From NCBI GenBank assembly GCA_964597775.1, contig CAZQZJ010000001.1, positions 6,033 through 70,032 on the forward strand: a stretch of DNA of 64,000 bases, written 5' to 3'. Source of the stretch: an uncultured Methanosarcinales archaeon (GTDB lineage Archaea; Nanobdellota; Nanobdellia; Woesearchaeales; JAGWAF01). The number at the start of each line of letters is the position of its first letter. The stretch's first letter is position 1. Shown here piece after piece: positions 1-64,000 of the stretch. The notes under the pieces were generated by a model that worked only from the letters and a program-made list of their open reading frames with translations, was not told the DNA's origin and searched no databases. The position numbers were made by a program, and so were the translations under genes.

Positions 1-550
1 CCTATTGGTAATGGTAAAAAGATGTTGGAGATTGCAGCAGAACCGCTACTTGGTCCTTGTAATCTAGGTAATGTAACATAAAGATCATCTCCTTGTGATT
101 CAAAAGGAGGATAATCAACACTAATGCTTGTATAGTCTGATTGTATAAAAAGCGCTTTAGTGACTGGTACAAAAAGAAATTCTTTAGTTGCTTCGTCACC
201 AAATACAGAAAGATACTCAATAAATTGGGCATAGGTTTTTTCTTGCCATAGTTCTGGATGAGATATAAGCAGATCTGCTGCAGAATTTGATTGTTTTCTT
301 ACAAGATCTGGTAAGGTTGCAGGTAATGGGGTTTGTAGATAGACCATAAGTATGTAATGGTTTGTCCAGTCGTCTATACTTGAGCTTAGGGTGGTTGGTG
401 TAGCAATCCATAGTCCACTTGCTGCAAAAAGGATCATAAATCCTATAAAGACTATTGCTGTAGCAATAATTGCTGCGTAGTCCAAAAACCATCTGCTGAT
501 AAATCCTCTGGAATTGTTGATATTACTAAAAAATAATCTAGAGCGTATTT

Positions 551-1039
551 TCATGCTGGTTTCACCACTTTAATGGTTGCATCTGCTATTCGATCAGTTC
601 TGTCTCGTATAATAACAGGAACAGTGGTTATATTATAGTGAATACCTCCAGGTCCTGGTATGCTGATTTGTTCAATATATCGTCTAAACCAGTCTTTATT
701 GTAATAAAACACGTGATTTTCAATGGTTATTTCTGCTGCTATACTCTCTGGTTTTGAGTAACGAATATGGTTGAGTAATTCTTCTTCAAGATTTCTTAAG
801 CCAAGTTTTTCAGCATCGATAACTCCCATGCTTGGTCTGTTTGTAATTGGATCAATATAGATTAATGCTGGATCAGTTAGAATTCTGGCAGTGAGTAGTT
901 GCATCTGGGCATGGGTTGTATCTACCTCTGCTATGGTGTTATACATAATAATTGTTGTGATTCCTGTAATCACTGCAATAAGATAGATAAAGCTCCAAAT
1001 CCATCCAATAGTCCAGCTTGATAAGGTTCCTTTGCTCAT
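551..1039 (-). CDS. hypothetical membrane-anchored protein, distal gene of the amidase operon
   Basis: 162-aa ORF with an N-terminal hydrophobic helix (WTIGWIWSFIYLIAVITGITTII). Its start overlaps the stop of the upstream Amidase_3 gene by 4 nt (ATGA-type overlap). Confidence 0.4.
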   Translation of the reverse strand: MSKGTLSSWTIGWIWSFIYLIAVITGITTIIMYNTIAEVDTTHAQMQLLTARILTDPALIYIDPITNRPSMGVIDAEKLGLRNLEEELLNHIRYSKPESIAAEITIENHVFYYNKDWFRRYIEQISIPGPGGIHYNITTVPVIIRDRTDRIADATIKVVKPA

Positions 1040-2061
1040 TGTAATGCCTCAGTTGCATGTCTAATAGCTGTACCAAATGCTGCAGCGTGTTGTTGTAAAT
1101 ACGTTGTTTGTATTGGTGTATCCATACTTCCAAGTTCAATATAAACACCTACAGGTGTTGCTTCAAGAATATGTCTAGTATCATAAAGCTCAAGATGTGA
1201 TGGATCAATAGGAACAATCGCTGTGTGAGCAAGTCCTTCAATATCACTAAGGCTATTAATGATATTGCATGCAAGTGCTGCACTTTCAGATGCCTTGCTA
1301 CTTGTTGCATCGATATAAATCACTGCACTATATGAAATACTTCCTGTATGGATGCTGATAAGTGGTAGTTTAGCTTGTTGTATTGTGGCAATCCGTGCAG
1401 CTGGAGAAATGTACTGGTCAGTGGTTGTATCTCGTGTTGTTGGAAAATTGCCGAATTTGCCAAGTGACACTATTTTTCTTGTGATCTCTGCTTCATTACT
1501 AGGACCTTGTACTTCTCCAGTATCAATTTTGTTGAGACCATCAGAAAGTCCTCCGTGTCCTGGATCAATGATAGCAGCAGTAGGCTGATAGATAGGACAA
1601 CGTTGTTTTGCAAGTAATGGTTGTGTTGCAAAATCCTTAGTTGGTGTGATTGTAATGCTTTTTCCATTTTTGAGAAAAAAAATACTCTGTGGTTTAGATA
1701 AGATGCCTGTATTCAGATTGTAGAGTGAGGAAGAAGCATATGAGGAACGCATATCTCCAACATGTTGTTCTCCAGTCGGAGTAGAGATTACTTCAGTTGT
1801 GTGAATATCTGAACCTAGCTGGTACCAGAATCTGTTAAGGCTAATTGGATTGTAGTAGTAGGCAATATTAGATGGTATAGTGTTTATTATAGTCATGAGA
1901 AGTCCCATGTCTGTAGTGATGGCTAATTTGTCAAAGTAGGTGCTTTCATTTAATGGTTTGATAAAAAATCCAAAGAGTGCTGCGCCGATAGTAATGGCAA
2001 GAACAATTTCAAAAAGAACCATGGTGATGTCAAAGAGTTCGCTTTGTCCGCGTTTGTTCAT
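1036..2061 (-). CDS. membrane-anchored N-acetylmuramoyl-L-alanine amidase (Amidase_3 family) domain protein
   Basis: The N-terminus MNKRGQSELFDITMVLFEIVLAITIGAALFGFF is class-III-signal or TM-like. The C-terminal half shows the Amidase_3 hallmarks: IIDPGHGGLSDG (viDaGHGG.DpG), TRDTTTDQYISPAARIATIQQAKLPLISIHTGS (TRdsD...slfiSiHaNa) and VYIELGSMD (vLvElGFisN). Confidence 0.65.
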   Translation of the reverse strand: MNKRGQSELFDITMVLFEIVLAITIGAALFGFFIKPLNESTYFDKLAITTDMGLLMTIINTIPSNIAYYYNPISLNRFWYQLGSDIHTTEVISTPTGEQHVGDMRSSYASSSLYNLNTGILSKPQSIFFLKNGKSITITPTKDFATQPLLAKQRCPIYQPTAAIIDPGHGGLSDGLNKIDTGEVQGPSNEAEITRKIVSLGKFGNFPTTRDTTTDQYISPAARIATIQQAKLPLISIHTGSISYSAVIYIDATSSKASESAALACNIINSLSDIEGLAHTAIVPIDPSHLELYDTRHILEATPVGVYIELGSMDTPIQTTYLQQHAAAFGTAIRHATEALQ

Positions 2062-3587
2062 GTTTTTATGATCCCTTTGCAGCTGTTTTGCAGTTCTATG
2101 TCTGTCTTATTTTTTTCGCAAAGTATAGTAATAGCTTCCTGTAATGTAATGCGTTTATCTCCTATACTAAGATCAAAACTAGGTTGTTTGTTAATAAGAG
2201 TAGAATATTCTCTAAGAGATTCGCGTGGTTTATTTTGTTGTCCAAATGCATATCCAAGCTGAAACCTTGCATAGTTAAGCTGAGTACTAGAAGGATATAT
2301 GTTGATATAGTGTATTAGTTTTTCTGTAGCCATAGCCCATTTTTCAGTATCAAATGCAAGACTTGCGCGTAGATAATCAGCTTCTTCTGATGTTGGAAGA
2401 GCACGAACTTGTTCATGTATAGTTTGTATTAATTTTTTGACTCGTTGTTGTTCTGCAAGGTTTTGTGATTGTTGTAATTTTTTGATGTTATCCATGGCAA
2501 TTTGTAATGCTTGAATCTGTGATTCAATATTAGGTGATTGAGCTGCTTTAATCAGGAGTTCGACTGCATCAGCAAGAAGAATTGGTTGTGGATTTTTCAT
2601 ATCTTCTTGTTGTATTGTGGAGAGTTTGAGTTTTGGATAAAGGGTTGTGATGACAATTGGTGGTGATTGGCTAAAATCAAGAAGAGCTTGTGCAGCAATA
2701 GTGTACACTGATGAAACTGTTTCAGGTTCATCAGATCGAATTTTCCAGAATTGGTGTGCATCTGTAAAGAGTTGTTCATACTTTTTGCGTACTAAGAGAT
2801 TTTCAAAATCAGCTGGTTCAATCTGATATTTGATTCGAAGATAGTCTGCGCGTTTGGATTCTTCTTCGCGTGCAGCTCCAATCATGATATATGTTTTGTC
2901 TTTGATAATAACTTTTTCTATGTATACGTTGCGTGTGTTCCAAACAGGTGTTGTTTTTTCATTTGTTATTCTTGAGTGTCCTACTGTAGAAACTGTTGTG
3001 CACTGTCCCATGAGTATGGTGTCAGCTGGTCTAGGAAGATACTCAGGAACATAAAATTGAGTAAGGCTATCATCAGCAATACCTCTAAAATTGTCAAGAT
3101 ACTGCTCTTCTGGTTTGAGTTCTATGGTGCTAAAACCTGTTAAGCGATATGCTGGTGACCAGATAATTGTTATATTCTTTAATAAAACACATTGAGCAGG
3201 TTGGTCACGCTTGTGTACATCAACAATACAAAGACAGCTTATACCTTCCTGGCAAGTCTTTGGTCTATTGATATACAATGTTTTTCTACAATTTCCTCGA
3301 ACAAATGCTGTAGTTTTGCCAAATCCTACAAGGGTTAGTTCAGGATCAATAAAATATGGCATTGTTGTTGTAGCTACCTTGTTTTTATTGTTAAGAAGTT
3401 GTGTAACTGCAGTGCTAAGGCTTCTAAGGTTCTCAAGTGATGTTTGGTGTGGTGGTGCTGTTAAGATAGTAGCCACGTCTCCAGCAAAGAAGACAACCTT
3501 ACTAAATATAAAAAAGATTAGGACTAGCACAAGCATTTCTATATTTATTTCGATTATACCTAAAGAGTTTTTTCTTCTCAATTTCAT
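2058..3587 (-). CDS. hypothetical membrane-anchored protein with TPR-like C-terminus (first gene of the amidase operon)
   Basis: 509 aa with an N-terminal TM (MLVLVLIFFIFSKVVFFAG) and a C-terminal helical TPR-like segment. Its stop overlaps the amidase start by 4 nt. Confidence 0.45.
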   Translation of the reverse strand: MKLRRKNSLGIIEINIEMLVLVLIFFIFSKVVFFAGDVATILTAPPHQTSLENLRSLSTAVTQLLNNKNKVATTTMPYFIDPELTLVGFGKTTAFVRGNCRKTLYINRPKTCQEGISCLCIVDVHKRDQPAQCVLLKNITIIWSPAYRLTGFSTIELKPEEQYLDNFRGIADDSLTQFYVPEYLPRPADTILMGQCTTVSTVGHSRITNEKTTPVWNTRNVYIEKVIIKDKTYIMIGAAREEESKRADYLRIKYQIEPADFENLLVRKKYEQLFTDAHQFWKIRSDEPETVSSVYTIAAQALLDFSQSPPIVITTLYPKLKLSTIQQEDMKNPQPILLADAVELLIKAAQSPNIESQIQALQIAMDNIKKLQQSQNLAEQQRVKKLIQTIHEQVRALPTSEEADYLRASLAFDTEKWAMATEKLIHYINIYPSSTQLNYARFQLGYAFGQQNKPRESLREYSTLINKQPSFDLSIGDKRITLQEAITILCEKNKTDIELQNSCKGIIKT

Positions 3588-3703
3588 AGTATTCTTCTTC
3601 AGAAAAATGGTATATAAATGATTCCTTCTAAATGGTGTTGGTCAAAATGTGTCACTGGCTTTTTTATAGTATTTTTGGTGTACTTGTTTAGCTCCACAGG
3701 CAT

Positions 3704-3916
3704 GGCAGGAGCGCTGGCGTGGGACGCAACAAGGTCGCATTTCGACCTTGTGCACAGCGAAGCCGAAGGCTTCGATTGTGTCAAGATGCGAGCACTGTTT
3801 TAATGTAATGCGCAAATCCGACGAGGTTCCATGGAGGAGGATTTCTTAGCATAGTGATATGAAGTGCGAGCGACGTCCCATTTTTGCGCAAGCAAAAATA
3901 AGCCAGCGCTCCTGCC
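3704..3916. ncRNA. GC-rich structured element, candidate ncRNA of unknown class
   Basis: A sharp GC-rich island in an AT-rich genome. A 15-bp closing helix ggcaggagcgctggc (3704-3718) pairs with gccagcgctcctgcc (3902-3916). A nested helix gggacg/cgtccc and internal hairpins (caaggtcg..cgaccttg; cgaagcc-gaa-ggcttcg) are also visible. Only short overlapping ORFs on both strands lie here. Confidence 0.3.
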
Positions 3917-4027
3917 TTCAAAGAGGAGTTAAACAAGTACGTTTTTGGTTACGAGATAAAGACCCTTCTTTATAGGTATCTTCTTGGGATATACAACTTT
4001 TTAAATCTTAGAAATATCCTGAATACT

Positions 4028-4903
4028 ATGAACAAAACATTAACTCTTAGTCTCACTGGACTGCTCAGCTTATCACCACTTCTGGCAGAATCCCCTTACA
4101 TTCCTTCAGCAAAAACTCCGCTTATCTCTTCTTCTAGGTCTCTTGAAGCAAGGATTTTGCCACATGCCAAGATATGGCAGCTTCAACATGTCCCAAAGCT
4201 ATATCAGCCCACCACAGTTTATATTATTGCCCAAGAACATTTCCAAAAAGGGTTGAGTTTGGAAGGAAAAGAAATTCCCTACATCGAATCTCATCTTGCA
4301 CAAGTCCAGGCACAAATCTACAAAACCCTTGAGATTCTTGTCAGTCTTAATCATATACGTCTTATTATAGGTGAAGGGCTTCCGCCAGGGGTATATGATC
4401 CATTTGCCAACATAACCCCAGATCAAAGAAAGATTTTTTTATTAGAAAAACAAGAACACCTCTATGATCTCACACAAATTAATTACCTAACTAAGGTATT
4501 CAAACTTAATCCGCTGACTCTATCCTATCAGTTTTTTTCCCAAAACAATCCTGGTGTTATGGTTTATGGAATTAATGATGCTTCCCTTCTTACTAAAGGG
4601 TTTAGTTTAGACCGCGAATTCTTAGACTTTGCTAGAAAAGGGGAATTAGATAAAAGATCGCAAAAGAGAATGCAGGAAATTTCGCAAGAAACTAGTCGAT
4701 TAAATAAACAAAGGTCAGAACAAGCTGTACTAGAAGGGTTCAGTATAGCCAACCAACTCTTCAAGAGCAGGAAAATAATAAAAAAAGACCATATTCACGT
4801 TATCGGACTTGGGCATGTCAACGAAATGGCCAGAGTTTACGAAAAGATTGAATGTAATGTAGTTTTGATTATTCCGTTAGCCTGCAAGTATCTTTATGAA
4901 TGA
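4028..4903 (+). CDS. secreted hypothetical protein (signal peptide), atypical codon usage
   Basis: 291 aa with the signal-like N-terminus MNKTLTLSLTGLLSLSPLLAESP. Codons end in C far more often (ctc, ctg, ccc, ttc) than in neighbouring genes. Confidence 0.5.
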   Translation: MNKTLTLSLTGLLSLSPLLAESPYIPSAKTPLISSSRSLEARILPHAKIWQLQHVPKLYQPTTVYIIAQEHFQKGLSLEGKEIPYIESHLAQVQAQIYKTLEILVSLNHIRLIIGEGLPPGVYDPFANITPDQRKIFLLEKQEHLYDLTQINYLTKVFKLNPLTLSYQFFSQNNPGVMVYGINDASLLTKGFSLDREFLDFARKGELDKRSQKRMQEISQETSRLNKQRSEQAVLEGFSIANQLFKSRKIIKKDHIHVIGLGHVNEMARVYEKIECNVVLIIPLACKYLYE

Positions 4904-4945
4904 TAATGCAGCGCCTCTGCAACTGATATGGGCTTAATAAGTATC

Positions 4946-5452
4946 TTATGCAAATACAGATACTAGTGTAAATGGTTTTTTTGTGCATGGTATTGGATTA
5001 TCTATAAACATCTTTGAAGGGCTTATGCATTTGCCCTTCTCTACTTCTACAGTACACTTGTTTTTAGTACGTTCTGTTGGGTTAAGATCACATGCATCAG
5101 GCATGCCATCTTCATCTTTATCACATTGATTTGATCCTCTTGCTTGTTCAAGAGCAATCCCTGTCTTGCCTCCTCCAAGTTGTGGAAAAATACAAAAGTC
5201 ACAGCTATCTGGTGCACAGTCACCATCTTTATCTAGATTGCTAATTGCACAAAAACCATTAGTCTGAGTTAAACCTCCTTGAATTACGCAGGATGTATAT
5301 CTCTTTCCTGAATCAAATACAGAAAGTTGGGTTGAAATTGTGTTCGAAGGTTTTGTAAAAATATGAAAAAGAACAATCACAACAAGCATGCTAAGAACAA
5401 AAATTGCAATAGTCTCAATTGAGAGTCCTTGTCCTTTCTTGTATAGCATCAT
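4946..5452 (-). CDS. pilin-like protein (class III signal peptide) with thrombospondin-type-3-like Ca-binding motifs
   Basis: MMLYKKGQ|GLSIETIAIFVLSMLVVIVLF is the archaeal prepilin pattern KG(Q) followed by a hydrophobic helix. Motifs DKDGDCAPD and DKDEDGMPDACD follow, and the protein is Cys-rich. Confidence 0.55.
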   Translation of the reverse strand: MMLYKKGQGLSIETIAIFVLSMLVVIVLFHIFTKPSNTISTQLSVFDSGKRYTSCVIQGGLTQTNGFCAISNLDKDGDCAPDSCDFCIFPQLGGGKTGIALEQARGSNQCDKDEDGMPDACDLNPTERTKNKCTVEVEKGKCISPSKMFIDNPIPCTKKPFTLVSVFA

Positions 5453-5700
5453 ATCTTATCAAGACAGCAGGTTCTCTTTTTTGAGTCCACATCTGAACAC
5501 GAGTAGGATATAGCTTTAAGTTGACAATTCTTGATTTGTTCAGAATCCTGACATTCTCCTCCTTTTTCTTCGCATCCAGATAATCCTGTTGAGAATTTGC
5601 CAGTTTGTCTTGTGAGGATAATACCAATAACTAACAAAATAAGTAGAACCAGGACAGCGACTACAATTGTTGAGAGTGCGAGTTCTTGGGCTTTACGCAT
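5449..5700 (-). CDS. small Cys-rich pilin-like protein (class III signal peptide)
   Basis: MRKAQELALSTIVVAVLVLLILLVIGIIL at the N-terminus, followed by a short Cys-rich globular tail. Confidence 0.55.
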   Translation of the reverse strand: MRKAQELALSTIVVAVLVLLILLVIGIILTRQTGKFSTGLSGCEEKGGECQDSEQIKNCQLKAISYSCSDVDSKKRTCCLDKI

Positions 5701-5726
5701 AGAGATTAGGGAATTGTGGTGGTATT

Positions 5727-6064
5727 TTAAGGCTTCGAAAATATTTCGCGAAGAATATAATGTGGTTTAATAATTATAATAATTGGTATGATAAGGTCTG
5801 TTGCTGTTTTGCCATATTCATAGATTCTATTTCCAAAGATAATTATAATAAGAAGAAGTGCAAGTAGTCCAAGCACAAGATATCCAATGTAATCAGTTAC
5901 TAAAAAGCCTTGTTTCAAAAAAACCACCGCATGTTGCTAAATATTTTTTGAAAACCGCCTTGTTGATAAGAGAGTATAGCAAGAATAACAAGAAGCATTA
6001 CAAGCATGAGGATAATGTACATCATATTGTCAGTAAGAAAGTCTCCGCGTTTGTTAGGGATCAT
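5727..6064 (-). pseudogene. small two-TM pilin-like membrane protein interrupted by a homopolymer (T7) frameshift
   Basis: The minus-strand reading MIPNKRGDFLTDNMMYIILMLVMLLVILAILSYQQGGFQKIFSNMRWFF stops at a T7 run (plus-strand A7 at 5917-5923). With T8 the frame continues into ORF 5727..5927 (LKQGFLVTDYIGYLVLGLLALLLIIII...). The MIPNKR N-terminus resembles ORF 49821. Confidence 0.35.
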
Positions 6065-6276
6065 AGTATTGAATCCAATTATGGTGTCTGTTTATAATGT
6101 TTATTAAACATTCTTCTCAGGAAGTCTTCTCTGTCGATAAAGCAAGGCATATGAAAAAATGGGAGCGCCCATTTTTTTATTTCTCAAATGGGTTCATACC
6201 ACGATGCTCTGCATCGGATATATTTACCTATTTGAGATTAAAAAATACCCCTGGGCTCTGTCCAGGTTGGGATTTT

Positions 6277-7185
6277 TTATTTTTGACGTGAGATACCAAG
6301 TTCTGTGCAGCCTAATTGTTCAAGTTTTTGTTTGGTAAGTGGTACAAACCATGTTGATGCATACCATTGGTATGGGGTGTTTTTTAGATAGGCTAATACA
6401 GCTGCATATGCTGTGCTTCCTGTGGCTAGGATTCCTCCTGCTGTGGCAATGGTGAGTCCTGTTGTTGTACCTATAATTGGGATGACACTCATTATAAGGA
6501 TGCCTGCCTTGATCATGCCATATCCTGCAACCATGCCTGCTGCTCCTGGTGCTGCTGCTTCAAGATTTGTCATAAATATTTGAGTCATCTCGCCACGGCC
6601 TTTTGCATAGACAATGATTGTGGCATAGAGATCCTGTACTGCAGGGTCTATCATATCAGGTAGTTGTTTTCTGTTTTCCTCAATCTTATCAAGTTGCTGA
6701 CTTGTAAAAGTTGTATATCCACTAAGGTATTCTGCATAGGTGTGTTTGTTGTTTGGCATTTTGGTGGTGAGAAGATAGGTATTTAGTCCAGTAAGTGGTG
6801 TTGTTTTATCCTTAAATTCGATATAGGAACAAATTCCGCAATAGATGCCACTTCCTGCAAAAAGTTCTAGTTTGCCTTGGCCAAATCTACTCCAGCATGA
6901 TGTCATAGTTTGAGCAATGTCATATCGTGTTTTGTGCTGGGCTTCTTCAGATTGTATATCATTAATATACAGATTTTCAGTATCACAAGTAATTGCACTG
7001 CCAAAATCAAAGGATTTGGTGTGTAGCAGGGCTGCTTTGTAGATGCTATCCCGGCAGATCTCTGTTGGAATGCCAGATTCAACTGTTGAGAAAAGTTGGG
7101 ACCAATAGTAAATAGCAAGAAATAATGTGATAATTAAGATGATGATTCCAAGTGTTGTCTCATTGATGATATTTGCACGTTTCAT
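6277..7185 (-). CDS. pilin-like surface protein, paralog A
   Basis: The likely true start is the internal Met (MKRANIINETTLGIIILIITLFLAIYYW). It is paralogous to 7182..7940, sharing the conserved central Cys pair YCGICSYIEF / FCILCSRITT. Confidence 0.5.
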   Translation of the reverse strand: MKRANIINETTLGIIILIITLFLAIYYWSQLFSTVESGIPTEICRDSIYKAALLHTKSFDFGSAITCDTENLYINDIQSEEAQHKTRYDIAQTMTSCWSRFGQGKLELFAGSGIYCGICSYIEFKDKTTPLTGLNTYLLTTKMPNNKHTYAEYLSGYTTFTSQQLDKIEENRKQLPDMIDPAVQDLYATIIVYAKGRGEMTQIFMTNLEAAAPGAAGMVAGYGMIKAGILIMSVIPIIGTTTGLTIATAGGILATGSTAYAAVLAYLKNTPYQWYASTWFVPLTKQKLEQLGCTELGISRQK

Positions 7186-7940
7186 GCTAATGGCTCTGGT
7201 GTTTTTTGGTCTGGTAGTTGTTGATGAAACTCTGTGCAAGCAAGTAGTGGTATTTTAGTAGTTGGTAGAAATACTAGATGTGATTCAAATTTCTCTTGCA
7301 GTCTATTGATTGCAATTATATCATATGAGGTTTCTTTATTAATAGTTACTAGATCTGGTGCAGGGTTCTCGTTTGGAAATGGAAGTGTTTCTTGTTGTTG
7401 TGGATTAATAAAAAGGTGGTATAGTGCCTCAGTTCCCCATGTTGTGGAGAGGATTTGGGTATATGTTTGTTTGTGATTAGGTGGTGTTGTGCTGCGCAGG
7501 TATTGTTTTAGTTGTATGCTTGGTAGTGTGGTGCTTGTTGTAATGCGTGAGCAGAGAATGCAGAATGTGCCTGTGCCAATGCCTTGTGTTTGATATCCTA
7601 TCTTGTTGTTATTGCCATTTGTTTTATACCAGCATTCCCTAAGATGTTCTGCAATCCTAGATTTAATATTAAGGCTATCATCTCCTATAAGGGTTTCAAC
7701 ATGTGCTTCGCAGTTAATTCCTGGGTTTGATAATACTAGTTTTCCTGCTTTTCCTGCTGCTGTACTAATTTTGTTAAGATATTCAGTCTTAAGTCCTATA
7801 CTCAATTTGCATCGTGCATCTCTACTAATCTCTTCGTGGGACTGGGTGTATTTTTGGACCATGACAACTAAAGCAAGGATAATAATAAGGGGAACAATAA
7901 AATTAAGAAATGTGATTTGAACGGATTGCGCTTTCTTCAT
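7182..7940 (-). CDS. pilin-like surface protein, paralog B
   Basis: The N-terminus is MKKAQSVQITFLNFIVPLIIILALVVMV. It is a paralog of the downstream gene. Confidence 0.5.
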   Translation of the reverse strand: MKKAQSVQITFLNFIVPLIIILALVVMVQKYTQSHEEISRDARCKLSIGLKTEYLNKISTAAGKAGKLVLSNPGINCEAHVETLIGDDSLNIKSRIAEHLRECWYKTNGNNNKIGYQTQGIGTGTFCILCSRITTSTTLPSIQLKQYLRSTTPPNHKQTYTQILSTTWGTEALYHLFINPQQQETLPFPNENPAPDLVTINKETSYDIIAINRLQEKFESHLVFLPTTKIPLLACTEFHQQLPDQKTPEPLA

Positions 7941-8093
7941 AATACACCTGTTGTAAGTGTTTTGGTTTTAATGATGTTCCAAATCAACAGTAAGAAGATG
8001 ATAACCAGAATTGCCATGATAAGGTAAAATAGTGTAGATTCAGTCATTCCACGTTTTAACATACATAGACAATAAAAACAGGCTATTTAATTC

Positions 8094-8375
8094 TTACGAC
8101 CTTAGTTTGCAGCAGCAATGGGATCCTTCAGGTACATCGCTTATAAAGGCTGTAATCTCAGGAGTTTCGCTTGAGCAAGTTGTTGTCTGAACTGTACCTG
8201 AGGCATAACCACGATTTTCGCAGTTTGAATTGCATGTATTTTGTTCAACCTTGCTTACTCCAATGCCAAACTTGCCAAGTCTGCCAGTAAAGATAGCCAC
8301 AAGGACTACAAGTACAATAAGTGCTATTGCAGCAACAACAATGACTGTTACAGAAAGCTCCTGTGCCTTTTTCAT
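8094..8375 (-). CDS. small Cys-rich pilin-like protein (class III signal peptide)
   Basis: The N-terminus MKKAQELSVTVIVVAAIALIVLVVLVAIFTG is nearly identical to that of 5449..5700. Confidence 0.55.
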   Translation of the reverse strand: MKKAQELSVTVIVVAAIALIVLVVLVAIFTGRLGKFGIGVSKVEQNTCNSNCENRGYASGTVQTTTCSSETPEITAFISDVPEGSHCCCKLRS

Positions 8376-8441
8376 GAATTTTAACAGTATCCTAACTCTT
8401 ATATAAAGATTGGCATTTAAAAATTCGTTTTAAGCGAATTT

Positions 8442-8921
8442 TTACTCAGGATTTCTATCTTGCACCCATTCTGCATATTGTGGATTGCTCATAAAGTCTT
8501 GCTCTTTAATATCTTCGATTACATAGTGTGTAATCTTTTGTTTGATGCTAAACTGTGTTTCAAGTTGGTCAAAGAAGTGTTCAACCTCGCCTACATTAGT
8601 ATATATGCCTTCAAAGAGAAAGTCAAATCCGTTGTTTATTCTCCATAATGAATTAATGTTGGGGTGATGGAGTAGGTGTTGGCGTAGTGCATCTTTTTGG
8701 TTTTTATGGACGCTGATTAGGACGTATGCCTTTGTTGCAAATCCTAGCATGCCAAAATCAGCGATGATAGTATATTTTTTGATAAAGCGCGCTTTGAGTA
8801 GTCTTTCATAGAGGGTAGAAACTGGTATACCTGTTTTTTTGCTCATCTGGGTTAATTGCATACGTGCATTGTTGCGTAAATGGCATAAGATCATCGTGTC
8901 TTTTTTGTTCATGGTATTCAC
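8442..8921 (-). CDS. Lrp/AsnC family transcriptional regulator
   Basis: The HTH_AsnC N-terminus (ILCHLRNNARMQLTQMSKKTGIPVSTLYERL) is followed by a RAM-like C-terminal domain, 159 aa in all. Confidence 0.75.
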   Translation of the reverse strand: MNTMNKKDTMILCHLRNNARMQLTQMSKKTGIPVSTLYERLLKARFIKKYTIIADFGMLGFATKAYVLISVHKNQKDALRQHLLHHPNINSLWRINNGFDFLFEGIYTNVGEVEHFFDQLETQFSIKQKITHYVIEDIKEQDFMSNPQYAEWVQDRNPE

Positions 8922-9043
8922 CTCGTTGTTGGTAAGAATAGAATGTGCTCAGATACCTTATACTTTTTCAGTATATCTTATAAGATAGCTTATAGTTATA
9001 TATAACCAATATTATTATATACTTAGAAAATAGGTGATTAAAG

Positions 9044-9955
9044 ATGCAAAGACGAGCTATTCAATTAGCAAAAAATACTATTGTTATCTCTTTGCCATCC
9101 TCATGGATTAAACAAAAAGGAATTAAAAAAGGGGATGAGTTACGTGTGGAAGAAAGTGCAGGTTCTCTTGTTATTAGTACAGGCGCACAACAAGAGATAA
9201 AGAGACGAGTAGTAGATGCAACAGGTCTTACTGAGAGAACGCTGCGATGGGCTTTATCAGGATTACATAAACAAGGTGTTGATGAGATCGAAATCCAATA
9301 TGCCAACCCATTTACAGTACAGATAGTTCAGGATTTGATTCGAGACACCTTTCTTGGTTTTGCCTTGATTTCGCAAAAAGATAAGTCATTAGTTATTCGT
9401 CAGATCTCTCGTGATGCAGATGACCAATTTGATGTTGTGTTTAGAAGATCGCTGCTTGTAACCCTTTCTCTTACAGAAGGATTTGCTGATGCTCTGCAGC
9501 GCAAGGATTGGGAAGAGCTGACAAGTCTTGAATATCTGGAAAAAACAAATAATCAGCTTACTAATTTTTGTATACGTCTTATTCACAGAGGAGAAGCAGG
9601 TGCAGCTTATCCAATGATGTATCATACATTATTATGGAATATGGAAAAAATCGCTGATGAATACAAGCATATGATTCATAAGATTCCTAAAAAGCCTATT
9701 GTGCAAAGTCAGATAGTGCAGGCTATGAATGATACAGCAAGTCTATTGAGGTTATTCTATAACTGTTTTTATCAAGGTGATCTTAATAGTGTGAATGATG
9801 TTGCAGATAAGCGTGCTGCTCTGCAACACACTGTCCAAAACCTGTTGCATTCGCAACATGGATTTAGTAGGGATCTTGCACATCATACTCAGCAGGTTAT
9901 TACAAGAATTGGGGATCTTTGTTCATGTCTTGCTTCTATTCGAACCTATGGTTAA
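9044..9955 (+). CDS. AbrB/SpoVT-domain plus PhoU-like regulator
   Basis: The N-terminal swapped-hairpin motif (AIQLAKNTIVISLPSSWIKQKGIKKGDELRVEE) is followed by a helical PhoU-like region. This is the archaeal PhoU-homolog architecture. Confidence 0.45.
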   Translation: MQRRAIQLAKNTIVISLPSSWIKQKGIKKGDELRVEESAGSLVISTGAQQEIKRRVVDATGLTERTLRWALSGLHKQGVDEIEIQYANPFTVQIVQDLIRDTFLGFALISQKDKSLVIRQISRDADDQFDVVFRRSLLVTLSLTEGFADALQRKDWEELTSLEYLEKTNNQLTNFCIRLIHRGEAGAAYPMMYHTLLWNMEKIADEYKHMIHKIPKKPIVQSQIVQAMNDTASLLRLFYNCFYQGDLNSVNDVADKRAALQHTVQNLLHSQHGFSRDLAHHTQQVITRIGDLCSCLASIRTYG

Positions 9956-12900
9956 AGATGTGAGATAAGAGTATTTAATATCTGGGCTGCGCATTCTATA
10001 GTCGGATCTTTATCTCTATTAAGTGTTGTGATAATCTTTCCTGCGTTTTCAAGAATATCTTTTCGAAGTGATTGGTGGATAACACGGCTGCTCCATAGTC
10101 CAGACATGTAGAGTGATCGATAGTATACTGCTGCAATCAAGCTTTTTGTATATACTGGGAATGTTATTTTTTTAGCAAGTCGTGATGAATCATAGTAACA
10201 CCTGCCTATGGTTAGAATATCTTGTGAAGAAAGCTTTGAGTCAAAAAGGATAAGGCTTGCAATATCACAAGTCACTGGAAGTGTTTCATGTGCACTTCCC
10301 TTGTCAAGAGAGTATATCTTATTATTTTGAAGGATAAAATTATCTGGGTGAGCATCTTGATTTGGAGCTTGAGGTACAGTTTCAAGATATGGTTTGAGTT
10401 CATTCATCAAGGTAAGAGCCTGTTTCTTTATGTTGTGTGGAACATTAATGTCACTTATTCTTTTCTCCAATGATAAATTAATAGGTCTTGGTGTAGATGG
10501 TATCTTGATTTTGTGGAGTTGGGCTATAAAACGTGCAGCAGTAAGGTATTCATCTTGTTTAATTGTTCTTGATTTGATTCTTTCATACAAAGTTTCTCCT
10601 GGTATATAGGTTGTTACTAAAATTTGTTTTTCATTATGCTGCAAGACTCCGATAGGTTCTACAACATGATATTTTTCATCATAATCATCCTCATAATATG
10701 CCAGTGTGTTCTTGTATTCCTGCTTAGCCAGAACATCAGAATCATGTGTTTTAAATGCAAATGCGCGATTGATATACTCGCGTCCTGTATATACAAAAAC
10801 AGGATGTCCATGTTCCCCAAGCGAATCTCTTTGGAGTTTGGTATCAGTCATAATAAGTGATGCTGCATTCAGCAGATATTCAAGGCTTTTTTGTGGATTG
10901 GCATCTTTGAGTATTCTTCCTTGAAGTAGGTATACCTCTGTTTTAAGAGGGATGGTATCTATACATCGAGATGCTAGGTCAAGTGCTTCTTGGTTTTTTC
11001 CTAGTTGTAAAGCAAGAACCTCTGTTGATAAAAGTGCGCCGATGTCAGATGGATGTTCATTAATATATGCTTGAGTAGCTTGATACTGCTTTTGCCAAAT
11101 TCTCTGCGAATAAAAAGAAATAGCTAAGGAATTAAATTTGGTTGAGATACTAGCCTGTTCATAAAGAGTAAATGCATTCCCAAATTGGCCTGAATAAAAA
11201 GATAGAAGCGCTTGTCTAAAATTTCTCACAATTGGAAATTCCATAACCATATCATCTTCTGCTATAATTTTTGAGAGGTTTGGCAACGCCATGACCTGTT
11301 GATGTGATAAAAATAATGTAGACATTGAATAGAGTTTTGGCTTACGAAATACTCCCGCTATATTAACTAAATAATAAGTCAGGTATCCTATACATGGTGT
11401 GAAGAGAAGAGGTGCTATCCTTAGATCAGAGAAATTTAACAAAGACTGTATTGTGTAATCAATTTTATATGGTAAGTTTGAATAAAAAAAATAGGAAGAT
11501 GCTACAATAGAAGTAATAAATGGATATTCAGCCAATATATCTAAAGGTGTTGAACATATTCTAGTTAAAGTATTACAACGAAGAGATTCTCTCTGATCAT
11601 GTGGAAATCTCTGAAAACCTATCCATCCCAAAGTACAGAGGTACACCCCAAATAGAATTGAGATAAGATCTAGGTTGTTGAATGGATAATCAAGATTAGT
11701 ATAATTAATAATGCTATGTTGTCGCGTGTGTATATTTATAGATGCTATACCTTTGTATTTATCATCTTGCATACAGATTGCAGCTATCTGATTAGGAGAT
11801 ATCCATGATTGAAAGTATTCTTTATGGTTTGGCTGAGAAATTCGACGTATATGTTTATTTTCTAGGATTACAGATACATTTGCGTCTTCTGTATCCACCT
11901 CAATGATTCCTTCCTGAAAACAGATTGTTTTTGAGTCTGGTGAAAAAGAGATAATAGGAAAATTGACTGATTTGGCCATTTCAAGTTCGCGCAAACGAGT
12001 ACTTCTTTTATGCGGTTCATATATAATGATGTGCTCAAGTTTTTTTGAGTTAAGATCAAACAGCTCGATCTGATTTAGTCTGGTATAACGAGCATATCTA
12101 TTTCCATCAGGAGAACACGTAGATGGCGTGAGTGGTTCTGGAAGGTCTCTTATTTTTACAGGAGTATCTTTTTCAATTTTGTATAAAGCACCGTTAAAGA
12201 ACTCTGTCGAATTTCTTTGGTCCCATGACTCAAAAAAAATTCCTTTAGGTGTTGAAGCTATCATTCCAAGACTTCCTCTCACCTTGCAAAGATTCTTAGC
12301 ATATTCAAATGTTCTTAGGGTAATTGTTGATATATTACCTTCAATATAGCTACTAATCATCTCATGCTGATTTTTCCATATTGAATTAACTGGGTTTGGA
12401 AATGTTTGTGTTGCGAAGTTGTTAGTATTAAGAAATGTACCATGAGCAGAATCAGGATAACCATATATGAACAGTATAGACTGATCTGGAGAAAAGGATG
12501 TGTTGAAAAAGATGCTAGATCCACCAATAGTGATTCTTTTGTTATTATTAAGATCATAAAGAATATTCCTCTTTTTATGGGAATCATAGCTTAGTATATA
12601 ACTTCCTTTGCTTGAAACTTTAAGAACTTCTTCAAACTTTGCACAAGAGAATAATGGTGTGATATTTAATGGTGTAAATTTAGAAAGTGTATTTTCATAT
12701 TTTTCGTTTGATATGGTATCGAACAATGATTTTGACTTAACTTTAGTAATATGATGTGCAAAAAAGGTATCATAATTCTCAGTATATTGGCTTGTTTTAA
12801 ATGTTTGAATAAAAAGGTTTGCATAATTTCTCATGTTTGTGTATTTATCAAAAATTGAAGGAATGCCATACGAAAAACTTGCTATTATTCCTGTTGCAAT

Positions 12901-12957
12901 AAGTGCATACTTGATAGTTACTGCCTTTTTCTTAATCCTCTTCCATATTCTTCCCAT
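9952..12957 (-). CDS. large multi-domain membrane protein: N-terminal anchor, beta-propeller-like region, internal TM segments, TPR-like region, C-terminal APH/ChoK-like phosphotransferase domain
   Basis: 1001 aa. The C-terminus carries the HPDNFILQNNKIYSLDKGSAHETLPVTCDIASL kinase catalytic-loop motif (HxDxxxxN...D). There are PD40/WD-like repeats and hydrophobic stretches mid-protein. Confidence 0.5.
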   Translation of the reverse strand: MGRIWKRIKKKAVTIKYALIATGIIASFSYGIPSIFDKYTNMRNYANLFIQTFKTSQYTENYDTFFAHHITKVKSKSLFDTISNEKYENTLSKFTPLNITPLFSCAKFEEVLKVSSKGSYILSYDSHKKRNILYDLNNNKRITIGGSSIFFNTSFSPDQSILFIYGYPDSAHGTFLNTNNFATQTFPNPVNSIWKNQHEMISSYIEGNISTITLRTFEYAKNLCKVRGSLGMIASTPKGIFFESWDQRNSTEFFNGALYKIEKDTPVKIRDLPEPLTPSTCSPDGNRYARYTRLNQIELFDLNSKKLEHIIIYEPHKRSTRLRELEMAKSVNFPIISFSPDSKTICFQEGIIEVDTEDANVSVILENKHIRRISQPNHKEYFQSWISPNQIAAICMQDDKYKGIASINIHTRQHSIINYTNLDYPFNNLDLISILFGVYLCTLGWIGFQRFPHDQRESLRCNTLTRICSTPLDILAEYPFITSIVASSYFFYSNLPYKIDYTIQSLLNFSDLRIAPLLFTPCIGYLTYYLVNIAGVFRKPKLYSMSTLFLSHQQVMALPNLSKIIAEDDMVMEFPIVRNFRQALLSFYSGQFGNAFTLYEQASISTKFNSLAISFYSQRIWQKQYQATQAYINEHPSDIGALLSTEVLALQLGKNQEALDLASRCIDTIPLKTEVYLLQGRILKDANPQKSLEYLLNAASLIMTDTKLQRDSLGEHGHPVFVYTGREYINRAFAFKTHDSDVLAKQEYKNTLAYYEDDYDEKYHVVEPIGVLQHNEKQILVTTYIPGETLYERIKSRTIKQDEYLTAARFIAQLHKIKIPSTPRPINLSLEKRISDINVPHNIKKQALTLMNELKPYLETVPQAPNQDAHPDNFILQNNKIYSLDKGSAHETLPVTCDIASLILFDSKLSSQDILTIGRCYYDSSRLAKKITFPVYTKSLIAAVYYRSLYMSGLWSSRVIHQSLRKDILENAGKIITTLNRDKDPTIECAAQILNTLISHL

Positions 12958-12997
12958 TGGTAGGGTTATGGTATCTTATTTAAAAAAGAGTAAGATG

Positions 12998-15900
12998 TTA
13001 TGCTGTTATCACCAAACTCGGGCTAATGCTTCCCTTATTATTTAATATACCCTGGATCTTGATTCGTCCGTATCCTCCTCCTCCTGCTCTTGCATTCCAT
13101 CCTATTCCCCCAATGCCTCCTTGTGTTGCAATTGATGATGTTGCGTCAAGGCTTACATTTCCAATAAGATAGATTGAGCCTCCTGATCCTCCTCCTCCTC
13201 CAAATGCTCTTTTTTCAGATACTAGGCTTGAGTCATTTCCTTTGTCCCCATTTGCGTTTATCTGTGCTGAGCGTAGTTCAATAGTGTCTGCTATTAGTTT
13301 GATTCCTCCTCCTCCTGATCCTCCTTCTCCTCCAAAGGTTTGGATAGGTCCACTACAAGGGTTTCTACGTGTTGCCAATGTGCAGTGTTGCATGCTTGAT
13401 CCCCTGCCTCCTCCTGAGCCAAGTTCAAGTGTAGGTAAGTCTGGGTTTCCATAGGTTGTTCCTCCAGGTGCTGCTTGGGTTGATTCACCTTGGGTTGCGT
13501 GTCCTGCTCCTCCTCCGCCGCTGCAGAAATTATCATCATGTGTTGTGCCTGCACAGCCTTCGCAACAAAAGCTAGTTGGTGGATCGCTTCCAAGACCTGG
13601 TCCTGTGCCTGCAGTATGTCCTATGCCATTTGCTTGGATTTGAGTATGGTCAATAAGAATGTGTTTTGCAATAATAGTTAGTGTTCCACCTGTACTATTT
13701 GAAAATTGTTGTACTTGGATAAGTGTATTATTTCTAAGAATCACTTTATTGTATGGTCCTAATGTGCCGTTGAGGATAACATTTTGGTTATCAATGATAA
13801 GGTCTAGAAGGCATTGTTGTTGTTGAGTGGGTTTTGTGGATGTTGTTCCACAGTTATTATTGTCTGTGCAGATTCGTGTTTGTATGTTATTAAGGCATGT
13901 TCCAAAACTTGTGCATGACCAAGATTCTGTGCAGGTGCATGTCTCAATCTCTTCTGGTTTGTTTTTTGTTGTTCCACAATCATTAGTATCTGTACAGGTT
14001 CGTGTGCGTTTTCTGTTAGTTGGGCATGTTGTTGGTTGGAATGGTGTGCAACTCCATGATTCTGTGCATCGTGGACTTCCTGAGCAGCTAAATCTTGTTG
14101 CTGCATCTAGTCTATAGGTAGTAAAGGATTTTACATTGAATATAACAGTATCTTTAAGATTTGAGACTTGGCTGCACATATAGTTTGGGCATTCGACAAA
14201 CATGCCATTGTCATCAGCGTCTCGTCCTGGCATAGTGCCTTGTGCTTGTGAAGAATTCATACGCAGTATTGCGCTTGTATTAAGTCCTGGTGCATAGGTA
14301 GAATTAACAAAGATATGGTTCATTGTAAGGTTGATATAGGTAAGTAGTGGTACCTTGAGACTAAAGTTTGTTTTTGCTGTGTAATTAATAGATGATCGTG
14401 CCCATGATTCAATAAGTACAGGTGGTGGTGCTAAGGTGTTAGTGATTGTGGTGTTGAGTGTGTCTGTTAAATATAAAGATGTTCCGTGCATGTTTTCAAA
14501 TGTAATATCTGAGATAATATTATTTTTTCCAGTACTTAAATTGATTCCTAGCATAGATGATGTGATGTTGATATGATCAATTGAAAGGTTGGTTATGTTT
14601 GCAATCTGTAAAGCAATGCTAGTATTGGCTATACGCGTATCCTTCACTACCACATTTTGGCTATGAGAAATAACAATTCCTTCATTAGGATTAATGATAG
14701 TGTTATTAGCAAGGATAATTGTATTAGCATTACCTGTGATAAGAGTTCTAGAATTATTAAATATGTTGCCAAGAATAAATAGTTTTGAAAGATTTGATCC
14801 CCTAAGATCAAGAGCATATGCTCCTGTTTGAGTTAAGAGATTTGTATTACTAAGAAATGTGTTTGCTATGATGGTTGTGTTTTCTCTAAATCCGCTATTA
14901 CCAAAAGAAATCGCATATCTATCGCATCCAATGAAGATATTGTCTTGAATTAGGGTGTTGTTGATGTTTCTATTGCCTGGGATAAAATCCTCTATGCAAT
15001 CGCTTCCAGTGCCTGGTAAACTCGAGAATGAATTATTCTGGATAGTCAAACCAATAATATTTCCTGAGCCAAATGTAATTCCACGGTCTGTTGAATTACC
15101 CAAAATATTTCTCCGAATCATGGTGTTATTAAGCTCACCAGATAAAATCACAAAATTAGGCGAGCGAAGGATAGTATTATTCTCAAAAAGCGTGCTATTG
15201 GCTGCGCTAAGAGAAAGTGCTGAGCGAAAGTAGCCTCCAATGCCAACAACGCTAAAAAGATTGTCTGTGATTTGAGCCCCTATCATGGCGCCTAAAAGGT
15301 CGATACCTGTTGTGTCTATATTCAAGAAAGTGTTGTGTATCAATCTTGGTGCAAGAGTTTGTGCTGCATTAATAACAATTCCTGTTGTACAATTTGTAAA
15401 TCTGTTGTTGTTAATTATTAATGGCCCATTAATACTTAGGCTCAGGCATCCTCCTGCAATATTGCTTATGTTATTATCAGTAAATTGGAATAAGCCAGTA
15501 GTACTTCCCTGTCTTATGCCTGTAGAAACTTTGGTTCCAATAAAGGTATTATTCACGATAATATCATTGCCTTTAACTGAGAATATTCCATTTATTAGTG
15601 TGTTGTTAATAATAGTCCATTGACTGCCTAGTTCACAGAATATACTGCAGTTAATAGTATTATTGATGAGAAAACCACCAGGAGAGGTTATATTAAGACT
15701 CTTACTAATCACGTTATGAATTAATGATATAGTATCAAATCTTGAACCTTCTGAAATTGAGTCTATTCTGCTTAGTTGAATTATGTTATTATATGATGGA
15801 AAATTGTCATTTTTTTCTAGTGTAACAGAATCTGCTACAACATTTGAAATAATACTGTTGTTGACGTTTTTTCCAATAGAAATGCTTATGCTACTATTTT

Positions 15901-18900
15901 TGAGTTCGCAATTGCGAACAGTCACGTCTTTAAGATTGTCAGAAATATTTAGAAGTGTTCCTAAGCCATTTCCGCGAATGCTAAATCCATTGCAATCAAA
16001 AAATATATTGTCAGCTTTAAGAATAAAACACGAGCCATTCACAGACATATTTTGATTAAGGGTTATATTAGTAAAAATTGAACCGCAGCCAGTTTCCTGT
16101 GCAGAGTAGGTTGTGAAGTGTGTAACATCAAATTTGAATAAGCCTGCTGTGTTTGAGGTGTTTTGGCATATGGATTGTGGGCATGATGTGAAGATGTTGT
16201 CATCCTCAAAGTCTACAATTGGTTGTGGTGTTGTGTAGCTTAGGTTTAAGATGATAGTTCCGCTAGCATTAAGTTTTGGTTCTAGTGTGGTGTTTGCAAA
16301 TGCTTTGTTGTTTGAGATGTTGAATCGTGTTGTGTCTGCAAATTCTATGCCTGAATAATTAACTCGGTTAATCTGAATGCGTCCAAATTGGTTGGCTTTG
16401 GCTATGTTTGGGAACGGTTTGATGCTGGCATTGGTGATGTTGATGAAGTTCTGGAACTCTAGTGTGATGTTTCCTGTTGGTGCTGCTGCGTTTGAGCTGT
16501 TGGTGGCAGATAAGGTTCCATTGATAATAAGGCTGATGCTGGTGATGTTGATGTTTCCGCCTGATCCTCCAATTCCTGCTCCGTTTGCTGAGATTGATCC
16601 TGTGATATTGACTGTGCTTGCGTTGATAAAGATGCGGCTTGCCTTGCCTATTTTAGCGTTTGCAGTAATACTTCCACGAATATCCAGCGTGTTTGCAGTA
16701 ATACTAATGTTGCTTGGGATGCCAAAGCCGGCACCATTTGGGCTTTGTGGTTCGCCAATTAGTGTTCCATTGATAAGGATTTGGTTTGCTGTGATGCTAA
16801 ATAATGGGATTGTTATGGCATTTGCGAAATTTCTTGTGCCTCCAAAAAATCCGCCCATAATCGAATTTGTTGGTATAAGTAGGGATTCAGTGAGATTGAA
16901 TGTAATAGGTGGTGGAATAAATGTATGAGAATATTCATAAAATCCTAACCTGACACCATTCTTAAGCATTAGGCTTCTGCTATTTACAAAGAGTCCGACA
17001 AGAGTGCTGTTACCTTCAATAAAGATGCGTTGTGCACTAATAATTGCTGTTCCTGTGCCATTGTGGATAATACCTCCCATATGGTCTGTTCTATCTGCTG
17101 CTTGAAGATCTGGGGTAAGGTTAAGAATATCGACTGATAAATTGATTCCTGCGTTAATGGTTCTAATACGTGCCTTGTTTTTGATTGTGAGGTTTCCTAG
17201 ATTTATTGTTCCGTTGAGTATGCATGATCTGCCTTCAAGTACTGCTTGTTGTCCATTTGAGAACTCGCAAGATCGATGTGGCATAACAAGGTATGCAGGG
17301 TCTGTGGGGCTGGTTATATTAAGATTAGTAAAATTAAGAAAGATTGATCCATCAGGAGCAAATACTGCTATGCCAACTCCAATTGCTCCGACTGCTCTAA
17401 GTGATGAACTGATGTTGAGGAATTTTCCTGCAGTGAGGTTGATGATTCCTCCAGATCCTGATTCTGCTGCACCATATCCCCCATTTGTGTTTATGCTTCC
17501 ATTGATAGTGATGTTCTCAGTTGCAATGATATGGATTGCCCCTCCAGGTCGTCCTTCATAAAGTCCACCGCTGGATGTTGCCTGGCTATTAATTTGACCG
17601 CGAAGATCTAGATCATTAGCAATGATTGTGATGTTTCCTCCACTGCCAGGATAACTGCCTTCATGTCCATTAGACCTAATGGTTCCATTTATTTTAACAA
17701 AGTTTGCAATAATCTTGAAATCAAGTCCTCTTGTAAAATATGAGTTTATGTTATCTACTCCTCCTGGAAAGTTTCCAGCGATGCTTCCATCACTTTGAAC
17801 AAGAAGGTTTCCAGTCATGTTAATAATTGTTTGAGAAATAGTTTCAGTTCTTTTTGCCTGTCTTCTCCAGGTTGTTCTAAGTGTTATGTTTGGTGGGATG
17901 ATTAAGGTGTTGTTAAGGTTAAAGTTGATGCCTTGCAATGAGTTTTCGATCAAGTTATAAAACGGCTTATTAAGGTTGATTCCTCCTGCAGTTACTGTCA
18001 TGTTTCCGCTTCCATTGTGGCTAATCCCTCCTCCTGTAAGGTTGAGTGTATCAATGATGGTGAGGTTAAAGCTCTGGGCATCAGTAAAAAGTAAACCATC
18101 TCCTAGGATAGTTAGGTTATTGACTGTCATGTTTCCTGTTTGCATGCATCTGGTGTTGTTGATGATTGCTTGACTGCTTGGTGTTAAAAGGCAGTTCATT
18201 CCTGGAACAAGGTAATATGCTGGAGAAGTATAGGCTGATTGGGAAAGTGTGCTGTAATTAAGAAAGATTCTTCCATGCTCAACATATCGTGATGTTGCAT
18301 TAATACTTCCATTAATAATAAGTGTTGTTGCATTGATGTGGATAATCCCTCCTCCACTTCCAGTTCTATAAATTACAGGAACCATTTCCATAGCATAGAT
18401 TCTTCCTGTGAGGTTAAGGTATGATGTATTGATTCTGATGATTCCTCCTCCATAGGTATTACCAGAGTCAGATGCCTGTACTCCTGATGATGTGATTGTT
18501 CCTAAGATGTGGGTGCTATTGGACTGAAGCAAGATGGTTCCTGGTGCACCTATAACGTAAATATTGATATTATCATAGGATCTGCCATTTGCATTAATTG
18601 ATCCACTTACAAGAATGGTTGTTGCTGTGATATTGATGATGTTTCCTGCTGGTTTAGTTGTAGAGATTGATCTAGAGGTGATAATTCCAGTCTCGCTGAT
18701 ATTTAGCAATTCTCCAACAATGATGTCTATCCTTCCATGTTTTTCATCATCCCGAATTGTTCCTGCAACAATCATATTCTGACTCACATTAATTGTAATA
18801 TTTGCAGGAGTTGCATTAATCACCCCTGTTGATGTAATGGTAAGATTAACAAAATTCAAAGATCCATTAAGGAATTTGGTGGTAGTGATAATGCAGTTTG

Positions 18901-19207
18901 TTTTTTCATCGCCACTATCGCAAGAAAATGCGTTTTGTTGTTCATTGTTAAATATATTAAATCCAAATAGCTTAAAAGAAAACATTCCTGAGGGAGAGGT
19001 ATTGGTATTAGTAAATAAGGTTGATTGCAAGCGTGCTTCTCCAATTTGATCTTGGGTTTCTTGATATGGGTAGAATAATGAGATTAGAATAAGTAATAAG
19101 ACAATGCCTATTTCATATTGAGTTTGATGTATGTCTCTGCTTCTTACTCCTGATAATATTTTATTCTTTTTCATAGAGGATGGTCTATAAACTATTCCTT
19201 TTTCCAC
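12998..19207 (-). CDS. giant (about 2069 aa) surface protein with right-handed parallel beta-helix (pectate-lyase/NosD-like) repeats, Cys-rich CxESWxC modules and a Gly-rich C-terminal repeat
   Basis: The ORF-track start is a GTG. The likely start is the internal Met (MKKNKILSG...IGIVLLLILISLF) at about 19174. The protein contains many N-x-T/S-rich beta-helix rungs (NNTIINPNEGIVISHSQNVVVKDTRIANTSIALQIANITNLSIDHINITSS...). Repeated 40-aa modules (CTESWSCTPFQPTTCPTNRKRTRTCTDTNDCGTTKNKP) are shared with gene 19218..20282. The C-terminus is GGGGSGGSIYLIGN-like Gly-rich. Confidence 0.7.
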   Translation of the reverse strand: MEKGIVYRPSSMKKNKILSGVRSRDIHQTQYEIGIVLLLILISLFYPYQETQDQIGEARLQSTLFTNTNTSPSGMFSFKLFGFNIFNNEQQNAFSCDSGDEKTNCIITTTKFLNGSLNFVNLTITSTGVINATPANITINVSQNMIVAGTIRDDEKHGRIDIIVGELLNISETGIITSRSISTTKPAGNIINITATTILVSGSINANGRSYDNINIYVIGAPGTILLQSNSTHILGTITSSGVQASDSGNTYGGGIIRINTSYLNLTGRIYAMEMVPVIYRTGSGGGIIHINATTLIINGSINATSRYVEHGRIFLNYSTLSQSAYTSPAYYLVPGMNCLLTPSSQAIINNTRCMQTGNMTVNNLTILGDGLLFTDAQSFNLTIIDTLNLTGGGISHNGSGNMTVTAGGINLNKPFYNLIENSLQGINFNLNNTLIIPPNITLRTTWRRQAKRTETISQTIINMTGNLLVQSDGSIAGNFPGGVDNINSYFTRGLDFKIIANFVKINGTIRSNGHEGSYPGSGGNITIIANDLDLRGQINSQATSSGGLYEGRPGGAIHIIATENITINGSINTNGGYGAAESGSGGIINLTAGKFLNISSSLRAVGAIGVGIAVFAPDGSIFLNFTNLNITSPTDPAYLVMPHRSCEFSNGQQAVLEGRSCILNGTINLGNLTIKNKARIRTINAGINLSVDILNLTPDLQAADRTDHMGGIIHNGTGTAIISAQRIFIEGNSTLVGLFVNSRSLMLKNGVRLGFYEYSHTFIPPPITFNLTESLLIPTNSIMGGFFGGTRNFANAITIPLFSITANQILINGTLIGEPQSPNGAGFGIPSNISITANTLDIRGSITANAKIGKASRIFINASTVNITGSISANGAGIGGSGGNINITSISLIINGTLSATNSSNAAAPTGNITLEFQNFINITNASIKPFPNIAKANQFGRIQINRVNYSGIEFADTTRFNISNNKAFANTTLEPKLNASGTIILNLSYTTPQPIVDFEDDNIFTSCPQSICQNTSNTAGLFKFDVTHFTTYSAQETGCGSIFTNITLNQNMSVNGSCFILKADNIFFDCNGFSIRGNGLGTLLNISDNLKDVTVRNCELKNSSISISIGKNVNNSIISNVVADSVTLEKNDNFPSYNNIIQLSRIDSISEGSRFDTISLIHNVISKSLNITSPGGFLINNTINCSIFCELGSQWTIINNTLINGIFSVKGNDIIVNNTFIGTKVSTGIRQGSTTGLFQFTDNNISNIAGGCLSLSINGPLIINNNRFTNCTTGIVINAAQTLAPRLIHNTFLNIDTTGIDLLGAMIGAQITDNLFSVVGIGGYFRSALSLSAANSTLFENNTILRSPNFVILSGELNNTMIRRNILGNSTDRGITFGSGNIIGLTIQNNSFSSLPGTGSDCIEDFIPGNRNINNTLIQDNIFIGCDRYAISFGNSGFRENTTIIANTFLSNTNLLTQTGAYALDLRGSNLSKLFILGNIFNNSRTLITGNANTIILANNTIINPNEGIVISHSQNVVVKDTRIANTSIALQIANITNLSIDHINITSSMLGINLSTGKNNIISDITFENMHGTSLYLTDTLNTTITNTLAPPPVLIESWARSSINYTAKTNFSLKVPLLTYINLTMNHIFVNSTYAPGLNTSAILRMNSSQAQGTMPGRDADDNGMFVECPNYMCSQVSNLKDTVIFNVKSFTTYRLDAATRFSCSGSPRCTESWSCTPFQPTTCPTNRKRTRTCTDTNDCGTTKNKPEEIETCTCTESWSCTSFGTCLNNIQTRICTDNNNCGTTSTKPTQQQQCLLDLIIDNQNVILNGTLGPYNKVILRNNTLIQVQQFSNSTGGTLTIIAKHILIDHTQIQANGIGHTAGTGPGLGSDPPTSFCCEGCAGTTHDDNFCSGGGGAGHATQGESTQAAPGGTTYGNPDLPTLELGSGGGRGSSMQHCTLATRRNPCSGPIQTFGGEGGSGGGGIKLIADTIELRSAQINANGDKGNDSSLVSEKRAFGGGGGSGGSIYLIGNVSLDATSSIATQGGIGGIGWNARAGGGGYGRIKIQGILNNKGSISPSLVITA

Positions 19208-19217
19208 TATTTAAAAG

Positions 19218-20282
19218 CTAAGATTCCATGCATGTGCATGTTTCAATCTCTGCTGATTTGCTTAGGTTAGTTCCACATCTATTGGTATCAGTGCATGTAC
19301 GTGTTCGTTCTCTGCTAATAGGGCAAATAAGTGGTTCAAATCCTGTGCAAGTCCAGGATTCAGTGCATGGGATAGTGCAATTTTGTTGTGTTGCTGGTTT
19401 AGTTAGATTGGTTCCACAAGGTGTGTTGTCTGTGCAGTTTTTTGTTTGAAACCCTAAGTTACATGCACCAAATTCTGCGCATGTCCATGACTCATTGCAT
19501 ACGCATTGTTGGAATAACCCTGGTCGATTGTTTGTTGTGTTGCAAATGTTCATATCTGTGCAGTTTCTTGTTTGGCTGTTGATAGATGTGCAAATTCCAA
19601 ATGATTCACATTTCCATAGTTCAGCACATGGTGGAGTGCAAATCTCTTCAATAGCAGGTCTGCTGGCATTTGTTCTGCAATCATTAAGATCAATGCAATG
19701 TTTGTTCTGTATGCCATTAATGCATGTTCCAAGATTTGTGCAACTCCAGGATGGTGTACATGCTGTTTTTGCAAATGCTGTTATGAACATGTCACAGATT
19801 TGGATTTCAACATTGATACTTCCCCCACCAGGAAGGGGAATAGGTTGGCTAGCTGAATCGCGTTCTCCAGGACATGATTCTGGTGCGTCAATACTTCCAA
19901 AACTTCCTTGCGTAATACTTTCTACTTGTGGATTTCCTGTAATTTGGAGATAATATCCTTTTTTGATAGGAACAAGCGTATCCTTAAAGATGCGCTGAAA
20001 ATTACTGCGGGTAAATGCGCACGAGTCAAGGCCTCCACAATTTAAAAGTTGATCACTTGCACAATCTTGGAGAAGTGCGCCAAATGTTTTTTTTTGGCAA
20101 GCTGTGGTTTTAAGTAGGGTGCTTAGAAATGTTGTGGCAAGGCGTTTTTGCTCAAATCCTGCTTTGATGTCTTCTACTGGTTTGTTAATAATAGATAGTG
20201 CAAAGAGTACGCCAATGCTAACCAGGATGACGATAATAGTAAGTCCCATAATCTCCATTTGAGCTTGTTTTCTGTTATGCAT
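19218..20282 (-). CDS. pilin-like protein with class III signal peptide and 4-5 tandem Cys-rich CxESWxC...CTDxNxCGT modules
   Basis: The N-terminus MHNRKQAQMEIMGLTIIVILVSIGVLFALSI is followed by the repeats CTPSWSCTNLGTC..., CAELWKCESFGIC..., CNESWTCAEFGAC..., CTESWTCTGFEPLIC... The C-terminal module is nearly identical to a module inside the neighbouring giant protein. Confidence 0.6.
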   Translation of the reverse strand: MHNRKQAQMEIMGLTIIVILVSIGVLFALSIINKPVEDIKAGFEQKRLATTFLSTLLKTTACQKKTFGALLQDCASDQLLNCGGLDSCAFTRSNFQRIFKDTLVPIKKGYYLQITGNPQVESITQGSFGSIDAPESCPGERDSASQPIPLPGGGSINVEIQICDMFITAFAKTACTPSWSCTNLGTCINGIQNKHCIDLNDCRTNASRPAIEEICTPPCAELWKCESFGICTSINSQTRNCTDMNICNTTNNRPGLFQQCVCNESWTCAEFGACNLGFQTKNCTDNTPCGTNLTKPATQQNCTIPCTESWTCTGFEPLICPISRERTRTCTDTNRCGTNLSKSAEIETCTCMES

Positions 20283-20775
20283 AAATATTCACCTTAAGAA
20301 TAGCGAATTTGTATTTGTCAGTAAGTGGGTCGCGGATGTTGATAGGGATAAATGAGGGCATAATCGAATTTGTTTGAAGTGGTTTTTTTTCATATAAGAT
20401 GGTTATCTTTTTTTCTGGGAAGATTTCTTCTATGCTGACATTAGAATATCCAAAGGTTGAGAAATAATCATCTTTGATAGTCGCATTTTTTCGAAGAAGG
20501 TATGAAAAATTGGCAACTTTATATTCATCAAAGCATGTCTCTACTTGAACTGTTATTTTAGTGCAATCAAGTTCTGGGATAGTTGCAATTTTGTCAGAGA
20601 GTGTAATAGCTCTCTTTTCAAGAACGCGTTCATATTCTTTGGCTGCTTGTGTTTTGGCAACAAGAAAGTAAAATGATAGGCCAAATGCAATAAGGAAAAA
20701 GAAGATAAGAAGTACTGCTATTGTTTCAAACATTTGAATTTGTGCGTGTTTCATCGTTAATAGATTTCTGGGCAT
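20275..20775 (-). CDS. pilin-like protein (class III signal peptide)
   Basis: The N-terminus MPRNLLTMKHAQIQMFETIAVLLIFFFLIAFGLSFYF is a KH(A)Q motif followed by a hydrophobic helix. Confidence 0.5.
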   Translation of the reverse strand: MPRNLLTMKHAQIQMFETIAVLLIFFFLIAFGLSFYFLVAKTQAAKEYERVLEKRAITLSDKIATIPELDCTKITVQVETCFDEYKVANFSYLLRKNATIKDDYFSTFGYSNVSIEEIFPEKKITILYEKKPLQTNSIMPSFIPINIRDPLTDKYKFAILKVNIYA

Positions 20776-21875
20776 GAGCCACCAAAATATTCTTTAGATA
20801 GATTATTAATTTTGTTATAGAAATCAAGAATTTGTGTGCTATCTCTTCTTCGTGCTGCATGTGATAAACTGTTAAGGTTAATTACTACTTGATCATAACC
20901 TAGTTGACAGGTTGGGGTGTTAAGAGCTGCTGCTCTGATTGCATAAAGAGATGCAATGTTTGAAAGTTTATTATAGGCAGTATTCATATTACAGCTATAC
21001 TGGTCAGGGTGTTCGCTAAAAAAAGCTGCGATGAGATCACCTTCATTAATATAAGATGCTGTGATAGGTCCTAAATATTGTCCTCTTTTATTTTTATAAT
21101 AAAATGTTAGCTTTTTTGTTTCAGTATTAACCTCAAGGCAGGATATATCTTTTTCTTCGTTACGAAATTGGTTACATTGTCCACTATCAAAATAGATAAA
21201 CCGCGTTCTACCGCTTGATTGTCTTATGTTTTTTGCTAAGATTGCTGCAGTGCCAGTAGAAATATTAATGTTGATATTCCCTGGAAGAATAGAAAGAATT
21301 CTATCTATTTCTGGCGTCATGTGTGGTACTACAATAACATATTTAATGCGATTATTGGTGATTGCTAAAAAGTTGGTAACACGAAACGGTACTTTCCAAT
21401 CAAAGGCGTAAAGGATCATATTTGGTCCGCGAATAATTGGTGGTGAGAAGATTATAGTCTCTCCAAATGGTTTGTTTACTGCTCCAATGGATAATGTACA
21501 ACTGCAATCTTGTGTGCATGCAAACAGAACGTCGATTTCTGGAAATTCGATAAGTTGAGATGTTCCTTTTGAGGTTGATGCTTTGCTTGATATGGCAGTA
21601 AGATCTGAGATAATGCTTTCTGCTATAGATAGTTCATTTGCTGCCTTTTGTTTTTGGATAAATGCAAAAAAAGTGACTAGAATAATAGCTCCTGCAATAA
21701 GTGTAAAAAGCCAATTAAGTGGTACTTCTAGTTGGCCGCGAGATATTGGTTTGTATTTTTTTCTCTGGGTTCTGCAGGTTTGATGTTGATTAATTCCAAT
21801 TATTTTCATAGTGCTTGTTGTATAATGTTTTAATATGAATAAAATCATTAAGTATGGATTTATAAGAGATTCCAT
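20757..21875 (-). CDS. hypothetical membrane protein within the pilus/adhesin cluster
   Basis: 372 aa with a TM helix (LNWLFTLIAGAIILVTFFAFI). It overlaps both neighbours by 16-19 nt, indicating an operon. Confidence 0.45.
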   Translation of the reverse strand: MESLINPYLMILFILKHYTTSTMKIIGINQHQTCRTQRKKYKPISRGQLEVPLNWLFTLIAGAIILVTFFAFIQKQKAANELSIAESIISDLTAISSKASTSKGTSQLIEFPEIDVLFACTQDCSCTLSIGAVNKPFGETIIFSPPIIRGPNMILYAFDWKVPFRVTNFLAITNNRIKYVIVVPHMTPEIDRILSILPGNININISTGTAAILAKNIRQSSGRTRFIYFDSGQCNQFRNEEKDISCLEVNTETKKLTFYYKNKRGQYLGPITASYINEGDLIAAFFSEHPDQYSCNMNTAYNKLSNIASLYAIRAAALNTPTCQLGYDQVVINLNSLSHAARRRDSTQILDFYNKINNLSKEYFGGSCPEIY

Positions 21876-22375
21876 CTGCTAATCTTAGTACGATCTCCTA
21901 ATCCTTCAAGACGGAGTGATATAGTGGATGACTCAATTTTCTCAAAGCAAAGGAATTCAGGTGGGTCAATATCAATTGTTCCTATATTAATTGGTGTTTC
22001 AGAAAGTGGTTTTAAAAAGACATTTTGGTCTGCTCCGCTTGCTACTGCATCTGCCATGCGTGCGCTAATATTATAAAGTGGTTCAAGAGCTTTTTGGTTT
22101 CCTGTTGTTTGTGAGAGAAGGTCTTGTGTGTCGATAAAGCATATAGATGTGTATCCTGGACAGACTGACAAGTCTAGTTTTCGAACGCTTCCAAAGCTTG
22201 CACGAACTCGTTCAACTTGATTTTTAAGTGTGTTTTCCATATCAATAAGGCATACCTCTGATTTGACTGCTTGAAGTTTGCTAATTGCATTGTAGCCGTA
22301 AATAAGGATCATTGAGAATATGATTGCTCCAAGTACAAAGAGTAGTGCTTGTCCAATGACCTGGCCTTGTTTCAT
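21860..22375 (-). CDS. pilin-like protein (class III signal peptide)
   Basis: MKQGQVIGQALLFVLGAIIFSMILIYGY: KQGQ followed by a hydrophobic helix. Confidence 0.55.
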   Translation of the reverse strand: MKQGQVIGQALLFVLGAIIFSMILIYGYNAISKLQAVKSEVCLIDMENTLKNQVERVRASFGSVRKLDLSVCPGYTSICFIDTQDLLSQTTGNQKALEPLYNISARMADAVASGADQNVFLKPLSETPINIGTIDIDPPEFLCFEKIESSTISLRLEGLGDRTKISRWNLL

Positions 22376-25300
22376 TATGTTTTCTTTGTTCTTTTAAGTG
22401 TAGTTTGGGGCCTGAGCCATAATTCAGATTGTTTTTGGATCTTGTCTTTATTTTTTTCCCAATATGCTGCTGTAATGCGTAATTTTTTAAAGAGTTTTTC
22501 GCGCTCTTTTGCAGTTAATTTGCCTTGGCGAAGTAATGAGAGTTTTTCCTGGATATCTTTACGTTCCTCAGTTGTGAATCTTGAGAATGCTATTTCTTGT
22601 AGTGGTGTTAGTTGTGGTTGGTCTTTTTCTTGTGATTTTCTGAGTTGTGAAAAGATTGGGGATTCATGTTCTTCCATAGTTTTGGTAAGGTTGTCAAGTG
22701 TTTGGTATTCAATCTCTGTTTCTTTTTTCTTTGGTTGCTTTTCTAATGGTAAGGATTTGATATCTCGTTGAGCTGTTTGAATTGGTGTTTCTCCAGTAAT
22801 TTTTAGGACTGGTTTTGGTTGTTGTTGTATAATTCGTGGCATTGGTAGCGTACTGGTTTGTTTTCGTTGAGTATACCAATAATATGATCCAATTCCTCCA
22901 AGAAGTAGGAGGGCGATGATTGTTCCCCATAATGGCCAGTTAATAAGAGGAACTGAAAGCACGTTTGTTGGATCTGATCCAGCGCGAAGTTCTTTGCCGT
23001 CATTATATCCATCTCCGTCAGTGTCAGAATTTTGTGGGTCGATAAATCTGTTTTTTTCATGAAAGTATTTGTATTCTTCAAGATTGGTTAAGCCGTCTCC
23101 ATCTGGGTCAGATTTAGCATCATCTGAATTTTGTGGGTCAAGGCCATACTTCTTTTCAAAAAAGTCAGGAATGCCATCACCATCACTATCTTGTGGTGTT
23201 GAAGTGTCATCAACTGCATTGCTTCCTGCTTGGCTCTCTTCATAATCACTAAATCCGTCATTATCAGTATCTTTTTTATGAGGATCTATGTCCTGGCCTG
23301 TTTCCTTAAAATGGTTGTACTCTTCAAGGTTAGTCATTCCATCTTCATCAGGATCTGCAGTTGCGTCGTTTGCATCTTTTGGGTCAAGGCCATGTCGTTG
23401 TTCATACTCATCAGGTATGCCGTCAAGATCTGTGTCTTTTCCTCCAGCTCCTGGATAGTCATTTTCATTAGTAGGGTCTGTTCCAGCATTGATTTCATCT
23501 TTATCAGAAAATCCGTCTCCGTCAGTATCTTTTTTGTTAGGATTAATCTCTTTGCCAGTTTCTTTAAGGTATTTATATTCGTCAAGATTGGTTAGGCCAT
23601 CTCCATCAGGGTCTTCTTTAGCATCTGCATTATTATTTGGATCAAGTCCGTGTCTTTTTTCCCAGTCATCAGGCATGCCATCCTGATCACTGTCTTGATT
23701 GGTTGGTTTTGATTTGGGATCCAAAGGATCTGTGCCAACACCTATCTCAAGGCCGTCTGGTGCCTCATCTCCATCAGTGTCTCGTTTTTGGGGATCGATC
23801 TCTTTGCCAGTTTTTTTAAAGTATTGGTATTCTTCATCATTGGTAAGTCCATCGCCATCTGGGTCTTCTCCTGCATCAGGAACAGATGGGTTAAGATTGT
23901 GGCGGCGTTCATAATCATCAGGAATGCCGTCACCATCACTGTCCTTATTTTTGTCAACACATGTCTTGATGTCATTACTTCCACTGCTCTGACAGCTTAG
24001 TCCAGTTGCGCAGTCAGTGGAAGTGCTGCATTGCTTGCCTTCAATGCATTTGCTTGGGCATGCTCCTCCACAGTCTATATCACTTTCTCCACTGTCCAGT
24101 GCTTTGTTTTGGCATGGTGCTGGTTCTTGGCATATGCCTCTTTGTCCGCAGAATCCTGTGGAACAATCAGTATTGGAAATGCATGTCTTATTTGTGTTGC
24201 ATGTTGGACAGGTTCTGCCGCAATCAATATCAGTTTCATTGCCATTCTTAAGATTGTCATTACAGCTAGGAATGCCACAAATATTATGATCACATGATAC
24301 ACTAGTGCAATCACTATTTGATTTACATTTCTTTCCATCTTCGCAAGGAGTACAGCTGCCTCCGCAGTCAAGTGCTGTTTCTGTTCCATCTGTTTTGTTA
24401 TTAATGCATGTTGCAGGTCGCACGCTTGTATCAACAAGAATGCCATCAGATGCTAGAAAAGTTGAGTTTCGTTCTACAAAGTCTACTGCGCGTACATCAA
24501 AAAAGTAGCGTGTCTGGTTAGTTAGTTGAAGTCCGGTGATAATAACCTCTTTTTCTGGGTTGTTGTCTGCTGTGAGATTCTTTATTATCTTATTATTCTG
24601 ATCCCTAATTTGATATTCGTATCTGCGAACCCCAGAATCAGGGTCTGAACCATTGTAGATAACGCGTAGGCGATCCCGATCTGCAGTGAGTTGTGGGTTA
24701 GAGGATAGTGCATCATCTCGAACAAAGATCATGCGTGGTGGTTGTGTGTCAATGCCAAAAGGTGTTTGAATTGCTGCATTTTCTGGTTGTCCTCCAATGA
24801 CTGTTGCGCCGCCAGTTCTGCAAGTTGTATTAACAATATGTTTGCCTGGGCTAAATATCTGAGTAAGGAGGTGATTTTGAGTGAGTTGTCTTTCAACAAA
24901 AAGAAGTGTTTCATCACCAGTATAAGAACAGAGGCTATCTTTATTTGAGCCAATGGATATTATTGCACTCTCGCCTGCAAAGATTGTGTTTGGTGGTGTG
25001 TTGTCTTGCAGTTTAAATGTGGTGCTGGAATCTACTCTAAATGTTGTTTGTGCAGCAATTGGTCCAAGTCCTGATGCGCTTTTGCACGAAATAAAAAAAG
25101 TATAGGCGCTAAGTTGTGGAACCTCGATCTCAGCATTGTGTGTGGTGCTTGCAATAAGGTTAAATCCTGGGAAATTATGTTCCATGTTATCAAATTGGTT
25201 TGTGTTGTTTGAGAATTTGCAAAAAGTGTCTATGTTAGTTGTTGCTTTGAGTGTTGTCTTAAATGGACGTTGGATAATCGGGTTTGGATCTGCAAAAAAT

Positions 25301-28212
25301 TTTGTGATGACCGGAGGTTGATCTTGGACAATGAGGGTGAAATCCTCTCTTGTGTCCCTATTTTGGTTGTCTTTGCAACGGATAAGAAGAGGGAATCGTT
25401 TGTTTCTATTTTGTGGTCCGGAGATTATTTCATTGAAATTGAATTTGGTGTGGTGTACCCCGCTTGTTGTGTCAAACTCTTGCCATGATGTAAAATCTGT
25501 AGGAACAAAGACGCCAGGATTAAATAAGTATCTGCATGTGCTTTGAAAAAGTGTGTCTGCTAAAACATCAAAGGTAAAGTTTGGAGATGCTCCAAAAGGT
25601 GGTAGGACAAGTCTGATAGGGCTTGGATTTGCTGATACTATAAAATTAATATTAAATGTAAAGCGGTTTGCTGCAAGATCAGATCCTTTGATAACAAATG
25701 AGTTTGGTCCGTCAATGAGTTTGAGCAGTGCTGTATATATCCTATTTTGATTTGCAGAAGTGAAATTGGTTGTAAGTGATGTTTCTTCTATTCTACTGTT
25801 AAATAAATCAACAACCTGGTGAAGATTTGTTATGTTTTCAATAATAACTGGTTCTGTGAAATTGAGTAGGATGGTGTTTACTGATTTATTAAGTAGTGCT
25901 CCTTCAAGTGGTATAAGATTGGCAAAGGCGTTAATGCGTGGAGGTGTCAGATCTACAATAATACTGGTCAAATCAGACGTGTCCATTGGTGTGCCTTGGG
26001 TGTCACTTCCAAATACCTTAAAAGTGTAGCTTCCTTCGTTTAATGTTTGAATTGGAGAATATGTGAAATTGGTATTTGGAACAATGAGATTTTGTTGCGC
26101 ACCTATAATACGGCTAGGTGTTGATTGGATAAATTGTGAAACAGAGACTTGTGTGTTTTCGTTAAATGCAATGTTAATCTGTGGATTTGGATCGCTTGTA
26201 TGAAAGATGTTTCCAATCTTAATTGATTTGCTCACGTTTTTAGCATCTTGAAGAACAACTGGTCCTTGGCAGGATTTGCATGCAGTAAATGAAAATGTTT
26301 TTATTACCTCAAGATTATGATTAGGGTCTTCGCTAAAAAATCTGATGTTGTTTGTTCCCTCAGAAAGCTGTGCTTTAAACTCTTGCCCATCATTAAGTCC
26401 TAGATCATTAAGTAGAAGGTTGTCACTGGTGGTAGTTAGTGATGGTGTACATGGTTCTTTTCCCTCTGCAAACACACAGTACGTGGTTGGATTTAATTTT
26501 CCTGGAACCACTGCTTGAGTTGTTGTTGCATTAAAACGATCAAGCCTTGTGATATTAAGCGCATCAACTCTGCTTGGATTAAAATTACTAATTGAGATTA
26601 TAATGGTTTCTGGTGGAAAGTAATCAAGCTCGCAAGCGCGTGTTATACCACTTGAAAACCCGCTGCAGTCTCTAAAATCTCCTGGTGCATCGTCTATGGC
26701 ATTGGCATTTTTTGCGCATCTGTGTTGATCATTGAAGTCACAAACGCCAATATTGCATGGGTCAGAACTGCGAATGGTGATTTGGTTAAGATTGTTTTTT
26801 TGGATACCGACATTAGGTGCTGCGCATTCCTCTTTTGTATAATCTGGGCAGCTCACATCTTTGCAGCTTCTGCTTTTTTGGTCTTGGTTGCTAAAAAAGC
26901 ATGGGAATTTAGGTGTTGATAATGCCTCACTTCTTTCCTTTGTGCATGTATCAAAGATTTTGTTATTTACATCAAGGTTAGGTGCAAATGCAGTGCCGTT
27001 TACTTCGCATAAAAAGCAATTGTTTTGTTCAGTGTTAATGCAAACCCCAATTCCTATTGCTACAAAGACGTCCTTCCACTGGCAATTTTTGATACCGCAA
27101 TTATCTCTTGTGCATGTGTCTTTGCTTTTATAATCAAGGCATGCAAGATCTGATCTGCAAGGAAAGCAAAAGTCTATGAGTCGTGCGCTTTTATCATAAA
27201 AACAATATCTTGGATTTGTTGTCGCTCCTTCACATGCTTCAATAGAGATATTAAGCCCGAAATGTTGTGGAGAAACATTGCTGCATGGGTCTCTTTGAGT
27301 GCATTGTGGTGTGTTTTGGCGAACAATGCAGGTAGTTTCTGATGAGCATCGCAGGCGTTGCACAAGCAGATTCCTATCGGTGCAGGTGTATGCTGTGTTT
27401 GTTTTTGAAAAAAAGGTAATAGCAACCTGATCTTTGAATGCTTTTCTAAATTTGTCTGCAGTAGCTGGGGGAAGATACCCAAACTGTTTAAGATAGAATT
27501 CTTGTTCTTGGGTAGTGTAAAAACCAAGGCTAAGGCAGAATGGATCGCTGGTTGTTTTTCCATCGCATTCAAGATCTCCGCTGTATACTGTAGTTAGGGT
27601 AGGAACACTATTCCCAATGCCTTTGTATTGTGTGATGATTTGGTAGGTGTAGTTGTGATTATATTCAAGATTAGGATCAGCGTCAATAAACCCATTTTCA
27701 TTTCCAGAAATTACTCTGCTTGTGCTAAGATCGCGTTCTGTGCAAACGTTTCCAGAACATCGTGCAACTGAAAATGAATTGACAAATGAGGTGCAATTGG
27801 ATTTCCATGTAAGCTCGATTTCACGTTTTCCTTTAATTGGTGTAGAGGTTAGTTCAAAGACAGGTGGTTTAAAATCTGGATTTCCGCACACAAAGCTAAC
27901 ATTGATAAGTTCAGGAACCACGGTTGCAGTTTTGCATGCTTGCAAACAGATTTCTGAAAGTTTTACTGGTGGTGTGATATTTGTTGGCTGTACAAATGTG
28001 AAGTTTCGAGCTGTATCACATTTTGTTTCTTCAAGAAGAGATCCACTCTGTGCTGTACCATTAGAAAGGCAACAGCAGCCATTTCTTACTGCTGCAGAAC
28101 CAAACATTGGAAAGAGTAGTAGTAAGATGCTTACTAAAAAGAGTGTAATAAGAACTAATGTTCCTGATTTAATGTGCTGTTTTTTCTCTTGTTTTCTTGC
28201 TTCCATAGTCAT
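22375..28212 (-). CDS. giant (about 1945 aa) cell-surface protein: N-terminal signal, Ig/PKD-like and Cys-knot modules, about 10 thrombospondin-type-3 Ca-binding repeats, C-terminal TM anchor and charged cytoplasmic tail
   Basis: The N-terminus is LVLITLFLVSILLLLFPMFGSAAV. Repeated DxDxDG motifs are present (DSDGDGIPDDYE, DTDGDEAPDG, DPDGDGLTNLEEYKYL, DTDGDGFSDKDE, DTDNDGFSDYEE, DTDGDGYNDGKE). Cys-rich modules include CGGSCTPCEDGKKCKSNSDCTSVSC. The C-terminal TM is WPLWGTIIALLLLGGIGSYYWY. Confidence 0.7.
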   Translation of the reverse strand: MTMEARKQEKKQHIKSGTLVLITLFLVSILLLLFPMFGSAAVRNGCCCLSNGTAQSGSLLEETKCDTARNFTFVQPTNITPPVKLSEICLQACKTATVVPELINVSFVCGNPDFKPPVFELTSTPIKGKREIELTWKSNCTSFVNSFSVARCSGNVCTERDLSTSRVISGNENGFIDADPNLEYNHNYTYQIITQYKGIGNSVPTLTTVYSGDLECDGKTTSDPFCLSLGFYTTQEQEFYLKQFGYLPPATADKFRKAFKDQVAITFFSKTNTAYTCTDRNLLVQRLRCSSETTCIVRQNTPQCTQRDPCSNVSPQHFGLNISIEACEGATTNPRYCFYDKSARLIDFCFPCRSDLACLDYKSKDTCTRDNCGIKNCQWKDVFVAIGIGVCINTEQNNCFLCEVNGTAFAPNLDVNNKIFDTCTKERSEALSTPKFPCFFSNQDQKSRSCKDVSCPDYTKEECAAPNVGIQKNNLNQITIRSSDPCNIGVCDFNDQHRCAKNANAIDDAPGDFRDCSGFSSGITRACELDYFPPETIIISISNFNPSRVDALNITRLDRFNATTTQAVVPGKLNPTTYCVFAEGKEPCTPSLTTTSDNLLLNDLGLNDGQEFKAQLSEGTNNIRFFSEDPNHNLEVIKTFSFTACKSCQGPVVLQDAKNVSKSIKIGNIFHTSDPNPQINIAFNENTQVSVSQFIQSTPSRIIGAQQNLIVPNTNFTYSPIQTLNEGSYTFKVFGSDTQGTPMDTSDLTSIIVDLTPPRINAFANLIPLEGALLNKSVNTILLNFTEPVIIENITNLHQVVDLFNSRIEETSLTTNFTSANQNRIYTALLKLIDGPNSFVIKGSDLAANRFTFNINFIVSANPSPIRLVLPPFGASPNFTFDVLADTLFQSTCRYLFNPGVFVPTDFTSWQEFDTTSGVHHTKFNFNEIISGPQNRNKRFPLLIRCKDNQNRDTREDFTLIVQDQPPVITKFFADPNPIIQRPFKTTLKATTNIDTFCKFSNNTNQFDNMEHNFPGFNLIASTTHNAEIEVPQLSAYTFFISCKSASGLGPIAAQTTFRVDSSTTFKLQDNTPPNTIFAGESAIISIGSNKDSLCSYTGDETLLFVERQLTQNHLLTQIFSPGKHIVNTTCRTGGATVIGGQPENAAIQTPFGIDTQPPRMIFVRDDALSSNPQLTADRDRLRVIYNGSDPDSGVRRYEYQIRDQNNKIIKNLTADNNPEKEVIITGLQLTNQTRYFFDVRAVDFVERNSTFLASDGILVDTSVRPATCINNKTDGTETALDCGGSCTPCEDGKKCKSNSDCTSVSCDHNICGIPSCNDNLKNGNETDIDCGRTCPTCNTNKTCISNTDCSTGFCGQRGICQEPAPCQNKALDSGESDIDCGGACPSKCIEGKQCSTSTDCATGLSCQSSGSNDIKTCVDKNKDSDGDGIPDDYERRHNLNPSVPDAGEDPDGDGLTNDEEYQYFKKTGKEIDPQKRDTDGDEAPDGLEIGVGTDPLDPKSKPTNQDSDQDGMPDDWEKRHGLDPNNNADAKEDPDGDGLTNLDEYKYLKETGKEINPNKKDTDGDGFSDKDEINAGTDPTNENDYPGAGGKDTDLDGIPDEYEQRHGLDPKDANDATADPDEDGMTNLEEYNHFKETGQDIDPHKKDTDNDGFSDYEESQAGSNAVDDTSTPQDSDGDGIPDFFEKKYGLDPQNSDDAKSDPDGDGLTNLEEYKYFHEKNRFIDPQNSDTDGDGYNDGKELRAGSDPTNVLSVPLINWPLWGTIIALLLLGGIGSYYWYTQRKQTSTLPMPRIIQQQPKPVLKITGETPIQTAQRDIKSLPLEKQPKKKETEIEYQTLDNLTKTMEEHESPIFSQLRKSQEKDQPQLTPLQEIAFSRFTTEERKDIQEKLSLLRQGKLTAKEREKLFKKLRITAAYWEKNKDKIQKQSELWLRPQTTLKRTKKT

Positions 28213-28239
28213 TAATAAAAAAGGTACAATTATCTTTTT

Positions 28240-29664
28240 TTAAGTAACCTCAATATGATTGTTGAATCGAAGATCTTGCCAATCATCTAGTTCACCATCG
28301 CTTGCTTTTATACTAATTTGGATCATTTGTGCTTGTGGATTTTCCTGTAATTGTAGCCATTTAAGTGTTTCCTTTCCAATTAGTGTTTCTGCTTGGGTGT
28401 ATTCAATTGCTGTAGGATATTCAATTTTATAATAGAAAGTGACTTGGTTATCATCAGGGTCTAGTGCTTGAAGTGGTATGCAGATTTCCTGATCTGGCTT
28501 GCATCCAGCTCCATTAGTAATGCAAAATTGATTATTGTGGATAGTAATCTTTGGAGCAGAGTAGTCATCTTGATGAATTGATCCGCAGATATTAAAAGTG
28601 TTGAGCTTGCGATGTGTGGAATCATTTAGTAAGAATAATGCTGGTGGTCTGTTTTTTATGGCAAAACGAAGTTCATATGGTTGATCCAAAATGTTGCTAT
28701 GAGGATCTTTTGCAATGAGAATAGAGTCAAGTCCAAAAATATTTGGTTTGCGTTCAACTGTGATATTCTCTATTTGTTTTTCTGTAATATTAAATGCAAG
28801 ATCGCTTGTATCTGAATCAACAAGATATGAGGTATAGGTAATAAGCTGGCCTAAACGAACAGGATAATCTACTACAAATGTGCGAATCATTGCCTCTGCT
28901 CCTGTGGCTGTGTTGGTAATGTTGATTGGATATTCAAGTTGTACAAGTGTTGATGCAGTGTTAATAACAACAGAAAGATTCGGGTCTCCTTTACTAATCT
29001 TAAGGTTTTTAGTGGTGAAATAGCTCCAATCAATACAGCTTAGGGTTTTGGTTTGGATATAGGTTTCAAGTTGTTCTTGCATACTAATAGTGAATAGTTT
29101 GGGAAGGTGTGTTAGTAGGTTATATCCAGTAAGTGCATTAGTAGAGAAGATTGGTGTGGGTTGTGGCTGGCATACATCTGCTCCAGTTTCAAGATCAAGG
29201 CTGCATTCTTTTGCTGGTTGGTATTCAGGAAAACCATCCCAAGGGTATAAAGGGGGTTCGGTTTGATAAGAGAATATATCAGTTCCAATGCTTCCTTGTG
29301 CAGGAACAACAGCATAAGGAACATTATTTTTATCATAAACAAGATAGTTTTTGCCAAGGTCGTTTTTGGTATAATCTAAACTTGATCCTCCTTGACTGCG
29401 GTAGATAATTCCGCCTTGTTTTCCTGCAATGAAGAGTCCTGTTCTGGATGAAAGGTCTAAACAATCCAAAATATATTTTTTAAGTGGGATAATTTCTGTT
29501 TCAGAAAGCTGTTGTTTTGCAAGGTTTTGTTCCATGCTTTTTTTTTGAATGTTTTGACTAAAATAAAAAACTATTCCAAAAAGGAGAAGAATAAGTATGC
29601 ATAGGATCATAATACTACTGATTTGTGATCTTTTTGTCCATGTGGTTTTGTGAATTGGGTTCAT
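28240..29664 (-). CDS. membrane-anchored extracellular hypothetical protein
   Basis: The probable start is the internal Met (MNPIHKTTWTKRSQISSIMILCILILLLFGIVFYF). It forms a co-directional operon with the giant proteins. Confidence 0.5.
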   Translation of the reverse strand: MNPIHKTTWTKRSQISSIMILCILILLLFGIVFYFSQNIQKKSMEQNLAKQQLSETEIIPLKKYILDCLDLSSRTGLFIAGKQGGIIYRSQGGSSLDYTKNDLGKNYLVYDKNNVPYAVVPAQGSIGTDIFSYQTEPPLYPWDGFPEYQPAKECSLDLETGADVCQPQPTPIFSTNALTGYNLLTHLPKLFTISMQEQLETYIQTKTLSCIDWSYFTTKNLKISKGDPNLSVVINTASTLVQLEYPINITNTATGAEAMIRTFVVDYPVRLGQLITYTSYLVDSDTSDLAFNITEKQIENITVERKPNIFGLDSILIAKDPHSNILDQPYELRFAIKNRPPALFLLNDSTHRKLNTFNICGSIHQDDYSAPKITIHNNQFCITNGAGCKPDQEICIPLQALDPDDNQVTFYYKIEYPTAIEYTQAETLIGKETLKWLQLQENPQAQMIQISIKASDGELDDWQDLRFNNHIEVT

Positions 29665-29668
29665 GGTA

Positions 29669-32584
29669 TCAGATTCGTAATTTTGCTGTAAAGTCTCTCC
29701 ATATGTCTCTAAGATTGCCAAAATTGCTTGTGCTAAAGGCAATAAAACTCATGCTGGAATTGGTAAAGAGGCAGTCACGATTCAAATCTGAGTTGATCCT
29801 TGCATTAATAAGATCACAACTATTTTTGCCTGCTCGATCAGAAACATTGAGATTAATGTATCTTGCTCCAATATAATCTAAAGGAATTAGATTAAACCTG
29901 CTTTTTTCAAGAAATGCAAATAAATCCTTAGAAGCAACACGACTAATATAGATTGTGTCAAAGAGTGATGTTGTTGAGAAAAATCCTTGCTGATCAGCAA
30001 GCTGTGTTCGATTGCTAAACTCCACAAGATTAGAAAATCTGGTTTTAATAAAAGAGTCTCTTTGCGTGGTAAGTTCTAGGATATCGCTAGAGCTAAGTGT
30101 GCCTGTTGGTGTAAAAATAATGCTGTTAAGGTTTTGATTGTAATAAATACCGCTGCTGCATGAAGCAAAGCGATTTTCTGTAAAAGCTGTGTTGCAAAAG
30201 CGTGAGGATTTGCCAAGTGCTGTAAGAAAACTCTGTGTTGTGTCATTAATAGGTATATTAATGCTTACTCCAAATGCAACACCTTTGTTGTATCGTAGTA
30301 CGCAGAATTGATTTACGCAAGGAATAGATATATCATTTATTTTACAGTTTTCGCCTAGATACCTCTGAACAGGTCCTGCATTAGGAAAGGTTTCATATCC
30401 AACAAAGTTGAGAACCTCACCAAAATTATCGCAAAAAATACTGTAATTACGTCGCGATTGGGATTCTGCAAAATCAAGTAAGTATTCAGCAAGAATCTTT
30501 GTTCTGCTTGTCCAGTTTCCACGGTCACAGTAGTATTGTTTAATTGACTGTCCATTTGCAATGCAAGCAGGTTCTTGTTTAGGAATAGTTGTAAATGCAG
30601 TTTCTGGTTTATCATTATTGCTCAGGTTTCCAGCAGGATTGTATAAGCATTGTGTTTCTTCTGGACAAAATCCTGCTGCACTATTATCTGGAGTAGTTTT
30701 GATATCTTGTTTAATCCATTCACCGCCAATGCAGCGAAATCCGCCAGTAGTGCTTGGTTTAGTATCATTACGCTGATCATCAACGCATTTAATTCCTGAA
30801 AAACATTGATTCTGTGAACAGCATTCTGTAGTGATAGCAGTTGCATTAAGGTTAGGTGTTAATTGATCTCGAACTATAGAAGGAACGCTTCGTGGAAAGA
30901 GTTTATTTTGTTTTTGAACAAATGACCATGATCCGTTAAAGGAGCAGTAAAGATTGACATTTGCTGTGCGAGTGACATTATATGCAAGAGTGCAGCGGTT
31001 TGTATCGTTAATAAGTTGTTTATGTGTAAAATTATCTTTAATTAGTAAAAGTCCTGGGTTGGTTTCATTAAGTTGGCAGCCAAAGAACTGGCCAAGGAGT
31101 GCAAGCACGCTGCTATTTGTTTTATTGATTATAAATCCATTGCGTGCAAATGTGGAATTATAGCATGCGCCACTCTGGTCTTCAATATAATTTGGAGGAT
31201 CTGGATCATTATAGAATTCATTTATATCTTCTGCTTCTGAACAGCATTTAGTTCCTGTCCAACGTAGTCCAGCAGCAATGCATGTTAAAGAATCTTTGGT
31301 GTCAAGATCCTTTGTCCATTCAGCATCTTTGCTACAGTATAATGTTGGAGAGTCTCGATCTTGGCTAATACTTATTTTTAGAAAAGACGCAGCTCCAATA
31401 GCTCCCGAAGGGCCTGTATTGATAAAAAGTTCAATTGCATTAATCTGAACAAATCCAGTTCTGCGTTCTACTTTGTTATCAAGTGTGCAGCTTAAAACAG
31501 AGTTTTGTGTATCATAATCAAGGATAAGTGTATGTACTTCATTAGGTTTAAAGCTGCTGATGTCAAAACTTGTTTGGATAATGGTTGTTCCTGCAGTATT
31601 AAAACATCCAAGAGTAGTTCCTCTTTTTTCAATAGAGAGATATTTTTCTGGAGTTTCTTTTGCAAAGAAAAAAAAGCGATTAAGATCCTCAGATCCAGCC
31701 CATGTGTTTGTAAAGGTGAGTACAATATGTCCTTTGCTATTGTTATAATTGCCTAATGTACTGGTTTGTATAGTGTCTGTTGGACCAAGTGTTGCTGCAA
31801 AAAGCTCGCCTACAACATGATTTTCTCCAAGCATAGCGCTTCTTCCATTCTTTGTATTATAAGATCGATCATCTCCATTGCATTCGAGAATGGTTTGATA
31901 GGTGTCATTATTCTGAGGAGTGTCTTCTGCACAAAGGTACGAATGTGAAGCATAACGAAAACCTGGTTTACTGATATTGATAAGATTAAAGGTACCATAA
32001 TTGGATTTTATATTGCTTAGTAATCCGCAAGCAAGAAAGTCTGTGCCAGTAGAAACCACTTGAGCCTTGCCACAGTTGATATTAACAATGTCTGCTTTAT
32101 GTTTATTAAGTTCTACAAATTCCCAGTTTTCAGGTGTTGTAGAAGGGTTTGCACACAGCTCGTTACTAAATCTTTTTCCACAATTAGCTTCTGGGTGAGC
32201 ACCACAACAGGTAGCTGCGGGATTTGAAAAATTGACAGTCTTATTGCCAAAACAAATAGGAAGATCGATAAAGTTGTTTCCTCTGCAATACTGTTCAGTA
32301 TCCCAATTAACCTTGTGCGCATCTGAGATAATCTCTTGTGTACTATCAGATGATCCGCCTACCTTAAAATTAAGAAGATATTGACCTTCTTGTGTACACA
32401 CCTTATTTGCTATATCAATCGGAATCCGGCACTGTGCATTGCCAAGACACTCATCTGTTTGAATAGCTACTGAATTGTTATCAGGAAAAATAAGGCTTAA
32501 AATTCCGGTTTGAGCATTGACTAAGGAAGTGAATGCTAAAACAATGGTAATAATAAAAACAGATGTTATAATAATGGTACGCAT
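29669..32584 (-). CDS. large (971 aa) secreted Cys-rich surface protein
   Basis: The signal peptide is MRTIIITSVFIITIVLAFTSLVNA. The sequence has many Cys residues and is N/T/S-rich, consistent with a glycosylated surface protein. Confidence 0.6.
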   Translation of the reverse strand: MRTIIITSVFIITIVLAFTSLVNAQTGILSLIFPDNNSVAIQTDECLGNAQCRIPIDIANKVCTQEGQYLLNFKVGGSSDSTQEIISDAHKVNWDTEQYCRGNNFIDLPICFGNKTVNFSNPAATCCGAHPEANCGKRFSNELCANPSTTPENWEFVELNKHKADIVNINCGKAQVVSTGTDFLACGLLSNIKSNYGTFNLINISKPGFRYASHSYLCAEDTPQNNDTYQTILECNGDDRSYNTKNGRSAMLGENHVVGELFAATLGPTDTIQTSTLGNYNNSKGHIVLTFTNTWAGSEDLNRFFFFAKETPEKYLSIEKRGTTLGCFNTAGTTIIQTSFDISSFKPNEVHTLILDYDTQNSVLSCTLDNKVERRTGFVQINAIELFINTGPSGAIGAASFLKISISQDRDSPTLYCSKDAEWTKDLDTKDSLTCIAAGLRWTGTKCCSEAEDINEFYNDPDPPNYIEDQSGACYNSTFARNGFIINKTNSSVLALLGQFFGCQLNETNPGLLLIKDNFTHKQLINDTNRCTLAYNVTRTANVNLYCSFNGSWSFVQKQNKLFPRSVPSIVRDQLTPNLNATAITTECCSQNQCFSGIKCVDDQRNDTKPSTTGGFRCIGGEWIKQDIKTTPDNSAAGFCPEETQCLYNPAGNLSNNDKPETAFTTIPKQEPACIANGQSIKQYYCDRGNWTSRTKILAEYLLDFAESQSRRNYSIFCDNFGEVLNFVGYETFPNAGPVQRYLGENCKINDISIPCVNQFCVLRYNKGVAFGVSINIPINDTTQSFLTALGKSSRFCNTAFTENRFASCSSGIYYNQNLNSIIFTPTGTLSSSDILELTTQRDSFIKTRFSNLVEFSNRTQLADQQGFFSTTSLFDTIYISRVASKDLFAFLEKSRFNLIPLDYIGARYINLNVSDRAGKNSCDLINARINSDLNRDCLFTNSSMSFIAFSTSNFGNLRDIWRDFTAKLRI

Positions 32585-32671
32585 GCGTGATAACCTGGTT
32601 TAGAGGATATATAAATATATAGGATGCGCTTTACGAAAAGATTATTATAGTCGCATGTCAGTAATTAGTCT

Positions 32672-33004
32672 ATGGATGGGATTAATGTATTTGAAGATGG
32701 TGCATGCAAAAGATTAGATATTAAGACTTCAATCTATCCACTTAAAGTGGTAGTAACAACAGCATACACATTTCTTGATCGTGCATTTATCCTTCTTGAT
32801 GGTGATCCCAAATCAACAATCATTGTGCATCTCCAAGCCAAAAAGGAAGGAGATGCTGCTAATCTGCTTGTTAAAGAATTTCAAAACGCCCTACTTGGAT
32901 ATGCACATTTTCAATTAGTATCTGATGAAAATAGGAAGATACGAGAAATGATTGTGTATCGTGCATTGATGACTATGGAGCATGAGGTTACTCATGCAAA
33001 ATAA
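32672..33004 (+). CDS. small hypothetical protein upstream of the radical-SAM maturase (possible accessory or RRE-like partner)
   Basis: 110 aa. It overlaps the next small ORF, which in turn overlaps the rSAM start (ATGA), indicating a tight operon. Confidence 0.35.
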   Translation: MDGINVFEDGACKRLDIKTSIYPLKVVVTTAYTFLDRAFILLDGDPKSTIIVHLQAKKEGDAANLLVKEFQNALLGYAHFQLVSDENRKIREMIVYRALMTMEHEVTHAK

Positions 33005-33200
33005 GATCGTTGTGCATCTGAATCATATGTTCTATGATCCTTTTATTATTGAGGAGGTCATAAAGGTGTGTGATGTAACAATATCACAAGAAGGAGGGTA
33101 TTGTGTGGTAAGTTGTGATGATACGCCTCAAGCGCGTATCATGCTTAAGAATATACCTAATAAGGTATTATTTGCAATCAAACAAGGTAGTATTCAATGA
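32982..33200 (+). CDS. small hypothetical protein (72 aa) in the rSAM operon
   Basis: Translationally coupled between 32672..33004 and 33197..34639. Confidence 0.3.
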   Translation: MRLLMQNKIVVHLNHMFYDPFIIEEVIKVCDVTISQEGGYCVVSCDDTPQARIMLKNIPNKVLFAIKQGSIQ

Positions 33201-34639
33201 ATTCGCTTCCTGTTATTGGAATGAATGTGTATCGCGCTCGTCAGATAAAAGATAAGGTGCTTATCACAACTGATTCAGGTGCATGGTTATTTCTTGAGCA
33301 GAATGAATTTGAACTGCTTAAATCAAAAAATCTTACTCCTGAAATCTTAGATAAATTAACAACTGCCCGTATCTTGCTTACAACACAGAATATGTCTCAA
33401 GAAGTCGATGCGTATCAAAGAAAAAAAGCATTTTTGTATCAAGGAACTTCTCTTCATATTGTTGTTGTGACACTGCGTTGTAATCAGAGCTGTGTGTATT
33501 GTCATAGTGCATCGCGGCCAATGTTAGAATCAAAATTTGATATGACCAAAGAAACAGCTACAAAGGTTGTTGATTTTATTTTTCAGAGTCCTGCTCCTTC
33601 TGTAGATATTGAATTTCAAGGAGGTGAGCCACTAGCAAATTTTGAGGTTATTAAATATATTACTGAATATGCACAAGAGCTGTCAAAAAAAGGAGGTAAG
33701 CGTGTTCAGTTTACTATGACTTCAAATCTGATTTTTTTAGATGATGAAAAATTAGATTATCTTATTTGTAATAATATTTCTGTATGTACCTCGCTTGATG
33801 GTCCTAGGATTGTTCATGAGAAAAATAGGGGATTTTATGCACCTCTTATGCGACAGATTGAGCGTGTAAATAATGAGTATAGAAAAAGAGGTATGAATCA
33901 CCATATCAATGCTTTATGTACTATAACCAGGTTTGCTCTGGCTTATCCAAAAGAGATTATTGATGAGTATAAAAGGTTAGGGATGAGTGAGATTCATTTG
34001 CGTTTTCTCAATGAATTAGGAACTGCGCAAGAACAGTGGGAACATATTAAGTACAGTTCTGAGGAGTTTATTCTTTTTTGGAAGCAGGCCTTGGATTATA
34101 TTCTTGAGATCAATAAGCAAGGAACTGTATTTGTTGAAAGAGGAGCCAAGATAATGTTGCAAAAGATTTTAAGTGCTGATGATCCTAATTATGCTGAGAT
34201 GCGTTCTCCTTGTGGTGCTGCAACAGGTCAAATTGCTTATATGTATGACGGATCAGTGTATACCTGTGATGAAGGAAGAATGGTAAAAGAGGGTGTTTTC
34301 TTAATAGGTGATACAAGAAAGCATGCCTACAAAGAAGTGCTTACTTCAAGTCCTGTGTTAACATTAATGGGTGCGTCAAATAATGATAATTTTATTTGTG
34401 ATACTTGTGCATATAAACCTTGGTGTGGTATATGTCCTGTATTAAATTATGTAGAACAAGGTTCAATTATTGCCAGGATTTCTGAAACTTCAAGACATAA
34501 AATCTACCTTGCACAATTTGATTTTCTCTTTGAAAAATTGCTTAGCGATCCAGAAGCTACGCAGATATTTAAGCGTTGGGTTGAGCAAAGTGGATATAGA
34601 GTTACTCAACCAATTTTAGATCCGAAAGAAGTCTGTTAA
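33197..34639 (+). CDS. radical SAM enzyme with C-terminal SPASM/twitch Cys cluster (peptide-modifying maturase, anSME-like)
   Basis: It has the CNQSCVYC CxxxCxxC motif (LRCNQSCVYCHS), a GGEPL motif (IEFQGGEPLANF) and the C-terminal Cys cluster CDEG...CDTCAYKPWCGICP. Confidence 0.75.
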   Translation: MNSLPVIGMNVYRARQIKDKVLITTDSGAWLFLEQNEFELLKSKNLTPEILDKLTTARILLTTQNMSQEVDAYQRKKAFLYQGTSLHIVVVTLRCNQSCVYCHSASRPMLESKFDMTKETATKVVDFIFQSPAPSVDIEFQGGEPLANFEVIKYITEYAQELSKKGGKRVQFTMTSNLIFLDDEKLDYLICNNISVCTSLDGPRIVHEKNRGFYAPLMRQIERVNNEYRKRGMNHHINALCTITRFALAYPKEIIDEYKRLGMSEIHLRFLNELGTAQEQWEHIKYSSEEFILFWKQALDYILEINKQGTVFVERGAKIMLQKILSADDPNYAEMRSPCGAATGQIAYMYDGSVYTCDEGRMVKEGVFLIGDTRKHAYKEVLTSSPVLTLMGASNNDNFICDTCAYKPWCGICPVLNYVEQGSIIARISETSRHKIYLAQFDFLFEKLLSDPEATQIFKRWVEQSGYRVTQPILDPKEVC

Positions 34640-34699
34640 TTTTTGAAGGATTAATTTTTGAAGGATAGATTTTTATATGTGATCTGAGAATAAGATGCT

Positions 34700-35008
34700 A
34701 TGAAACAAGAGTTCTCATCTATGATAATATCATTTATGCTTGATGAAGATGGTAGGATTGATAAGCACAAGCTTATGCAGCTAGGTGCAGTGCTCTCAGC
34801 TGCTGGGTTAAGTTCTGGTATTGCTCATGCTCAATTGTCATGTCCATCTTGTGGTCCTGCTTGTGGAACCTCGTGTCATTCAAATTGTGCAGGTATTCGT
34901 TCAGAACAAGGAATGCATATTGGTCAACATGCGCATAATATTGAACAAGGTGGTTCTTGTCCTCCTCCTGGTGGAGGTGGTGGAGGAGGGGGTGGTGGGT
35001 ACTGTTAA
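34700..35008 (+). CDS. Cys-rich small ORF with poly-Gly tail; candidate precursor peptide (RiPP-like) for the adjacent rSAM/SPASM enzyme
   Basis: 102 aa. Leader-like MKQEFSSMIISFMLDEDGRIDKHKLMQLGAVLSAAGLSSGIAHAQ is followed by SCPSCGPACGTSCHSNCAG...SCPPPGGGGGGGGGGYC. It lies 60 nt downstream of the rSAM gene on the same strand. Confidence 0.45.
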   Translation: MKQEFSSMIISFMLDEDGRIDKHKLMQLGAVLSAAGLSSGIAHAQLSCPSCGPACGTSCHSNCAGIRSEQGMHIGQHAHNIEQGGSCPPPGGGGGGGGGGYC

Positions 35009-35038
35009 GGTTTTATAGAAGTGCTGTATTCTTAGAGT

Positions 35039-36046
35039 ATGATCCTTGGAATTGATATTGGTGGCAAGCATGTAAGAGGTGTTTTTCTTTTGAATGATCA
35101 AGTTGTTGGTCATACTGTTGTTGTGGCTCCAGCTTGTTTTGGTGAACGTGAATTAGTATATATACCAGCGCTTGAGCAAATACGAGATGCGCTTGGAATT
35201 GCTTTGGTAGATCATCTTCTTGTTCTCTCAACTGCTACGCTTAGTTCTGGATTTACTAAAGGTCTTACGCTAATATGTGAGGCTGTGGAAAATATCTTTG
35301 GTAATCCTTGTCTGCATTTTTTAGGTAATGATGGAAAATTCTATAATAAGACTGATGCGCTTAAGAATCCAGAAAAGGTATGCTGCACAGAATATTGGGG
35401 CACTATCACTTTTTGTAGTAGATTAACTCAAGAAAAAAAGTATGTATTAGTAGATATGGGAACACAGTCAACAACGATTCTTCCTGTGATTAATGGATCA
35501 ATTCCTACGAGTATAGAATGCACACCGCATGCTGCGTTTAGAGATGGTTTACTAATCATGATGGGTATGATTGGTACGCATGTTTATTCAGTGGTTTCTT
35601 CAGTGCAGTGGAATGGATATCACATGCCTATTAATGATTATACTCCTTTATTGATGTGTGATCTCTACTTTTATGAAGGTATCCTAAAAAGCGAGGAGTA
35701 TATATTATACCGTGAGTTGTCGATGGATCAGATCCATCATTTCCTGTGTAATCTGGTGTTAGTTGATTTCTTAACTGTTGATAAGGCAAAGACTCATGAG
35801 CTTGCTAAGCAGATTATTGAAAAGCAAGAGGGGATCATTTCTCAACATGTGGAAAATGTGTGTTCTGGATTTAGTTTGGATACTGTTATCGTAACAGGAC
35901 GTGGAGAAGGGGTTGTGCATGGTGCATTAAAAGGATGGAATAAAAAGGTGATATATATTGGTGATCTTCGTCCTGATGTTGCAAATAATGTTCCCCTTAT
36001 AGGAGCAGTGTATAGTTTACATGATCACCTAAATGAGTTAAGATAG
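35039..36046 (+). CDS. ASKHA-fold (actin/hexokinase-like) ATPase family protein, specific function unclear
   Basis: The N-terminal phosphate-1 motif MILGIDIGGKHVRGVFL resembles BadF/BadG/BcrA/BcrD and type-III PanK-like starts. 335 aa. Confidence 0.4.
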   Translation: MILGIDIGGKHVRGVFLLNDQVVGHTVVVAPACFGERELVYIPALEQIRDALGIALVDHLLVLSTATLSSGFTKGLTLICEAVENIFGNPCLHFLGNDGKFYNKTDALKNPEKVCCTEYWGTITFCSRLTQEKKYVLVDMGTQSTTILPVINGSIPTSIECTPHAAFRDGLLIMMGMIGTHVYSVVSSVQWNGYHMPINDYTPLLMCDLYFYEGILKSEEYILYRELSMDQIHHFLCNLVLVDFLTVDKAKTHELAKQIIEKQEGIISQHVENVCSGFSLDTVIVTGRGEGVVHGALKGWNKKVIYIGDLRPDVANNVPLIGAVYSLHDHLNELR

Positions 36047-37686
36047 GTGTGTTGGTAAAGATAGAGTGCCTCAATTGCAAATGCTGTTGTAATCTCTTTA
36101 GAGCCATAATAATAAAGACTGTAACCATACCACACGTGTTTATTCCAAGAGCCGTCAGGTTTTTGTTTTTTACGCAATAAAGAAGCTGCGCAATCGATTT
36201 GTGGTCCTGTATAATTTAGTCTGATAAGAGAACCAAGTGCTATTGCAGTATCCAAATCATTGCCAAACGAACAGTCTTTTTTTTGTGTTTGTAATATGTT
36301 GTTAATGATTTTCTCTTTTAAATTATCAAGACATGAAGATTCTATTTCTGATACACGTGATAATGAATCATAAAGAGATAGGGGTGTTAGATAATAGTGT
36401 GAGCATGATTTGTTAGTTATTGAAGAAGATAGGTAAGTGCAGAGATTGGGTGTTGATGTTTTAAGATAGTTGAAAACATTTGCATTTACAACACAGTCGA
36501 TATCATTCCCTTGATGATTGAACCAGGTGTAGAATCTTCCTTCATTATCTGTATAATTAAATAATATCTCGGTGATGTTGATAAGAGTATAATTGTATTT
36601 TTTAAGAATCCTTGCTGATGCAATAGTATCATCTGCATCAGGAGGAACTTTGTAATAGTGTTTGCTTTTTTTAGTCCAGTATTTCCATAATCCATCTTCT
36701 TCTTTATGTAAAACAAGATATGCTACACCTTTTTGAATTATGTCTGATTGAACAGGTAATTGGGATAATGATTCCAGTATAATGGCTGTTGGAAAGATAG
36801 CATAATCCTCAAAGCAAAAGATAAGGTAAGGGTCATAGCAAATATTATTTCTAAAGCTTCCATCCTCCTGCTGATGCGTTGCAAGGAATTGGATTCCTGC
36901 ATTAATCTGTTCATCGATGGTTCCCTGATTTGATATCAAAGGAGTTTCCTGATTTGATATCAAAGGAAGAGATAATGTAAGAAGAGCGCCAACCATCATC
37001 CACGGTGCAAATCGCATCTTTGTGTTGTGTGTGTTAAGGATGATAATATTGGTTAGATAACCTAAAAGAATAAGGAGAATAGTTAATAATAAGAATGATT
37101 GTGTAATAGGAATAAAGAGTAATGTATAGACAAATAATCCTGCATTGATGATAAGCATAATGGTTTTGTTTATATAAGAAATAGTGAATAATAAAAGAAT
37201 GATAAGCAATAAGGATAGATAAAATGGTATAGGGATATTGTAAGAAAGTCCGCTAATTCCAATAACTCCAAAGAAGATTGTTATTGCATTTTCTGGTAAT
37301 GGATAGTGTAGTTTTCTGTATTGGATATGGCACATGCTTTTGATAACAAGATAGGTGTATGCAGGAATAATCATGGCTGCAAGAAGTTGCAGAGGGGTTA
37401 CAAAAGAGGTATATTGTGTATGGATTAGAAGGATAGCATTATAGAGGGTAAAGAGTTTGGCATCTCCACCTCGCCAAAAGTTAAGTAGGTATAAAAAAAA
37501 TGAGCCGAGAAAACAGGCTGCTAGAATCAGCAACATGCTAAGATTAAGACGTCCATAAAAATAGAGCATACTAGCTGTTATAAGTGAAAAAAAAGAGATT
37601 GTATAATTTTTAATTTTGTGATAATAATGATCTTCATATGAAGTGATTATACCTAAGATTACTACTAATATTAGTGGAAGATTCAT
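36025..37686 (-). CDS. A24-family prepilin/preflagellin peptidase (PibD/FlaK-like) fused to a C-terminal prenyltransferase/squalene-cyclase-type alpha/alpha-toroid repeat domain
   Basis: The N-terminal polytopic domain has conserved Asp motifs (ITSYEDHYYHKIKN; FWRGGDAKLF, compare the GxGDxKL motif of A24 peptidases). After about 260 aa of TM helices come the repeats AGIQFLATHQQEDGSF, KGVAYLVLHKEEDGLWKYW, DADDTIASARIL and LLRKKQKPDGSWN, typical of SQHop_cyclase/prenyltransferase repeats. Confidence 0.6.
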   Translation of the reverse strand: MNLPLILVVILGIITSYEDHYYHKIKNYTISFFSLITASMLYFYGRLNLSMLLILAACFLGSFFLYLLNFWRGGDAKLFTLYNAILLIHTQYTSFVTPLQLLAAMIIPAYTYLVIKSMCHIQYRKLHYPLPENAITIFFGVIGISGLSYNIPIPFYLSLLLIILLLFTISYINKTIMLIINAGLFVYTLLFIPITQSFLLLTILLILLGYLTNIIILNTHNTKMRFAPWMMVGALLTLSLPLISNQETPLISNQGTIDEQINAGIQFLATHQQEDGSFRNNICYDPYLIFCFEDYAIFPTAIILESLSQLPVQSDIIQKGVAYLVLHKEEDGLWKYWTKKSKHYYKVPPDADDTIASARILKKYNYTLINITEILFNYTDNEGRFYTWFNHQGNDIDCVVNANVFNYLKTSTPNLCTYLSSSITNKSCSHYYLTPLSLYDSLSRVSEIESSCLDNLKEKIINNILQTQKKDCSFGNDLDTAIALGSLIRLNYTGPQIDCAASLLRKKQKPDGSWNKHVWYGYSLYYYGSKEITTAFAIEALYLYQHTYLNSFR

Positions 37687-38292
37687 CTATGTTTCCCTAG
37701 CAAATGATCCTGTAGTATGAAGCATTGTTTTTGCTGTGTCAGTAGCTACACCAATGGAAAGAAGAAACTTGTGAAGGTCATGTGGGCTGCGCATGTGAAT
37801 TGGAAAATGTGCAAAGCTTGCTAAAAGCATAGGTGTTTCATATTTTCTGCAGAGTTTGATGTTTTGCAGTATTCGTCCAAGAATAATGCTGCGTTGTGGT
37901 GGATCTGCCAAAAGTAAGGATTCGAAACTATATCCTATTACAATCTTTTTTTTGGTAAGAATGTTGCAGAGAACATGGTTAAGCCCAGATGCGCGATGGT
38001 GGATATAATCGCGTCGCTGTTTTATCTCAAGATCATAAAGAATATGAAAACCTCCTTGTTCAATATCAGATCGATCATCACCTGTGCTTTGGTGAATAAT
38101 AATAGGTGCTTGACGATTCGTGCTTGCCCATAAAAGAGTAAAATTCTTTTGGAATTTTGTCCTGAGCTGTTGCAGTTGCTGTGCTTCACTTGGGTTCTTA
38201 TAAAAAAAACAAAGTCCCCTCCAGCCTAGACACTGTGCCATGGCAACAAATTCGTGCTCATTGTGGTTTGGGAAAACAATATCGATATGCAT
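37687..38292 (-). CDS. rnp3: RNase P protein component 3 (Rpp30 family)
   Basis: 201 aa. The C-terminal signature ASFAHFPIHMRSPHDLHKFLLSIGVATDTAKTMLHTT matches the Rpp30 motif (SSAAERPLEIRGPYDV..LGL..SDAK in human Rpp30). The N-terminus MHIDIVFP...EFVAMAQCLGWRGLCFF matches fxDL..lv..A..LGYsvvAi. Confidence 0.6.
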   Translation of the reverse strand: MHIDIVFPNHNEHEFVAMAQCLGWRGLCFFYKNPSEAQQLQQLRTKFQKNFTLLWASTNRQAPIIIHQSTGDDRSDIEQGGFHILYDLEIKQRRDYIHHRASGLNHVLCNILTKKKIVIGYSFESLLLADPPQRSIILGRILQNIKLCRKYETPMLLASFAHFPIHMRSPHDLHKFLLSIGVATDTAKTMLHTTGSFARET

Positions 38293-38447
38293 ATCTTGGG
38301 AATAATTATTGTGCTTTATATGGCTTGGGGTGAACGCAGTTTCTCATGCCTACTTCTTGGCTCATGGCGAATCTGCTGTTCAAGCAGTTACAAGAGTATC
38401 TCATACCTGCTTTTGTAAAGGATGCTAAAAAAAGATATCATGAAAAA

Positions 38448-38630
38448 AGAAATAAAGAAATTACCTGAAAACTGACCATCCCACCACCCCCCCCTCGCTT
38501 CGTTCACTCCGCAGCAAGCTGCTTGGTATTGGTCAGTTTTCTTGCTTGCGTGACCAGCAATTTCTAATTTCAGAATTGTGTTGTACAACCATAGCAGAGC
38601 TACGAAGTATTGAACCCAATTCTGAAATAA
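38448..38630. repeat. intergenic repeat family R1, copy 1 (two perfectly conserved hairpins)
   Basis: About 90% identical to 45308..45480. Hairpin 1 is gaaaactgacca...tggtcagttttc (12-bp stem). Hairpin 2 is atttcagaat...attctgaaat (10-bp stem). The GC-rich loop is cttcgcttcgttcactccgcagcaagctg. Confidence 0.55.
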
Positions 38631-38684
38631 TGTTTATGGAGAATCCTGTGATATTTAATTTTTTATAATATTTTAAAGTATATT

Positions 38685-39575
38685 TCACACGTTTCGTGTG
38701 TGGATCATGATAGCGCAGGTCTTGCATGTTATTCCGCTTGTAGGTTCTCCACAATGCTGGCACGCATTAATCTGTTTATGAGAAGTGTACATTTCTTTAA
38801 GCATTGGAAGAAGGGATAAGAAATGGTTAATAATATTATATTTGATATTTGGATGTGTTATTTCTAAAGTATTAAGTTGGTCTTTTATATGTCTACGATA
38901 GGCATCAGTTGAACATGGGCAGTGGCCATAGGCAACAGGAAACTTCATGAGTTTAGAATATCTCTCAACCTCTGTATTGCGAATAAAATATAATGGTTTT
39001 ACTCTGGGAACAAATCGTGTATCCTTATGATTGCCAACTCGTGGTCCTAATCGTGCAGAAAGTTGGAGTGTGTTGCGAAGATAGTTCATCATAATAGCCT
39101 GGCATTCATCATCCATATTGTGTCCAGTAACTACTACATCAGCATTAAGATTGCGAGTATGGAGATTGATAAGATAACGTCTTGGTACGCCGCAGACAGT
39201 GCAGGATTTGACATTAAGCCCTTGTTGATTAAGGGTGTCTCGTAGATAACATACTGAGTATCCAAATTCAGTATAAAAATCCTTTGCTACTAAAGGGATA
39301 TCATATTGTTCACAAAACTTAGTAATATTAGTAAGATTTTGTTCAGTGTAACATCCAATATGCGTGTCAATAGTGAGTGCTGTGATTTTATATCCTAATT
39401 TTTTGAGAATGTAAAGAATTGTTGTTGAATCCTTGCCTCCACTTGCTGCAACAAGAATCTTCTTTGTGTTAGTCAGGAGTTGAAATTGGTCAATGGTATT
39501 TTTAACGCGTTCTTCAAATGCATAAACAAAGTCTGAATCATCTGCATTTAAGAAAAGGGGCGTGATCAATGACAT
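38685..39575 (-). CDS. PP-loop ATPase, tRNA thiolation enzyme (TtcA/NcsA-like)
   Basis: It has the SGGKDS PP-loop (ILVAASGGKDSTTILYIL) and C-terminal CxxC...CxxC (CQHCGEPTSGITCKTC). 296 aa. Confidence 0.6.
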   Translation of the reverse strand: MSLITPLFLNADDSDFVYAFEERVKNTIDQFQLLTNTKKILVAASGGKDSTTILYILKKLGYKITALTIDTHIGCYTEQNLTNITKFCEQYDIPLVAKDFYTEFGYSVCYLRDTLNQQGLNVKSCTVCGVPRRYLINLHTRNLNADVVVTGHNMDDECQAIMMNYLRNTLQLSARLGPRVGNHKDTRFVPRVKPLYFIRNTEVERYSKLMKFPVAYGHCPCSTDAYRRHIKDQLNTLEITHPNIKYNIINHFLSLLPMLKEMYTSHKQINACQHCGEPTSGITCKTCAIMIHTRNV

Positions 39576-39707
39576 GTGTGGTATAGAATAACCTTATTAT
39601 TATAAACATTCGTTGTACAAACGCGATATGTTTAAATATCTATAAAATATGGAAAATGGTTCGATGCCAATCCTTTTTGGATTGAAAAAATCTTCTCCAT
39701 TGGCAGT

Positions 39708-40109
39708 GTGAGTGAAGCAGATAGTTATAATTTATTTCATAAGATAATAAGGAAAAAAGAGGTGATTGGTGTGGAAAAACGCTGCCAGGTTTGTGATGAA
39801 GGGATATCAAATCCATTGTGTTCGCATTGTTTAGAAGAGGGATCTGCACAGTTTTTGGCTGATTATAAGCCAACCTTGGTTCCTTTGTTGCGTGCACGTC
39901 AGAGTATGTTTAGTGTATTTGTCGAGCCAGCATCAGTATGTATCAACTGCAAGGATGAGATGAAGGTCTGTCCGCATTGTTATTGTAAAGAGGTTGCCTT
40001 GTGGTTGTATGAAGACTATCCAGATATAGCGCAGCGATTTGTGCAGGTGTTTAATTATGATCTCAAAGCTCATGTTAATAAGCAAGAGTTTAGATTATTG
40101 CACGCGTAA
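39708..40109 (+). CDS. zinc-ribbon (4x CxxC) hypothetical protein
   Basis: CQVCDEG...CSHC...CINCKDEMKVCPHCYC. 133 aa. Confidence 0.4.
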   Translation: MSEADSYNLFHKIIRKKEVIGVEKRCQVCDEGISNPLCSHCLEEGSAQFLADYKPTLVPLLRARQSMFSVFVEPASVCINCKDEMKVCPHCYCKEVALWLYEDYPDIAQRFVQVFNYDLKAHVNKQEFRLLHA

Positions 40110-41225
40110 TTAAAGTGCTTTTAGTGTCTTATAAATCGAGGTGATATACTTAATAGTGTAGTCAATTTCTTCTTTTGTATTTTGAACACCTAGACTAAAA
40201 CGTAGTGATTGATGAATTTGAATAGGGGATATTCCCATTGCAATAAGAACATGGCTTGGTGTAAGAGTGTGTGAATCACAAGCAGATCCTAATGAACACG
40301 CAATGTCTTTGTCATCAAGTTGTTTGTACATAGCTTGTGCATCAATGCCTGGAAAGGTTAGATTCATAATATGGGATAATCTATTAGTGGGGTGTCCATT
40401 AAGGACAAGATTAGGAATTGCACAACGTAGTGATTCAAGAAAATAAGTGCTAAGATCTTTAAGATGTTTGATTTTCTCTATGCTAAATGTTTGTACTGCT
40501 GCTGCAAATCCTACAGCGCAAGCATGGTTTGGAGTTCCAGAGCGTCTTCCTCCTTCTTGTCCACCACCAAATAGTTGGGGTTGTGCATGTACACCATCAC
40601 GAATATAAAGCGCACCGATGCCTTTTGGTCCGTTGATCTTGTGTGCTGATAATGTGATAAGATCTGCAGATGATGCTTGTAATGAAGATTTGCTATAGCT
40701 TTGAGAAGCATCAGTGTGAAAAAGAATGCTGTGTTCTTTACAAATTTTATAAATAGTGTTAATTGGTTGAAATACCCCAGTCTCATTGTTTGCATGGGCA
40801 ATAGAAACAAGTGCTGTGTTAGTTTTAATTGCTTGTATCACATCTTTGGGATCAACAAGTCCATATGAGTCTACAGAAAGTATTGTAACCTCGCAATTAT
40901 TGTTTAGCATATTCTTGGCTGGTGCAAGAATTGAGCTGTGTTCTGTTGTTGTGATAATAATGTGTGGTCTTGGTTTAGTAAATGCAATATTAAGTGCAAG
41001 ATTATTGGATTCTGTTCCTCCAGAAGTAAAAATAATTTCGTGAGGTGATGCATTAAGGGATTGTGCAAGAATATTTCGTGCCCAGGAGAGTTGTTTTGCT
41101 GCTTCTAATCCAAATTGGTGAGTGCTAGAAGGGTTGCCAAAACAAGTTGAATAGCAAGGGATCATGGATGTAATTACATCTGGATCAATTGGGGTACTTG
41201 CAGCATTATCTAAATAAACTTTCAT
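40110..41225 (-). CDS. cysteine desulfurase (class V aminotransferase, IscS/NifS/SufS-like)
   Basis: It has the PLP-lysine motif SAHKINGPKGIGALYIR and the active-site region SSGSACDSH-like (CSLGSACDSHTLTPSHVLIAMG). 371 aa. Confidence 0.8.
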   Translation of the reverse strand: MKVYLDNAASTPIDPDVITSMIPCYSTCFGNPSSTHQFGLEAAKQLSWARNILAQSLNASPHEIIFTSGGTESNNLALNIAFTKPRPHIIITTTEHSSILAPAKNMLNNNCEVTILSVDSYGLVDPKDVIQAIKTNTALVSIAHANNETGVFQPINTIYKICKEHSILFHTDASQSYSKSSLQASSADLITLSAHKINGPKGIGALYIRDGVHAQPQLFGGGQEGGRRSGTPNHACAVGFAAAVQTFSIEKIKHLKDLSTYFLESLRCAIPNLVLNGHPTNRLSHIMNLTFPGIDAQAMYKQLDDKDIACSLGSACDSHTLTPSHVLIAMGISPIQIHQSLRFSLGVQNTKEEIDYTIKYITSIYKTLKAL

Positions 41226-41247
41226 AGTATTAGTGATTTAAATAACC

Positions 41248-41255
41248 TTTATAAA
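41248..41255 (+). promoter_or_regulatory. archaeal TATA box (tttataaa) about 23 nt upstream of the L34e ATG (leaderless transcript likely)
   Basis: The ccTTTATAAAtc motif at the canonical distance from the start codon. Similar boxes precede pheS and pan. Confidence 0.35.
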
Positions 41256-41277
41256 TCAGTCCTGGTTTCTCGAAGAT

Positions 41278-41541
41278 ATGGTTCGAGGATCTCAAAAATC
41301 AGGAACATACCGTAGAGTCATGCGTAGAACACCTGGTGGAAGAACAGTGTTGCGATTCCTTCCGCGAAATCCAAAAGTTGCATCATGCAGAAGTTGTGGA
41401 CAGGTTCTTCATGGTACTCCAAGAAAGCGGCCAAGAGAATTGTCTCGTCTTGCAAAAACGCAGCGCAGGCCTCAACGCCCATTTGGTGGTGTACTATGTT
41501 CTGCATGTTCACGTAAGACAATTATTGAGCATTCAAGATAA
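41278..41541 (+). CDS. rpl34e: ribosomal protein L34e
   Basis: MVRGSQKSGTYRRVMRRTPGGRTVLRF...CRSCGQVLHG...CSAC matches the L34e zinc-ribbon family. 87 aa. Confidence 0.75.
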   Translation: MVRGSQKSGTYRRVMRRTPGGRTVLRFLPRNPKVASCRSCGQVLHGTPRKRPRELSRLAKTQRRPQRPFGGVLCSACSRKTIIEHSR

Positions 41542-41611
41542 GAGTAATATGAATATTAAGATGATTACACTCCTGCTAATGTGCGGTGACGCTTAGCATG
41601 GATAAGGAGGT

Positions 41612-41941
41612 ATGAACATGATTGGAATTGGACAAGTGTGTGTTAAGATTGCTGGTAGAGATGCTGGTAAAAGATGTGTAGTTATAGATATGATAAATGC
41701 ACAGTATGCGCTAATTGATGGAGAAACTCGTCGAAGAAAATGTAATATTATCCATCTTGATCCTACTCTGGAACACTTAGATATTGAACAAAACGCACCA
41801 CGTGATGATCTTGTTGAATTATTTAAAAAAAAGGGTTGGGTAGTTAGGGATTCAAAACCAGATCAAAAGCCTGCACGGCCAGTGCGGGTTCGTAAAGAAA
41901 AACCAAAGAAGGAAGTAACAAAAGAAGAGAAAAAAGGTTGA
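41612..41941 (+). CDS. rpl14e: ribosomal protein L14e (KOW domain)
   Basis: IGQVCVKIAGRDAGKRCVVIDMI has the KOW motif. The C-terminal tail is Lys-rich. An SD-like ggaggt lies upstream. Confidence 0.7.
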   Translation: MNMIGIGQVCVKIAGRDAGKRCVVIDMINAQYALIDGETRRRKCNIIHLDPTLEHLDIEQNAPRDDLVELFKKKGWVVRDSKPDQKPARPVRVRKEKPKKEVTKEEKKG

Positions 41942-41942
41942 A

Positions 41943-42110
41943 ATGAAAAAATGGGAGCGCCCCTTTTGAACCCCTTTCTGCCTCGCTTACTCGGTGACCT
42001 CTGTTGAGGTAACCGTATCTTATTCGGCTGTGAAGTTGTATGGATGTGGTTACCATCATATCCAAACTCACCAAATTCAAACTCGCTGCGCTCGAGTTCC
42101 TTTCTGCTGA
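41943..42110. repeat. intergenic repeat family R2, copy A (atgaaaaaatgggagcgcccctttt ... ctcgagttcctttctgctg)
   Basis: Shares its 5' about 35 nt and 3' about 30 nt with 57271..57363. The central part holds an extra palindromic insert (ggtaacc...ggttacc). The 5' motif also occurs at 6151..6172. Confidence 0.4.
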
Positions 42111-42116
42111 TACCTT

Positions 42117-42122
42117 TTTATA
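42117..42122 (+). promoter_or_regulatory. archaeal TATA box (tttata) 23 nt upstream of the pheS ATG
   Basis: ccttTTTATAgata immediately upstream of the start. Confidence 0.35.
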
Positions 42123-42144
42123 GATATACTAAACTCATAAGCTT

Positions 42145-43662
42145 ATGAATATCAAAGAGCTTATCAACACTCTTCACCCATTAGAACGCAAGATTCTTCC
42201 TTTTCTTAAGCAAGGACAAACAGTTCATGATCTTATCAACTTGAGTGGTATGCAGGAAGTTGAGATTCTTCGTGCACTCCATTGGCTTGAAAATAAGGAT
42301 GTTCTTCACACCAAAAGCACACTTGCTGAATTTGTGAGCCTTGATAAGAATGGTGAACAGTATGCAAAAACAGGGCTTCCAGAGTGTATACTTCTTCATT
42401 TTCTTAAAAAAGGATCTTGTAATATTGCGCAAATAAAGAGTCAAACTAATCTTGATGATGAGGAGTTACAAGCTGCAGTTGGTGCACTTCGAAAGCGTAT
42501 GCTTATTCTCTTTGATTCTGACAAGAAGATAGGGTTAACTCCAGCAGGATTGTCAGTAAAAGAGCTTATGGAGGATCAGTTTCTTTCAAGATTATTAAGG
42601 CAAGGTCCTGTTGATATAAGTACGCTTTTGCCGCATGAAAAACATGCGCTTGAATTGCTTAAGAAACGTAAAGAGATTATTAAATGTAAGATAATCAAAA
42701 AAATTGAGTTTACTTTTACAGAGGTTGGAAGAGAATTATTGTCAGTAGACTTGATTTTTGAAAATGTTATTGATTCCATTACACCTGGCATGCTTGCTCA
42801 GGGTGGTTGGAAAAATAAAACTTTTAGATCATATGATGTTGTTATGAATGTGCCACAATTAAATTTTGGTAGGCGACATCATTATCTTAGTTTTCTTGAT
42901 GATGTTCGCAAGAGATTCATTGCTCTTGGTTTTACTGAGATGAGTGGTCCTCTTGTTGAAAGCGAATTTTGGGATATGGATGCTTTGTTTATGCCTCAGT
43001 TTCACTCTGCGCGTGATATCCATCAAGCATATTATATTAAAGAACCTGCATATGGTGAAGTAGATCCAAAGATCCTTAAACGTGTAAAAGAAGCTCATGA
43101 AAATGGGGGTATACCTAATAGTAAGGGTTGGAAGTACAGATTTGATGTACAAAGAACCAAGCAATTGCTTTTGAGAACGCAGGGTACAGCATGTTCAGCA
43201 CGCATGCTTGCCTCAAAAAATCTTATGATTCCAGGCAAATATTTTGGTATTGCAAAATGTTTTCGATATGATGTTATTGATGCAACCCATCTCCCAGATT
43301 TTTTTCAAACTGAAGGTATTGTTGTTGAAGAAGGGCTTAATTTTCAACATCTCAAGGGGCTTCTTAAGCTCTTTGCAGAGGAATTTGCAAAGACAAGTGA
43401 TATTCGTGTTAAACCAGGTTATTTTCCCTTTACTGAACCAAGTTGTGAGTTATATGCGAAACATCCAGAACTTGGATGGATTGAGCTTGGAGGTGCAGGT
43501 ATCTTTCGTCCAGAGCTTACTTCAGCTCTTGGTGTTAGCGTTCCAGTTATAGCTTGGGGTCTTGGAATTGATCGTATTGGTATGTTTAATATGGGTGTTA
43601 AAGATATTCGTACACTTTATACTTCTGATCTTTCTATACTGCGTAATATAAAGGTGGTCTAG
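42145..43662 (+). CDS. pheS: phenylalanine--tRNA ligase alpha subunit (archaeal type)
   Basis: Class II aaRS motifs are present (FDVVMNVPQLNFGRRHHYLSF...FMPQFHSARD, GGAGIFRPEL...GLGIDRI). 505 aa with an N-terminal winged-helix extension typical of archaeal or eukaryal PheS. Confidence 0.85.
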   Translation: MNIKELINTLHPLERKILPFLKQGQTVHDLINLSGMQEVEILRALHWLENKDVLHTKSTLAEFVSLDKNGEQYAKTGLPECILLHFLKKGSCNIAQIKSQTNLDDEELQAAVGALRKRMLILFDSDKKIGLTPAGLSVKELMEDQFLSRLLRQGPVDISTLLPHEKHALELLKKRKEIIKCKIIKKIEFTFTEVGRELLSVDLIFENVIDSITPGMLAQGGWKNKTFRSYDVVMNVPQLNFGRRHHYLSFLDDVRKRFIALGFTEMSGPLVESEFWDMDALFMPQFHSARDIHQAYYIKEPAYGEVDPKILKRVKEAHENGGIPNSKGWKYRFDVQRTKQLLLRTQGTACSARMLASKNLMIPGKYFGIAKCFRYDVIDATHLPDFFQTEGIVVEEGLNFQHLKGLLKLFAEEFAKTSDIRVKPGYFPFTEPSCELYAKHPELGWIELGGAGIFRPELTSALGVSVPVIAWGLGIDRIGMFNMGVKDIRTLYTSDLSILRNIKVV

Positions 43663-45333
43663 ATGCCAACTATTGACTGCTCACTTAAGGATATCAATTA
43701 TCTCATTGGAAAGAAACTCTCTATTAAAGCTATTGAAGAGCTACTTGTTTATGCAAAAGCTGAGATTGAATTCTTTGATAATATTGACACGTTGCGTATC
43801 AAATTTGAAGATACAAATCAACCATACTTGTGGAGCACAGAGGGTATGGCACGGCTCTTTAGGGGCATTCTTAACATCAAAACAGGAATTGGTGATTACA
43901 CAGCAAAGCCAAGTAAGGATAAGATTATCATTGATAAAAGTGTACAGCATATAAGGCCTTATATTGCAGCATTCAGCGCATCAGGCCCGGCAATTACTGA
44001 TGCTTTTATTAGACAACTTATTCAATTCCAGGAAAAACTTTGTGAAGGATATGGAATGAAACGTAGGAAAGTAAGTATTGGTGTCTATCGTTACAAAGAT
44101 ATCACATTTCCAGTTACGTACAAAACTGTCGTTCCTACATCAATCAAGTTTATTCCTCTTGGAGGTACTAAACCTCTTAATTTGACTGAAATACTTAAAT
44201 TGCATCCAACTGGACAATCGTATGCTTGGATTCTTGATAACTGTGCAATGTATCCGCTTCTTATTGATGCTAGAAATGCTGTTCTCTCATTTCCTCCAAT
44301 TATTAATTCAGATCATCTTGGTAAGATTAAAGTAGGTGATACAGATCTTCTTGTGGAACTTACTGGAATAGATCTTGATGCATTGCATCTTGTTTGTAAT
44401 ATTCTTGCTGCAGCATTTGTTGATCGTGGATGGTATGTGTCTAGTATCAAAACTGTGTATGATAACTATGTAGATATCACCCCATCATTTAAAACAGAAA
44501 CAATAATGCTTGAGCCAGCAAGTGTTTTCTCTTCCTTAGGTATTAATCTTACTTCGCCAGAACTTGTTAAACTCCTTGAACGCATGCGTTATGGAACTAG
44601 GGGAAAACGTGTAATCATTCCTAGTTATAGAGGAGATGTCATGCATCCTATTGATGTTATTGAAGATGTTGCTATTGCTTATGGATATAATAATATTCCA
44701 AATAAACCACTCCAAACATATACTGTTGGTGAGAGTAAGTCTACTGTTAAGTTCATTGACGCGTGTCGAGATGTGCTTGTTGGTATGCAGTTTCAGGAGA
44801 TACTTAGTCCGATTCTTTCATCAAAAGCATTGCTTTATACTAAGATGAATCATCCAGATAATGGTACTGTTGAACTTAGGGAGTATAAATCAGAAAATTA
44901 TAGTGTGCTGCGTACATGGATTCTTCCATTGCTTATGGATTGTATATCACAAAATAAGCATAATACCACTCCGCAGTGCATTTTTGAAACTGGCGAGGTA
45001 TCGAATAGGAAAGGTAAAACGATTATTGATTCTAATCATTTTGCATTTGCAATGGCTGATGCAAATGTAGATTATACTAAAGCAAAGCAAGTTGTTGATG
45101 CCTTGATGCGCGCACTTGATATTTCTTATAGTACTTCTCCTGCACTTCATCCTTCTTTTACTCCAGGAAGATGTGCAGAGATTCTTGTTCAGGGGGAATC
45201 TTTTGGTTATGTAGGTGAAATTTATCCTGGTGTTCTTGACACATTTGAGATTCGTACGCCTGTTGTTGGATCTGAAATTAATCTTACAAAACTCTTTGAT
45301 AAAAAAAAAATAAAGAAGTTGCCTGAAAACTGA
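43663..45333 (+). CDS. pheT: phenylalanine--tRNA ligase beta subunit (archaeal type)
   Basis: 556 aa, starting 1 nt after the pheS stop. B3/4 and B5 domain layout. The 3' end overlaps repeat R1 copy 2. Confidence 0.85.
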   Translation: MPTIDCSLKDINYLIGKKLSIKAIEELLVYAKAEIEFFDNIDTLRIKFEDTNQPYLWSTEGMARLFRGILNIKTGIGDYTAKPSKDKIIIDKSVQHIRPYIAAFSASGPAITDAFIRQLIQFQEKLCEGYGMKRRKVSIGVYRYKDITFPVTYKTVVPTSIKFIPLGGTKPLNLTEILKLHPTGQSYAWILDNCAMYPLLIDARNAVLSFPPIINSDHLGKIKVGDTDLLVELTGIDLDALHLVCNILAAAFVDRGWYVSSIKTVYDNYVDITPSFKTETIMLEPASVFSSLGINLTSPELVKLLERMRYGTRGKRVIIPSYRGDVMHPIDVIEDVAIAYGYNNIPNKPLQTYTVGESKSTVKFIDACRDVLVGMQFQEILSPILSSKALLYTKMNHPDNGTVELREYKSENYSVLRTWILPLLMDCISQNKHNTTPQCIFETGEVSNRKGKTIIDSNHFAFAMADANVDYTKAKQVVDALMRALDISYSTSPALHPSFTPGRCAEILVQGESFGYVGEIYPGVLDTFEIRTPVVGSEINLTKLFDKKKIKKLPEN

Positions 45334-45480
45334 CCATCCCACCCTTCGCTTCGTTCACTCCGCAGCAAGCTGTGTGGTATTGGTCAGTTTTCTAGATTCG
45401 CGACAGGCAATTTCTAATTTCAGAATCGTGTTGTGCAACCGTAGCAGAGCTGTGGGGTATTGAACCCAATTCTGAAATAA
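45308..45480. repeat. intergenic repeat family R1, copy 2
   Basis: It starts within the last about 25 nt of pheT (aaataaagaagttgcctgaaaactgacc). It has the same two perfect hairpin stems as copy 1. Confidence 0.55.
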
Positions 45481-45486
45481 AGAAAC

Positions 45487-46290
45487 TCACTTTATAGGCT
45501 TCATATTTTTCCAGGCATTATCAAAAAGTGCCTCAACAGCAGATGAGAAAAAAGGAGTATTAACCCACACACCAATATCATAAGTAGGATGAACATCTTT
45601 ATCATCAAGAACCATGAAAACCATTTCTTTTCCATCAATAATAGTAAACCGTGCACGTGCATCAGTGTGCCTTATTTCTGCATAAGGCGATAATTCGTTT
45701 AACACTGTTTTGGAATCCTTACCAAATGGCGCTGCAATGCGAATACGCACTCCTTTTTTCTTAAGTTTTTCAAAGACTGATTTAAGCGAATCAGATTTGC
45801 GTAGCAAACCTTGCGTTGTGGTCATAAGTGTTACGCTTTTTTGCGCGTTTTTGATTGAAAGTTCAAGATGTGCATACAGGTTTTGCCTTCCGCGTAGCGA
45901 GCCTGAGAGTTCTGTAGGGTCTATGAGCTCAACGCCTTGATTATGAAGTGCAGAGAGTTCTTCAATAACATCTGTGTTTTTGAGTTCTTCGAGTCTTTTA
46001 ACACGTTCTTCTGCCTCTGTTTTAGTATTTTTCTTGACACGTTCTACAACCTCTGATGGTGGAACTGCAATATATTTTATTGGTTTGCCAAGTTTCATAA
46101 TTACAAATCCGCGTTTTTCAAGCGATTCAAGCACATCGTATGCTCTGGATCTTGGAACATCAGCAATATCTGAAAGTTCGCCTGCTGCAGAAACTCCTCG
46201 AGACAAAAGCGCAGCCCAGATTTTGACTTCGTATAAATTCAGATTAAAGAGTCGGCGTAGTTTTGATAAAAATTCGTCTTTGACAAGCAT
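45487..46290 (-). CDS. TrmB-family transcriptional regulator
   Basis: The N-terminal wHTH (LYEVKIWAALLSRGVSAAGELSDIADVPRSRAYDVLESLEKRGFV) is followed by a C-terminal effector domain. 267 aa. Confidence 0.7.
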   Translation of the reverse strand: MLVKDEFLSKLRRLFNLNLYEVKIWAALLSRGVSAAGELSDIADVPRSRAYDVLESLEKRGFVIMKLGKPIKYIAVPPSEVVERVKKNTKTEAEERVKRLEELKNTDVIEELSALHNQGVELIDPTELSGSLRGRQNLYAHLELSIKNAQKSVTLMTTTQGLLRKSDSLKSVFEKLKKKGVRIRIAAPFGKDSKTVLNELSPYAEIRHTDARARFTIIDGKEMVFMVLDDKDVHPTYDIGVWVNTPFFSSAVEALFDNAWKNMKPIK

Positions 46291-46467
46291 GGTGATGATT
46301 CCCCCTTTCTTGATTAAGTGGTCGTACGTTGTGGTATTATTAATATATTTCTGTTTTTGTTATATGTTGTTGTTGTTTTATGATTAAATATCAAACTTCT
46401 ACTTGGTAGTAATGATCACCTCACACCTATTTAAGGGTTGCTCCTGCAAAGCTATTTATAGACGAAA

Positions 46468-47442
46468 ATGATGATTTTATTAATGGATATGATTCGCACT
46501 ATTTATAAAAAGGCACAGCAAAACCCGGCAAAGATTATTTTTCCAGAATCAGATGACAAGAGAATATGTAAAGCAGTAGAAATCATTGCTGCAAAAGGAT
46601 TGGCTCATCCAATCCTCCTTGACTCTTTCCCATCAATTATCAAGATTCCTAAGAGTTTGCAAAATAAAATAACAATTATTGGTACTGATTTGTCTACTAG
46701 AAAAAAGTGTTGTGATCTGCTTGTAAGATTACGCAAGCATAAAGGAATGAGTAAGGAACAAGCAAGTAAATTATGTCAAGATAGGTTATGGCTTTCAATG
46801 TTGTTATTGCAGCAACAACGTGCTGATGCTTTGATTGCAAGTGCACAATATACAACTGCGCAAACCATGCGCGCAGCACTTAAAATAATTGGGTCACGAG
46901 AAAAAGTAACAAGCTGTTTTTTGATGTTGGTAAAAAAGAAGCCGTATCTCTTTGCTGATCCATCAGTGGTCATTGATCCAACAGCAGAGGAGTTAGCAAG
47001 AATTGCGATCATGGTTGGAAACTTTGCTAAGAAATTAGGAATGCATCCTAAAATAGCTATGTTATCATTTTCAACGCATAATTCTGCGCAACACCTTTTT
47101 GTTGATAAAATAGTGCAAGCAACTAAATTAGTCAAAAAGTATGATTCGAGTTTTGTTGTTGATGGTGAAATTCAAGTTGATGCTGCGATTGTTCCTTCAG
47201 TTGCACAGATAAAATGTCCAGATTCGCCGCTTAAAGGTTGTGCAAATGTGCTTATTTTTCCTGATATTAATGCAGGGAATATTGGGTATAAATTGGTAGA
47301 ACGATTAGGTAATGCACAGGCAATAGGGCCGATTATTTTAGGTCTTAATAGGCAGGTTAATGTATTGTCACGAGGGTGTAGTGTTAAAGATATTGTTGAT
47401 CTTGCTGCAATAAGCAGTGTTCAAATTGGGATGTGGTCTTAA
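46468..47442 (+). CDS. pta: phosphate acetyltransferase (short Pta/PtaB-type phosphate acyltransferase)
   Basis: It has the C-terminal GxNRxVNVLSRGCSVKDIVDLAAI motif and a middle motif ALIASAQYTTAQTMRAALKIIG. The probable real start is the internal Met (MIRTIYKK) given a tttata box at 46455. Confidence 0.7.
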   Translation: MMILLMDMIRTIYKKAQQNPAKIIFPESDDKRICKAVEIIAAKGLAHPILLDSFPSIIKIPKSLQNKITIIGTDLSTRKKCCDLLVRLRKHKGMSKEQASKLCQDRLWLSMLLLQQQRADALIASAQYTTAQTMRAALKIIGSREKVTSCFLMLVKKKPYLFADPSVVIDPTAEELARIAIMVGNFAKKLGMHPKIAMLSFSTHNSAQHLFVDKIVQATKLVKKYDSSFVVDGEIQVDAAIVPSVAQIKCPDSPLKGCANVLIFPDINAGNIGYKLVERLGNAQAIGPIILGLNRQVNVLSRGCSVKDIVDLAAISSVQIGMWS

Positions 47443-48527
47443 TGCTTCTAGTTCTTAATGTTGGTTCGTCATCTATTAAATATGCTGTTTTTGAGCAGAG
47501 AAGAAAAAAGATATGTGGCAATATTGAGCAAATTGGTGAAGTATTAACCTATGAACAAGGAATAAATGCCATTGTCTCAATCCTTGATAAGAACAAGATA
47601 TCTTTTAATTTGATTACTCATATTGCACATAGGATTGTTCATGGAGGTCCATTACGCAAACCAACAATCCTTACCAAAGGTATTGTAAAAATGTTAGAAC
47701 GGTTTGTAGAATGTGCACCTCTGCATGAAGCGCCAGAATTAAAAATTGTTAAATGGTGTCTTATTCATAGTCTTGCTGATAATATTGGTGTGTTTGATAC
47801 TTCTTTTCATGAAACAATTTTGCAAGAAAATAGCATGTACGCCTTACCAAAAGATATGTGTCAGAAGTATGGATTTCGCAGGTATGGATTTCATGGGCTA
47901 TCTCACCAATCTATGATAGAACGTGCATCTCGTATATTAGGAAAAATTCCAGAGAATATGGTAAGTTGCCATCTTGGTTCTGGTTCATCAATAACTGCAA
48001 TCAAGCGCGGATTATCCTTTGATACTTCTATGGGTATGACTCCTCTAGAAGGAGTTGTTATGTCAAGCCGTTGCGGAAGTATTGATCCATCAATACCTCT
48101 CTTGGTAATGGAGCATGAAAAACGCTCTGCAAAGGAAATGTTACGTATACTCAATGAACAATCTGGATTTTTTGCACTCACAGGGCAAAAAGATATTCGG
48201 GAGATCTATAAACTGCACACGAAAGAAGCAGAGATTGCATTAAAATTGTTTTCACTGCAAATAACAAAATATATTGGAGCATATGCTGCTGAGATGGGTG
48301 GTCTTGATGTGATCTCATTTTCAGGTGGAATTGGAGAGCACCAATGGCAGCTTCGAGAAAGTGTCTTAGCTCCTTTGGAGTGGCTTGGTGTTCAGATTAA
48401 TAAGGAGCATAATAAGATTAATAATGAAACTGTTTCATCTGCGAATTCTCGGATTAGCATCTTTGTATTCCCTGCAAATGAAGAAGAGATGATAGCTAAG
48501 GACGCATTCACATTAATTTCTAAGTAA
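47433..48527 (+). CDS. ackA: acetate kinase
   Basis: LVLNVGSSSIKYAVFE at the N-terminus, FHGLSH and ITAIKRG motifs. It overlaps pta by 10 nt, indicating an operon. Confidence 0.75.
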   Translation: MVLMLLVLNVGSSSIKYAVFEQRRKKICGNIEQIGEVLTYEQGINAIVSILDKNKISFNLITHIAHRIVHGGPLRKPTILTKGIVKMLERFVECAPLHEAPELKIVKWCLIHSLADNIGVFDTSFHETILQENSMYALPKDMCQKYGFRRYGFHGLSHQSMIERASRILGKIPENMVSCHLGSGSSITAIKRGLSFDTSMGMTPLEGVVMSSRCGSIDPSIPLLVMEHEKRSAKEMLRILNEQSGFFALTGQKDIREIYKLHTKEAEIALKLFSLQITKYIGAYAAEMGGLDVISFSGGIGEHQWQLRESVLAPLEWLGVQINKEHNKINNETVSSANSRISIFVFPANEEEMIAKDAFTLISK

Positions 48528-48717
48528 AGAGAATTGTCAAAAGTTCGCACCCACCAATGATCGCGCTGCTGCGCTCAACACCAATGACATGCTCATCCTG
48601 CTGGATTCGGGGTGCTCACAAGCGAACCTTTGACTCCAGAATGGAACCGATGTCCGAACCACCAGTGAGGACACCCAATGGAATGAGTGCATTGAAAACT
48701 TATAGTGCAGAGAGGGG

Positions 48718-49782
48718 TTATTCAAATTTCTTTTTATAGCGTAGAATTGCCGCAATCCCCCCTATTCCATTGAGTTTTCTACCAGCTTCATGTGCGTCTG
48801 AGATAATACGAATATATCCATTTCCATGCTCTACAGCGCGCATGATGCGATCAAGATCTGGATAGGTTTTTGTTTCTCGTTTAATTTTGATAAATGATTC
48901 AGTGATAAGCAATTGTTGTATTGCGTTCTGTTGGGCAAATGCCAAAACCTCATTCCATCCATAAACTGCTTTGCCATCGGTAGCAAGTTCAGTAAAAAGA
49001 GATTCTACATCACGGATTTCAAGTGCGATTCTGTATGTACAAAGAACTGTTTTGGTTTCATCACGTTTAAGTATCTCATCAATTCCGTTAAGACTTACTG
49101 ATGATGCAGTTGCCATAATTATTTTTTTCTTAAGATCCAAAGGAAGTATTTTTGCAAAATCTTCTTTAAAAAATGCTGGACTTGCAAGAATAATGCGATC
49201 AGGATTAAAACGCTGATTATAAACACGCAATTGAGTGGATAGTTCAGTATAGAAATCCTTAATCTTTTCTACTCGATCTTTTTTAACAGCTTCCCCCCTC
49301 AGATGCAAAAGCACTTCTACTCCTGTAGTTGTCATACGTGCAATATATGCTTCATCACGATCATGGAGCACTATGAAAATAGGTGCTGGTTTGCTATTAC
49401 AAGATTCTTCAATCTTTTGAAGATGGTATGATAGCCATTCTTGCTTTTGAATAAGGATTTGTTCATGAAGATCAAGTTTGATGCTGTGATGCACTCCCCT
49501 AGGTAATTCTTCTGAGCCTCCAATAATAATACCAGAAATGCGAAGAATATCTCCTGCAAGCTCAATATTTTCAACACAGAGTTGAACAATGACTGATTTT
49601 TTAACAGTTGCTGATGTCTCGTCTCCAACCTTCATTTTTCTGTAGGTATGTGCCTCAACAGTATCTCCAGGATCAATAATTGTGGAAAGATACCATAAAT
49701 CTTCTGTTGTATCAGGAGCTAACTTAAGCTGTTTTGTCTTTGGATGAAAGTATAGTTTACGCATAGTTCTGAGAATGCCCAA
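48718..49782 (-). CDS. pelA: Pelota/Dom34 ribosome-rescue factor
   Basis: 354 aa. The N-terminal Sm-like domain and eRF1-like domains 2 and 3 are present (MRKLYFHPKTKQLKLAPDTTEDLWYLSTIIDPGDTV...). Confidence 0.8.
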   Translation of the reverse strand: MGILRTMRKLYFHPKTKQLKLAPDTTEDLWYLSTIIDPGDTVEAHTYRKMKVGDETSATVKKSVIVQLCVENIELAGDILRISGIIIGGSEELPRGVHHSIKLDLHEQILIQKQEWLSYHLQKIEESCNSKPAPIFIVLHDRDEAYIARMTTTGVEVLLHLRGEAVKKDRVEKIKDFYTELSTQLRVYNQRFNPDRIILASPAFFKEDFAKILPLDLKKKIIMATASSVSLNGIDEILKRDETKTVLCTYRIALEIRDVESLFTELATDGKAVYGWNEVLAFAQQNAIQQLLITESFIKIKRETKTYPDLDRIMRAVEHGNGYIRIISDAHEAGRKLNGIGGIAAILRYKKKFE

Positions 49783-49820
49783 AGGTTTAAATATTCTCCT
49801 GACGGTGAGGAATCTCCATA

Positions 49821-50984
49821 ATGATACCTAATAAAAGAGCGCAGCCAGCAAATGAGGCATGGGTACTTGTTGGTCTCATCACCCTTTTACTAGTATTTTA
49901 TATCCTATTCCTGCCACCAGCAGATAGAAAGAAACTACTTGAGGAAACACCAACAACTGCACAAGGGTTGGCAAATTCCACATTAATTGTAGAACATGTT
50001 GGGCTTCTCGAATCTCACGAACCTACAATTGAGCATGGTATTCCACCAAGCCACATTTTTGAGGCAAAAAAGGCTGTGGTTTTAGAATCCTTCAACCCTT
50101 TTTTTATAAAAAAAGGGTGGTTTACACAAAGAAATGAAAACCTTTCATTTCTTATACCTGATTTAGAACATACAGATAATGTGGTATTAGCATTTGATGC
50201 ACCAGCACATGTTGGCATCTTAACACTTAAATTAAATGGCAGAGTCATTTTCGAATCAGCAATAACACGATCACCTGCACCTATCCGAATCAGAAAAGAT
50301 TGGTTGCAAAAAGAAAATTCGCTTGAATTTGTTGTGAACAATGTTGGTTTTGCTTTTTGGCGTGTAAATCAGATATCTTTTGATAATATCAAGATACTTG
50401 GGGATGTTACAGATATTTCTCGGCAAAAATCTCAAAATGTGTTTGCGATTTCACCAGAAGAGAAGAGAAATTTGCTTATAGCAAAGTTGTTGTATACATC
50501 TGATTGTAAGGAGCATGATGTTAGTCCTTTGATGATATTGGTTAATAATCAGCGTGTGTTTTCTGGTATACCAGATTGTGGTGGGAAGAATCAAATAGAG
50601 ATAAGTGGAACTGTATTTGAAGAAGGTGTTAATACCTTGACATTCCAAACAAATCAAGGCGATTATTATCTTTCAAATATGAAATTAATCACTGCACTTA
50701 AGAAGACAAAGGCTTATATTAACTATTTTGATATATCTCAAGAATTGTTTAGTAGTGTTCAGAGTGGTACTGCTAGGGTAATGCTTGAGATAGATTTTGT
50801 TGATGATCAGAAACCAAAAAGTGCTCAGCTTAATATTAATGGACACGTAACCTATATTGATCAGATTGAGCCATTTTATGTAAGAAATCTTAATACATTC
50901 ATACTCTTAGGTTATCGAAATTATATTGAGATAGTTCCTGATACTTCAATAAGTATTCCACAACTTCGTATTGTGGTTAAGTAG
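49821..50984 (+). CDS. membrane-anchored extracytoplasmic hypothetical protein
   Basis: The N-terminus MIPNKRAQPANEAWVLVGLITLLLVFYILFL has the same MIPNKR motif as the frameshifted small gene at 5727-6064. 387 aa. Confidence 0.5.
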   Translation: MIPNKRAQPANEAWVLVGLITLLLVFYILFLPPADRKKLLEETPTTAQGLANSTLIVEHVGLLESHEPTIEHGIPPSHIFEAKKAVVLESFNPFFIKKGWFTQRNENLSFLIPDLEHTDNVVLAFDAPAHVGILTLKLNGRVIFESAITRSPAPIRIRKDWLQKENSLEFVVNNVGFAFWRVNQISFDNIKILGDVTDISRQKSQNVFAISPEEKRNLLIAKLLYTSDCKEHDVSPLMILVNNQRVFSGIPDCGGKNQIEISGTVFEEGVNTLTFQTNQGDYYLSNMKLITALKKTKAYINYFDISQELFSSVQSGTARVMLEIDFVDDQKPKSAQLNINGHVTYIDQIEPFYVRNLNTFILLGYRNYIEIVPDTSISIPQLRIVVK

Positions 50985-50990
50985 GGTAAC

Positions 50991-52670
50991 ATGGCACAAG
51001 TAATGCCTGCTCAAGAATCAACATCTACTGGATTTCTTATACTTTGCTTAGCTGCAATAGGGATAGTATATATCTCTTATCTTGGTGGTGGTATTCCAGT
51101 CATGATGTTGGTTGCTGCACTCGGTCTTATCCTTACTCTTGTATTTGGAACTGCATCCTATTTTGCACTTGGATGTGCAATTATTGTTCATGTTATAGAT
51201 GCCATTCTCGGATTTGATCGCTCCTCATTTACTGCAGAGTTCCTAATTGTATATTTGTTAATGTTTTTGATAGCTTTATGGGTCTATGGTCTTGGTGAAA
51301 ATGGTAGGAATATGGGTGTGTTTGCATTAGTATCTTTTCTTTCTTTCTTGTTACCATTTGTCAAAGGATTGCTCTCAAAACTAATTCCAAATGTGTTTAG
51401 CGTCTATATTGATGGTATTATTCTCTTTGCTCCAATCTGGGTGTGCTTCTTGCTTCTAACGCGTTTAGAGCTACGACAGGTTGGTATGCTGTATATTAGT
51501 CTGTGGATTGTAATATTTAGTATTAATTTTAGTTATGTGGCAGGAACGCAAGGAATTAGTAGTTTTGCAAAATTAGGACTAACTGCTGATGTTATCGATG
51601 TTTCTAAACCAATAGGTATCTTATGGAGTAATACAGTGCGATCCTTTTGGTATGCATATACAAGATCAAAGGGATTAATATTAGGATTTTCAGATACAGT
51701 TTCATCTGGATTTGAACGTCAGATCCAAGAAGCAATAGGTGGGCAACAAGAGCAAGAAAAAAAGTTTGTAGGGCTTACTATTGTAGATATTGCATCGCTT
51801 GCAGGTGTACCACTTCTTGAAGGTGAGCCCATAACTGTTATAGCACGGCTCAAAGCAGGGGTGTTAGATCAGGAGATTCCGGTTGTGTTACAATGCGAGG
51901 CAACAAAGACAAGTGAAAAGGGAATACAACGTATTAGAGGAGAAGTAAGGCCTCAAGAGCGACTTACTATCTATTCTGAATATGATGATGATACTGATTG
52001 CAGTTTTTCATCCTTGTCAAAAGGGTCATATGATGTTTCAATGTCTGCGCTTTATGATTTTGAGACTATAGGTTCTGTGTCTCATTATGTGATTAGTAGC
52101 GAATTATTTGCAGCATTAACCAAACGCGCAAGAAAAGAAGGTTCAGATCCAAACAATCTTTTTTTCAGTCAGTATGGTCTTGCTTCTCTTGGTGATTCAA
52201 TCTCAACAGGAGGTCCAGTGCTTGTAGCGTTATCTGTTGGTAAGCCTGTGTTGGTTATTGATGATACTAATCCGTCAGAGCACATATTAAAAGTAACCAT
52301 TCGCAATCTATGGGAAGGTTCGATTAAGACGTTAAAAGAGTTGATTATTGTGACACCCAAAGGGTTTGAGATTAGGGATGTTGCTGGTAAGGATCCAAAA
52401 GGTGAAATCCTGCAGAGTTCCTGCAATGAGATTCCTTTTGCACGGTGTGATGATGAACAGAGTGTGGCATATCGTGTTCCAATAAAAGCTACTGGAATAA
52501 AAAGTATACAAAATATTCGAGTTTATCTTACGCCTTCAAGTACACAAGATATCCTTACTGGTATTTATACAATTAAGACATTTAAGGTGATTGCTGATTA
52601 TACATACCAAATTGAAAAAAGCACGAGTTTAATAGTAAAAGAAGAAGCAAAAGAAGTGTCACAGGTATGA
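50991..52670 (+). CDS. polytopic membrane protein (about 6 TM) with large C-terminal soluble domain
   Basis: 559 aa with hydrophobic helices through about residue 190. It starts 7 nt after the previous gene and its stop overlaps the next gene, so it sits in an operon. Confidence 0.5.
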   Translation: MAQVMPAQESTSTGFLILCLAAIGIVYISYLGGGIPVMMLVAALGLILTLVFGTASYFALGCAIIVHVIDAILGFDRSSFTAEFLIVYLLMFLIALWVYGLGENGRNMGVFALVSFLSFLLPFVKGLLSKLIPNVFSVYIDGIILFAPIWVCFLLLTRLELRQVGMLYISLWIVIFSINFSYVAGTQGISSFAKLGLTADVIDVSKPIGILWSNTVRSFWYAYTRSKGLILGFSDTVSSGFERQIQEAIGGQQEQEKKFVGLTIVDIASLAGVPLLEGEPITVIARLKAGVLDQEIPVVLQCEATKTSEKGIQRIRGEVRPQERLTIYSEYDDDTDCSFSSLSKGSYDVSMSALYDFETIGSVSHYVISSELFAALTKRARKEGSDPNNLFFSQYGLASLGDSISTGGPVLVALSVGKPVLVIDDTNPSEHILKVTIRNLWEGSIKTLKELIIVTPKGFEIRDVAGKDPKGEILQSSCNEIPFARCDDEQSVAYRVPIKATGIKSIQNIRVYLTPSSTQDILTGIYTIKTFKVIADYTYQIEKSTSLIVKEEAKEVSQV

Positions 52671-53665
52671 ATATCTTACACAATTTAGTATCAGTGCTAT
52701 TATCTAGGGTTAGTAAAAAAGTAGCGATGTTAATCTCAGGTAGAAGCTTTCTATTTGTTATGGTGTTTATTATATTTGCTGGATGTGATTCTTTAAGCAG
52801 AGTTGCTGGACCAACTGCAGTACAAGTTCATACAGGAACTCAAGGATTAGAAGCAAATTTTGTTGCAAATACCCCTCCACTACAACTCTTTGAGCAAACG
52901 CCCTTTAACCTACTTCTTGAGGTTAGTAATAAAGGAGCCAATGATCTTGAGAATGTAGCATTTAGTATTAGTACAAACCCCCAACTTGTACTCTTGCGTA
53001 ATCCAGATGAACAACGCGTAATTCAACTAGCAGGAAGATCAAGAATAAATCCTAATGGAGAAAAAATAATTCTTAATATCAAAGCACAAACTCAAAAGGT
53101 AAGTGGAACAAGTGGTGTTTCTGTGCCAATCTCAACAAGTTTTTGTTACCAGTATCAGACCAAGGCTTCACCATTTATTTGTGTTGATACAGATCCTACG
53201 AATCAGCGACAATTAAAAAAATCATGTGATGCACAGGAGGTAAGTTTAGGAAATGGACAAGGAGGTCCAGTATCTGTAACCCGTGTTATACCATCATTAT
53301 ATCTTTCTGATCTTGGTGATCGTGTAAATCTTCGTATTAAAATCTTTATTGCAAATCAAGGAAACGGAGAGATTATTGACACATCGCAAATTGAAAATTA
53401 TTGCGCTGGCCATCCAAGTAAAGATGTGTTTAATCGTGTGAGTATTCGTGCACAATTCCAGGATCAAGTGTTACAATGTAATAAAGAGATCTTGACACTC
53501 AAGCGCGAAAATGAGGATGAGAATTATATAGAGTGTGAATTGCCACAAGGAATCAATGTTCGTCTTGCACCATTCTTAACACCAGTTTCTATAATATTAG
53601 AATATGGATATACATTTACTGTATCAAGAACAATGACTATTCTCCCAAGAGAAATGTTTATATAA
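52667..53665 (+). CDS. secreted/lipoprotein-like protein, paralog 1 of 3 (CYxY...C family)
   Basis: Lipobox-like FIIFAGCDS. Conserved motifs are shared with 53688..54623 and 54969..55922 (FCYQYQTKASPFICVDTDP; GNGQGGPVSV). Confidence 0.55.
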   Translation: MNILHNLVSVLLSRVSKKVAMLISGRSFLFVMVFIIFAGCDSLSRVAGPTAVQVHTGTQGLEANFVANTPPLQLFEQTPFNLLLEVSNKGANDLENVAFSISTNPQLVLLRNPDEQRVIQLAGRSRINPNGEKIILNIKAQTQKVSGTSGVSVPISTSFCYQYQTKASPFICVDTDPTNQRQLKKSCDAQEVSLGNGQGGPVSVTRVIPSLYLSDLGDRVNLRIKIFIANQGNGEIIDTSQIENYCAGHPSKDVFNRVSIRAQFQDQVLQCNKEILTLKRENEDENYIECELPQGINVRLAPFLTPVSIILEYGYTFTVSRTMTILPREMFI

Positions 53666-53687
53666 CCAATCGTCGTGGTTCTATTGT

Positions 53688-54623
53688 ATGCAAAAGCAGT
53701 ATATCTTAATAGTATTTCTTGTCCTACTTGTTTCCTGTATAGGTGGTGGAAGAAAGGAAACAAAGACGTTTGCTGAATTTCGAACTGGAAGTGAAGGTGT
53801 ACGAATGGAATTTCTATCAAATCTGCCTCCACCTCGACAATATGATGATCAAGATTTTAATATACAACTTAAGGTAACCAATGCTGGAGCCTATGATGTA
53901 GGATTAGCCACAGACCGGGTCTATATATCTGGTTTTGATCCTAGTATTATTACAGGGATCTCAACATTTGGAGAACCAATTCCACAATTACAAGGTAAAA
54001 CACAATTCAATCTTCAAGGACAATATGGATTTGTAAATTTTAAAGGTATGCCTAGGTCATTGCGTTCAAAAAATATTGACAAATTTCCATTTCCAATCAT
54101 TGCAACAGCATGTTATAACTATCATAGCACTGCTCAGGGAAATGTCTGCATTGATCCAGATCCTTTTTCAGCAACACTAAAACAAAAAGCATGCACACCT
54201 ATAAGTGTAAGTATGGGTGGAACTCAAGGTGGACCAATAGCTGTCCAAGGTGCAACAGTAGAATCTAGTCCTGGGAGAATACGATTCCGTATTGATATAG
54301 CTAATGTAGGTAATGGTTTAGTGTATAAATTTGGGCCTGAATTCTCGCAAAAATGTTCCCCCTATGATCAACGAGGTCTTTCATTTAATGAAGTAGATGC
54401 AGTACGACTTGATCGCGTAGAGGTTTCAGGAACAAATATACTTCCCTCATGCAAACCTTTAGATCAGGGATATGTACGATTATTCAATAATCGTGCCAGT
54501 ATTGAATGTGAATTTATCCTTCCACGTGCTGTAGCTGCCTACGTAAGTCCGCTCCTTGTTGATTTGAGTTATGGATATCAGCAATCTATTCAAAGACAAG
54601 TAGAGATTGTAGCCTCTCAGTAG
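53688..54623 (+). CDS. secreted/lipoprotein-like protein, paralog 2 of 3
   Basis: MQKQYILIVFLVLLVSCIGGG lipobox. Motifs ACYNYHSTAQGNVCIDPDP and GGTQGGPIAV. Confidence 0.55.
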   Translation: MQKQYILIVFLVLLVSCIGGGRKETKTFAEFRTGSEGVRMEFLSNLPPPRQYDDQDFNIQLKVTNAGAYDVGLATDRVYISGFDPSIITGISTFGEPIPQLQGKTQFNLQGQYGFVNFKGMPRSLRSKNIDKFPFPIIATACYNYHSTAQGNVCIDPDPFSATLKQKACTPISVSMGGTQGGPIAVQGATVESSPGRIRFRIDIANVGNGLVYKFGPEFSQKCSPYDQRGLSFNEVDAVRLDRVEVSGTNILPSCKPLDQGYVRLFNNRASIECEFILPRAVAAYVSPLLVDLSYGYQQSIQRQVEIVASQ

Positions 54624-54624
54624 G

Positions 54625-54945
54625 CTCTGTAGAAAGTCACTGTCGGCAGCCTGAGTTCAACCGTATCACTAAAGGAGATTAGCATCGACAATGAGGTTGC
54701 AACAAAGTCACGCAGCGGCTTTGTGCACCACAAGAATTTGGTATACTGCACTCCTATGAATTTTTTGTGTTAATGCAATACTCGAAGCATTAACACCTTT
54801 TTCATATTCCTTAACTATCCAAACCCTCTTCTTAAAAGTTAACTTATTCATTTTACCTCACCCCTCGAAGAGGTAAAATCACGACTTTAATAGACAACTA
54901 CACTTGTCTAGCTAAATCGTGATAGCATAACAGAGCCCTCTCAGT
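54625..54945. other. highly structured 320-bp spacer between paralogs 2 and 3 (candidate structured RNA)
   Basis: A perfect 10-bp hairpin gtgttaatgc-aatactcgaa-gcattaacac and a hairpin tacctc-acccctcgaa-gaggta share the loop motif ctcgaa. aaatcacgac pairs with atcgtgat. Terminal ggctctg pairs with cagagcc. No ORF is present. Confidence 0.25.
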
Positions 54946-54968
54946 AGAAACATTTTTATATCAATCTC

Positions 54969-55922
54969 GTGGGTACGAACAGTATGATTTCAATGCGACT
55001 TATTATCTTGTTCTGTGTTGTACTCATGCTTGCTGCATGTCAAAAAGAAACAAATCAAGGTTTAAGCACGCCTTTTATTGGAGGATTGAGTGGTTTTTCT
55101 GTAGGATTCCAAGCCGATGCACCTCCAAAAGAGGTATATGATGGTGGTAGATTTCCTTTTGCAGTGGTGGTCAAGATTCAAAACATTGGCGAATTTTTAG
55201 TGCCAAAAGATAAGGTAAAAGTGTCTCTTAGTGGTATTGATCCTGTTGAGTTTGGTCTAAACCCTAATGATTTAATAAAGTCTCCTGGAGATGATATGCT
55301 GCCTCGTCGTAAAGATGCAGGTGGTAATATACTTGAATCTAATCCTTTTTTTCTTGAGTTTAAAAATTTGAACCATGTTCGTAGAATTACTGGTTCTGCA
55401 CTGGATTTCCCACTACGTGCTGAAGTTTGTTATAATTATGGAACAATTGCCACAAGTAAGTTATGCAGTCGCAAAAATGTTTTAAATCCAACACCAGGAG
55501 GTATTTGTACTATTAATGAAGAAAAAAAGGTTGCTAATTCAGGAGCACCAGTTCAAATCGTCTCGTTACAAGAATCAACACGGGCTCAGGATAAAGTAGC
55601 ATTTACATTTAAGATCCAGCATGTTGGTACAGGTTTTCTGTATCGCAAACTAACAGGATGTGAGAAATCATCGATCCGAGCCACAGAACAAAAGGTATTT
55701 GTAAATGTGAGAGAGCCTGCCTCTGGTGTGGAATGTGTAGGATTATCGAGTAATTCAGTTCCAAATCAAGGTGAAGTAACTCTTTTTGATGGGTCCAACA
55801 CAGTAACCTGTACTATGACATTGCAACGTCCTGGCGATTTCGAATTCCCAGTAACTATTGATTTAAATTATGATTATGAAGATACTACTGAAACAAACCT
55901 TTTAGTAAAGCGTTCTGAATAA
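54969..55922 (+). CDS. secreted/lipoprotein-like protein, paralog 3 of 3
   Basis: MRLIILFCVVLMLAACQKE lipobox. Motifs EVCYNYGTIATSKLC and SGAPVQIVSL. Confidence 0.55.
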   Translation: MGTNSMISMRLIILFCVVLMLAACQKETNQGLSTPFIGGLSGFSVGFQADAPPKEVYDGGRFPFAVVVKIQNIGEFLVPKDKVKVSLSGIDPVEFGLNPNDLIKSPGDDMLPRRKDAGGNILESNPFFLEFKNLNHVRRITGSALDFPLRAEVCYNYGTIATSKLCSRKNVLNPTPGGICTINEEKKVANSGAPVQIVSLQESTRAQDKVAFTFKIQHVGTGFLYRKLTGCEKSSIRATEQKVFVNVREPASGVECVGLSSNSVPNQGEVTLFDGSNTVTCTMTLQRPGDFEFPVTIDLNYDYEDTTETNLLVKRSE

Positions 55923-55957
55923 GTAAGGTTTTAAAATGAGCTAGGTTTCTGCTTTGT

Positions 55958-56920
55958 ATGGAGATATTATCTATCTGGACTGAAAAATATAGACCAAAGG
56001 AATTTTCTGATATATATGGTCAAGAAGAGATTATATCAAAGATAAGGGCCTTTGTTGAACAAAAAAATATGCCACATCTGCTCTTTGTAGGCCCTGCAGG
56101 TGTTGGTAAAACGTCGCTTGCCTTGGTCATCGCAAAGAAACTATTTGGAGACCTATGGCATGATAATCTTTTGGAATTAAATGCCTCTGATGAAAGAGGA
56201 ATTGATGTTGTTCGTGTAAAAGTAAAGGATTTTGCCAGAACAAGATCTATAGGTAATACTCCCTTTAAGATTATTCATTTAGATGAGTGTGATGCATTAA
56301 CAAAGGAAGCCCAGCAAGCATTAAGAAGAATTATGGAAAACTATGCTCAAACCTGTAGATTTATTTTAAGCGCAAATTATTCATCAAAAATACTTGATCC
56401 GATTCAATCACGTTGTGCCGTATTCAGATTTAAACCGCTTCAAAAGGATGATATCCTGCATGTTATTAATTATATTGCTGCTCAAGAAGGCTTGATCTTA
56501 ACTAATGATGTGCGAGAAGCATTTGTGCAAGTTTGTCAAGGAGATTGTAGACGCTTGGAGAATATTATGCAGTCTTGTGCTGCAGTAAACAAAGAACTTA
56601 CAACTGATACAGTATTCTCAATGTCCTCTGTTGCTAAACCTAAAGAAATGCAAGAAGTATTAAATCTTGCATTACAAAATAAGTTTATTGATGCAAGAAA
56701 AAGGCTCTTTGAAGTACTCCAACAATACTCTTTATCAGGCATTGATGCTATTAAACAGATTGAGCATGAGATTTGGGAGCTTGATATTTCAGATAAAAAG
56801 AAAGTAGAATTAATTGATAAGTGTGGAGAGATTGAGTTTCGAATGGTTGAAGGATCTGATGAAATACTTCAAATTGAAGTCTTTTTAGCCCAAGTCGCTG
56901 CTGTTGGGCTTAGTAATTAG
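55958..56920 (+). CDS. rfcS: replication factor C small subunit
   Basis: Walker A FVGPAGVGKTSLA, DEAD-like HLDECD and SRC motif (ILDPIQSRCAVFRF). 320 aa. Confidence 0.85.
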   Translation: MEILSIWTEKYRPKEFSDIYGQEEIISKIRAFVEQKNMPHLLFVGPAGVGKTSLALVIAKKLFGDLWHDNLLELNASDERGIDVVRVKVKDFARTRSIGNTPFKIIHLDECDALTKEAQQALRRIMENYAQTCRFILSANYSSKILDPIQSRCAVFRFKPLQKDDILHVINYIAAQEGLILTNDVREAFVQVCQGDCRRLENIMQSCAAVNKELTTDTVFSMSSVAKPKEMQEVLNLALQNKFIDARKRLFEVLQQYSLSGIDAIKQIEHEIWELDISDKKKVELIDKCGEIEFRMVEGSDEILQIEVFLAQVAAVGLSN

Positions 56921-57237
56921 ATGATATCCTCCTCAGAAATAACCATAAAATCTCCAATAGCAATAACTGAGGAAAATGGTACTAGAAGATTTCCTTCTTT
57001 GTCCTTTTCAAGTTCAAGTTTTTCACAATAAGAGGTAGGATTAACAAGAACCATATGAATTAATTCTCCTGAACGCGTTTCAAAAATAATATCTCCAACC
57101 TCACCAAAACGTTTACCTGTTTTGGATACGATAGTCTTACCAATAATCTGTTTTGAGAACTTTTTATCCTCTTCAGCCATGCCTGGGACGTTGTCAAGGT
57201 GCGTATTTAAACCTTTCTGTATGTATTGAAAGATCAT
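56917..57237 (-). CDS. PRC-barrel domain protein
   Basis: 106 aa. IIGKTIVSKTGKRFGEVGDIIFETRSGELIHMVL is typical of the PRC-barrel fold. Confidence 0.5.
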   Translation of the reverse strand: MIFQYIQKGLNTHLDNVPGMAEEDKKFSKQIIGKTIVSKTGKRFGEVGDIIFETRSGELIHMVLVNPTSYCEKLELEKDKEGNLLVPFSSVIAIGDFMVISEEDII

Positions 57238-57270
57238 TTACTAACAAGGGATGACATTTTGTAAAAAAAG

Positions 57271-57363
57271 ATGAAAAAAGGAGGAGTGCCCCTTTTGAAC
57301 CCTCTTTTTCGTCTTCGCTTCTAGTCAAATTTAAAACCACTGCTCTCGAGTTCCTTTCTGCTG
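57271..57363. repeat. intergenic repeat family R2, copy B
   Basis: atgaaaaaaggaggagtgccccttttgaaccc ... ctcgagttcctttctgctgg, with local hairpins ggtct..agacc and ggcc-cga-ggcc just downstream. Confidence 0.4.
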
Positions 57364-57496
57364 GTCTTTCGCTATGCTCAGACCAAGCAGTATTCTTGGT
57401 ACAAAAACTTAAGTTGGCCCGAGGCCGACATTAAGCATTTTTTATAACCACTTATTAATGACTTATTATTAATGTTAATAAAGATCACAAGTAATC

Positions 57497-57504
57497 TTTA
57501 TAAA
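57497..57504 (+). promoter_or_regulatory. archaeal TATA box (tttataaa) 24 nt upstream of the pan ATG
   Basis: tcTTTATAAAgt at the canonical spacing for a leaderless mRNA. Confidence 0.35.
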
Positions 57505-57527
57505 GTTCTATTCTGTGTAGTTTTTGG

Positions 57528-58667
57528 ATGACAACGCAGGAAGATTACGATAAAATTGCCTATTCCTATGCATCAAATCTGTCTGGGTTAGAGGAAGAAA
57601 ATAGATTTCTCAAAGAAACAGTAGATAATCTAAAACAAGAAATTGAGCGATATAGAAAAAAGCCATTGCTTGTGTGTAAAATTAAAGAGATGCATGATGA
57701 TTCTGCTATTGTACGTCTTCCTAATGGAAATGAATTTCTCGTTGGGGTTGCACCAGAAGCTGTAAGTTGCATTAGCGGTGACACTGTATTAGCTGAACAG
57801 AAAAACTTGACTATTGTCCAAAAGATTAACTCACCAAAGCGTTTTGAAGTAGAAAAATTTGTAATAATAGAAAAGCCTACTATTGACTGGTCCCATATTG
57901 GAGGATTACAAGATCAGGAGCGTGAAATTCGTGAGGTTATCGAATTACCATTACTTAAACCAGAACTATTTCGCAAAATTGGTATTCATCCTCCAAAAGG
58001 AATTTTGTTATATGGTCCACCAGGCACAGGAAAAACATTGCTTGCAAAAGCTGTTGCTTCATCAACAAGTTCAACATTTATTGAGATTGTTGGATCTGAA
58101 TTAGTGCAAAAATTTATTGGTGAAGGAGCAAAGATGGTAAAAGAAGTATTTGATCTTGCAAGAGAAAAATCTCCGTCAATCATTTTTATTGATGAAATTG
58201 ATGCACTTGCTGCAACAAGACTTGATGTTGGAACCTCTGGTGAGCGAGAGGTTCAGCGAACATTTATGCAATTACTTGCTGAAATTGACGGATTCAAATC
58301 TTTAGATAATGTAAAAATTATTGGATGTACCAATAGAAGAGATATACTTGATCCTGCTATTATTCGCCCTGGCCGTTTGGATCGCTTAATTTATGTCCCA
58401 CATCCAGATTATGATGGTAGATTAGAAATCTTGAATATTCATTCTAAACACATGAATCTTGATAAATTGGTGAATAAAGAAGTGCTTGCAACTGATATGA
58501 ACCGATTTTCTGGTGCTGAGATAAGATCTGTTTGCACTGAAGCTGGTTATTTTGCAATTCGAAGAAATAAAACAAAAATTATGATGGGAGATTTTCTAGC
58601 TGCCATTGCAAAGATCAAGGAAGAACAACTTGCTGAATCTGATGAGTATAAGAGTATGTTTGGATAA
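57528..58667 (+). CDS. pan: proteasome-activating nucleotidase (AAA+ ATPase)
   Basis: The N-terminal coiled coil and OB region are followed by AAA Walker A GPPGTGKTLLAKAVA, Walker B IIFIDEIDA and a second region of homology. 379 aa. Confidence 0.85.
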   Translation: MTTQEDYDKIAYSYASNLSGLEEENRFLKETVDNLKQEIERYRKKPLLVCKIKEMHDDSAIVRLPNGNEFLVGVAPEAVSCISGDTVLAEQKNLTIVQKINSPKRFEVEKFVIIEKPTIDWSHIGGLQDQEREIREVIELPLLKPELFRKIGIHPPKGILLYGPPGTGKTLLAKAVASSTSSTFIEIVGSELVQKFIGEGAKMVKEVFDLAREKSPSIIFIDEIDALAATRLDVGTSGEREVQRTFMQLLAEIDGFKSLDNVKIIGCTNRRDILDPAIIRPGRLDRLIYVPHPDYDGRLEILNIHSKHMNLDKLVNKEVLATDMNRFSGAEIRSVCTEAGYFAIRRNKTKIMMGDFLAAIAKIKEEQLAESDEYKSMFG

Positions 58668-58783
58668 TATTCACGACATCTTTATAACTTCTAAGAACAT
58701 TGTAGAAAAGTGCACAATGACCGTGTGAACACCCGATGAGGCCTTGCCAATGATAAACGGATGTAACTGGGGAGTGCACTTAT

Positions 58784-59638
58784 TTATTTTAGTGCATGTA
58801 GCTCAATACAGATGCGATACACGTGAGGTTTGTAAGCTCCACATTTAACAACACGTATAAGGATGCATGGTTTTCCTAGTTTGCTGCATATATTCTTTAT
58901 TCGTTCTGCTTCATGGAGAAAATAGTCCTCATGAGCAAAGGAATAGATATGAAGATATCCTTTTGGTGCAAGTGCTGGTATTGCTATCTCTAAAAAATCC
59001 ATAGCAGATTTAGGTAGGGCCATTATAACGCGATTAAAAAGTCCTAGTTTAGGAACAACGTTTCTAACATCACCAAGATAGTTGGTAATCTGTTTGAATT
59101 TGTTGATACGTTTATTTTCTTCTGCATAGGTATGTGCTATTGGGTTAGATTCCACACCAACTATTTTTACATTTGGTTGATTACGTGAAATCACAAGAGG
59201 ATATGGTCCACATCCGCTAAACATTACAAGAACGCGTTCATTTGGTTGTACAAGTTTGGCAATACGAAGACGATCAGAAGAAAGACGAGGGCTGAAATAT
59301 ACCTTTTCTGCATGGAGCACAATATGAACACCGTTCTCAATATAGTGTGCTTCTTTACTTTTTTTCCCTGCAATAATCTTTAGTTTTTGTTTGCGATAAA
59401 TTCCTAAACGAGTGCCTACTTTTTTACAAACTGTTAGGATATGAGGATTGAGATTAAGAATGGTTTGGCCGATTATCTTCTCTTTTTTTTCAATTTCTTT
59501 AGGAATTTCAATAATGATAAGATTACCCAGAGTATCGTAACTTCTTGGAATATGTTTCTGTTCACTTTTACTTAATTTGTCCTTAACTGCTTCAAACAAA
59601 CTATAATGTTTTTGTGTTGCCATATTACCTAAAATCAA
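58784..59638 (-). CDS. tRNA (guanine37-N1)-methyltransferase, Trm5/TYW2 family
   Basis: Class I SAM-MTase motifs are present (VLVMFSGCGPYPLVI; NLP-like ALPKSA). 284 aa. Confidence 0.65.
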   Translation of the reverse strand: MILGNMATQKHYSLFEAVKDKLSKSEQKHIPRSYDTLGNLIIIEIPKEIEKKEKIIGQTILNLNPHILTVCKKVGTRLGIYRKQKLKIIAGKKSKEAHYIENGVHIVLHAEKVYFSPRLSSDRLRIAKLVQPNERVLVMFSGCGPYPLVISRNQPNVKIVGVESNPIAHTYAEENKRINKFKQITNYLGDVRNVVPKLGLFNRVIMALPKSAMDFLEIAIPALAPKGYLHIYSFAHEDYFLHEAERIKNICSKLGKPCILIRVVKCGAYKPHVYRICIELHALK

Positions 59639-60665
59639 AGATTGATTTTTGATTATGGAATGCTACTGATGCTTCAAGCTCTTTAATTGTTTTTTCTACA
59701 CGATCCAAAGAAAAACCATGTTCATCAATAAGAAATGAACGAAGCCTATTAAAAGATGGCTTTTTCCATATAATATTATAATCATCAGTAACAGGCATTG
59801 TCTTAAATGTATCAAAAATCTCCTTCCAATGATGATGAGAATGCTTATCAAAATCAACATCCTTAAAAAGTTCATCAAAATGTTCTCCGTGCATCTTTAC
59901 AAGCCTCAAGGCTGTTTTTGGACCTATACCTTTAACACCCCCTTTGTTATAATCTGTCCCGATAAGTATAGCTACCGCAATAAGCTGATCAGTAGTAATT
60001 CCCATAACCTTGAGGTTTTGATTAAGATCAATAAGTTTTGGTTGAATAGGTATGGTTCCTAATTTTGCAGTTCTCTTTCTTCTGCCTGTTGCAGAAAGAT
60101 TTTGAATTAGACGATCACATCCATATAATAATGAATCAAAATCTTGGCTCACTGAAGCCCATGTTACTCCTTTTTTTACTAGATGTGCTGATTGTGCTTC
60201 TCCTTCGCTTGGGGCTTGAATCCAAGGAATACCAAGTACATCAAGAAGGGATTTTGCATCAGTAATCATTTCTTGCGTTAGGTAAGTGGTTCTTGATGCA
60301 TATTTTTTCATTAAGAGTGTCTCCTTAGATAAGACTGCTTGATTATACATTGTTTTGGCTTGTTCTTTTAACTCCTGCCGTCTAAGTCTTTCTTCTTCTT
60401 TAATTAGTGGTGGTTTTCCATCAAATACAAAGATAAGTTTAATTCCTTTATTCATCAAATGTGTAGATCGAAAGAAGAGTCCGATAAGATGCGAGGTGAT
60501 ATGTCCATTCGAATTAGTAAATAGGTTACCATCAGGTTGGCGGATTGTTGTTAAAAATTGATAGAGTATGTTAAATCCATCTACTGAAAGTGTTCGCATG
60601 CTAAGTTCTTCTGTACTAATTTCCTTCTGGATAAGAATATCTTTAAGTGCAACTCCCATGTTCAC
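59625..60665 (-). CDS. fen: flap endonuclease 1
   Basis: MGVALKDILIQKEISTEELSMRTLSVDGFNILYQF has the XPG-N signature. The I domain and H3TH follow. 346 aa. Confidence 0.85.
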   Translation of the reverse strand: MNMGVALKDILIQKEISTEELSMRTLSVDGFNILYQFLTTIRQPDGNLFTNSNGHITSHLIGLFFRSTHLMNKGIKLIFVFDGKPPLIKEEERLRRQELKEQAKTMYNQAVLSKETLLMKKYASRTTYLTQEMITDAKSLLDVLGIPWIQAPSEGEAQSAHLVKKGVTWASVSQDFDSLLYGCDRLIQNLSATGRRKRTAKLGTIPIQPKLIDLNQNLKVMGITTDQLIAVAILIGTDYNKGGVKGIGPKTALRLVKMHGEHFDELFKDVDFDKHSHHHWKEIFDTFKTMPVTDDYNIIWKKPSFNRLRSFLIDEHGFSLDRVEKTIKELEASVAFHNQKSIFDFR

Positions 60666-61561
60666 AACACTTTAACAATTAATCCTTTTAATTCTTTACT
60701 AATCATCCCTTCTGCTTTCTTTGTTAGTTCACCAGTAGTAATAAGAAGTCCTGGTAGTTTATGGTAACTTGCTTGAACATGAAGTATAGATAAGTCATTT
60801 TCAGATATTCTTTTTTTGTTGCTTGCATGGCAATAAAATTGAACAATCCCTACAAGGCTTGGAATATGAAGAATATATTCATGACAAGTATTTTTCTTAA
60901 TTATTTTTTCTTGATCAATAACAATCTTATTGTCTAAGAAAAATTGTTCAACAAGAGAATGAAATGGTTCGTTTCTCTTTTTTTTATCTTGTGTAAAAAT
61001 TGTTTTAAGAGGTGATGTTGGCTCTTCTTGGTTAGTTTCTGTAGCTACTGCTGGATGTGGTGTTAGGGAGGAAGGTTGGGGTTTTTCATGTGTCTCTGAA
61101 ATAGAATCAAATACATTTTTTGATACCATGATCTCTCTGATTTTAAGTTCTGCATCAGCATCAGACAACAAAAACCATTTATAAAATGTCTCTGTTGATG
61201 TCTGTGTTTTTACTGTGAGTGGAATAGCAAAATCTTTAATTACTTTAAGTGTGTATCGCAGAAGTGGTTCAGAATCTGCCTCTTGTATAACACCTTGTGC
61301 TTCAAGTCTAGTTACTGTTTTTTGTTCAGTTGCATCAAGATGTTGAATATAATGAATAAGTTTGTGTTCTTGTCCTGGTAAATAATAAAGTGGTGACCCT
61401 CCAATTTTTACAGAACTGACCTTTACTTTGCCACGACTGCTTAATTCTGAAAGAACAGCGCTTGTCATCATAATGTTTTGATTTATTTCCTTGCTTATAT
61501 GTGCTGGAATAACAGGACCTTTTCGCTGAATCAGCTCAAGAACAGTATCTGTGATAACCAT
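60662..61561 (-). CDS. hypothetical protein with N-terminal winged-helix-like domain
   Basis: 299 aa, translationally coupled to fen. No confident family assignment was possible by eye. Confidence 0.35.
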   Translation of the reverse strand: MVITDTVLELIQRKGPVIPAHISKEINQNIMMTSAVLSELSSRGKVKVSSVKIGGSPLYYLPGQEHKLIHYIQHLDATEQKTVTRLEAQGVIQEADSEPLLRYTLKVIKDFAIPLTVKTQTSTETFYKWFLLSDADAELKIREIMVSKNVFDSISETHEKPQPSSLTPHPAVATETNQEEPTSPLKTIFTQDKKKRNEPFHSLVEQFFLDNKIVIDQEKIIKKNTCHEYILHIPSLVGIVQFYCHASNKKRISENDLSILHVQASYHKLPGLLITTGELTKKAEGMISKELKGLIVKVL

Positions 61562-61605
61562 ATTAGATAGATTATACCTTAATTATAAAAGGCTTTGTGG
61601 AAAAA

Positions 61606-62160
61606 TTATGGTCTGATCCATTTAACTTCATAATAAGTGACATCTCCTTCATCATCAACAATACCTATAAGAAGTCTTTTACGTGTAGAGTGTGCAACAC
61701 GATTTTTAGCTGAGAATTCATACCAAGTAAACACAGAACTCTCTTGTTGTGGGAATACTACCCATTTTGCATGATCCTCACCAGGTTTAATTCCTCGATC
61801 GTATACACGAAAATCTGCCCCGAATTTTAATGCGGTTTTTACAATATATCCCCTATCGCGTAAATCTTTAAAAACACAATATCTAGTCCAGAATAAATCG
61901 TCTTTCTTCTGAATATATTTAAGAAAACTTTCTGGAGTGACCTTCTTTTTCCCATGTAAGATTGTTATTCTCTTTTTCTCAAGTAGATAAAGGGCTTCAG
62001 GATGTGATAATTGTAATATTCCGTTATCAAGTAATGCGCCATAACAAGATTGTTCATATAATTCTTTAGCACGATCAGTTGCGTCAGTAAGAACCCTATC
62101 ACCAAGAAATCGCGCAGAAACGACTTCTTTAGTGGTGTTCTTATCCACTAATGTTGTCAT
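61606..62160 (-). CDS. endA: tRNA-splicing endonuclease (tRNA-intron lyase) EndA
   Basis: YCVFKDLRDRGYIVKTALKFGADFRVY closely matches the catalytic-domain consensus of archaeal EndA (Y..YRDLRERGYIVKTGFKFG..FRVY). 184 aa. Confidence 0.85.
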   Translation of the reverse strand: MTTLVDKNTTKEVVSARFLGDRVLTDATDRAKELYEQSCYGALLDNGILQLSHPEALYLLEKKRITILHGKKKVTPESFLKYIQKKDDLFWTRYCVFKDLRDRGYIVKTALKFGADFRVYDRGIKPGEDHAKWVVFPQQESSVFTWYEFSAKNRVAHSTRKRLLIGIVDDEGDVTYYEVKWIRP

Positions 62161-62196
62161 ATTAATTTAGTATGCCGAATATTTATAAAGGTTGGC

Positions 62197-63111
62197 TTGA
62201 TAGGTGAAGAAATGGAGCTTACTTTCCTAGGCACATCATGTATGGTTCCTACAAAAGAGAGGAATGTGTCTAGTTTTTATCTTTCATTTAGAAATGAAGG
62301 TATACTTTTTGATTGCGGTGAAGGAACACAACGACAAATGAATATTGTAGGTATTAAAAGAACATCAGTGACAAGGATTCTTCTTAGCCATTGGCATGGG
62401 GATCATGTTTCTGGTTTAATTGGTTTAATCCAAACATTAGGTAATGAGGAAAACACTCCAACACTGCATGTGTATGGGCCTCAAGAAACAAAATTACGTA
62501 TGGCTCATTTATTTAATACATGTATATTTGGGAATAAGATAGATATTATTGTTCATGAAGTTCATCCAAAACAATTAGAAAAGATTGAAGACTGTGCTGA
62601 ATTTGAGATATGGGCTGCACCACTGAATCATTCTATTCCTTGTATAGGATATATATTTGTTGAAAAAGACCGTCATAATATTGACAAGAAAAAGATGAAT
62701 ATTTTAGGGATTAAAGAAGGGCCACATGTTGCAGAGCTCAAAGCTGGAAAGTCGATTGTGTATAACAAAAAAAAGATTTATCCGAAAGATATGTTAATCA
62801 CAATTCCAGGAAAACGAGTTGCCTACATTGCTGATACAGCAGTCTGTAAGTCGACAATGGATCTTGCGAATCATGCTGATATATTAGTATGTGAATCAAC
62901 GTATTCTCATACGCATCAAGAGAAAGCAGAAAAATATTGTCATCTTACTGCCACACAAGCTGCGCAGATTGCATCACAATCAGATGCAAAAAAATTGTAT
63001 CTTACTCATTTTTCACAAAGATATGGTGGAATAAACCAGATAGAAGAAGATGCAAAAACTATTTTTCCAAATAGCATATGTGCAAGGGATTTCTTGCGTG
63101 TTACCATATGA
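62197..63111 (+). CDS. rnz: ribonuclease Z (tRNA 3' processing, metallo-beta-lactamase fold)
   Basis: HxHxDH motif (LLSHWHGDHVSGLIGLIQTL). 304 aa. The overall RNase Z short-form layout is present. Confidence 0.8.
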   Translation: MIGEEMELTFLGTSCMVPTKERNVSSFYLSFRNEGILFDCGEGTQRQMNIVGIKRTSVTRILLSHWHGDHVSGLIGLIQTLGNEENTPTLHVYGPQETKLRMAHLFNTCIFGNKIDIIVHEVHPKQLEKIEDCAEFEIWAAPLNHSIPCIGYIFVEKDRHNIDKKKMNILGIKEGPHVAELKAGKSIVYNKKKIYPKDMLITIPGKRVAYIADTAVCKSTMDLANHADILVCESTYSHTHQEKAEKYCHLTATQAAQIASQSDAKKLYLTHFSQRYGGINQIEEDAKTIFPNSICARDFLRVTI

Positions 63112-63512
63112 ATCAAAAAGCAAAAGGTACAAATGCTGAACGTGAGCTTATTCATATGTTTTGGAAATCTGGATGGGTGGCTGCTAGGGTTGCCGGATCT
63201 GGTTCTATGAGTTATCCATCACCTGATATTATTGCTGCTAAATATCCAAGAATTATTGTTATTGAAGCAAAAGTGACTTCACAAACAAGGCAATATATTT
63301 ACAAGGAAGATATCAAAGGATTGCAAATGTTTGCATCGGTTATGAATGCAGAGCCATGGATAGCTGTAAAATTTAATCAGATTGGTTGGTATTTTATAGG
63401 GTCATCTAGATTTGATAACATAGAAAAACCTTTTTCTTTATGTGCAGAAGATATGAAAATAAGAGGACTGCTTTTTGATGAGGTTCTCCAAGATAGTGGG
63501 CAAGGTTTATAA
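63078..63512 (+). CDS. hjc: Holliday junction resolvase Hjc
   Basis: KGTNAERELIHMFWKSGWVAARVAGSGS...EAK matches the Hjc nuclease motifs (E..D..EAK). 144 aa. Confidence 0.8.
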   Translation: MCKGFLACYHMNQKAKGTNAERELIHMFWKSGWVAARVAGSGSMSYPSPDIIAAKYPRIIVIEAKVTSQTRQYIYKEDIKGLQMFASVMNAEPWIAVKFNQIGWYFIGSSRFDNIEKPFSLCAEDMKIRGLLFDEVLQDSGQGL

Positions 63513-63536
63513 AGCTCTTATGACGTTTATAAATAA

Positions 63537-64000
63537 TGAAAGGTTCTATTAAAATTACACCAAAAGTGGTAGAGCAAGTTATCTCTGAAGTGGCTGGAAA
63601 AGACACGTTAAAGATAGTTAAGGCGTTGAAGGGAAAAAAGAATATTTCTGAGTTTAAACTTGCACATGATATTGCTGAAGAGATTAACACAACAAGAAAT
63701 ATGTTATACAGGTTATATAATGCGAATTTGGTAAGTTTCACGCGGAAAAAAGATAAGACAAAAGGATGGTATATTTATTATTGGACATTTAATACTCCAA
63801 GAGTAAAGGATTTAGTTGGTACTCTAAAGAAAAAAAGATTAGATATGCTACGCGAGCGTCTTGATCGCGAAAAAGCATCACATTTTTATGCGTGCCTTAG
63901 CCGTTGTATCAGGCTAGATTTTGAACAAGCAACTGATTTTGGTTACAAATGCCCTGAATGTGGTAAATTACTAAACCAAGAAGATAATACAGATATTATT
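63537..64000 (+). CDS. tfe: transcription factor E alpha subunit (TFE), 3' end beyond the window
   Basis: An ATG at 63537 opens a frame that runs to the window edge. The winged helix (KITPKVVEQVISEVAGKDTLKIVKAL...EFKLAHDI) is followed by a zinc ribbon (CPECGK). Confidence 0.65.

What the first reader, a model, noticed from the sequence alone, without database searches (positions are those of the whole stretch)
32672..35008. Compact radical-SAM/SPASM maturase operon followed by a Cys-rich, poly-Gly-tailed 102-aa ORF: candidate archaeal RiPP cluster
Two tiny translationally coupled ORFs precede a 480-aa radical SAM enzyme with CxxxCxxC plus C-terminal SPASM-type Cys motifs. Sixty nucleotides downstream is an ORF with a leader-like N-terminal half and the core SCPSCGPACGTSCHSNCAG...HIGQHAHNIEQGGSCPPPGGGGGGGGGGYC. 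The regular Cx2Cx3Cx3Cx3C spacing is what sactipeptide or ranthipeptide-type substrates look like. rSAM-modified peptides are rarely reported in small-genome archaea. The gene that follows (an ASKHA-fold ATPase) might or might not belong to the cluster.
Basis: partly seen in the sequence, partly recalled or inferred. Interest (0 to 1): 0.8.

Follow-up and report, generated by a model that had tools for sequence, protein, structure and literature searches.

The report
Archaeal HxsB cassette, Cys-rich precursor variant
This is a compact version of the His-Xaa-Ser (Hxs) radical-SAM peptide-maturation system in a tiny-genome (DPANN) archaeon, and its substrate peptide has swapped the usual His-Xaa-Ser repeats for a rare, conserved cysteine-rich, poly-glycine-tailed core.

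Summary
Two overlapping small ORFs, a 480-aa radical SAM/SPASM enzyme and a 102-aa Cys-rich, poly-Gly-tailed ORF 60 nt downstream are all present.

The enzyme is HxsB (TIGR03978, 448.7 bits against a cutoff of 370). The first small ORF is HxsD and the second is a diverged HxsD paralogue. GenBank already names HxsB and HxsD but calls the peptide hypothetical.

About half of 80 related loci (DPANN, CPR, Myxococcota and others) carry a peptide with a conserved leader next to HxsB; HxsD is upstream in 63. The core is usually (His-Xaa-Ser)n ending in an aromatic residue.

The window peptide matches that leader (E = 7e-9, the only match in the window). It has no HxS triplet. Its core recurs in about six rare relatives, two of them directly downstream of the closest HxsB homologues. 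It is under purifying selection (dN/dS about 0.16).

HxsC and any other radical SAM enzyme are absent from the 64 kb. The ASKHA gene is not part of the system. An A24-type peptidase is a recurrent neighbour.

The verdict is a new substrate variant of a known but chemically unsolved system. It is not a demonstrated sactipeptide or ranthipeptide.

The parts
32672..33004 (+). HxsD, 110 aa. Small accessory protein of the His-Xaa-Ser system. This copy is a short form lacking the acidic PWE(E/D)KYG tail that 13 of 17 archaeal relatives carry.
   Evidence: TIGR03976 scores 51.2 bits against a cutoff of 50. tblastn finds homologues just upstream of HxsB in 63 of 80 loci. GenBank names it HxsD, MEK6874803.1.
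32982..33200 (+). HxsD-like paralogue (HxsD'), 72 aa, or 68 aa from the ATG at 32994. It is translationally coupled on both sides.
   Evidence: NF038315 HxsD_rel scores 20.9 bits (E = 3e-4, below the cutoff of 41). An HMM built from the equivalent second small ORF of 46 relatives hits this ORF (E = 0.003) and HxsD (E = 2e-6), and nothing else in the window. An ORF of 58-83 aa sits in this position in relatives.
33197..34639 (+). HxsB, 480 aa. Radical SAM enzyme with a SPASM-type C-terminal Cys cluster. It is the only radical SAM enzyme in the 64-kb window.
   Evidence: TIGR03978 scores 448.7 bits against a cutoff of 370 (E = 2e-134), and Pfam Radical_SAM scores 44.1 bits. All 63 invariant columns of a 31-sequence alignment are retained. 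The exact protein is named HxsB in GenBank, MEK6874805.1. No second radical SAM was found.
34700..34834 (+). Leader of the precursor (aa 1-45). It carries the F12/E16/G18/K22/G29 motif, then a weakly hydrophobic stretch ending in AHA|Q. The shape resembles a signal peptide.
   Evidence: The leader HMM from 33 relatives' peptides gives 31.1 bits, E = 7e-9, the unique hit in the window. NCBIfam HxsA3 aligns residues 5-33 to profile 5-33 but scores only 15.9 bits against a cutoff of 65. E16 and G29 are invariant in 16 aligned precursors.
34835..35008 (+). Core of the precursor (aa 46-102 plus stop): LSCPSCGPACGTSCHSNCAGIRSEQGMHIGQHAHNIEQGGSCPPPGGGGGGGGGGYC. It has 7 Cys, 4 His, no His-Xaa-Ser triplet, a CPPP motif, Gly10 and a penultimate aromatic residue.
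   Evidence: It is conserved in P0122 (60% over 101 aa, E = 9e-34), P0123/L081, P0124, P0125 and P0128. For the core, dN = 0.18 and dS = 1.13 against L087. AlphaFold2 places a beta-hairpin at residues 58-69/72-83 with pLDDT 83-90, from an 8-sequence alignment.
36025..37686 (-). 553-aa membrane protein. The N-terminal domain is an archaeal A24 (prepilin-peptidase-type) aspartyl protease domain with YED at residue 19 and GGDAKL at residue 75. It is fused to a terpene-cyclase/prenyltransferase-like C-terminal domain. It is a recurrent neighbour of DPANN Hxs cassettes and a candidate leader peptidase. Its membership in the system is uncertain.
   Evidence: The N-terminal domain hits neighbours of HxsB in 13 of 80 loci and in L085, L086, L090 and L091. 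Those neighbours pass Pfam Peptidase_A24 (L054, 33.5 bits against 26.5) or Arc_PepC. The window protein itself gives no Pfam A24 hit at E <= 0.1. Its only Pfam hit is SQHop_cyclase_C at 24 bits, below the cutoff of 26.1.

Best explanation
The locus is an HxsC-less His-Xaa-Ser-type maturation cassette, HxsD - HxsD' - HxsB - precursor, of the kind that is widespread in DPANN archaea.

The 102-aa ORF is its substrate. The N-terminal 45 residues are the family's conserved leader. It combines a recognition motif (FLxxEEGxIxK-like) with a hydrophobic segment ending in AHA|Q, which resembles a signal peptide.

The core is a rare variant. In it the C-terminal (His-Xaa-Ser)n array has been replaced by a conserved Cys-rich block, a His-containing beta-hairpin (CHSNC...HIGQHAHNIE), CPPP, poly-Gly and a C-terminal aromatic residue.

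**Proposed mechanism**
1. HxsB, helped by the two HxsD-type proteins, binds the leader in the cytoplasm.
2. HxsB installs a radical-SAM-dependent covalent modification in the core. The most likely site is the conserved His/Asn hairpin. Cys thioethers are less likely.
3. The leader is removed and the 58-residue His/Cys-rich product is exported to the cell surface.
4. There it acts either as an envelope-level antiviral barrier, as shown for E. coli HXS, or as a metal-binding peptide.

**What is shown here:** the gene identities, the leader homology, conservation of the core and selection on it, the operon coupling, and the absence of HxsC.

**What is inferred:** that HxsB modifies this peptide, which residues it modifies, the export step, and the biological role.
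For: **Enzyme and accessory proteins**
- HxsB and HxsD pass their curated NCBIfam cutoffs.
- HxsB keeps the radical SAM and SPASM cysteines and all 63 invariant columns of the clade alignment.
- HxsD lies upstream of HxsB in 63 of 80 loci.

**The precursor**
- In 45 of 80 HxsB loci a leader-bearing peptide lies beside HxsB.
- The window peptide matches that leader at E = 7e-9, the only match in the window.
- The closest HxsB relatives have the same Cys-rich core directly downstream. These are L087 (80% identity over the last 85 residues) and L081 (53% identity).
- The core evolves under purifying selection: dN 0.18, dS 1.13.
- H60, H77 and H79 are invariant and N62 nearly so across 16 aligned canonical and variant precursors.
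- AlphaFold2 places these residues on the two strands of one hairpin, pLDDT 83-90.

**Literature**
- E. coli HxsA is a signal-peptide-bearing protein. Its N-terminal processing, a +8 Da modification and its periplasmic export depend on HxsB, HxsC and HxsD (PMC13128918).
Against: - No experiment or expression data exist for this organism.
- The peptide has zero HxS triplets.
- It reaches only 15.9 of the 65 bits required by NCBIfam HxsA3.
- An HMM of the canonical DPANN core module does not detect the window core at E <= 10. The His/Asn correspondence therefore rests on a multiple alignment only.
- The leader lacks the basic PKIKKK segment of canonical leaders.
- In E. coli both HxsB and HxsC are required. 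No second radical SAM is present here.
- In one relative (L091) the Cys-rich peptide is convergent to HxsB and about 1.4 kb from it, not co-directional.
- The mature peptide has about -1 net charge from acidic and basic residues, His not counted. The electrostatic DNA-binding model proposed for E. coli HxsA does not transfer in any obvious way.
Confidence: 0.72

Rival explanations
1. This is a ranthipeptide- or sactipeptide-type product. HxsB in this sub-lineage forms Cys-S-to-carbon thioether cross-links within the Cx2Cx3Cx3Cx3C block.
For: - The core has 7 Cys. C51, C55 and C87 are invariant in the 6-sequence subfamily alignment.
- After HxsB itself, the best NCBIfam hits are the thioether-forming SPASM enzymes PapB, CcpM, SCIFF and QhpD.
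- In relatives whose HxsA carries Cys-containing tails (L054, L083, L086, L092), an extra PapB-like radical SAM/SPASM enzyme is encoded nearby. The best case reaches 254 bits against a cutoff of 340. Thioether chemistry on Hxs-type precursors is therefore plausible in this group.
Against: - In those relatives the PapB-like enzyme is an additional gene, not HxsB. The window has none in 64 kb, and L091 has none in 10 kb.
- HxsB misses all thioether-family cutoffs by a factor of 2.5 or more.
- Many HxsB substrates have no Cys.
Confidence: 0.15
2. The peptide is an unmodified, secreted Cys/His-rich metal-binding or disulfide-rich surface peptide. Its position next to HxsB is a relic, and HxsB acts on another substrate or on none.
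For: - Seven Cys and four His fall within 58 mature residues. A signal-peptide-like segment ends in AHA|Q.
- The core is more conserved than the leader: 78% against 47% identity. That fits a structural or metal-binding constraint.
- In L091 the peptide is not in the HxsB operon.
Against: - The Hxs-type leader motif (F12, E16, G18, K22, G29) is retained under selection: leader dN/dS is about 0.3. A plain Sec signal would not need it.
- Adjacency to HxsB is kept in the three closest genomes (window, L087, L081), at 53-80% HxsB identity.
- HxsB and HxsD are intact.
Confidence: 0.1
3. The 102-aa ORF is a decayed or truncated HxsA gene that has lost its repeats, or has lost the ~250-aa C-terminal domain seen in P0122-P0124, and is non-functional.
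For: - It has no HxS repeat.
- Three relatives continue past the GGGGGW motif into a long C-terminal domain that the window lacks.
- The (GGN)10 tract could promote slippage.
Against: - The other two reading frames of the core do not encode HxS repeats.
- Short forms of 88-98 aa also exist: P0125, P0128 and P0129.
- The core is under strong purifying selection.
- A 99%-identical copy exists in an independent assembly.
- The sequence downstream of the stop shows no similarity to the P0122 C-terminal domain. It is the unrelated ASKHA gene.
Confidence: 0.04

Closest known systems
E. coli / Pseudomonadota HXS antiphage system, HxsD-HxsB-HxsC-HxsA (Haft & Basu 2011 as cited in PMC9062424; Li et al. 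2026, PMC13128918)
   Same: Both have orthologous HxsB (radical SAM/SPASM) and HxsD, with the substrate gene downstream in the same orientation. In both, the substrate has an N-terminal export-type signal and a His-rich segment. In E. coli, maturation and export depend on the radical SAM enzymes.
   Different: - There is no HxsC here, and a second HxsD-like protein is present instead.
- The substrate is a 102-aa peptide, not a 214-aa peptidoglycan-binding protein.
- It has no HxS repeats and is not basic.
- The host is an archaeon with no peptidoglycan or periplasm.
- The E. coli paper reports 99.7% of systems in Pseudomonadota and 99.8% with four genes. This lineage lies outside what that survey captured.
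HxsA3 / HxsA4 precursor families (NCBIfam NF038309, NF038313) with HxsD_rel (NF038315): the uncharacterised DPANN/CPR/Myxococcota-type cassettes seen in loci L001-L092
   Same: - The gene order HxsD - HxsD' - HxsB - peptide is the same.
- The leader is homologous.
- A24 peptidase and RNase P p30 neighbours recur in DPANN.
- There is an aromatic residue at or near the C-terminus.
   Different: - Canonical members carry 1 to more than 30 HxS/HGS triplets ending in SY or SW, and often no Cys.
- The window peptide has none. It carries CPSC..C..CHxNC, IGQHxHxIE, CPPP and poly-Gly instead.
- It falls far below both model cutoffs.
- The basic PKIKKK part of the leader is missing.
Ranthipeptides / SCIFF / CcpM-type Cys-rich radical SAM RiPPs (PapB NF047865, TIGR03974, TIGR04068)
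   Same: Both have a SPASM-domain radical SAM enzyme, a short precursor with regularly spaced Cys, and a leader-core architecture.
   Different: - The maturase does not belong to those families.
- No thioether evidence exists.
- The PapB-like enzymes that accompany some Cys-bearing Hxs precursors elsewhere are absent here.
Bufferins (signal-peptide-bearing, Cys-containing, metal-binding RiPPs). This comparison rests on my own knowledge and was not tested here.
   Same: Conceptually both are modified peptides whose leader doubles as an export signal. In both, the Cys- or His-rich mature part would function outside the cytoplasm.
   Different: Bufferins are matured by MNIO (DUF692) enzymes, not radical SAM enzymes. 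There is no sequence relationship.

Membership tests
His-Xaa-Ser (HXS) system | HxsB radical SAM/SPASM maturase | tested here: met
   TIGR03978 scores 448.7 bits against a cutoff of 370, covering residues 12-462 of 480. The CX3CX2C motif and SPASM Cys are retained.
His-Xaa-Ser (HXS) system | HxsD small accessory protein encoded upstream | tested here: met
   TIGR03976 scores 51.2 bits against a cutoff of 50, a marginal pass. Homologues lie upstream of HxsB in 63 of 80 loci. Relatives carry Pfam PF27806 HxsD.
His-Xaa-Ser (HXS) system | HxsC, the second radical SAM enzyme, adjacent to HxsB | tested here: not met
   The HxsB HMM, nine diverse second radical SAMs from relatives, and a CX3CX2C scan find no other radical SAM in the 64 kb. 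One could still lie elsewhere in the genome.
His-Xaa-Ser (HXS) system | Substrate with tandem His-Xaa-Ser repeats | tested here: not met
   There are zero H-x-S triplets in the 102 aa. The other reading frames hold no hidden repeats.
His-Xaa-Ser (HXS) system | Antiphage activity through an exported, radical-SAM-matured effector | not testable with these tools
   Known only for E. coli (PMC13128918). PADLOC-DB 2023 has no Hxs model and gave no relevant hit.
HxsA3/HxsA4-type precursor (DPANN/CPR/Myxococcota cassettes) | Conserved N-terminal leader (..FLxxEEGKIxK.. plus a hydrophobic segment) | tested here: met
   The custom leader HMM gives 31.1 bits, E = 7e-9, unique in the window. NCBIfam HxsA3 aligns the same residues but scores only 15.9 against 65 bits. 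By the curated model alone this would be not met.
HxsA3/HxsA4-type precursor (DPANN/CPR/Myxococcota cassettes) | Core module H-x-N...G-x-H-x-H followed by HxS repeats and a C-terminal aromatic residue | tested here: inconclusive
   H60, N62, H77 and H79 align with invariant or near-invariant columns, and Y101 is penultimate. However, an HMM of the canonical module does not detect the window core, and the HxS tail is absent.
Sactipeptide / ranthipeptide / SCIFF / CcpM | Maturase belongs to the family's radical SAM clade | tested here: not met
   PapB 127.7 against 340, SCIFF 97.2 against 425, CcpM 105.4 against 500, RumMC 72.3 against 720.
Sactipeptide / ranthipeptide / SCIFF / CcpM | Cys sulfur to alpha-, beta- or gamma-carbon thioether cross-links in the product | not testable with these tools
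   This requires mass spectrometry or NMR of the modified peptide.
Anaerobic sulfatase maturase (anSME) | Passes the anSME model and has a sulfatase partner | tested here: not met
   TIGR03942 scores 93.5 against 349.45, and NF010321 58.4 against 441. No neighbouring gene in the region gave a sulfatase hit.

The most novel reading that the evidence does not exclude
HxsB does not need His-Xaa-Ser repeats at all. Its real target is the short His/Asn beta-hairpin (H60-x-N62 ... H77-x-H79) that survives in this repeat-less variant. In this sub-lineage a single radical SAM enzyme plus two HxsD proteins then produce a secreted Cys/His-rich peptide that carries metal or cross-links. This may involve cleavage by the co-localised A24 prepilin-type peptidase at the invariant Gly29. 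That would define the minimal recognition and modification unit of the whole, chemically unsolved Hxs family. It would also reveal a new archaeal surface peptide class.
Probability: 0.25. Interest if true: 0.7.

Novelty: new variant of a known kind. Interest (0 to 1): 0.5.

Why it matters
The chemistry installed by the Hxs radical SAM enzymes is still unknown. In E. coli there is a +8 Da change on SHRSS. Both HxsB and HxsC are needed there, the substrate is insoluble, and no in-vitro reconstitution exists (PMC13128918).

The archaeal cassettes need only one radical SAM enzyme and act on peptides of about 70-100 aa. This one is a natural repeat-free substrate. It is therefore a tractable system for finding out what HxsB actually does and which residues it needs.

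The result also matters for distribution. A system recently described as an almost exclusively proteobacterial antiphage defence has a large, differently built lineage in DPANN archaea, CPR bacteria and Myxococcota. In DPANN it sits in conserved synteny with housekeeping genes. That raises the question of whether its role there is antiviral, metal-related or part of the cell surface.

For genome annotation, the peptide and its roughly six relatives are currently "hypothetical proteins" and are missed by the HxsA models.

Tried and rejected
1. **Frameshift idea.** I asked whether the core was a shifted HxS repeat. The other reading frames give no HxS, so this was rejected.
2. **Word-based search with the peptide.** It found only a 99%-identical copy. 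The exhaustive phmmer search was needed to find the subfamily.
3. **JGI metagenome scans.** One used the Cys-rich alignment and one used HxsB alone. They returned nothing and a single 35%-identity locus, respectively. The subfamily is so far seen only in ENA, Logan and NCBI assemblies.
4. **HMM of the canonical DPANN core module.** It gave no hit on the window peptide. I therefore do not claim demonstrated core homology to canonical HxsA.
5. **ASKHA gene as a cluster member.** It is absent from all 87 related loci tested. It shows only superfamily-level similarity to MfnF/TIGR03123. Rejected.
6. **HxsC or any other radical SAM in the window.** None was found.
7. **PADLOC defence models.** There was no relevant hit.
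8. **Rfam.** No RNA family matched anywhere in the window.
9. **Acidic PWE tail of HxsD against substrate type.** There was no clean correlation.
10. **Counting second radical SAMs with the HxsB HMM.** This undercounts; for example it misses the L002 enzyme. It was not used quantitatively.
11. **First structure submission.** It was redone with contiguous substrings.
Full report
**1. What is in the sequence**

Four co-directional ORFs lie on the + strand:
- 32672-33004 (110 aa).
- 32982-33200 (72 aa). GenBank uses the ATG at 32994, giving 68 aa.
- 33197-34639 (480 aa).
- After a 60-nt spacer, 34700-35008 (102 aa).

The first three overlap, by 23 or 11 nt and then by ATGA. The 480-aa protein has CNQSCVYC (C95, C99, C102) and a C-terminal CX2CX5CX2C cluster.

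The 102-aa product has Cys at positions 48, 51, 55, 59, 63, 87 and 102, which is Cx2Cx3Cx3Cx3C. It has His at 23, 43, 60, 73, 77 and 79, ten consecutive Gly, and ends in YC.

**2. Identity of the enzyme and the small ORFs**

- The 480-aa protein is HxsB. It scores 448.7 bits on TIGR03978 against a cutoff of 370 (E = 2e-134).
- Every thioether, sactipeptide, ranthipeptide or anSME model is missed by a wide margin: PapB 127.7 against 340, SCIFF 97 against 425, CcpM 105 against 500, anSME 93.5 against 349.
- The 110-aa ORF passes the HxsD model (51.2 against 50).
- The 72-aa ORF is a weak HxsD-like match (NF038315, 20.9 bits). An HMM built from the equivalent ORF of 46 relatives hits it (E = 0.003) and HxsD (E = 2e-6) and nothing else in the window. 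The two small ORFs are therefore paralogues.
- The exact proteins are in GenBank from a "MAG: Nanoarchaeota archaeon" contig of 72 kb. HxsD and HxsB are already named. The second small ORF, the peptide (MEK6874806.1) and the ASKHA protein are "hypothetical".
- RNase P p30 next door confirms an archaeal host.

**3. What is known about the family**

The His-Xaa-Ser system was defined bioinformatically by Haft & Basu (cited in PMC9062424). It was characterised in 2026 as the E. coli HXS antiphage system (PMC13128918).
- The gene order there is HxsD-HxsB-HxsC-HxsA.
[quoted passage not shown] - The chemistry is unresolved and there is no in-vitro reconstitution.
- That paper reports 99.7% of systems in Pseudomonadota and 99.8% with four genes.
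- I found no paper in the searchable library describing Hxs in DPANN archaea.

**4. Relatives and their neighbourhoods**

HxsB has more than 4,600 homologues at E <= 1e-20. Where a source names the organism, nearly all of the best 120 (46-53% identity, apart from the exact match) are Woese-, Pace- or Nanoarchaeota.

I fetched 80 loci from GTDB species representatives. They comprise 24 archaeal loci plus CPR, Myxococcota, Bdellovibrionota, Elusimicrobiota and Omnitrophota.
- HxsD lies upstream of HxsB in 63 of 80.
- A second small ORF of 58-83 aa sits between HxsD and HxsB.
- In 45 of 80 loci a peptide beside HxsB carries a conserved leader, consensus ..LPKIKKKIxxFLTSEEGKISKKxLLKxG plus a hydrophobic stretch. 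It is followed by a core that typically ends in (H-x-S)n and an aromatic residue, for example ...HSSHSSHGSHNSW.
- These canonical peptides hit NCBIfam HxsA4 and HxsA3.

**5. The 102-aa ORF is a member of that precursor family by its leader**

- A leader HMM built from 33 relatives scores the window ORF at 31.1 bits, E = 7e-9. It is the only hit among 982 six-frame ORFs.
- NCBIfam HxsA3 aligns the same residues (5-33 to 5-33) but is far below cutoff.
- In a 16-sequence alignment of canonical and variant precursors, E16 and G29 are invariant and G18 and K22 nearly so.
- The window leader lacks the basic PKIKKK segment.

**6. The core is a rare but conserved variant, not noise or decay**

It contains no H-x-S triplet, and no other frame encodes one. 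An exhaustive phmmer search of 1.84 billion representatives found only 12 proteins at E <= 1e-3.

Six of them share the same core design:
- P0122: ...CPSCGPACGTSCHANCNGIVTQDGTHIGQHAHRIEQGGSCPPPLPPPSGGGGGW..., 60% identity over 101 residues.
- P0123, P0124, P0125, P0128 and P0129.

Invariant positions in the six-sequence subfamily alignment of the window, P0122-P0125 and P0128 are C51, C55, H60, N62, G75, H77, H79, I81 and C87-P-P-P.

Adjacency supports the link to HxsB. P0122's contig (L087) begins with the C-terminus of an HxsB that is 80% identical to the window's. P0123's contig (L081) has HxsD-HxsD'-HxsB (53% identity, the best full-length hit) directly upstream.

Selection was measured against L087. 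Synonymous sites are near saturation, so these values are approximate.

| Region | aa identity | dN | dS |
|---|---|---|---|
| Core (aa 46-90) | 78% | 0.18 | 1.13 |
| Leader (aa 1-45) | 47% | 0.46 | 1.54 |

Other variation seen among relatives:
- Poly-Gly tails, Cys-containing tails or both occur in L054 (...HNDGGGGGGGCSSISW), L067 (...GGWC), L035, L028, L083 and L086.
- Three subfamily members continue after GGGGGW into a domain of about 250 aa with no Pfam match.
- One has a Hint/intein domain inserted there.
- The window form is the short type, like P0125, P0128 and P0129.

**7. Relation of the core to canonical cores**

In the 16-sequence alignment, H60, H77 and H79 are invariant and N62 is nearly so. 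Intermediates such as P0131 (...AHANSLGL...GTHNHCIETHSSHSSH...) exist.

AlphaFold2, using an 8-sequence alignment, gives a mean pLDDT of 67.7. Residues 51-90 reach 83-90 and form a beta-hairpin at 58-69/72-83. That would place H60/N62 on the strand paired with the one carrying H77/H79.

However, an HMM of the canonical module does not detect the window core. I treat this correspondence as a hypothesis.

**8. What is missing and what else is linked**

- HxsB is the only radical SAM enzyme in the 64 kb. There is no HxsC.
- In relatives, extra radical SAMs near the cassette fall into three types. One is HxsC-like (L005, 178.8 against 267.9). A second is HxsC4-like (L002, L016, L077). A third is PapB-like SPASM enzymes (L054, L083, L086, L092). 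The PapB-like ones accompany Cys-containing HxsA tails.
- This makes thioether formation on Hxs-type precursors plausible in the group, but by an enzyme that the window lacks. L091, which has a CPPP-type peptide, also lacks one within 10 kb.
- The ASKHA gene (35039-36046) is absent from all related loci. It is not part of the system.
- An archaeal A24 prepilin-type peptidase recurs next to DPANN cassettes in several arrangements: upstream on the same strand, downstream on the same strand (L091), or on the opposite strand, as in the window. It is often next to RNase P p30.
- The window's copy (36025-37686, - strand) has both candidate catalytic Asp motifs, YED and GGDAKL. It is fused to a terpene-cyclase-like domain.
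- The persistence of this neighbour through rearrangements suggests, but does not prove, a functional link. One possibility is cleavage at the invariant Gly29.
- The short hydrophobic stretch ending in AxA fits signal peptidase I better. From my own knowledge, class III signals usually have K/R at position -2, which is absent here.

**9. Mechanism I commit to**

The cassette matures the 102-aa precursor. The leader is recognised by HxsB with HxsD and HxsD'. HxsB makes a radical-SAM-dependent modification in the core, most likely in the His/Asn hairpin. The leader is then removed, and a 58-residue Cys/His-rich peptide is exported to the cell surface.

- **Shown here:** gene identities, coupling of the ORFs, leader homology, conservation of the core and selection on it, and conserved adjacency.
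- **Inferred:** the enzyme-substrate relationship, the site and type of modification, export, and the biological role.

The biological role is either antiviral, by analogy with E. coli, or metal-binding, given 7 Cys and 4 His. The mature part has a net acidic/basic charge near -1. The electrostatic DNA-binding model proposed for E. coli does not transfer simply.

**10. Verdict**

- The system is a known kind. HxsB and HxsD are already annotated in GenBank.
- It has an architecture (HxsC-less, two HxsD paralogues) that I could not find described in the searchable literature.
- Its substrate subfamily is currently unannotated and rare.

I rate it a new variant of a known kind, with moderate interest. 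Its main value is as a minimal, repeat-free test case for the unsolved HxsB chemistry.

Noticed in passing
window 34636-34665: There is an exact tandem duplication of 15 nt (TTAATTTTTGAAGGA x2). It spans the HxsB stop codon and the start of the spacer before the peptide gene. It is followed by TTTTTATAT about 21-29 nt upstream of the peptide ATG. Similar TATA-like A/T boxes sit about 23-31 nt upstream of the HxsD ATG (32641-32649) and about 21-29 nt upstream of the ASKHA ATG (35010-35018). This may indicate separate, near-leaderless archaeal promoters. It is a reading of the sequence only.
   Followed up: partly
window 36025-37686 (- strand): This 553-aa protein joins an A24 prepilin-peptidase-like membrane domain to a C-terminal domain with weak squalene-hopene-cyclase/prenyltransferase (alpha/alpha toroid) similarity (24 bits, below cutoff). 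Relatives instead have the A24 domain plus Arc_PepC (about 370 aa), or A24 plus PMT_2 (840 aa in L083).
   Followed up: partly
window 9952-32584 (- strand): There is a run of very large ORFs of 1001, 2069, 1945, 500 and 971 aa. Some have hits indicating extracellular proteins: beta-helix/NosD-like in the 2069-aa ORF and bacterial TSP3 repeats in the 1945-aa ORF. The 971-aa ORF is Cys-rich with an N-terminal hydrophobic signal. Homologues of the 971-aa protein lie next to Hxs cassettes in five other DPANN loci (L001, L005, L009, L055, L086).
   Followed up: partly
L092 5001-5750 (protein P0130): An HxsA-type precursor directly downstream of HxsB carries a Hint/intein domain. It lies between ...PPPPSGGGC and CGGPCGW (CFVAGT...LLAHN|C). 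The intein C-terminal splicing model is passed (TIGR01443, 20 bits against 15.6). This would be an intein, or a self-cleaving Hint domain, inside a RiPP-like precursor. A PapB-like radical SAM follows.
   Followed up: partly
L087 343-1410 (P0122); also P0123/L081 and P0124/L090: Three members of the Cys-rich subfamily continue after the GGGGGW motif into a conserved C-terminal domain of about 250 aa (W[LI][FM]D[AC][LI]G...). It has no Pfam or NCBIfam match. The window peptide stops where this domain would begin.
   Followed up: no
window 35039-36046: The ASKHA-fold protein resembles MfnF / TIGR03123 (H4MPT-linked C1 pathway protein) and Hydantoinase_A only at superfamily level (87.6 bits against a cutoff of 244). 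This is unexpected in a DPANN genome. It is not linked to Hxs in any relative.
   Followed up: partly
window 1-64000: No Rfam family reaches its gathering score anywhere in the 64 kb. That includes tRNA, rRNA and riboswitch families.
   Followed up: no
L083 2606-3772: Some DPANN cassettes carry two full-length HxsD genes plus the short HxsD' and up to three extra radical SAM genes downstream. The accessory set is therefore quite plastic.
   Followed up: no

What the first reader, a model, noticed from the sequence alone, without database searches (positions are those of the whole stretch)
36025..37686. Prepilin peptidase fused to a squalene-cyclase/prenyltransferase-type alpha/alpha-toroid domain
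The N-terminal approximately 260 aa form a polytopic A24-like aspartic peptidase (D-containing motifs ITSYEDH and GGDAKLF). The C-terminal approximately 290 aa contain at least four QxxxDGSW-type repeats and a DADDTIA motif reminiscent of the SHC DxDDTA region. Such a fusion is not a standard architecture for PibD/FlaK/EppA. It could couple pilin processing to a lipid or glycan-binding or modifying function at the membrane surface. It lies next to the RNase P Rpp30 gene and 3.5 kb from the pilin/adhesin locus.
Basis: seen in the sequence. Interest (0 to 1): 0.65.

Follow-up and report, generated by a model that had tools for sequence, protein, structure and literature searches.

The report
Peptidase–terpene-cyclase fusion beside Hxs locus
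A tiny groundwater archaeon carries a so far unique gene that joins a membrane-embedded signal-peptide-cutting protease to an outward-facing terpene-cyclase-like barrel, and the gene belongs to a radical-SAM "His-Xaa-Ser" peptide-maturation locus rather than to a pilus operon, which points to a candidate for the unknown protease of such systems.

Summary
Window 36025-37686 (-) is one uninterrupted 553-aa ORF. Residues 1-246 are a divergent but genuine A24 aspartic membrane peptidase: Pfam misses it, but an HMM of 50 Pfam-positive relatives scores it at 64.7 bits. Residues ~257-553 are a single-β-domain class II terpene-cyclase barrel. Its best structural match is drimenol synthase (E 1e-14), and the acid motif D350-A-D352-D353-T354 and Tyr432 are intact. 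The fusion is a singleton: no second example turned up among about 15 billion proteins or in two contig collections.

The interpretation needs revision. This A24 clade (W-x-GGDAKLFTLY) lies in radical-SAM-rich loci in 7 of 8 contexts examined. Five of these, including the window, carry HxsD, HxsB and a small HxsA-like precursor with a shared leader. In a Pacearchaeota contig a stand-alone toroid homologue sits between a radical-SAM gene and two His-Xaa-Ser repeat genes. Elsewhere the toroid family pairs with UbiA prenyltransferases.

The most likely reading is that the protease domain removes the leader of the adjacent HxsA-like peptide, and possibly of nearby pilin-like proteins, at the cytoplasmic face. 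The toroid, predicted to lie outside the cell, would perform or mediate an isoprenoid-dependent step. This is a new variant of known kinds and is biochemically untested.

The parts
36025..37686 (-). Whole fusion gene, 553 aa plus stop codon
   Evidence: Single ORF. The identical protein occurs in NCBI and ENA assemblies. GC3 is uniform across the two halves, 0.282 vs 0.269.
36949..37686 (-). N-terminal A24-type aspartic membrane peptidase domain, residues 1-246, with 10 predicted helices
   Evidence: An HMM of 50 PF01478-positive relatives scores it at 64.7 bits, against 6.2 bits for the best shuffle. The AF2 model has 10 helices, and the core residues 1-120 have pLDDT of about 80-94.
37630..37632 (-). 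Codon of Asp19, the first catalytic Asp, in ITSYED...KIKN at the cytoplasmic end of helix 1
   Evidence: D19 and N27 are invariant in the 51-sequence alignment A3.
37462..37464 (-). Codon of Asp75, the second catalytic Asp, in W-R-G-G-D-A-K-L-F-T-L-Y (GxGD-type motif)
   Evidence: G74, D75, A76, K77, L78 and F79 are invariant in A3. The 12-mer is identical in P0151.
37003..37011 (-). F226-A227-P228 motif at the start of the last transmembrane helix (227-244), which carries the chain to the outside
   Evidence: The motif is nearly invariant in A3. The preceding loop NTHNTKMR is positively charged. Predicted cytoplasmic loops hold 8 K+R and predicted outer loops hold 1.
36919..36966 (-). Inter-domain linker with a 24-bp in-frame tandem duplication (22 of 24 identical) encoding PLISNQET / PLISNQGT
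   Evidence: Read directly from the sequence.
36025..36918 (-). C-terminal class II terpene-cyclase beta-domain (alpha/alpha barrel), residues 257-553, plus stop codon
   Evidence: pLDDT is above 90. Foldseek matches AsDMS 9m7d/9mhs at E 1.3e-14 with rmsd 2.5 A over 305 columns, then 8pak, 6ij1 and MstE. phmmer matches 9mhs_B at E 1.5e-5. PF13243 and PF28380 hits. There are 1291 homologues at E<=1e-3.
36625..36639 (-). D350-A-D352-D353-T354, the class II cyclase general-acid motif
   Evidence: It aligns with D331-L-D333-T-T of AsDMS, where D331 and D333 are essential (PMC12365925). Family conservation is 145/148, 142/148, 129/148 and 119/148 for D350, D352, D353 and T354.
36391..36393 (-). Codon of Tyr432, predicted hydrogen-bond partner of the catalytic Asp
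   Evidence: It aligns with AsDMS Y427 and is conserved in 130 of 148 family members.
32672..33004 (+). HxsD
   Evidence: TIGR03976 at 51.2 bits against a cutoff of 50. PF27806 hit. Orthologues occur in L007 and L009.
32982..33200 (+). 72-aa HxsD-like ORF
   Evidence: NF038315 at E 3e-4, below the cutoff. A 70-aa ORF occupies the same position in L007.
33197..34639 (+). HxsB radical SAM/SPASM maturase
   Evidence: TIGR03978 at 448.7 bits against a cutoff of 370, E 2.3e-134. Orthologues in L007 (E 2e-120) and L009 (E 3e-94) lie beside A24-clade genes.
34700..35008 (+). 102-aa HxsA-like precursor: a conserved leader (..FMLDEDGRIDK..LG), then a hydrophobic helix, then a Cys/His/Gly-rich tail ending in G10-YC. 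It is the putative substrate.
   Evidence: Weak HxsA3 hit over the leader, E 0.008. The leader motif is shared only with HxsA-like ORFs of L007, L009, L011, L013 and L018.
35039..36046 (+). 335-aa hydantoinase_A/MfnF/TIGR03123-like ORF, the last gene of the Hxs-like operon. Its 3' end overlaps the fusion gene's 3' end by 22 nt in convergent orientation.
   Evidence: PF01968 at 25.6 bits. TIGR03123 at E 8.7e-25, below the cutoff. Coordinates.
19218..22375 (-). Four ORFs with class III (pilin-type) signal-peptide-like N-termini, which are possible additional substrates
   Evidence: N-termini read directly: MKQG|QVIGQALLF, KHA|QIQMFETIAV, KQA|QMEIMGLTII and SRG|QLEVPLNWLF. They have no Pfam hits.

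Best explanation
This is one real gene for a two-module membrane protein that works with the adjacent His-Xaa-Ser (Hxs)-type radical-SAM peptide system.

[quoted passage not shown] Its two catalytic aspartates, D19 and D75, lie at the cytoplasmic ends of helices 1 and 4. It belongs to a distinct clade marked by W-x-GGDAKLFTLY and a terminal FAP helix. Members of this clade are almost always encoded inside radical-SAM maturation loci. Module 2 (residues ~257-553) is a single-beta-domain class II (protonation-type) terpene-cyclase barrel with an intact D-x-D-D-T acid motif and partner Tyr. The last helix of the protease carries it to the outer face of the membrane, where it replaces the signal anchor or lipobox that its stand-alone relatives use.

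Proposed mechanism, which is inferred: HxsB and HxsD act on the 102-aa HxsA-like precursor through its conserved leader. The protease module then cuts the leader off at the Gly/Ala that precedes the precursor's hydrophobic helix, at the cytoplasmic face, as prepilin peptidases do. It may also process the pilin-like proteins encoded 14 kb away. The Cys/His/Gly-rich tail of the processed peptide ends up outside the cell, next to the toroid. The toroid binds an isoprenoid chain in its aromatic-lined cavity and protonates it. Its substrate would be a membrane polyprenyl compound without a diphosphate head, or conceivably an isoprenoid linked to the peptide.

Shown here: the identities of both domains, the conserved catalytic residues, the clade-to-rSAM/Hxs association, the toroid-HxsA adjacency in a second DPANN genome, and the uniqueness of the fusion. 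Inferred: the substrate, the cleavage site, the topology and the chemistry of the toroid.
For: Gene and domains.

Clade context: P0193/L007 has HxsD, a 70-aa ORF, HxsB, a 330-aa gene and an HxsA3/4 gene, plus 8 further rSAM genes flanking the peptidase. P0178/L009, P0166/L011 and P0183/L013 have many rSAM genes, HxsD, an HxsB-like gene, an 88-91-aa precursor, and T2SS-E/F and MshEN genes. P0151/L004-6 and P0204/L012 lie in rSAM clusters. The window has HxsD and HxsB above NCBIfam cutoffs, and the operon ends inside the fusion gene.

Precursors: the leader motif (D/S)E(D/E)G-x-(I/V)-x-K followed by G/A and a hydrophobic helix occurs only in the HxsA-like ORFs among about 90 loci.

Toroid link: in Pacearchaeota L018 the order is rSAM, toroid, a 149-aa ORF, then two HxS-repeat proteins with the same leader.

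Toroid chemistry: D350/D352/Y432 align with the essential D331/D333/Y427 of AsDMS, and the cavity aromatics are retained (F298, Y336, W337, Y520, Y527). Relatives are fused to UbiA prenyltransferases, a P450 or PhyH, or sit next to UbiA in 19 of 76 genomes.

Outside location: the K+R tally is 8 inside and 1 outside, the helix count is even, and the closest stand-alone toroids have signal, lipobox or TM anchors.

Published background: in E. coli HXS, the HxsA effector undergoes a non-canonical N-terminal cleavage by an unidentified protease before acting outside the cytoplasm (PMC13128918).
Against: The fusion is a singleton, so it is weak Rosetta-stone evidence. None of the other A24-clade loci examined contains a toroid. 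75 of 76 genomic toroid loci lack A24 and Hxs genes.

The window precursor matches HxsA3 only weakly (E 0.008) and has no H-x-S repeats. No HxsC or second rSAM is present in the window.

The precursors also carry plausible signal-peptidase-I sites after the hydrophobic segment (for example AHA|Q), so A24 cleavage is not required to explain their processing.

The probable archaeal orthologue P0201, which also has Rpp30 adjacent, has no Hxs genes within 6-10 kb.

The query itself gets no Pfam A24 hit. No structural match to FlaK was obtained.

The diphosphate-binding arginines of AsDMS are not conserved (G393, D395, H430, Y522), no UbiA gene is in the window, and DPANN archaea generally lack isoprenoid lipid synthesis (general knowledge). 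The toroid's substrate is therefore unknown.
Confidence: 0.5

Rival explanations
1. This is the first reader's view: a housekeeping class III signal peptidase (PibD/FlaK/EppA-like) that matures the organism's type IV pilins and adhesins. The external toroid would add a lipid- or glycan-binding function at the pilus base, and the Hxs operon is merely a neighbour.
For: This is the only A24-like ORF in the 64-kb window. Four pilin-like ORFs with class III-type N-termini, plus giant secreted proteins, lie at 9952-32584. The Rpp30-adjacent probable orthologue P0201 (L008) sits among giant surface proteins without any rSAM genes. JGI names clade members CpaA or FlaK. Three clade loci also carry T2SS-E/F genes.
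Against: Seven of the 8 clade contexts are rSAM-rich, and 5 carry HxsD and HxsB. No type IV filament ATPase or platform gene was found in the window. The gene is physically interlocked with the Hxs-like operon, with a 22-nt convergent overlap. The toroid has independent HxsA adjacency in L018.
Confidence: 0.25
2. This is a fortuitous, recent gene fusion without functional coupling. A signal-anchored terpene-cyclase-like gene lost its own anchor and became attached to the last helix of an upstream peptidase gene. Each module keeps its separate job, and the peptidase serves only as the membrane anchor.
For: The fusion is a singleton among about 15 billion proteins and in the genome and metagenome scans. 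The two families are not neighbours in 75 of 76 toroid loci or in the other A24-clade loci. The near-perfect 24-bp duplication in the linker suggests recent remodelling. Toroid relatives are promiscuously fused to UbiA, P450, GDSL lipase and Ig/PKD arrays.
Against: The Pacearchaeota locus L018 independently places a toroid between an rSAM gene and two HxsA genes. All catalytic residues of both modules are retained. The fusion junction removes exactly the toroid's anchor and leaves no remnant.
Confidence: 0.3
3. The toroid is a non-catalytic binding module. It would hold host-derived isoprenoid lipids, or the exported His/Cys-rich peptide, at the cell surface and would not be an active cyclase.
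For: The domain lies outside the cell, where diphosphate substrates are absent, and the AsDMS diphosphate-binding arginines are not conserved. More distant structural neighbours include binding or thioester domains (complement TED) and glycan hydrolases. DPANN archaea depend on host lipids (general knowledge).
Against: D350, D352, D353, T354 and Y432 are conserved in 80-98% of 148 family members and are all present here. That pattern is what selection for catalysis would produce. The fusions and adjacency with UbiA prenyltransferases, P450 and PhyH indicate a biosynthetic role.
Confidence: 0.2
4. This is an assembly or frameshift artefact that joins two separate genes.
For: The source is a low-coverage metagenome contig (cov_6 in the ENA record name). 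The fusion is a singleton.
Against: The reading frame is uninterrupted. The protein is identical in two deposited assemblies. There is no second start codon or signal anchor between the FAP helix and the first toroid helix, so this is not simple read-through of two intact genes. GC and GC3 are uniform across the junction. The complete A24 domain, including its terminal motif, is followed directly by a complete barrel.
Confidence: 0.04

Closest known systems
Archaeal and bacterial A24 class III signal peptidases (FlaK, PibD, EppA; CpaA/TadV)
   Same: It is a polytopic membrane protein with two aspartates, one after helix 1 and one in a GxGD-type motif, with spacing (D19/D75) like FlaK D18/D79 and PibD D23/D80 (those residue numbers are from memory). 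50 of 50 clade relatives hit PF01478. The predicted substrates have a charged leader, then a Gly, then a hydrophobic helix.
   Different: The query itself is below Pfam detection. There are ten helices rather than about six. The signature is clade-specific (W-x-GGDAKLFTLY and a terminal FAP helix). The genomic home is rSAM/Hxs loci rather than pilus or archaellum operons. It carries a C-terminal 300-aa extracytoplasmic enzyme-like domain that no other member has.
Monodomain / beta-domain class II terpene cyclases: the TC-beta domain of drimenol synthase AsDMS and fungal AstC (PF28380), MstE, 8pak/8paj, 6ij1
   Same: It has the same alpha/alpha barrel (E 1e-14, rmsd 2.5 A). The D-x-D-(D/T)-T acid motif and its partner Tyr align with the essential D331/D333/Y427 of AsDMS, and the cavity aromatics are retained. 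QW-like repeats are present.
   Different: There is no HAD phosphatase partner. The diphosphate-binding arginines are replaced (G393, D395, H430, Y522). The domain is predicted to lie outside the cell, tethered to a protease. The substrate is unknown, and identity is only 21-22%.
HXS anti-phage system (HxsA-D) of E. coli and Klebsiella (PMC13128918)
   Same: HxsD and HxsB are above NCBIfam cutoffs, in the order D then B. There is a small secreted or anchored HxsA-like protein that needs N-terminal processing. The published system has a non-canonical HxsA cleavage by an unidentified protease.
   Different: There is no HxsC. The precursor is HxsA3/4-like in its leader only, and its tail is Cys/Gly-rich rather than made of H-x-S repeats. 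The host is an archaeon, whereas 99.7% of reported systems are in Pseudomonadota. The locus has extra genes: an HxsD-like 72-aa ORF, an ASKHA/MfnF-like gene and the A24-toroid fusion. A defence role was not tested, and PADLOC-DB (2023) gave no hit.
UbiA prenyltransferase / TC-beta pairs and fusions (uncharacterised: P0037, P0039, P0043, P0080, P0117; loci L015, L017, L020)
   Same: These have the same toroid family joined to a polytopic membrane enzyme, including in DPANN and CPR genomes.
   Different: Here the membrane partner is a protease, not a prenyltransferase, and the window contains no UbiA gene.
Squalene-hopene cyclase / protein prenyltransferase beta subunit
   Same: QW-type repeats, a DxDD motif and the alpha/alpha toroid superfamily.
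   Different: It has a single barrel of about 300 aa instead of the beta-gamma didomain of 630 aa. The SHC matches are far weaker (E 2e-7, TM 0.25-0.28) and FTase-beta weaker still (E 7e-4). TIGR01507 scores 22.7 bits against a cutoff of 431.

Membership tests
Peptidase A24 (type IV prepilin / class III signal peptidase) | Two catalytic Asp: the first after TM1, the second in a GxGD-type motif | tested here: met
   D19 and G74-D75 are invariant in the 51-sequence clade alignment A3. The WRGGDAKLFTLY block is identical in P0151.
Peptidase A24 (type IV prepilin / class III signal peptidase) | Match to Pfam PF01478 at the gathering threshold | tested here: not met
Peptidase A24 (type IV prepilin / class III signal peptidase) | FlaK-like membrane fold | tested here: inconclusive
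Peptidase A24 (type IV prepilin / class III signal peptidase) | Catalytic Asp residues at the cytoplasmic face of the membrane | tested here: inconclusive
   Inferred from the helix map and the positive-inside count, 8 K+R inside and 1 outside. No topology predictor or experiment was available.
Peptidase A24 (type IV prepilin / class III signal peptidase) | Cleaves class III signal peptides after Gly/Ala, before the hydrophobic helix | not testable with these tools
   Candidate substrates exist: the HxsA-like 102-aa ORF and the pilin-like ORFs.
Peptidase A24 (type IV prepilin / class III signal peptidase) | Encoded with type IV filament ATPase, platform and pilins | tested here: inconclusive
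   Pilin-like ORFs lie 14 kb away. The window has no T2SS-E/F homologue. Three bacterial clade loci do carry T2SS-E/F genes.
Class II terpene cyclase, beta-domain type (PF28380 AstC-like_C / PF13243) | (alpha/alpha)6 barrel fold | tested here: met
   pLDDT is above 90 for residues 255-553. Foldseek matches AsDMS at E 1.3e-14 with rmsd 2.5 A over 305 columns, and also MstE, 8pak and 6ij1.
Class II terpene cyclase, beta-domain type (PF28380 AstC-like_C / PF13243) | D-x-D-D/T-T general-acid motif | tested here: met
   D350-A-D352-D353-T354 aligns with the DLDTT of AsDMS. Conservation in the family is 80-98%.
Class II terpene cyclase, beta-domain type (PF28380 AstC-like_C / PF13243) | Tyr that activates the catalytic Asp (AsDMS Y427) | tested here: met
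   Y432 aligns with it and is conserved in 130 of 148 members. This rests on a sequence alignment at 21% identity. The geometry in the model could not be inspected.
Class II terpene cyclase, beta-domain type (PF28380 AstC-like_C / PF13243) | Pfam model at the gathering threshold | tested here: inconclusive
   PF13243 scores 24.0 bits for the whole protein, below the 26.1 threshold, and 26.8 for the C-half scanned alone. PF28380 is a precomputed hit, and that model was not in the local library.
Class II terpene cyclase, beta-domain type (PF28380 AstC-like_C / PF13243) | Isoprenoid diphosphate head-group binding residues (AsDMS R378, R380, R425, R513) | tested here: not met
   The aligned residues are G393, D395, H430 and Y522, and these positions are variable in the family. 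This argues for a different head group, not against cyclase chemistry.
Class II terpene cyclase, beta-domain type (PF28380 AstC-like_C / PF13243) | Cyclase activity on a polyprenyl substrate | not testable with these tools
   There is only contextual support: fusions and adjacency with UbiA, P450 and PhyH.
HXS (His-Xaa-Ser) radical-SAM system | HxsB radical SAM maturase | tested here: met
   TIGR03978 at 448.7 bits against a cutoff of 370.
HXS (His-Xaa-Ser) radical-SAM system | HxsD | tested here: met
   TIGR03976 at 51.2 bits against a cutoff of 50.
HXS (His-Xaa-Ser) radical-SAM system | HxsC, the second radical SAM enzyme | tested here: not met
   Searches with HxsB and three L007 rSAM queries found no second rSAM ORF in the 64-kb window.
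HXS (His-Xaa-Ser) radical-SAM system | HxsA effector with His-Xaa-Ser repeats | tested here: inconclusive
   The 102-aa ORF shares the HxsA3-type leader (E 0.008, below the cutoff) but has zero H-x-S motifs. The L007 and L018 counterparts are HxS-rich.
Squalene-hopene cyclase | Beta-gamma didomain of about 630 aa matching TIGR01507 | tested here: not met
   22.7 bits against a cutoff of 431. It has a single barrel, and the TM-score to SHC is 0.25-0.28.

The most novel reading that the evidence does not exclude
HxsA3/4-type precursors would be pilin-like (class III signal) proteins. Radical-SAM enzymes would modify them, a dedicated A24 peptidase clade would strip their leader, and they would be displayed or assembled at the cell surface, in some bacteria by co-encoded type IV filament ATPase and platform genes. 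In this DPANN archaeon the peptidase is physically fused to an extracellular class II terpene-cyclase-type enzyme that acts on the emerging peptide or on an isoprenoid attached to it. That would be a peptide-isoprenoid hybrid maturation machine, possibly an archaeal envelope-level antiviral 'gatekeeper' analogous to bacterial HXS.
Probability: 0.15. Interest if true: 0.85.

Novelty: new variant of a known kind. Interest (0 to 1): 0.62.

Why it matters
There are three reasons.

First, the 2026 characterisation of the HXS anti-phage system left open which protease performs the non-canonical N-terminal cleavage of HxsA (PMC13128918). A dedicated A24 aspartic peptidase clade that co-localises with HxsD, HxsB and HxsA-like genes in bacteria and in a DPANN archaeon is a concrete, testable candidate for at least the HxsA3/4-type variants. 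It also suggests these precursors are pilin-like.

Second, the fusion places a class II terpene-cyclase-type barrel with an intact active site on the outside of an archaeal cell. The organism belongs to a lineage thought to depend on host lipids. Together with the UbiA-toroid pairs in other DPANN and CPR genomes, this points to unexplored isoprenoid chemistry at the surface of ultrasmall symbionts.

Third, it extends Hxs-type systems to archaea, with a non-HxS, Cys/Gly-rich cargo.

The caveat is that the fusion itself is a single observation from a metagenome, and nothing here is biochemically tested.

Tried and rejected
- Pfam and NCBIfam on the N-half found no A24 hit even at E<=10. This was resolved only through the weak hit P0151 and a profile built from it.
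- The PDB sequence search with the N-half and with the clade profile did not retrieve FlaK.
- The first structure job used a mixed alignment (A2) in which MAFFT forced the N-family rows onto the C-domain. Its N-half is therefore unreliable, and only the C-domain of that model was used. The N-domain was re-predicted from A3.
- The search for a second copy of the fusion found none. This covered the word-indexed search, the exhaustive HMMER search, the genome and metagenome contig scans and the cluster look-up.
- A 41-sequence toroid alignment was too diverse for the locus scan, so a 10-sequence version was used.
- An NJ tree meant to assign the query's toroid to an Hxs-linked or a UbiA-linked subclade was unresolved. 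The query is about equidistant, at roughly 35% identity.
- PADLOC-DB (2023) gave no defence-system hit apart from generic viperin-like rSAM similarity for HxsB.
- Literature searches for prepilin peptidase plus terpene cyclase, and for radical SAM plus prepilin peptidase plus RiPP, returned nothing. The archaeal TFF preprint mentions no such fusion.
- A prenyltransferase reading and a full SHC reading were considered and rejected. A LanC-like or Zn-dependent peptide cyclase reading was also considered. No such family appeared among the sequence or fold matches.
- The neighbours of the nearest genomic toroid (L014) are housekeeping genes and are uninformative.

Full report
**1. The observation.** Window 36025-37686 (minus strand) is a single ATG-to-stop ORF of 553 aa. 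The identical protein is on record as MEK6874808.1 from a Nanoarchaeota MAG (72-kb contig) and on an ENA Hainich groundwater contig of 43.8 kb. The window has about 37% GC and archaeal markers, including Rpp30 directly upstream at 37687-38292 (PF01876, E 1.6e-11). Five QW-like repeats can be read in the C-half.

**2. The N-terminal half.** Pfam and NCBIfam give no A24 hit for the protein or for residues 1-246 scanned alone, even at E<=10. PDB sequences give nothing either.
- A word-indexed search with the N-half returned one weak hit, P0151 (299 aa). It shares the first-Asp helix, an identical WRGGDAKLFTLY block and a terminal FAP helix. P0151 covers the whole Peptidase_A24 model at 23.3 bits, just under the gathering score.
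- A two-sequence profile then collected 67 proteins. Most are 283-300 aa with precomputed PF01478, and JGI names them CpaA or FlaK.
- In a 51-sequence alignment (A3), D19, N27 and G74-D75-A76-K77-L78-F79 are invariant, and F226-A227-P228 and G233 are nearly so.
- Fifty of the 50 relatives hit PF01478 at E<=0.01.
- An HMM built without the query scores it at 64.7 bits over residues 4-239 (E 1.2e-12 for a 1.8-billion-sequence space). The best of 1000 shuffles scores 6.2 bits, and no other ORF in the window matches.

The N-half is therefore a complete, divergent A24 aspartic peptidase. An AF2 model built from A3 has ten helices with a confident core. Fold-level confirmation against FlaK could not be obtained.

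**3. Topology (inferred).** D19 lies at the end of helix 1 and is followed by HKIK. D75 lies at the start of helix 4 and is preceded by R72. With ten helices, the predicted cytoplasmic loops hold 8 Lys+Arg and the predicted outer loops hold 1. Members of about 500 aa carry a K/E-rich soluble insert just before the last helix, which fits an in-to-out last helix. The C-terminal domain is therefore predicted to lie outside the cell. That is also where its stand-alone relatives must be, since the closest ones start with lipoboxes, signal peptides or signal anchors.

**4. The C-terminal half.** An exhaustive HMMER search found 1291 homologues at E<=1e-3. All of the top 150 match residues ~245-550 only. 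Most are 320-360 aa, and a few are large multidomain proteins.
- phmmer against PDB sequences hits drimenol synthase AsDMS (9mhs_B, E 1.5e-5), with DADDT aligned to DLDTT.
- The AF2 model has pLDDT above 90 for residues 255-553.
- Foldseek ranks the AsDMS TC-beta domain first (E 1.3e-14, rmsd 2.5 A over 305 columns). Next come the monodomain class II cyclases 8pak, 6ij1 and MstE, then SsDMS. Squalene-hopene cyclase (2e-7) and farnesyltransferase-beta (7e-4) are far weaker.
- In AsDMS, residues D331, D333 and Y427 are essential (PMC12365925). Through the alignment they correspond to D350, D352 and Y432. These are conserved in 145, 142 and 130 of 148 family members.
- The cavity aromatics are retained (F298, Y336, W337, Y520, Y527). 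The four diphosphate-binding arginines are not (G393, D395, H430, Y522).
- Multidomain relatives are fused to UbiA prenyltransferases (five cases), a P450, PhyH, a GDSL lipase or Ig/PKD arrays.
- In 76 genomic loci of the family, 19 have a UbiA-like gene within about 7 kb. The UbiA gene is directly adjacent in the DPANN/CPR loci L015, L017 and L020.

The domain is thus a member of a widespread, probably catalytic, isoprenoid-linked class II cyclase beta-domain family. It is not a prenyltransferase or a full SHC.

**5. Is the fusion real, and is it conserved?**
- None of the A24-clade proteins carries a toroid.
- None of the top 150 toroid homologues carries the peptidase.
- Scans of the genome and metagenome contig collections found no relative of the full-length protein. 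Its 90% cluster has one member.
- The junction is clean. The FAP helix (227-244) is followed by a 12-residue linker and then the first barrel helix, with no remnant of a second signal anchor.
- The linker contains a 24-bp in-frame tandem duplication, 22 of 24 identical, at 36919-36966.
- GC3 is the same in both halves.

I consider an artefact unlikely. The fusion is real but lineage-specific, and probably young.

**6. What the surroundings say.** Genomic contexts of the closest stand-alone A24-clade proteins are not pilus operons.
- P0193 (L007) lies in a cluster of ten radical-SAM genes. The cluster also has HxsD, a 70-aa ORF, HxsB (E 2e-120 against the window's enzyme), a 330-aa gene and a 95-aa HxsA3/4 protein (NCBIfam E 3e-10).
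- P0178 (L009/L010), P0166 (L011) and P0183 (L013) lie among many rSAM genes, with HxsD, an HxsB-like enzyme, an 88-91-aa ORF, and T2SS-F, MshEN and T2SS-E genes.
- P0151 (L004-6) and P0204 (L012) lie in rSAM clusters.
- Only P0201 (L008) has no rSAM genes. It sits among giant proteins next to an Rpp30 homologue (E 1e-18), as in the window, and may be the unfused archaeal orthologue.

In the window, the genes immediately downstream and convergent are:
- HxsD (TIGR03976, 51.2 bits against a cutoff of 50);
- an HxsD-like 72-aa ORF;
- HxsB (TIGR03978, 448.7 bits against a cutoff of 370);
- a 102-aa ORF with a weak HxsA3 leader match;
- a 335-aa ASKHA/MfnF-like ORF whose 3' end overlaps the fusion gene by 22 nt.

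**7. The precursors.** The small ORFs of the window, L007, L009, L011, L013 and L018 share a common layout. It runs: charged N-terminus, (D/S)E(D/E)G-x-(I/V)-x-K, a Gly/Ala, an approximately 18-residue G/A-rich hydrophobic helix, and then a His-, Thr- or Cys-rich tail. A regular expression for the leader motif finds these ORFs and nothing else in about 90 loci plus the window. A charged leader followed by Gly and a hydrophobic helix is what A24 peptidases cut. However, signal-peptidase-I-like sites also follow the helix (for example AHA|Q), so the site of processing remains open.

**8. The toroid is also Hxs-linked, once.** In the Pacearchaeota contig L018, the gene order is a radical-SAM gene (PF04055, 53 bits, apparently split), a signal-anchored toroid (336 aa, 34% identical to the query's C-half), a 149-aa membrane protein, and two His-Xaa-Ser repeat proteins (30 and 39 HxS motifs) with the same leader. 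The other 75 toroid loci show no A24 or Hxs genes, and the other A24-clade loci show no toroid. The link between toroid and Hxs therefore rests on two independent DPANN observations: L018 and the fusion itself.

**9. Published background.** The HXS system of E. coli (HxsA-D) blocks phage DNA entry. HxsA is processed N-terminally by a non-canonical route that requires HxsB, HxsC and HxsD, and it acts outside the cytoplasm. No protease was identified, and 99.7% of reported systems are in Pseudomonadota (PMC13128918). I found no paper that links prepilin peptidases with terpene cyclases or with rSAM/RiPP systems.

**10. Most likely mechanism and its rivals.**
- I favour (about 0.5) a two-module maturation protein of an Hxs-like system. 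The cytoplasm-facing A24 site would remove the leader of the HxsA-like precursor, and perhaps of the pilin-like proteins at 19218-22375. The external class II cyclase-type barrel would act on a membrane isoprenoid or on the emerging peptide.
- Rival: a housekeeping pilin peptidase with an unrelated add-on (0.25).
- Rival: a functionally uncoupled, recent fusion in which the protease merely anchors the toroid (0.3, and partly compatible with either of the first two).
- Rival: a non-catalytic toroid (0.2).
- Rival: an artefact (0.04).
- The main weaknesses are the singleton status of the fusion, the weak HxsA assignment of the window precursor (no HxS repeats), the absence of HxsC, T4F machinery and UbiA from the window, and the lack of any biochemical data.

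**11. Verdict.** Both domains belong to known families, but three things appear to be new: the architecture, the rSAM/Hxs-associated A24 clade, and an extracellular terpene-cyclase-type domain tied to a peptide-maturation locus in an archaeon. I classify it as a new variant of known kinds and score its interest at about 0.6.

Noticed in passing
window 32672-36046 (+): This is a compact Hxs-like radical-SAM locus in a DPANN archaeon. It has HxsD, an HxsD-like 72-aa ORF, HxsB, a 102-aa precursor and an ASKHA/MfnF-like 335-aa gene, and no HxsC. The precursor tail is Cys/His/Gly-rich (SCPSCGPACGTSCHSNCAG...G10-YC) rather than made of His-Xaa-Ser repeats. Published HXS systems are 99.7% from Pseudomonadota.
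   Followed up: partly
L009 13827-20888, L011 15316-20873, L013 14545-20903: A conserved bacterial super-locus has the order T2SS-E, MshEN, T2SS-F, a coiled-coil protein, HxsD, an HxsB-like rSAM and an 88-91-aa HxsA-like ORF with a Thr/His-rich tail. These are followed by many rSAM, AMP-binding and ApbA genes and the A24-clade peptidase. This suggests a type IV filament-like apparatus dedicated to rSAM-modified mini-proteins.
   Followed up: partly
window 19218-22375 (-), with 9952-19207, 22375-28212 and 29669-32584 (-): Four ORFs have archaeal class III (pilin-type) signal-peptide-like N-termini. They are flanked by giant secreted or anchored proteins of 971-2069 aa, one of which has TSP3_bac repeats. 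None of the pilin-like ORFs has a Pfam hit.
   Followed up: partly
window 36919-36966 (-): A near-perfect 24-bp in-frame tandem duplication (CCTTTGATATCAAATCAGGAAACT / CCTTTGATATCAAATCAGGGAACC) sits exactly in the inter-domain linker and encodes PLISNQET / PLISNQGT.
   Followed up: yes
L018 446-1484 and 3039-4106: In the Pacearchaeota contig the radical-SAM/SPASM gene upstream of the toroid is split into two ORFs, either by a frameshift or as a pseudogene. Two tandem HxsA paralogues carry 30 and 39 H-x-S motifs (21% His). The contig ends right after them, so a peptidase gene could lie just beyond.
   Followed up: no
L015 10917-11621, L017 433-1254, L020 8281-9822; proteins P0037, P0039, P0043, P0080, P0117: UbiA-type prenyltransferase genes are directly adjacent to, overlapping with, or fused to the toroid family, including in DPANN and CPR genomes that are thought to lack lipid biosynthesis. 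P0039 also carries a PhyH dioxygenase, and P0069 carries a P450.
   Followed up: partly
proteins P0195, P0197, P0198, P0204, P0205, P0211, P0213 (about 500 aa): A sub-group of the A24 clade carries a K/E-rich, probably coiled-coil soluble insert of about 200 aa immediately before the last FAP helix. P0204 lies at the end of a run of eight rSAM genes (L012).
   Followed up: no
L008 6352-7734 and window 36025-38292: Adjacency of the A24-clade peptidase gene and the RNase P Rpp30 gene is shared by two distantly related archaeal contigs (39-41% identity), although the relative orientation differs.
   Followed up: partly
window 1036-2061 (-): An ORF has an N-acetylmuramoyl-L-alanine amidase domain (Amidase_3, 28.4 bits). 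This is a peptidoglycan-cleaving enzyme in an archaeal contig, which would fit an attack on bacterial hosts or neighbours.
   Followed up: no
window 36025-36046: The 3' ends of the fusion gene (-) and of the 335-aa ASKHA/MfnF-like gene (+) overlap by 22 nt in convergent orientation. The Rpp30 stop codon abuts the fusion gene's ATG with no spacer, which suggests co-transcription with Rpp30.
   Followed up: no
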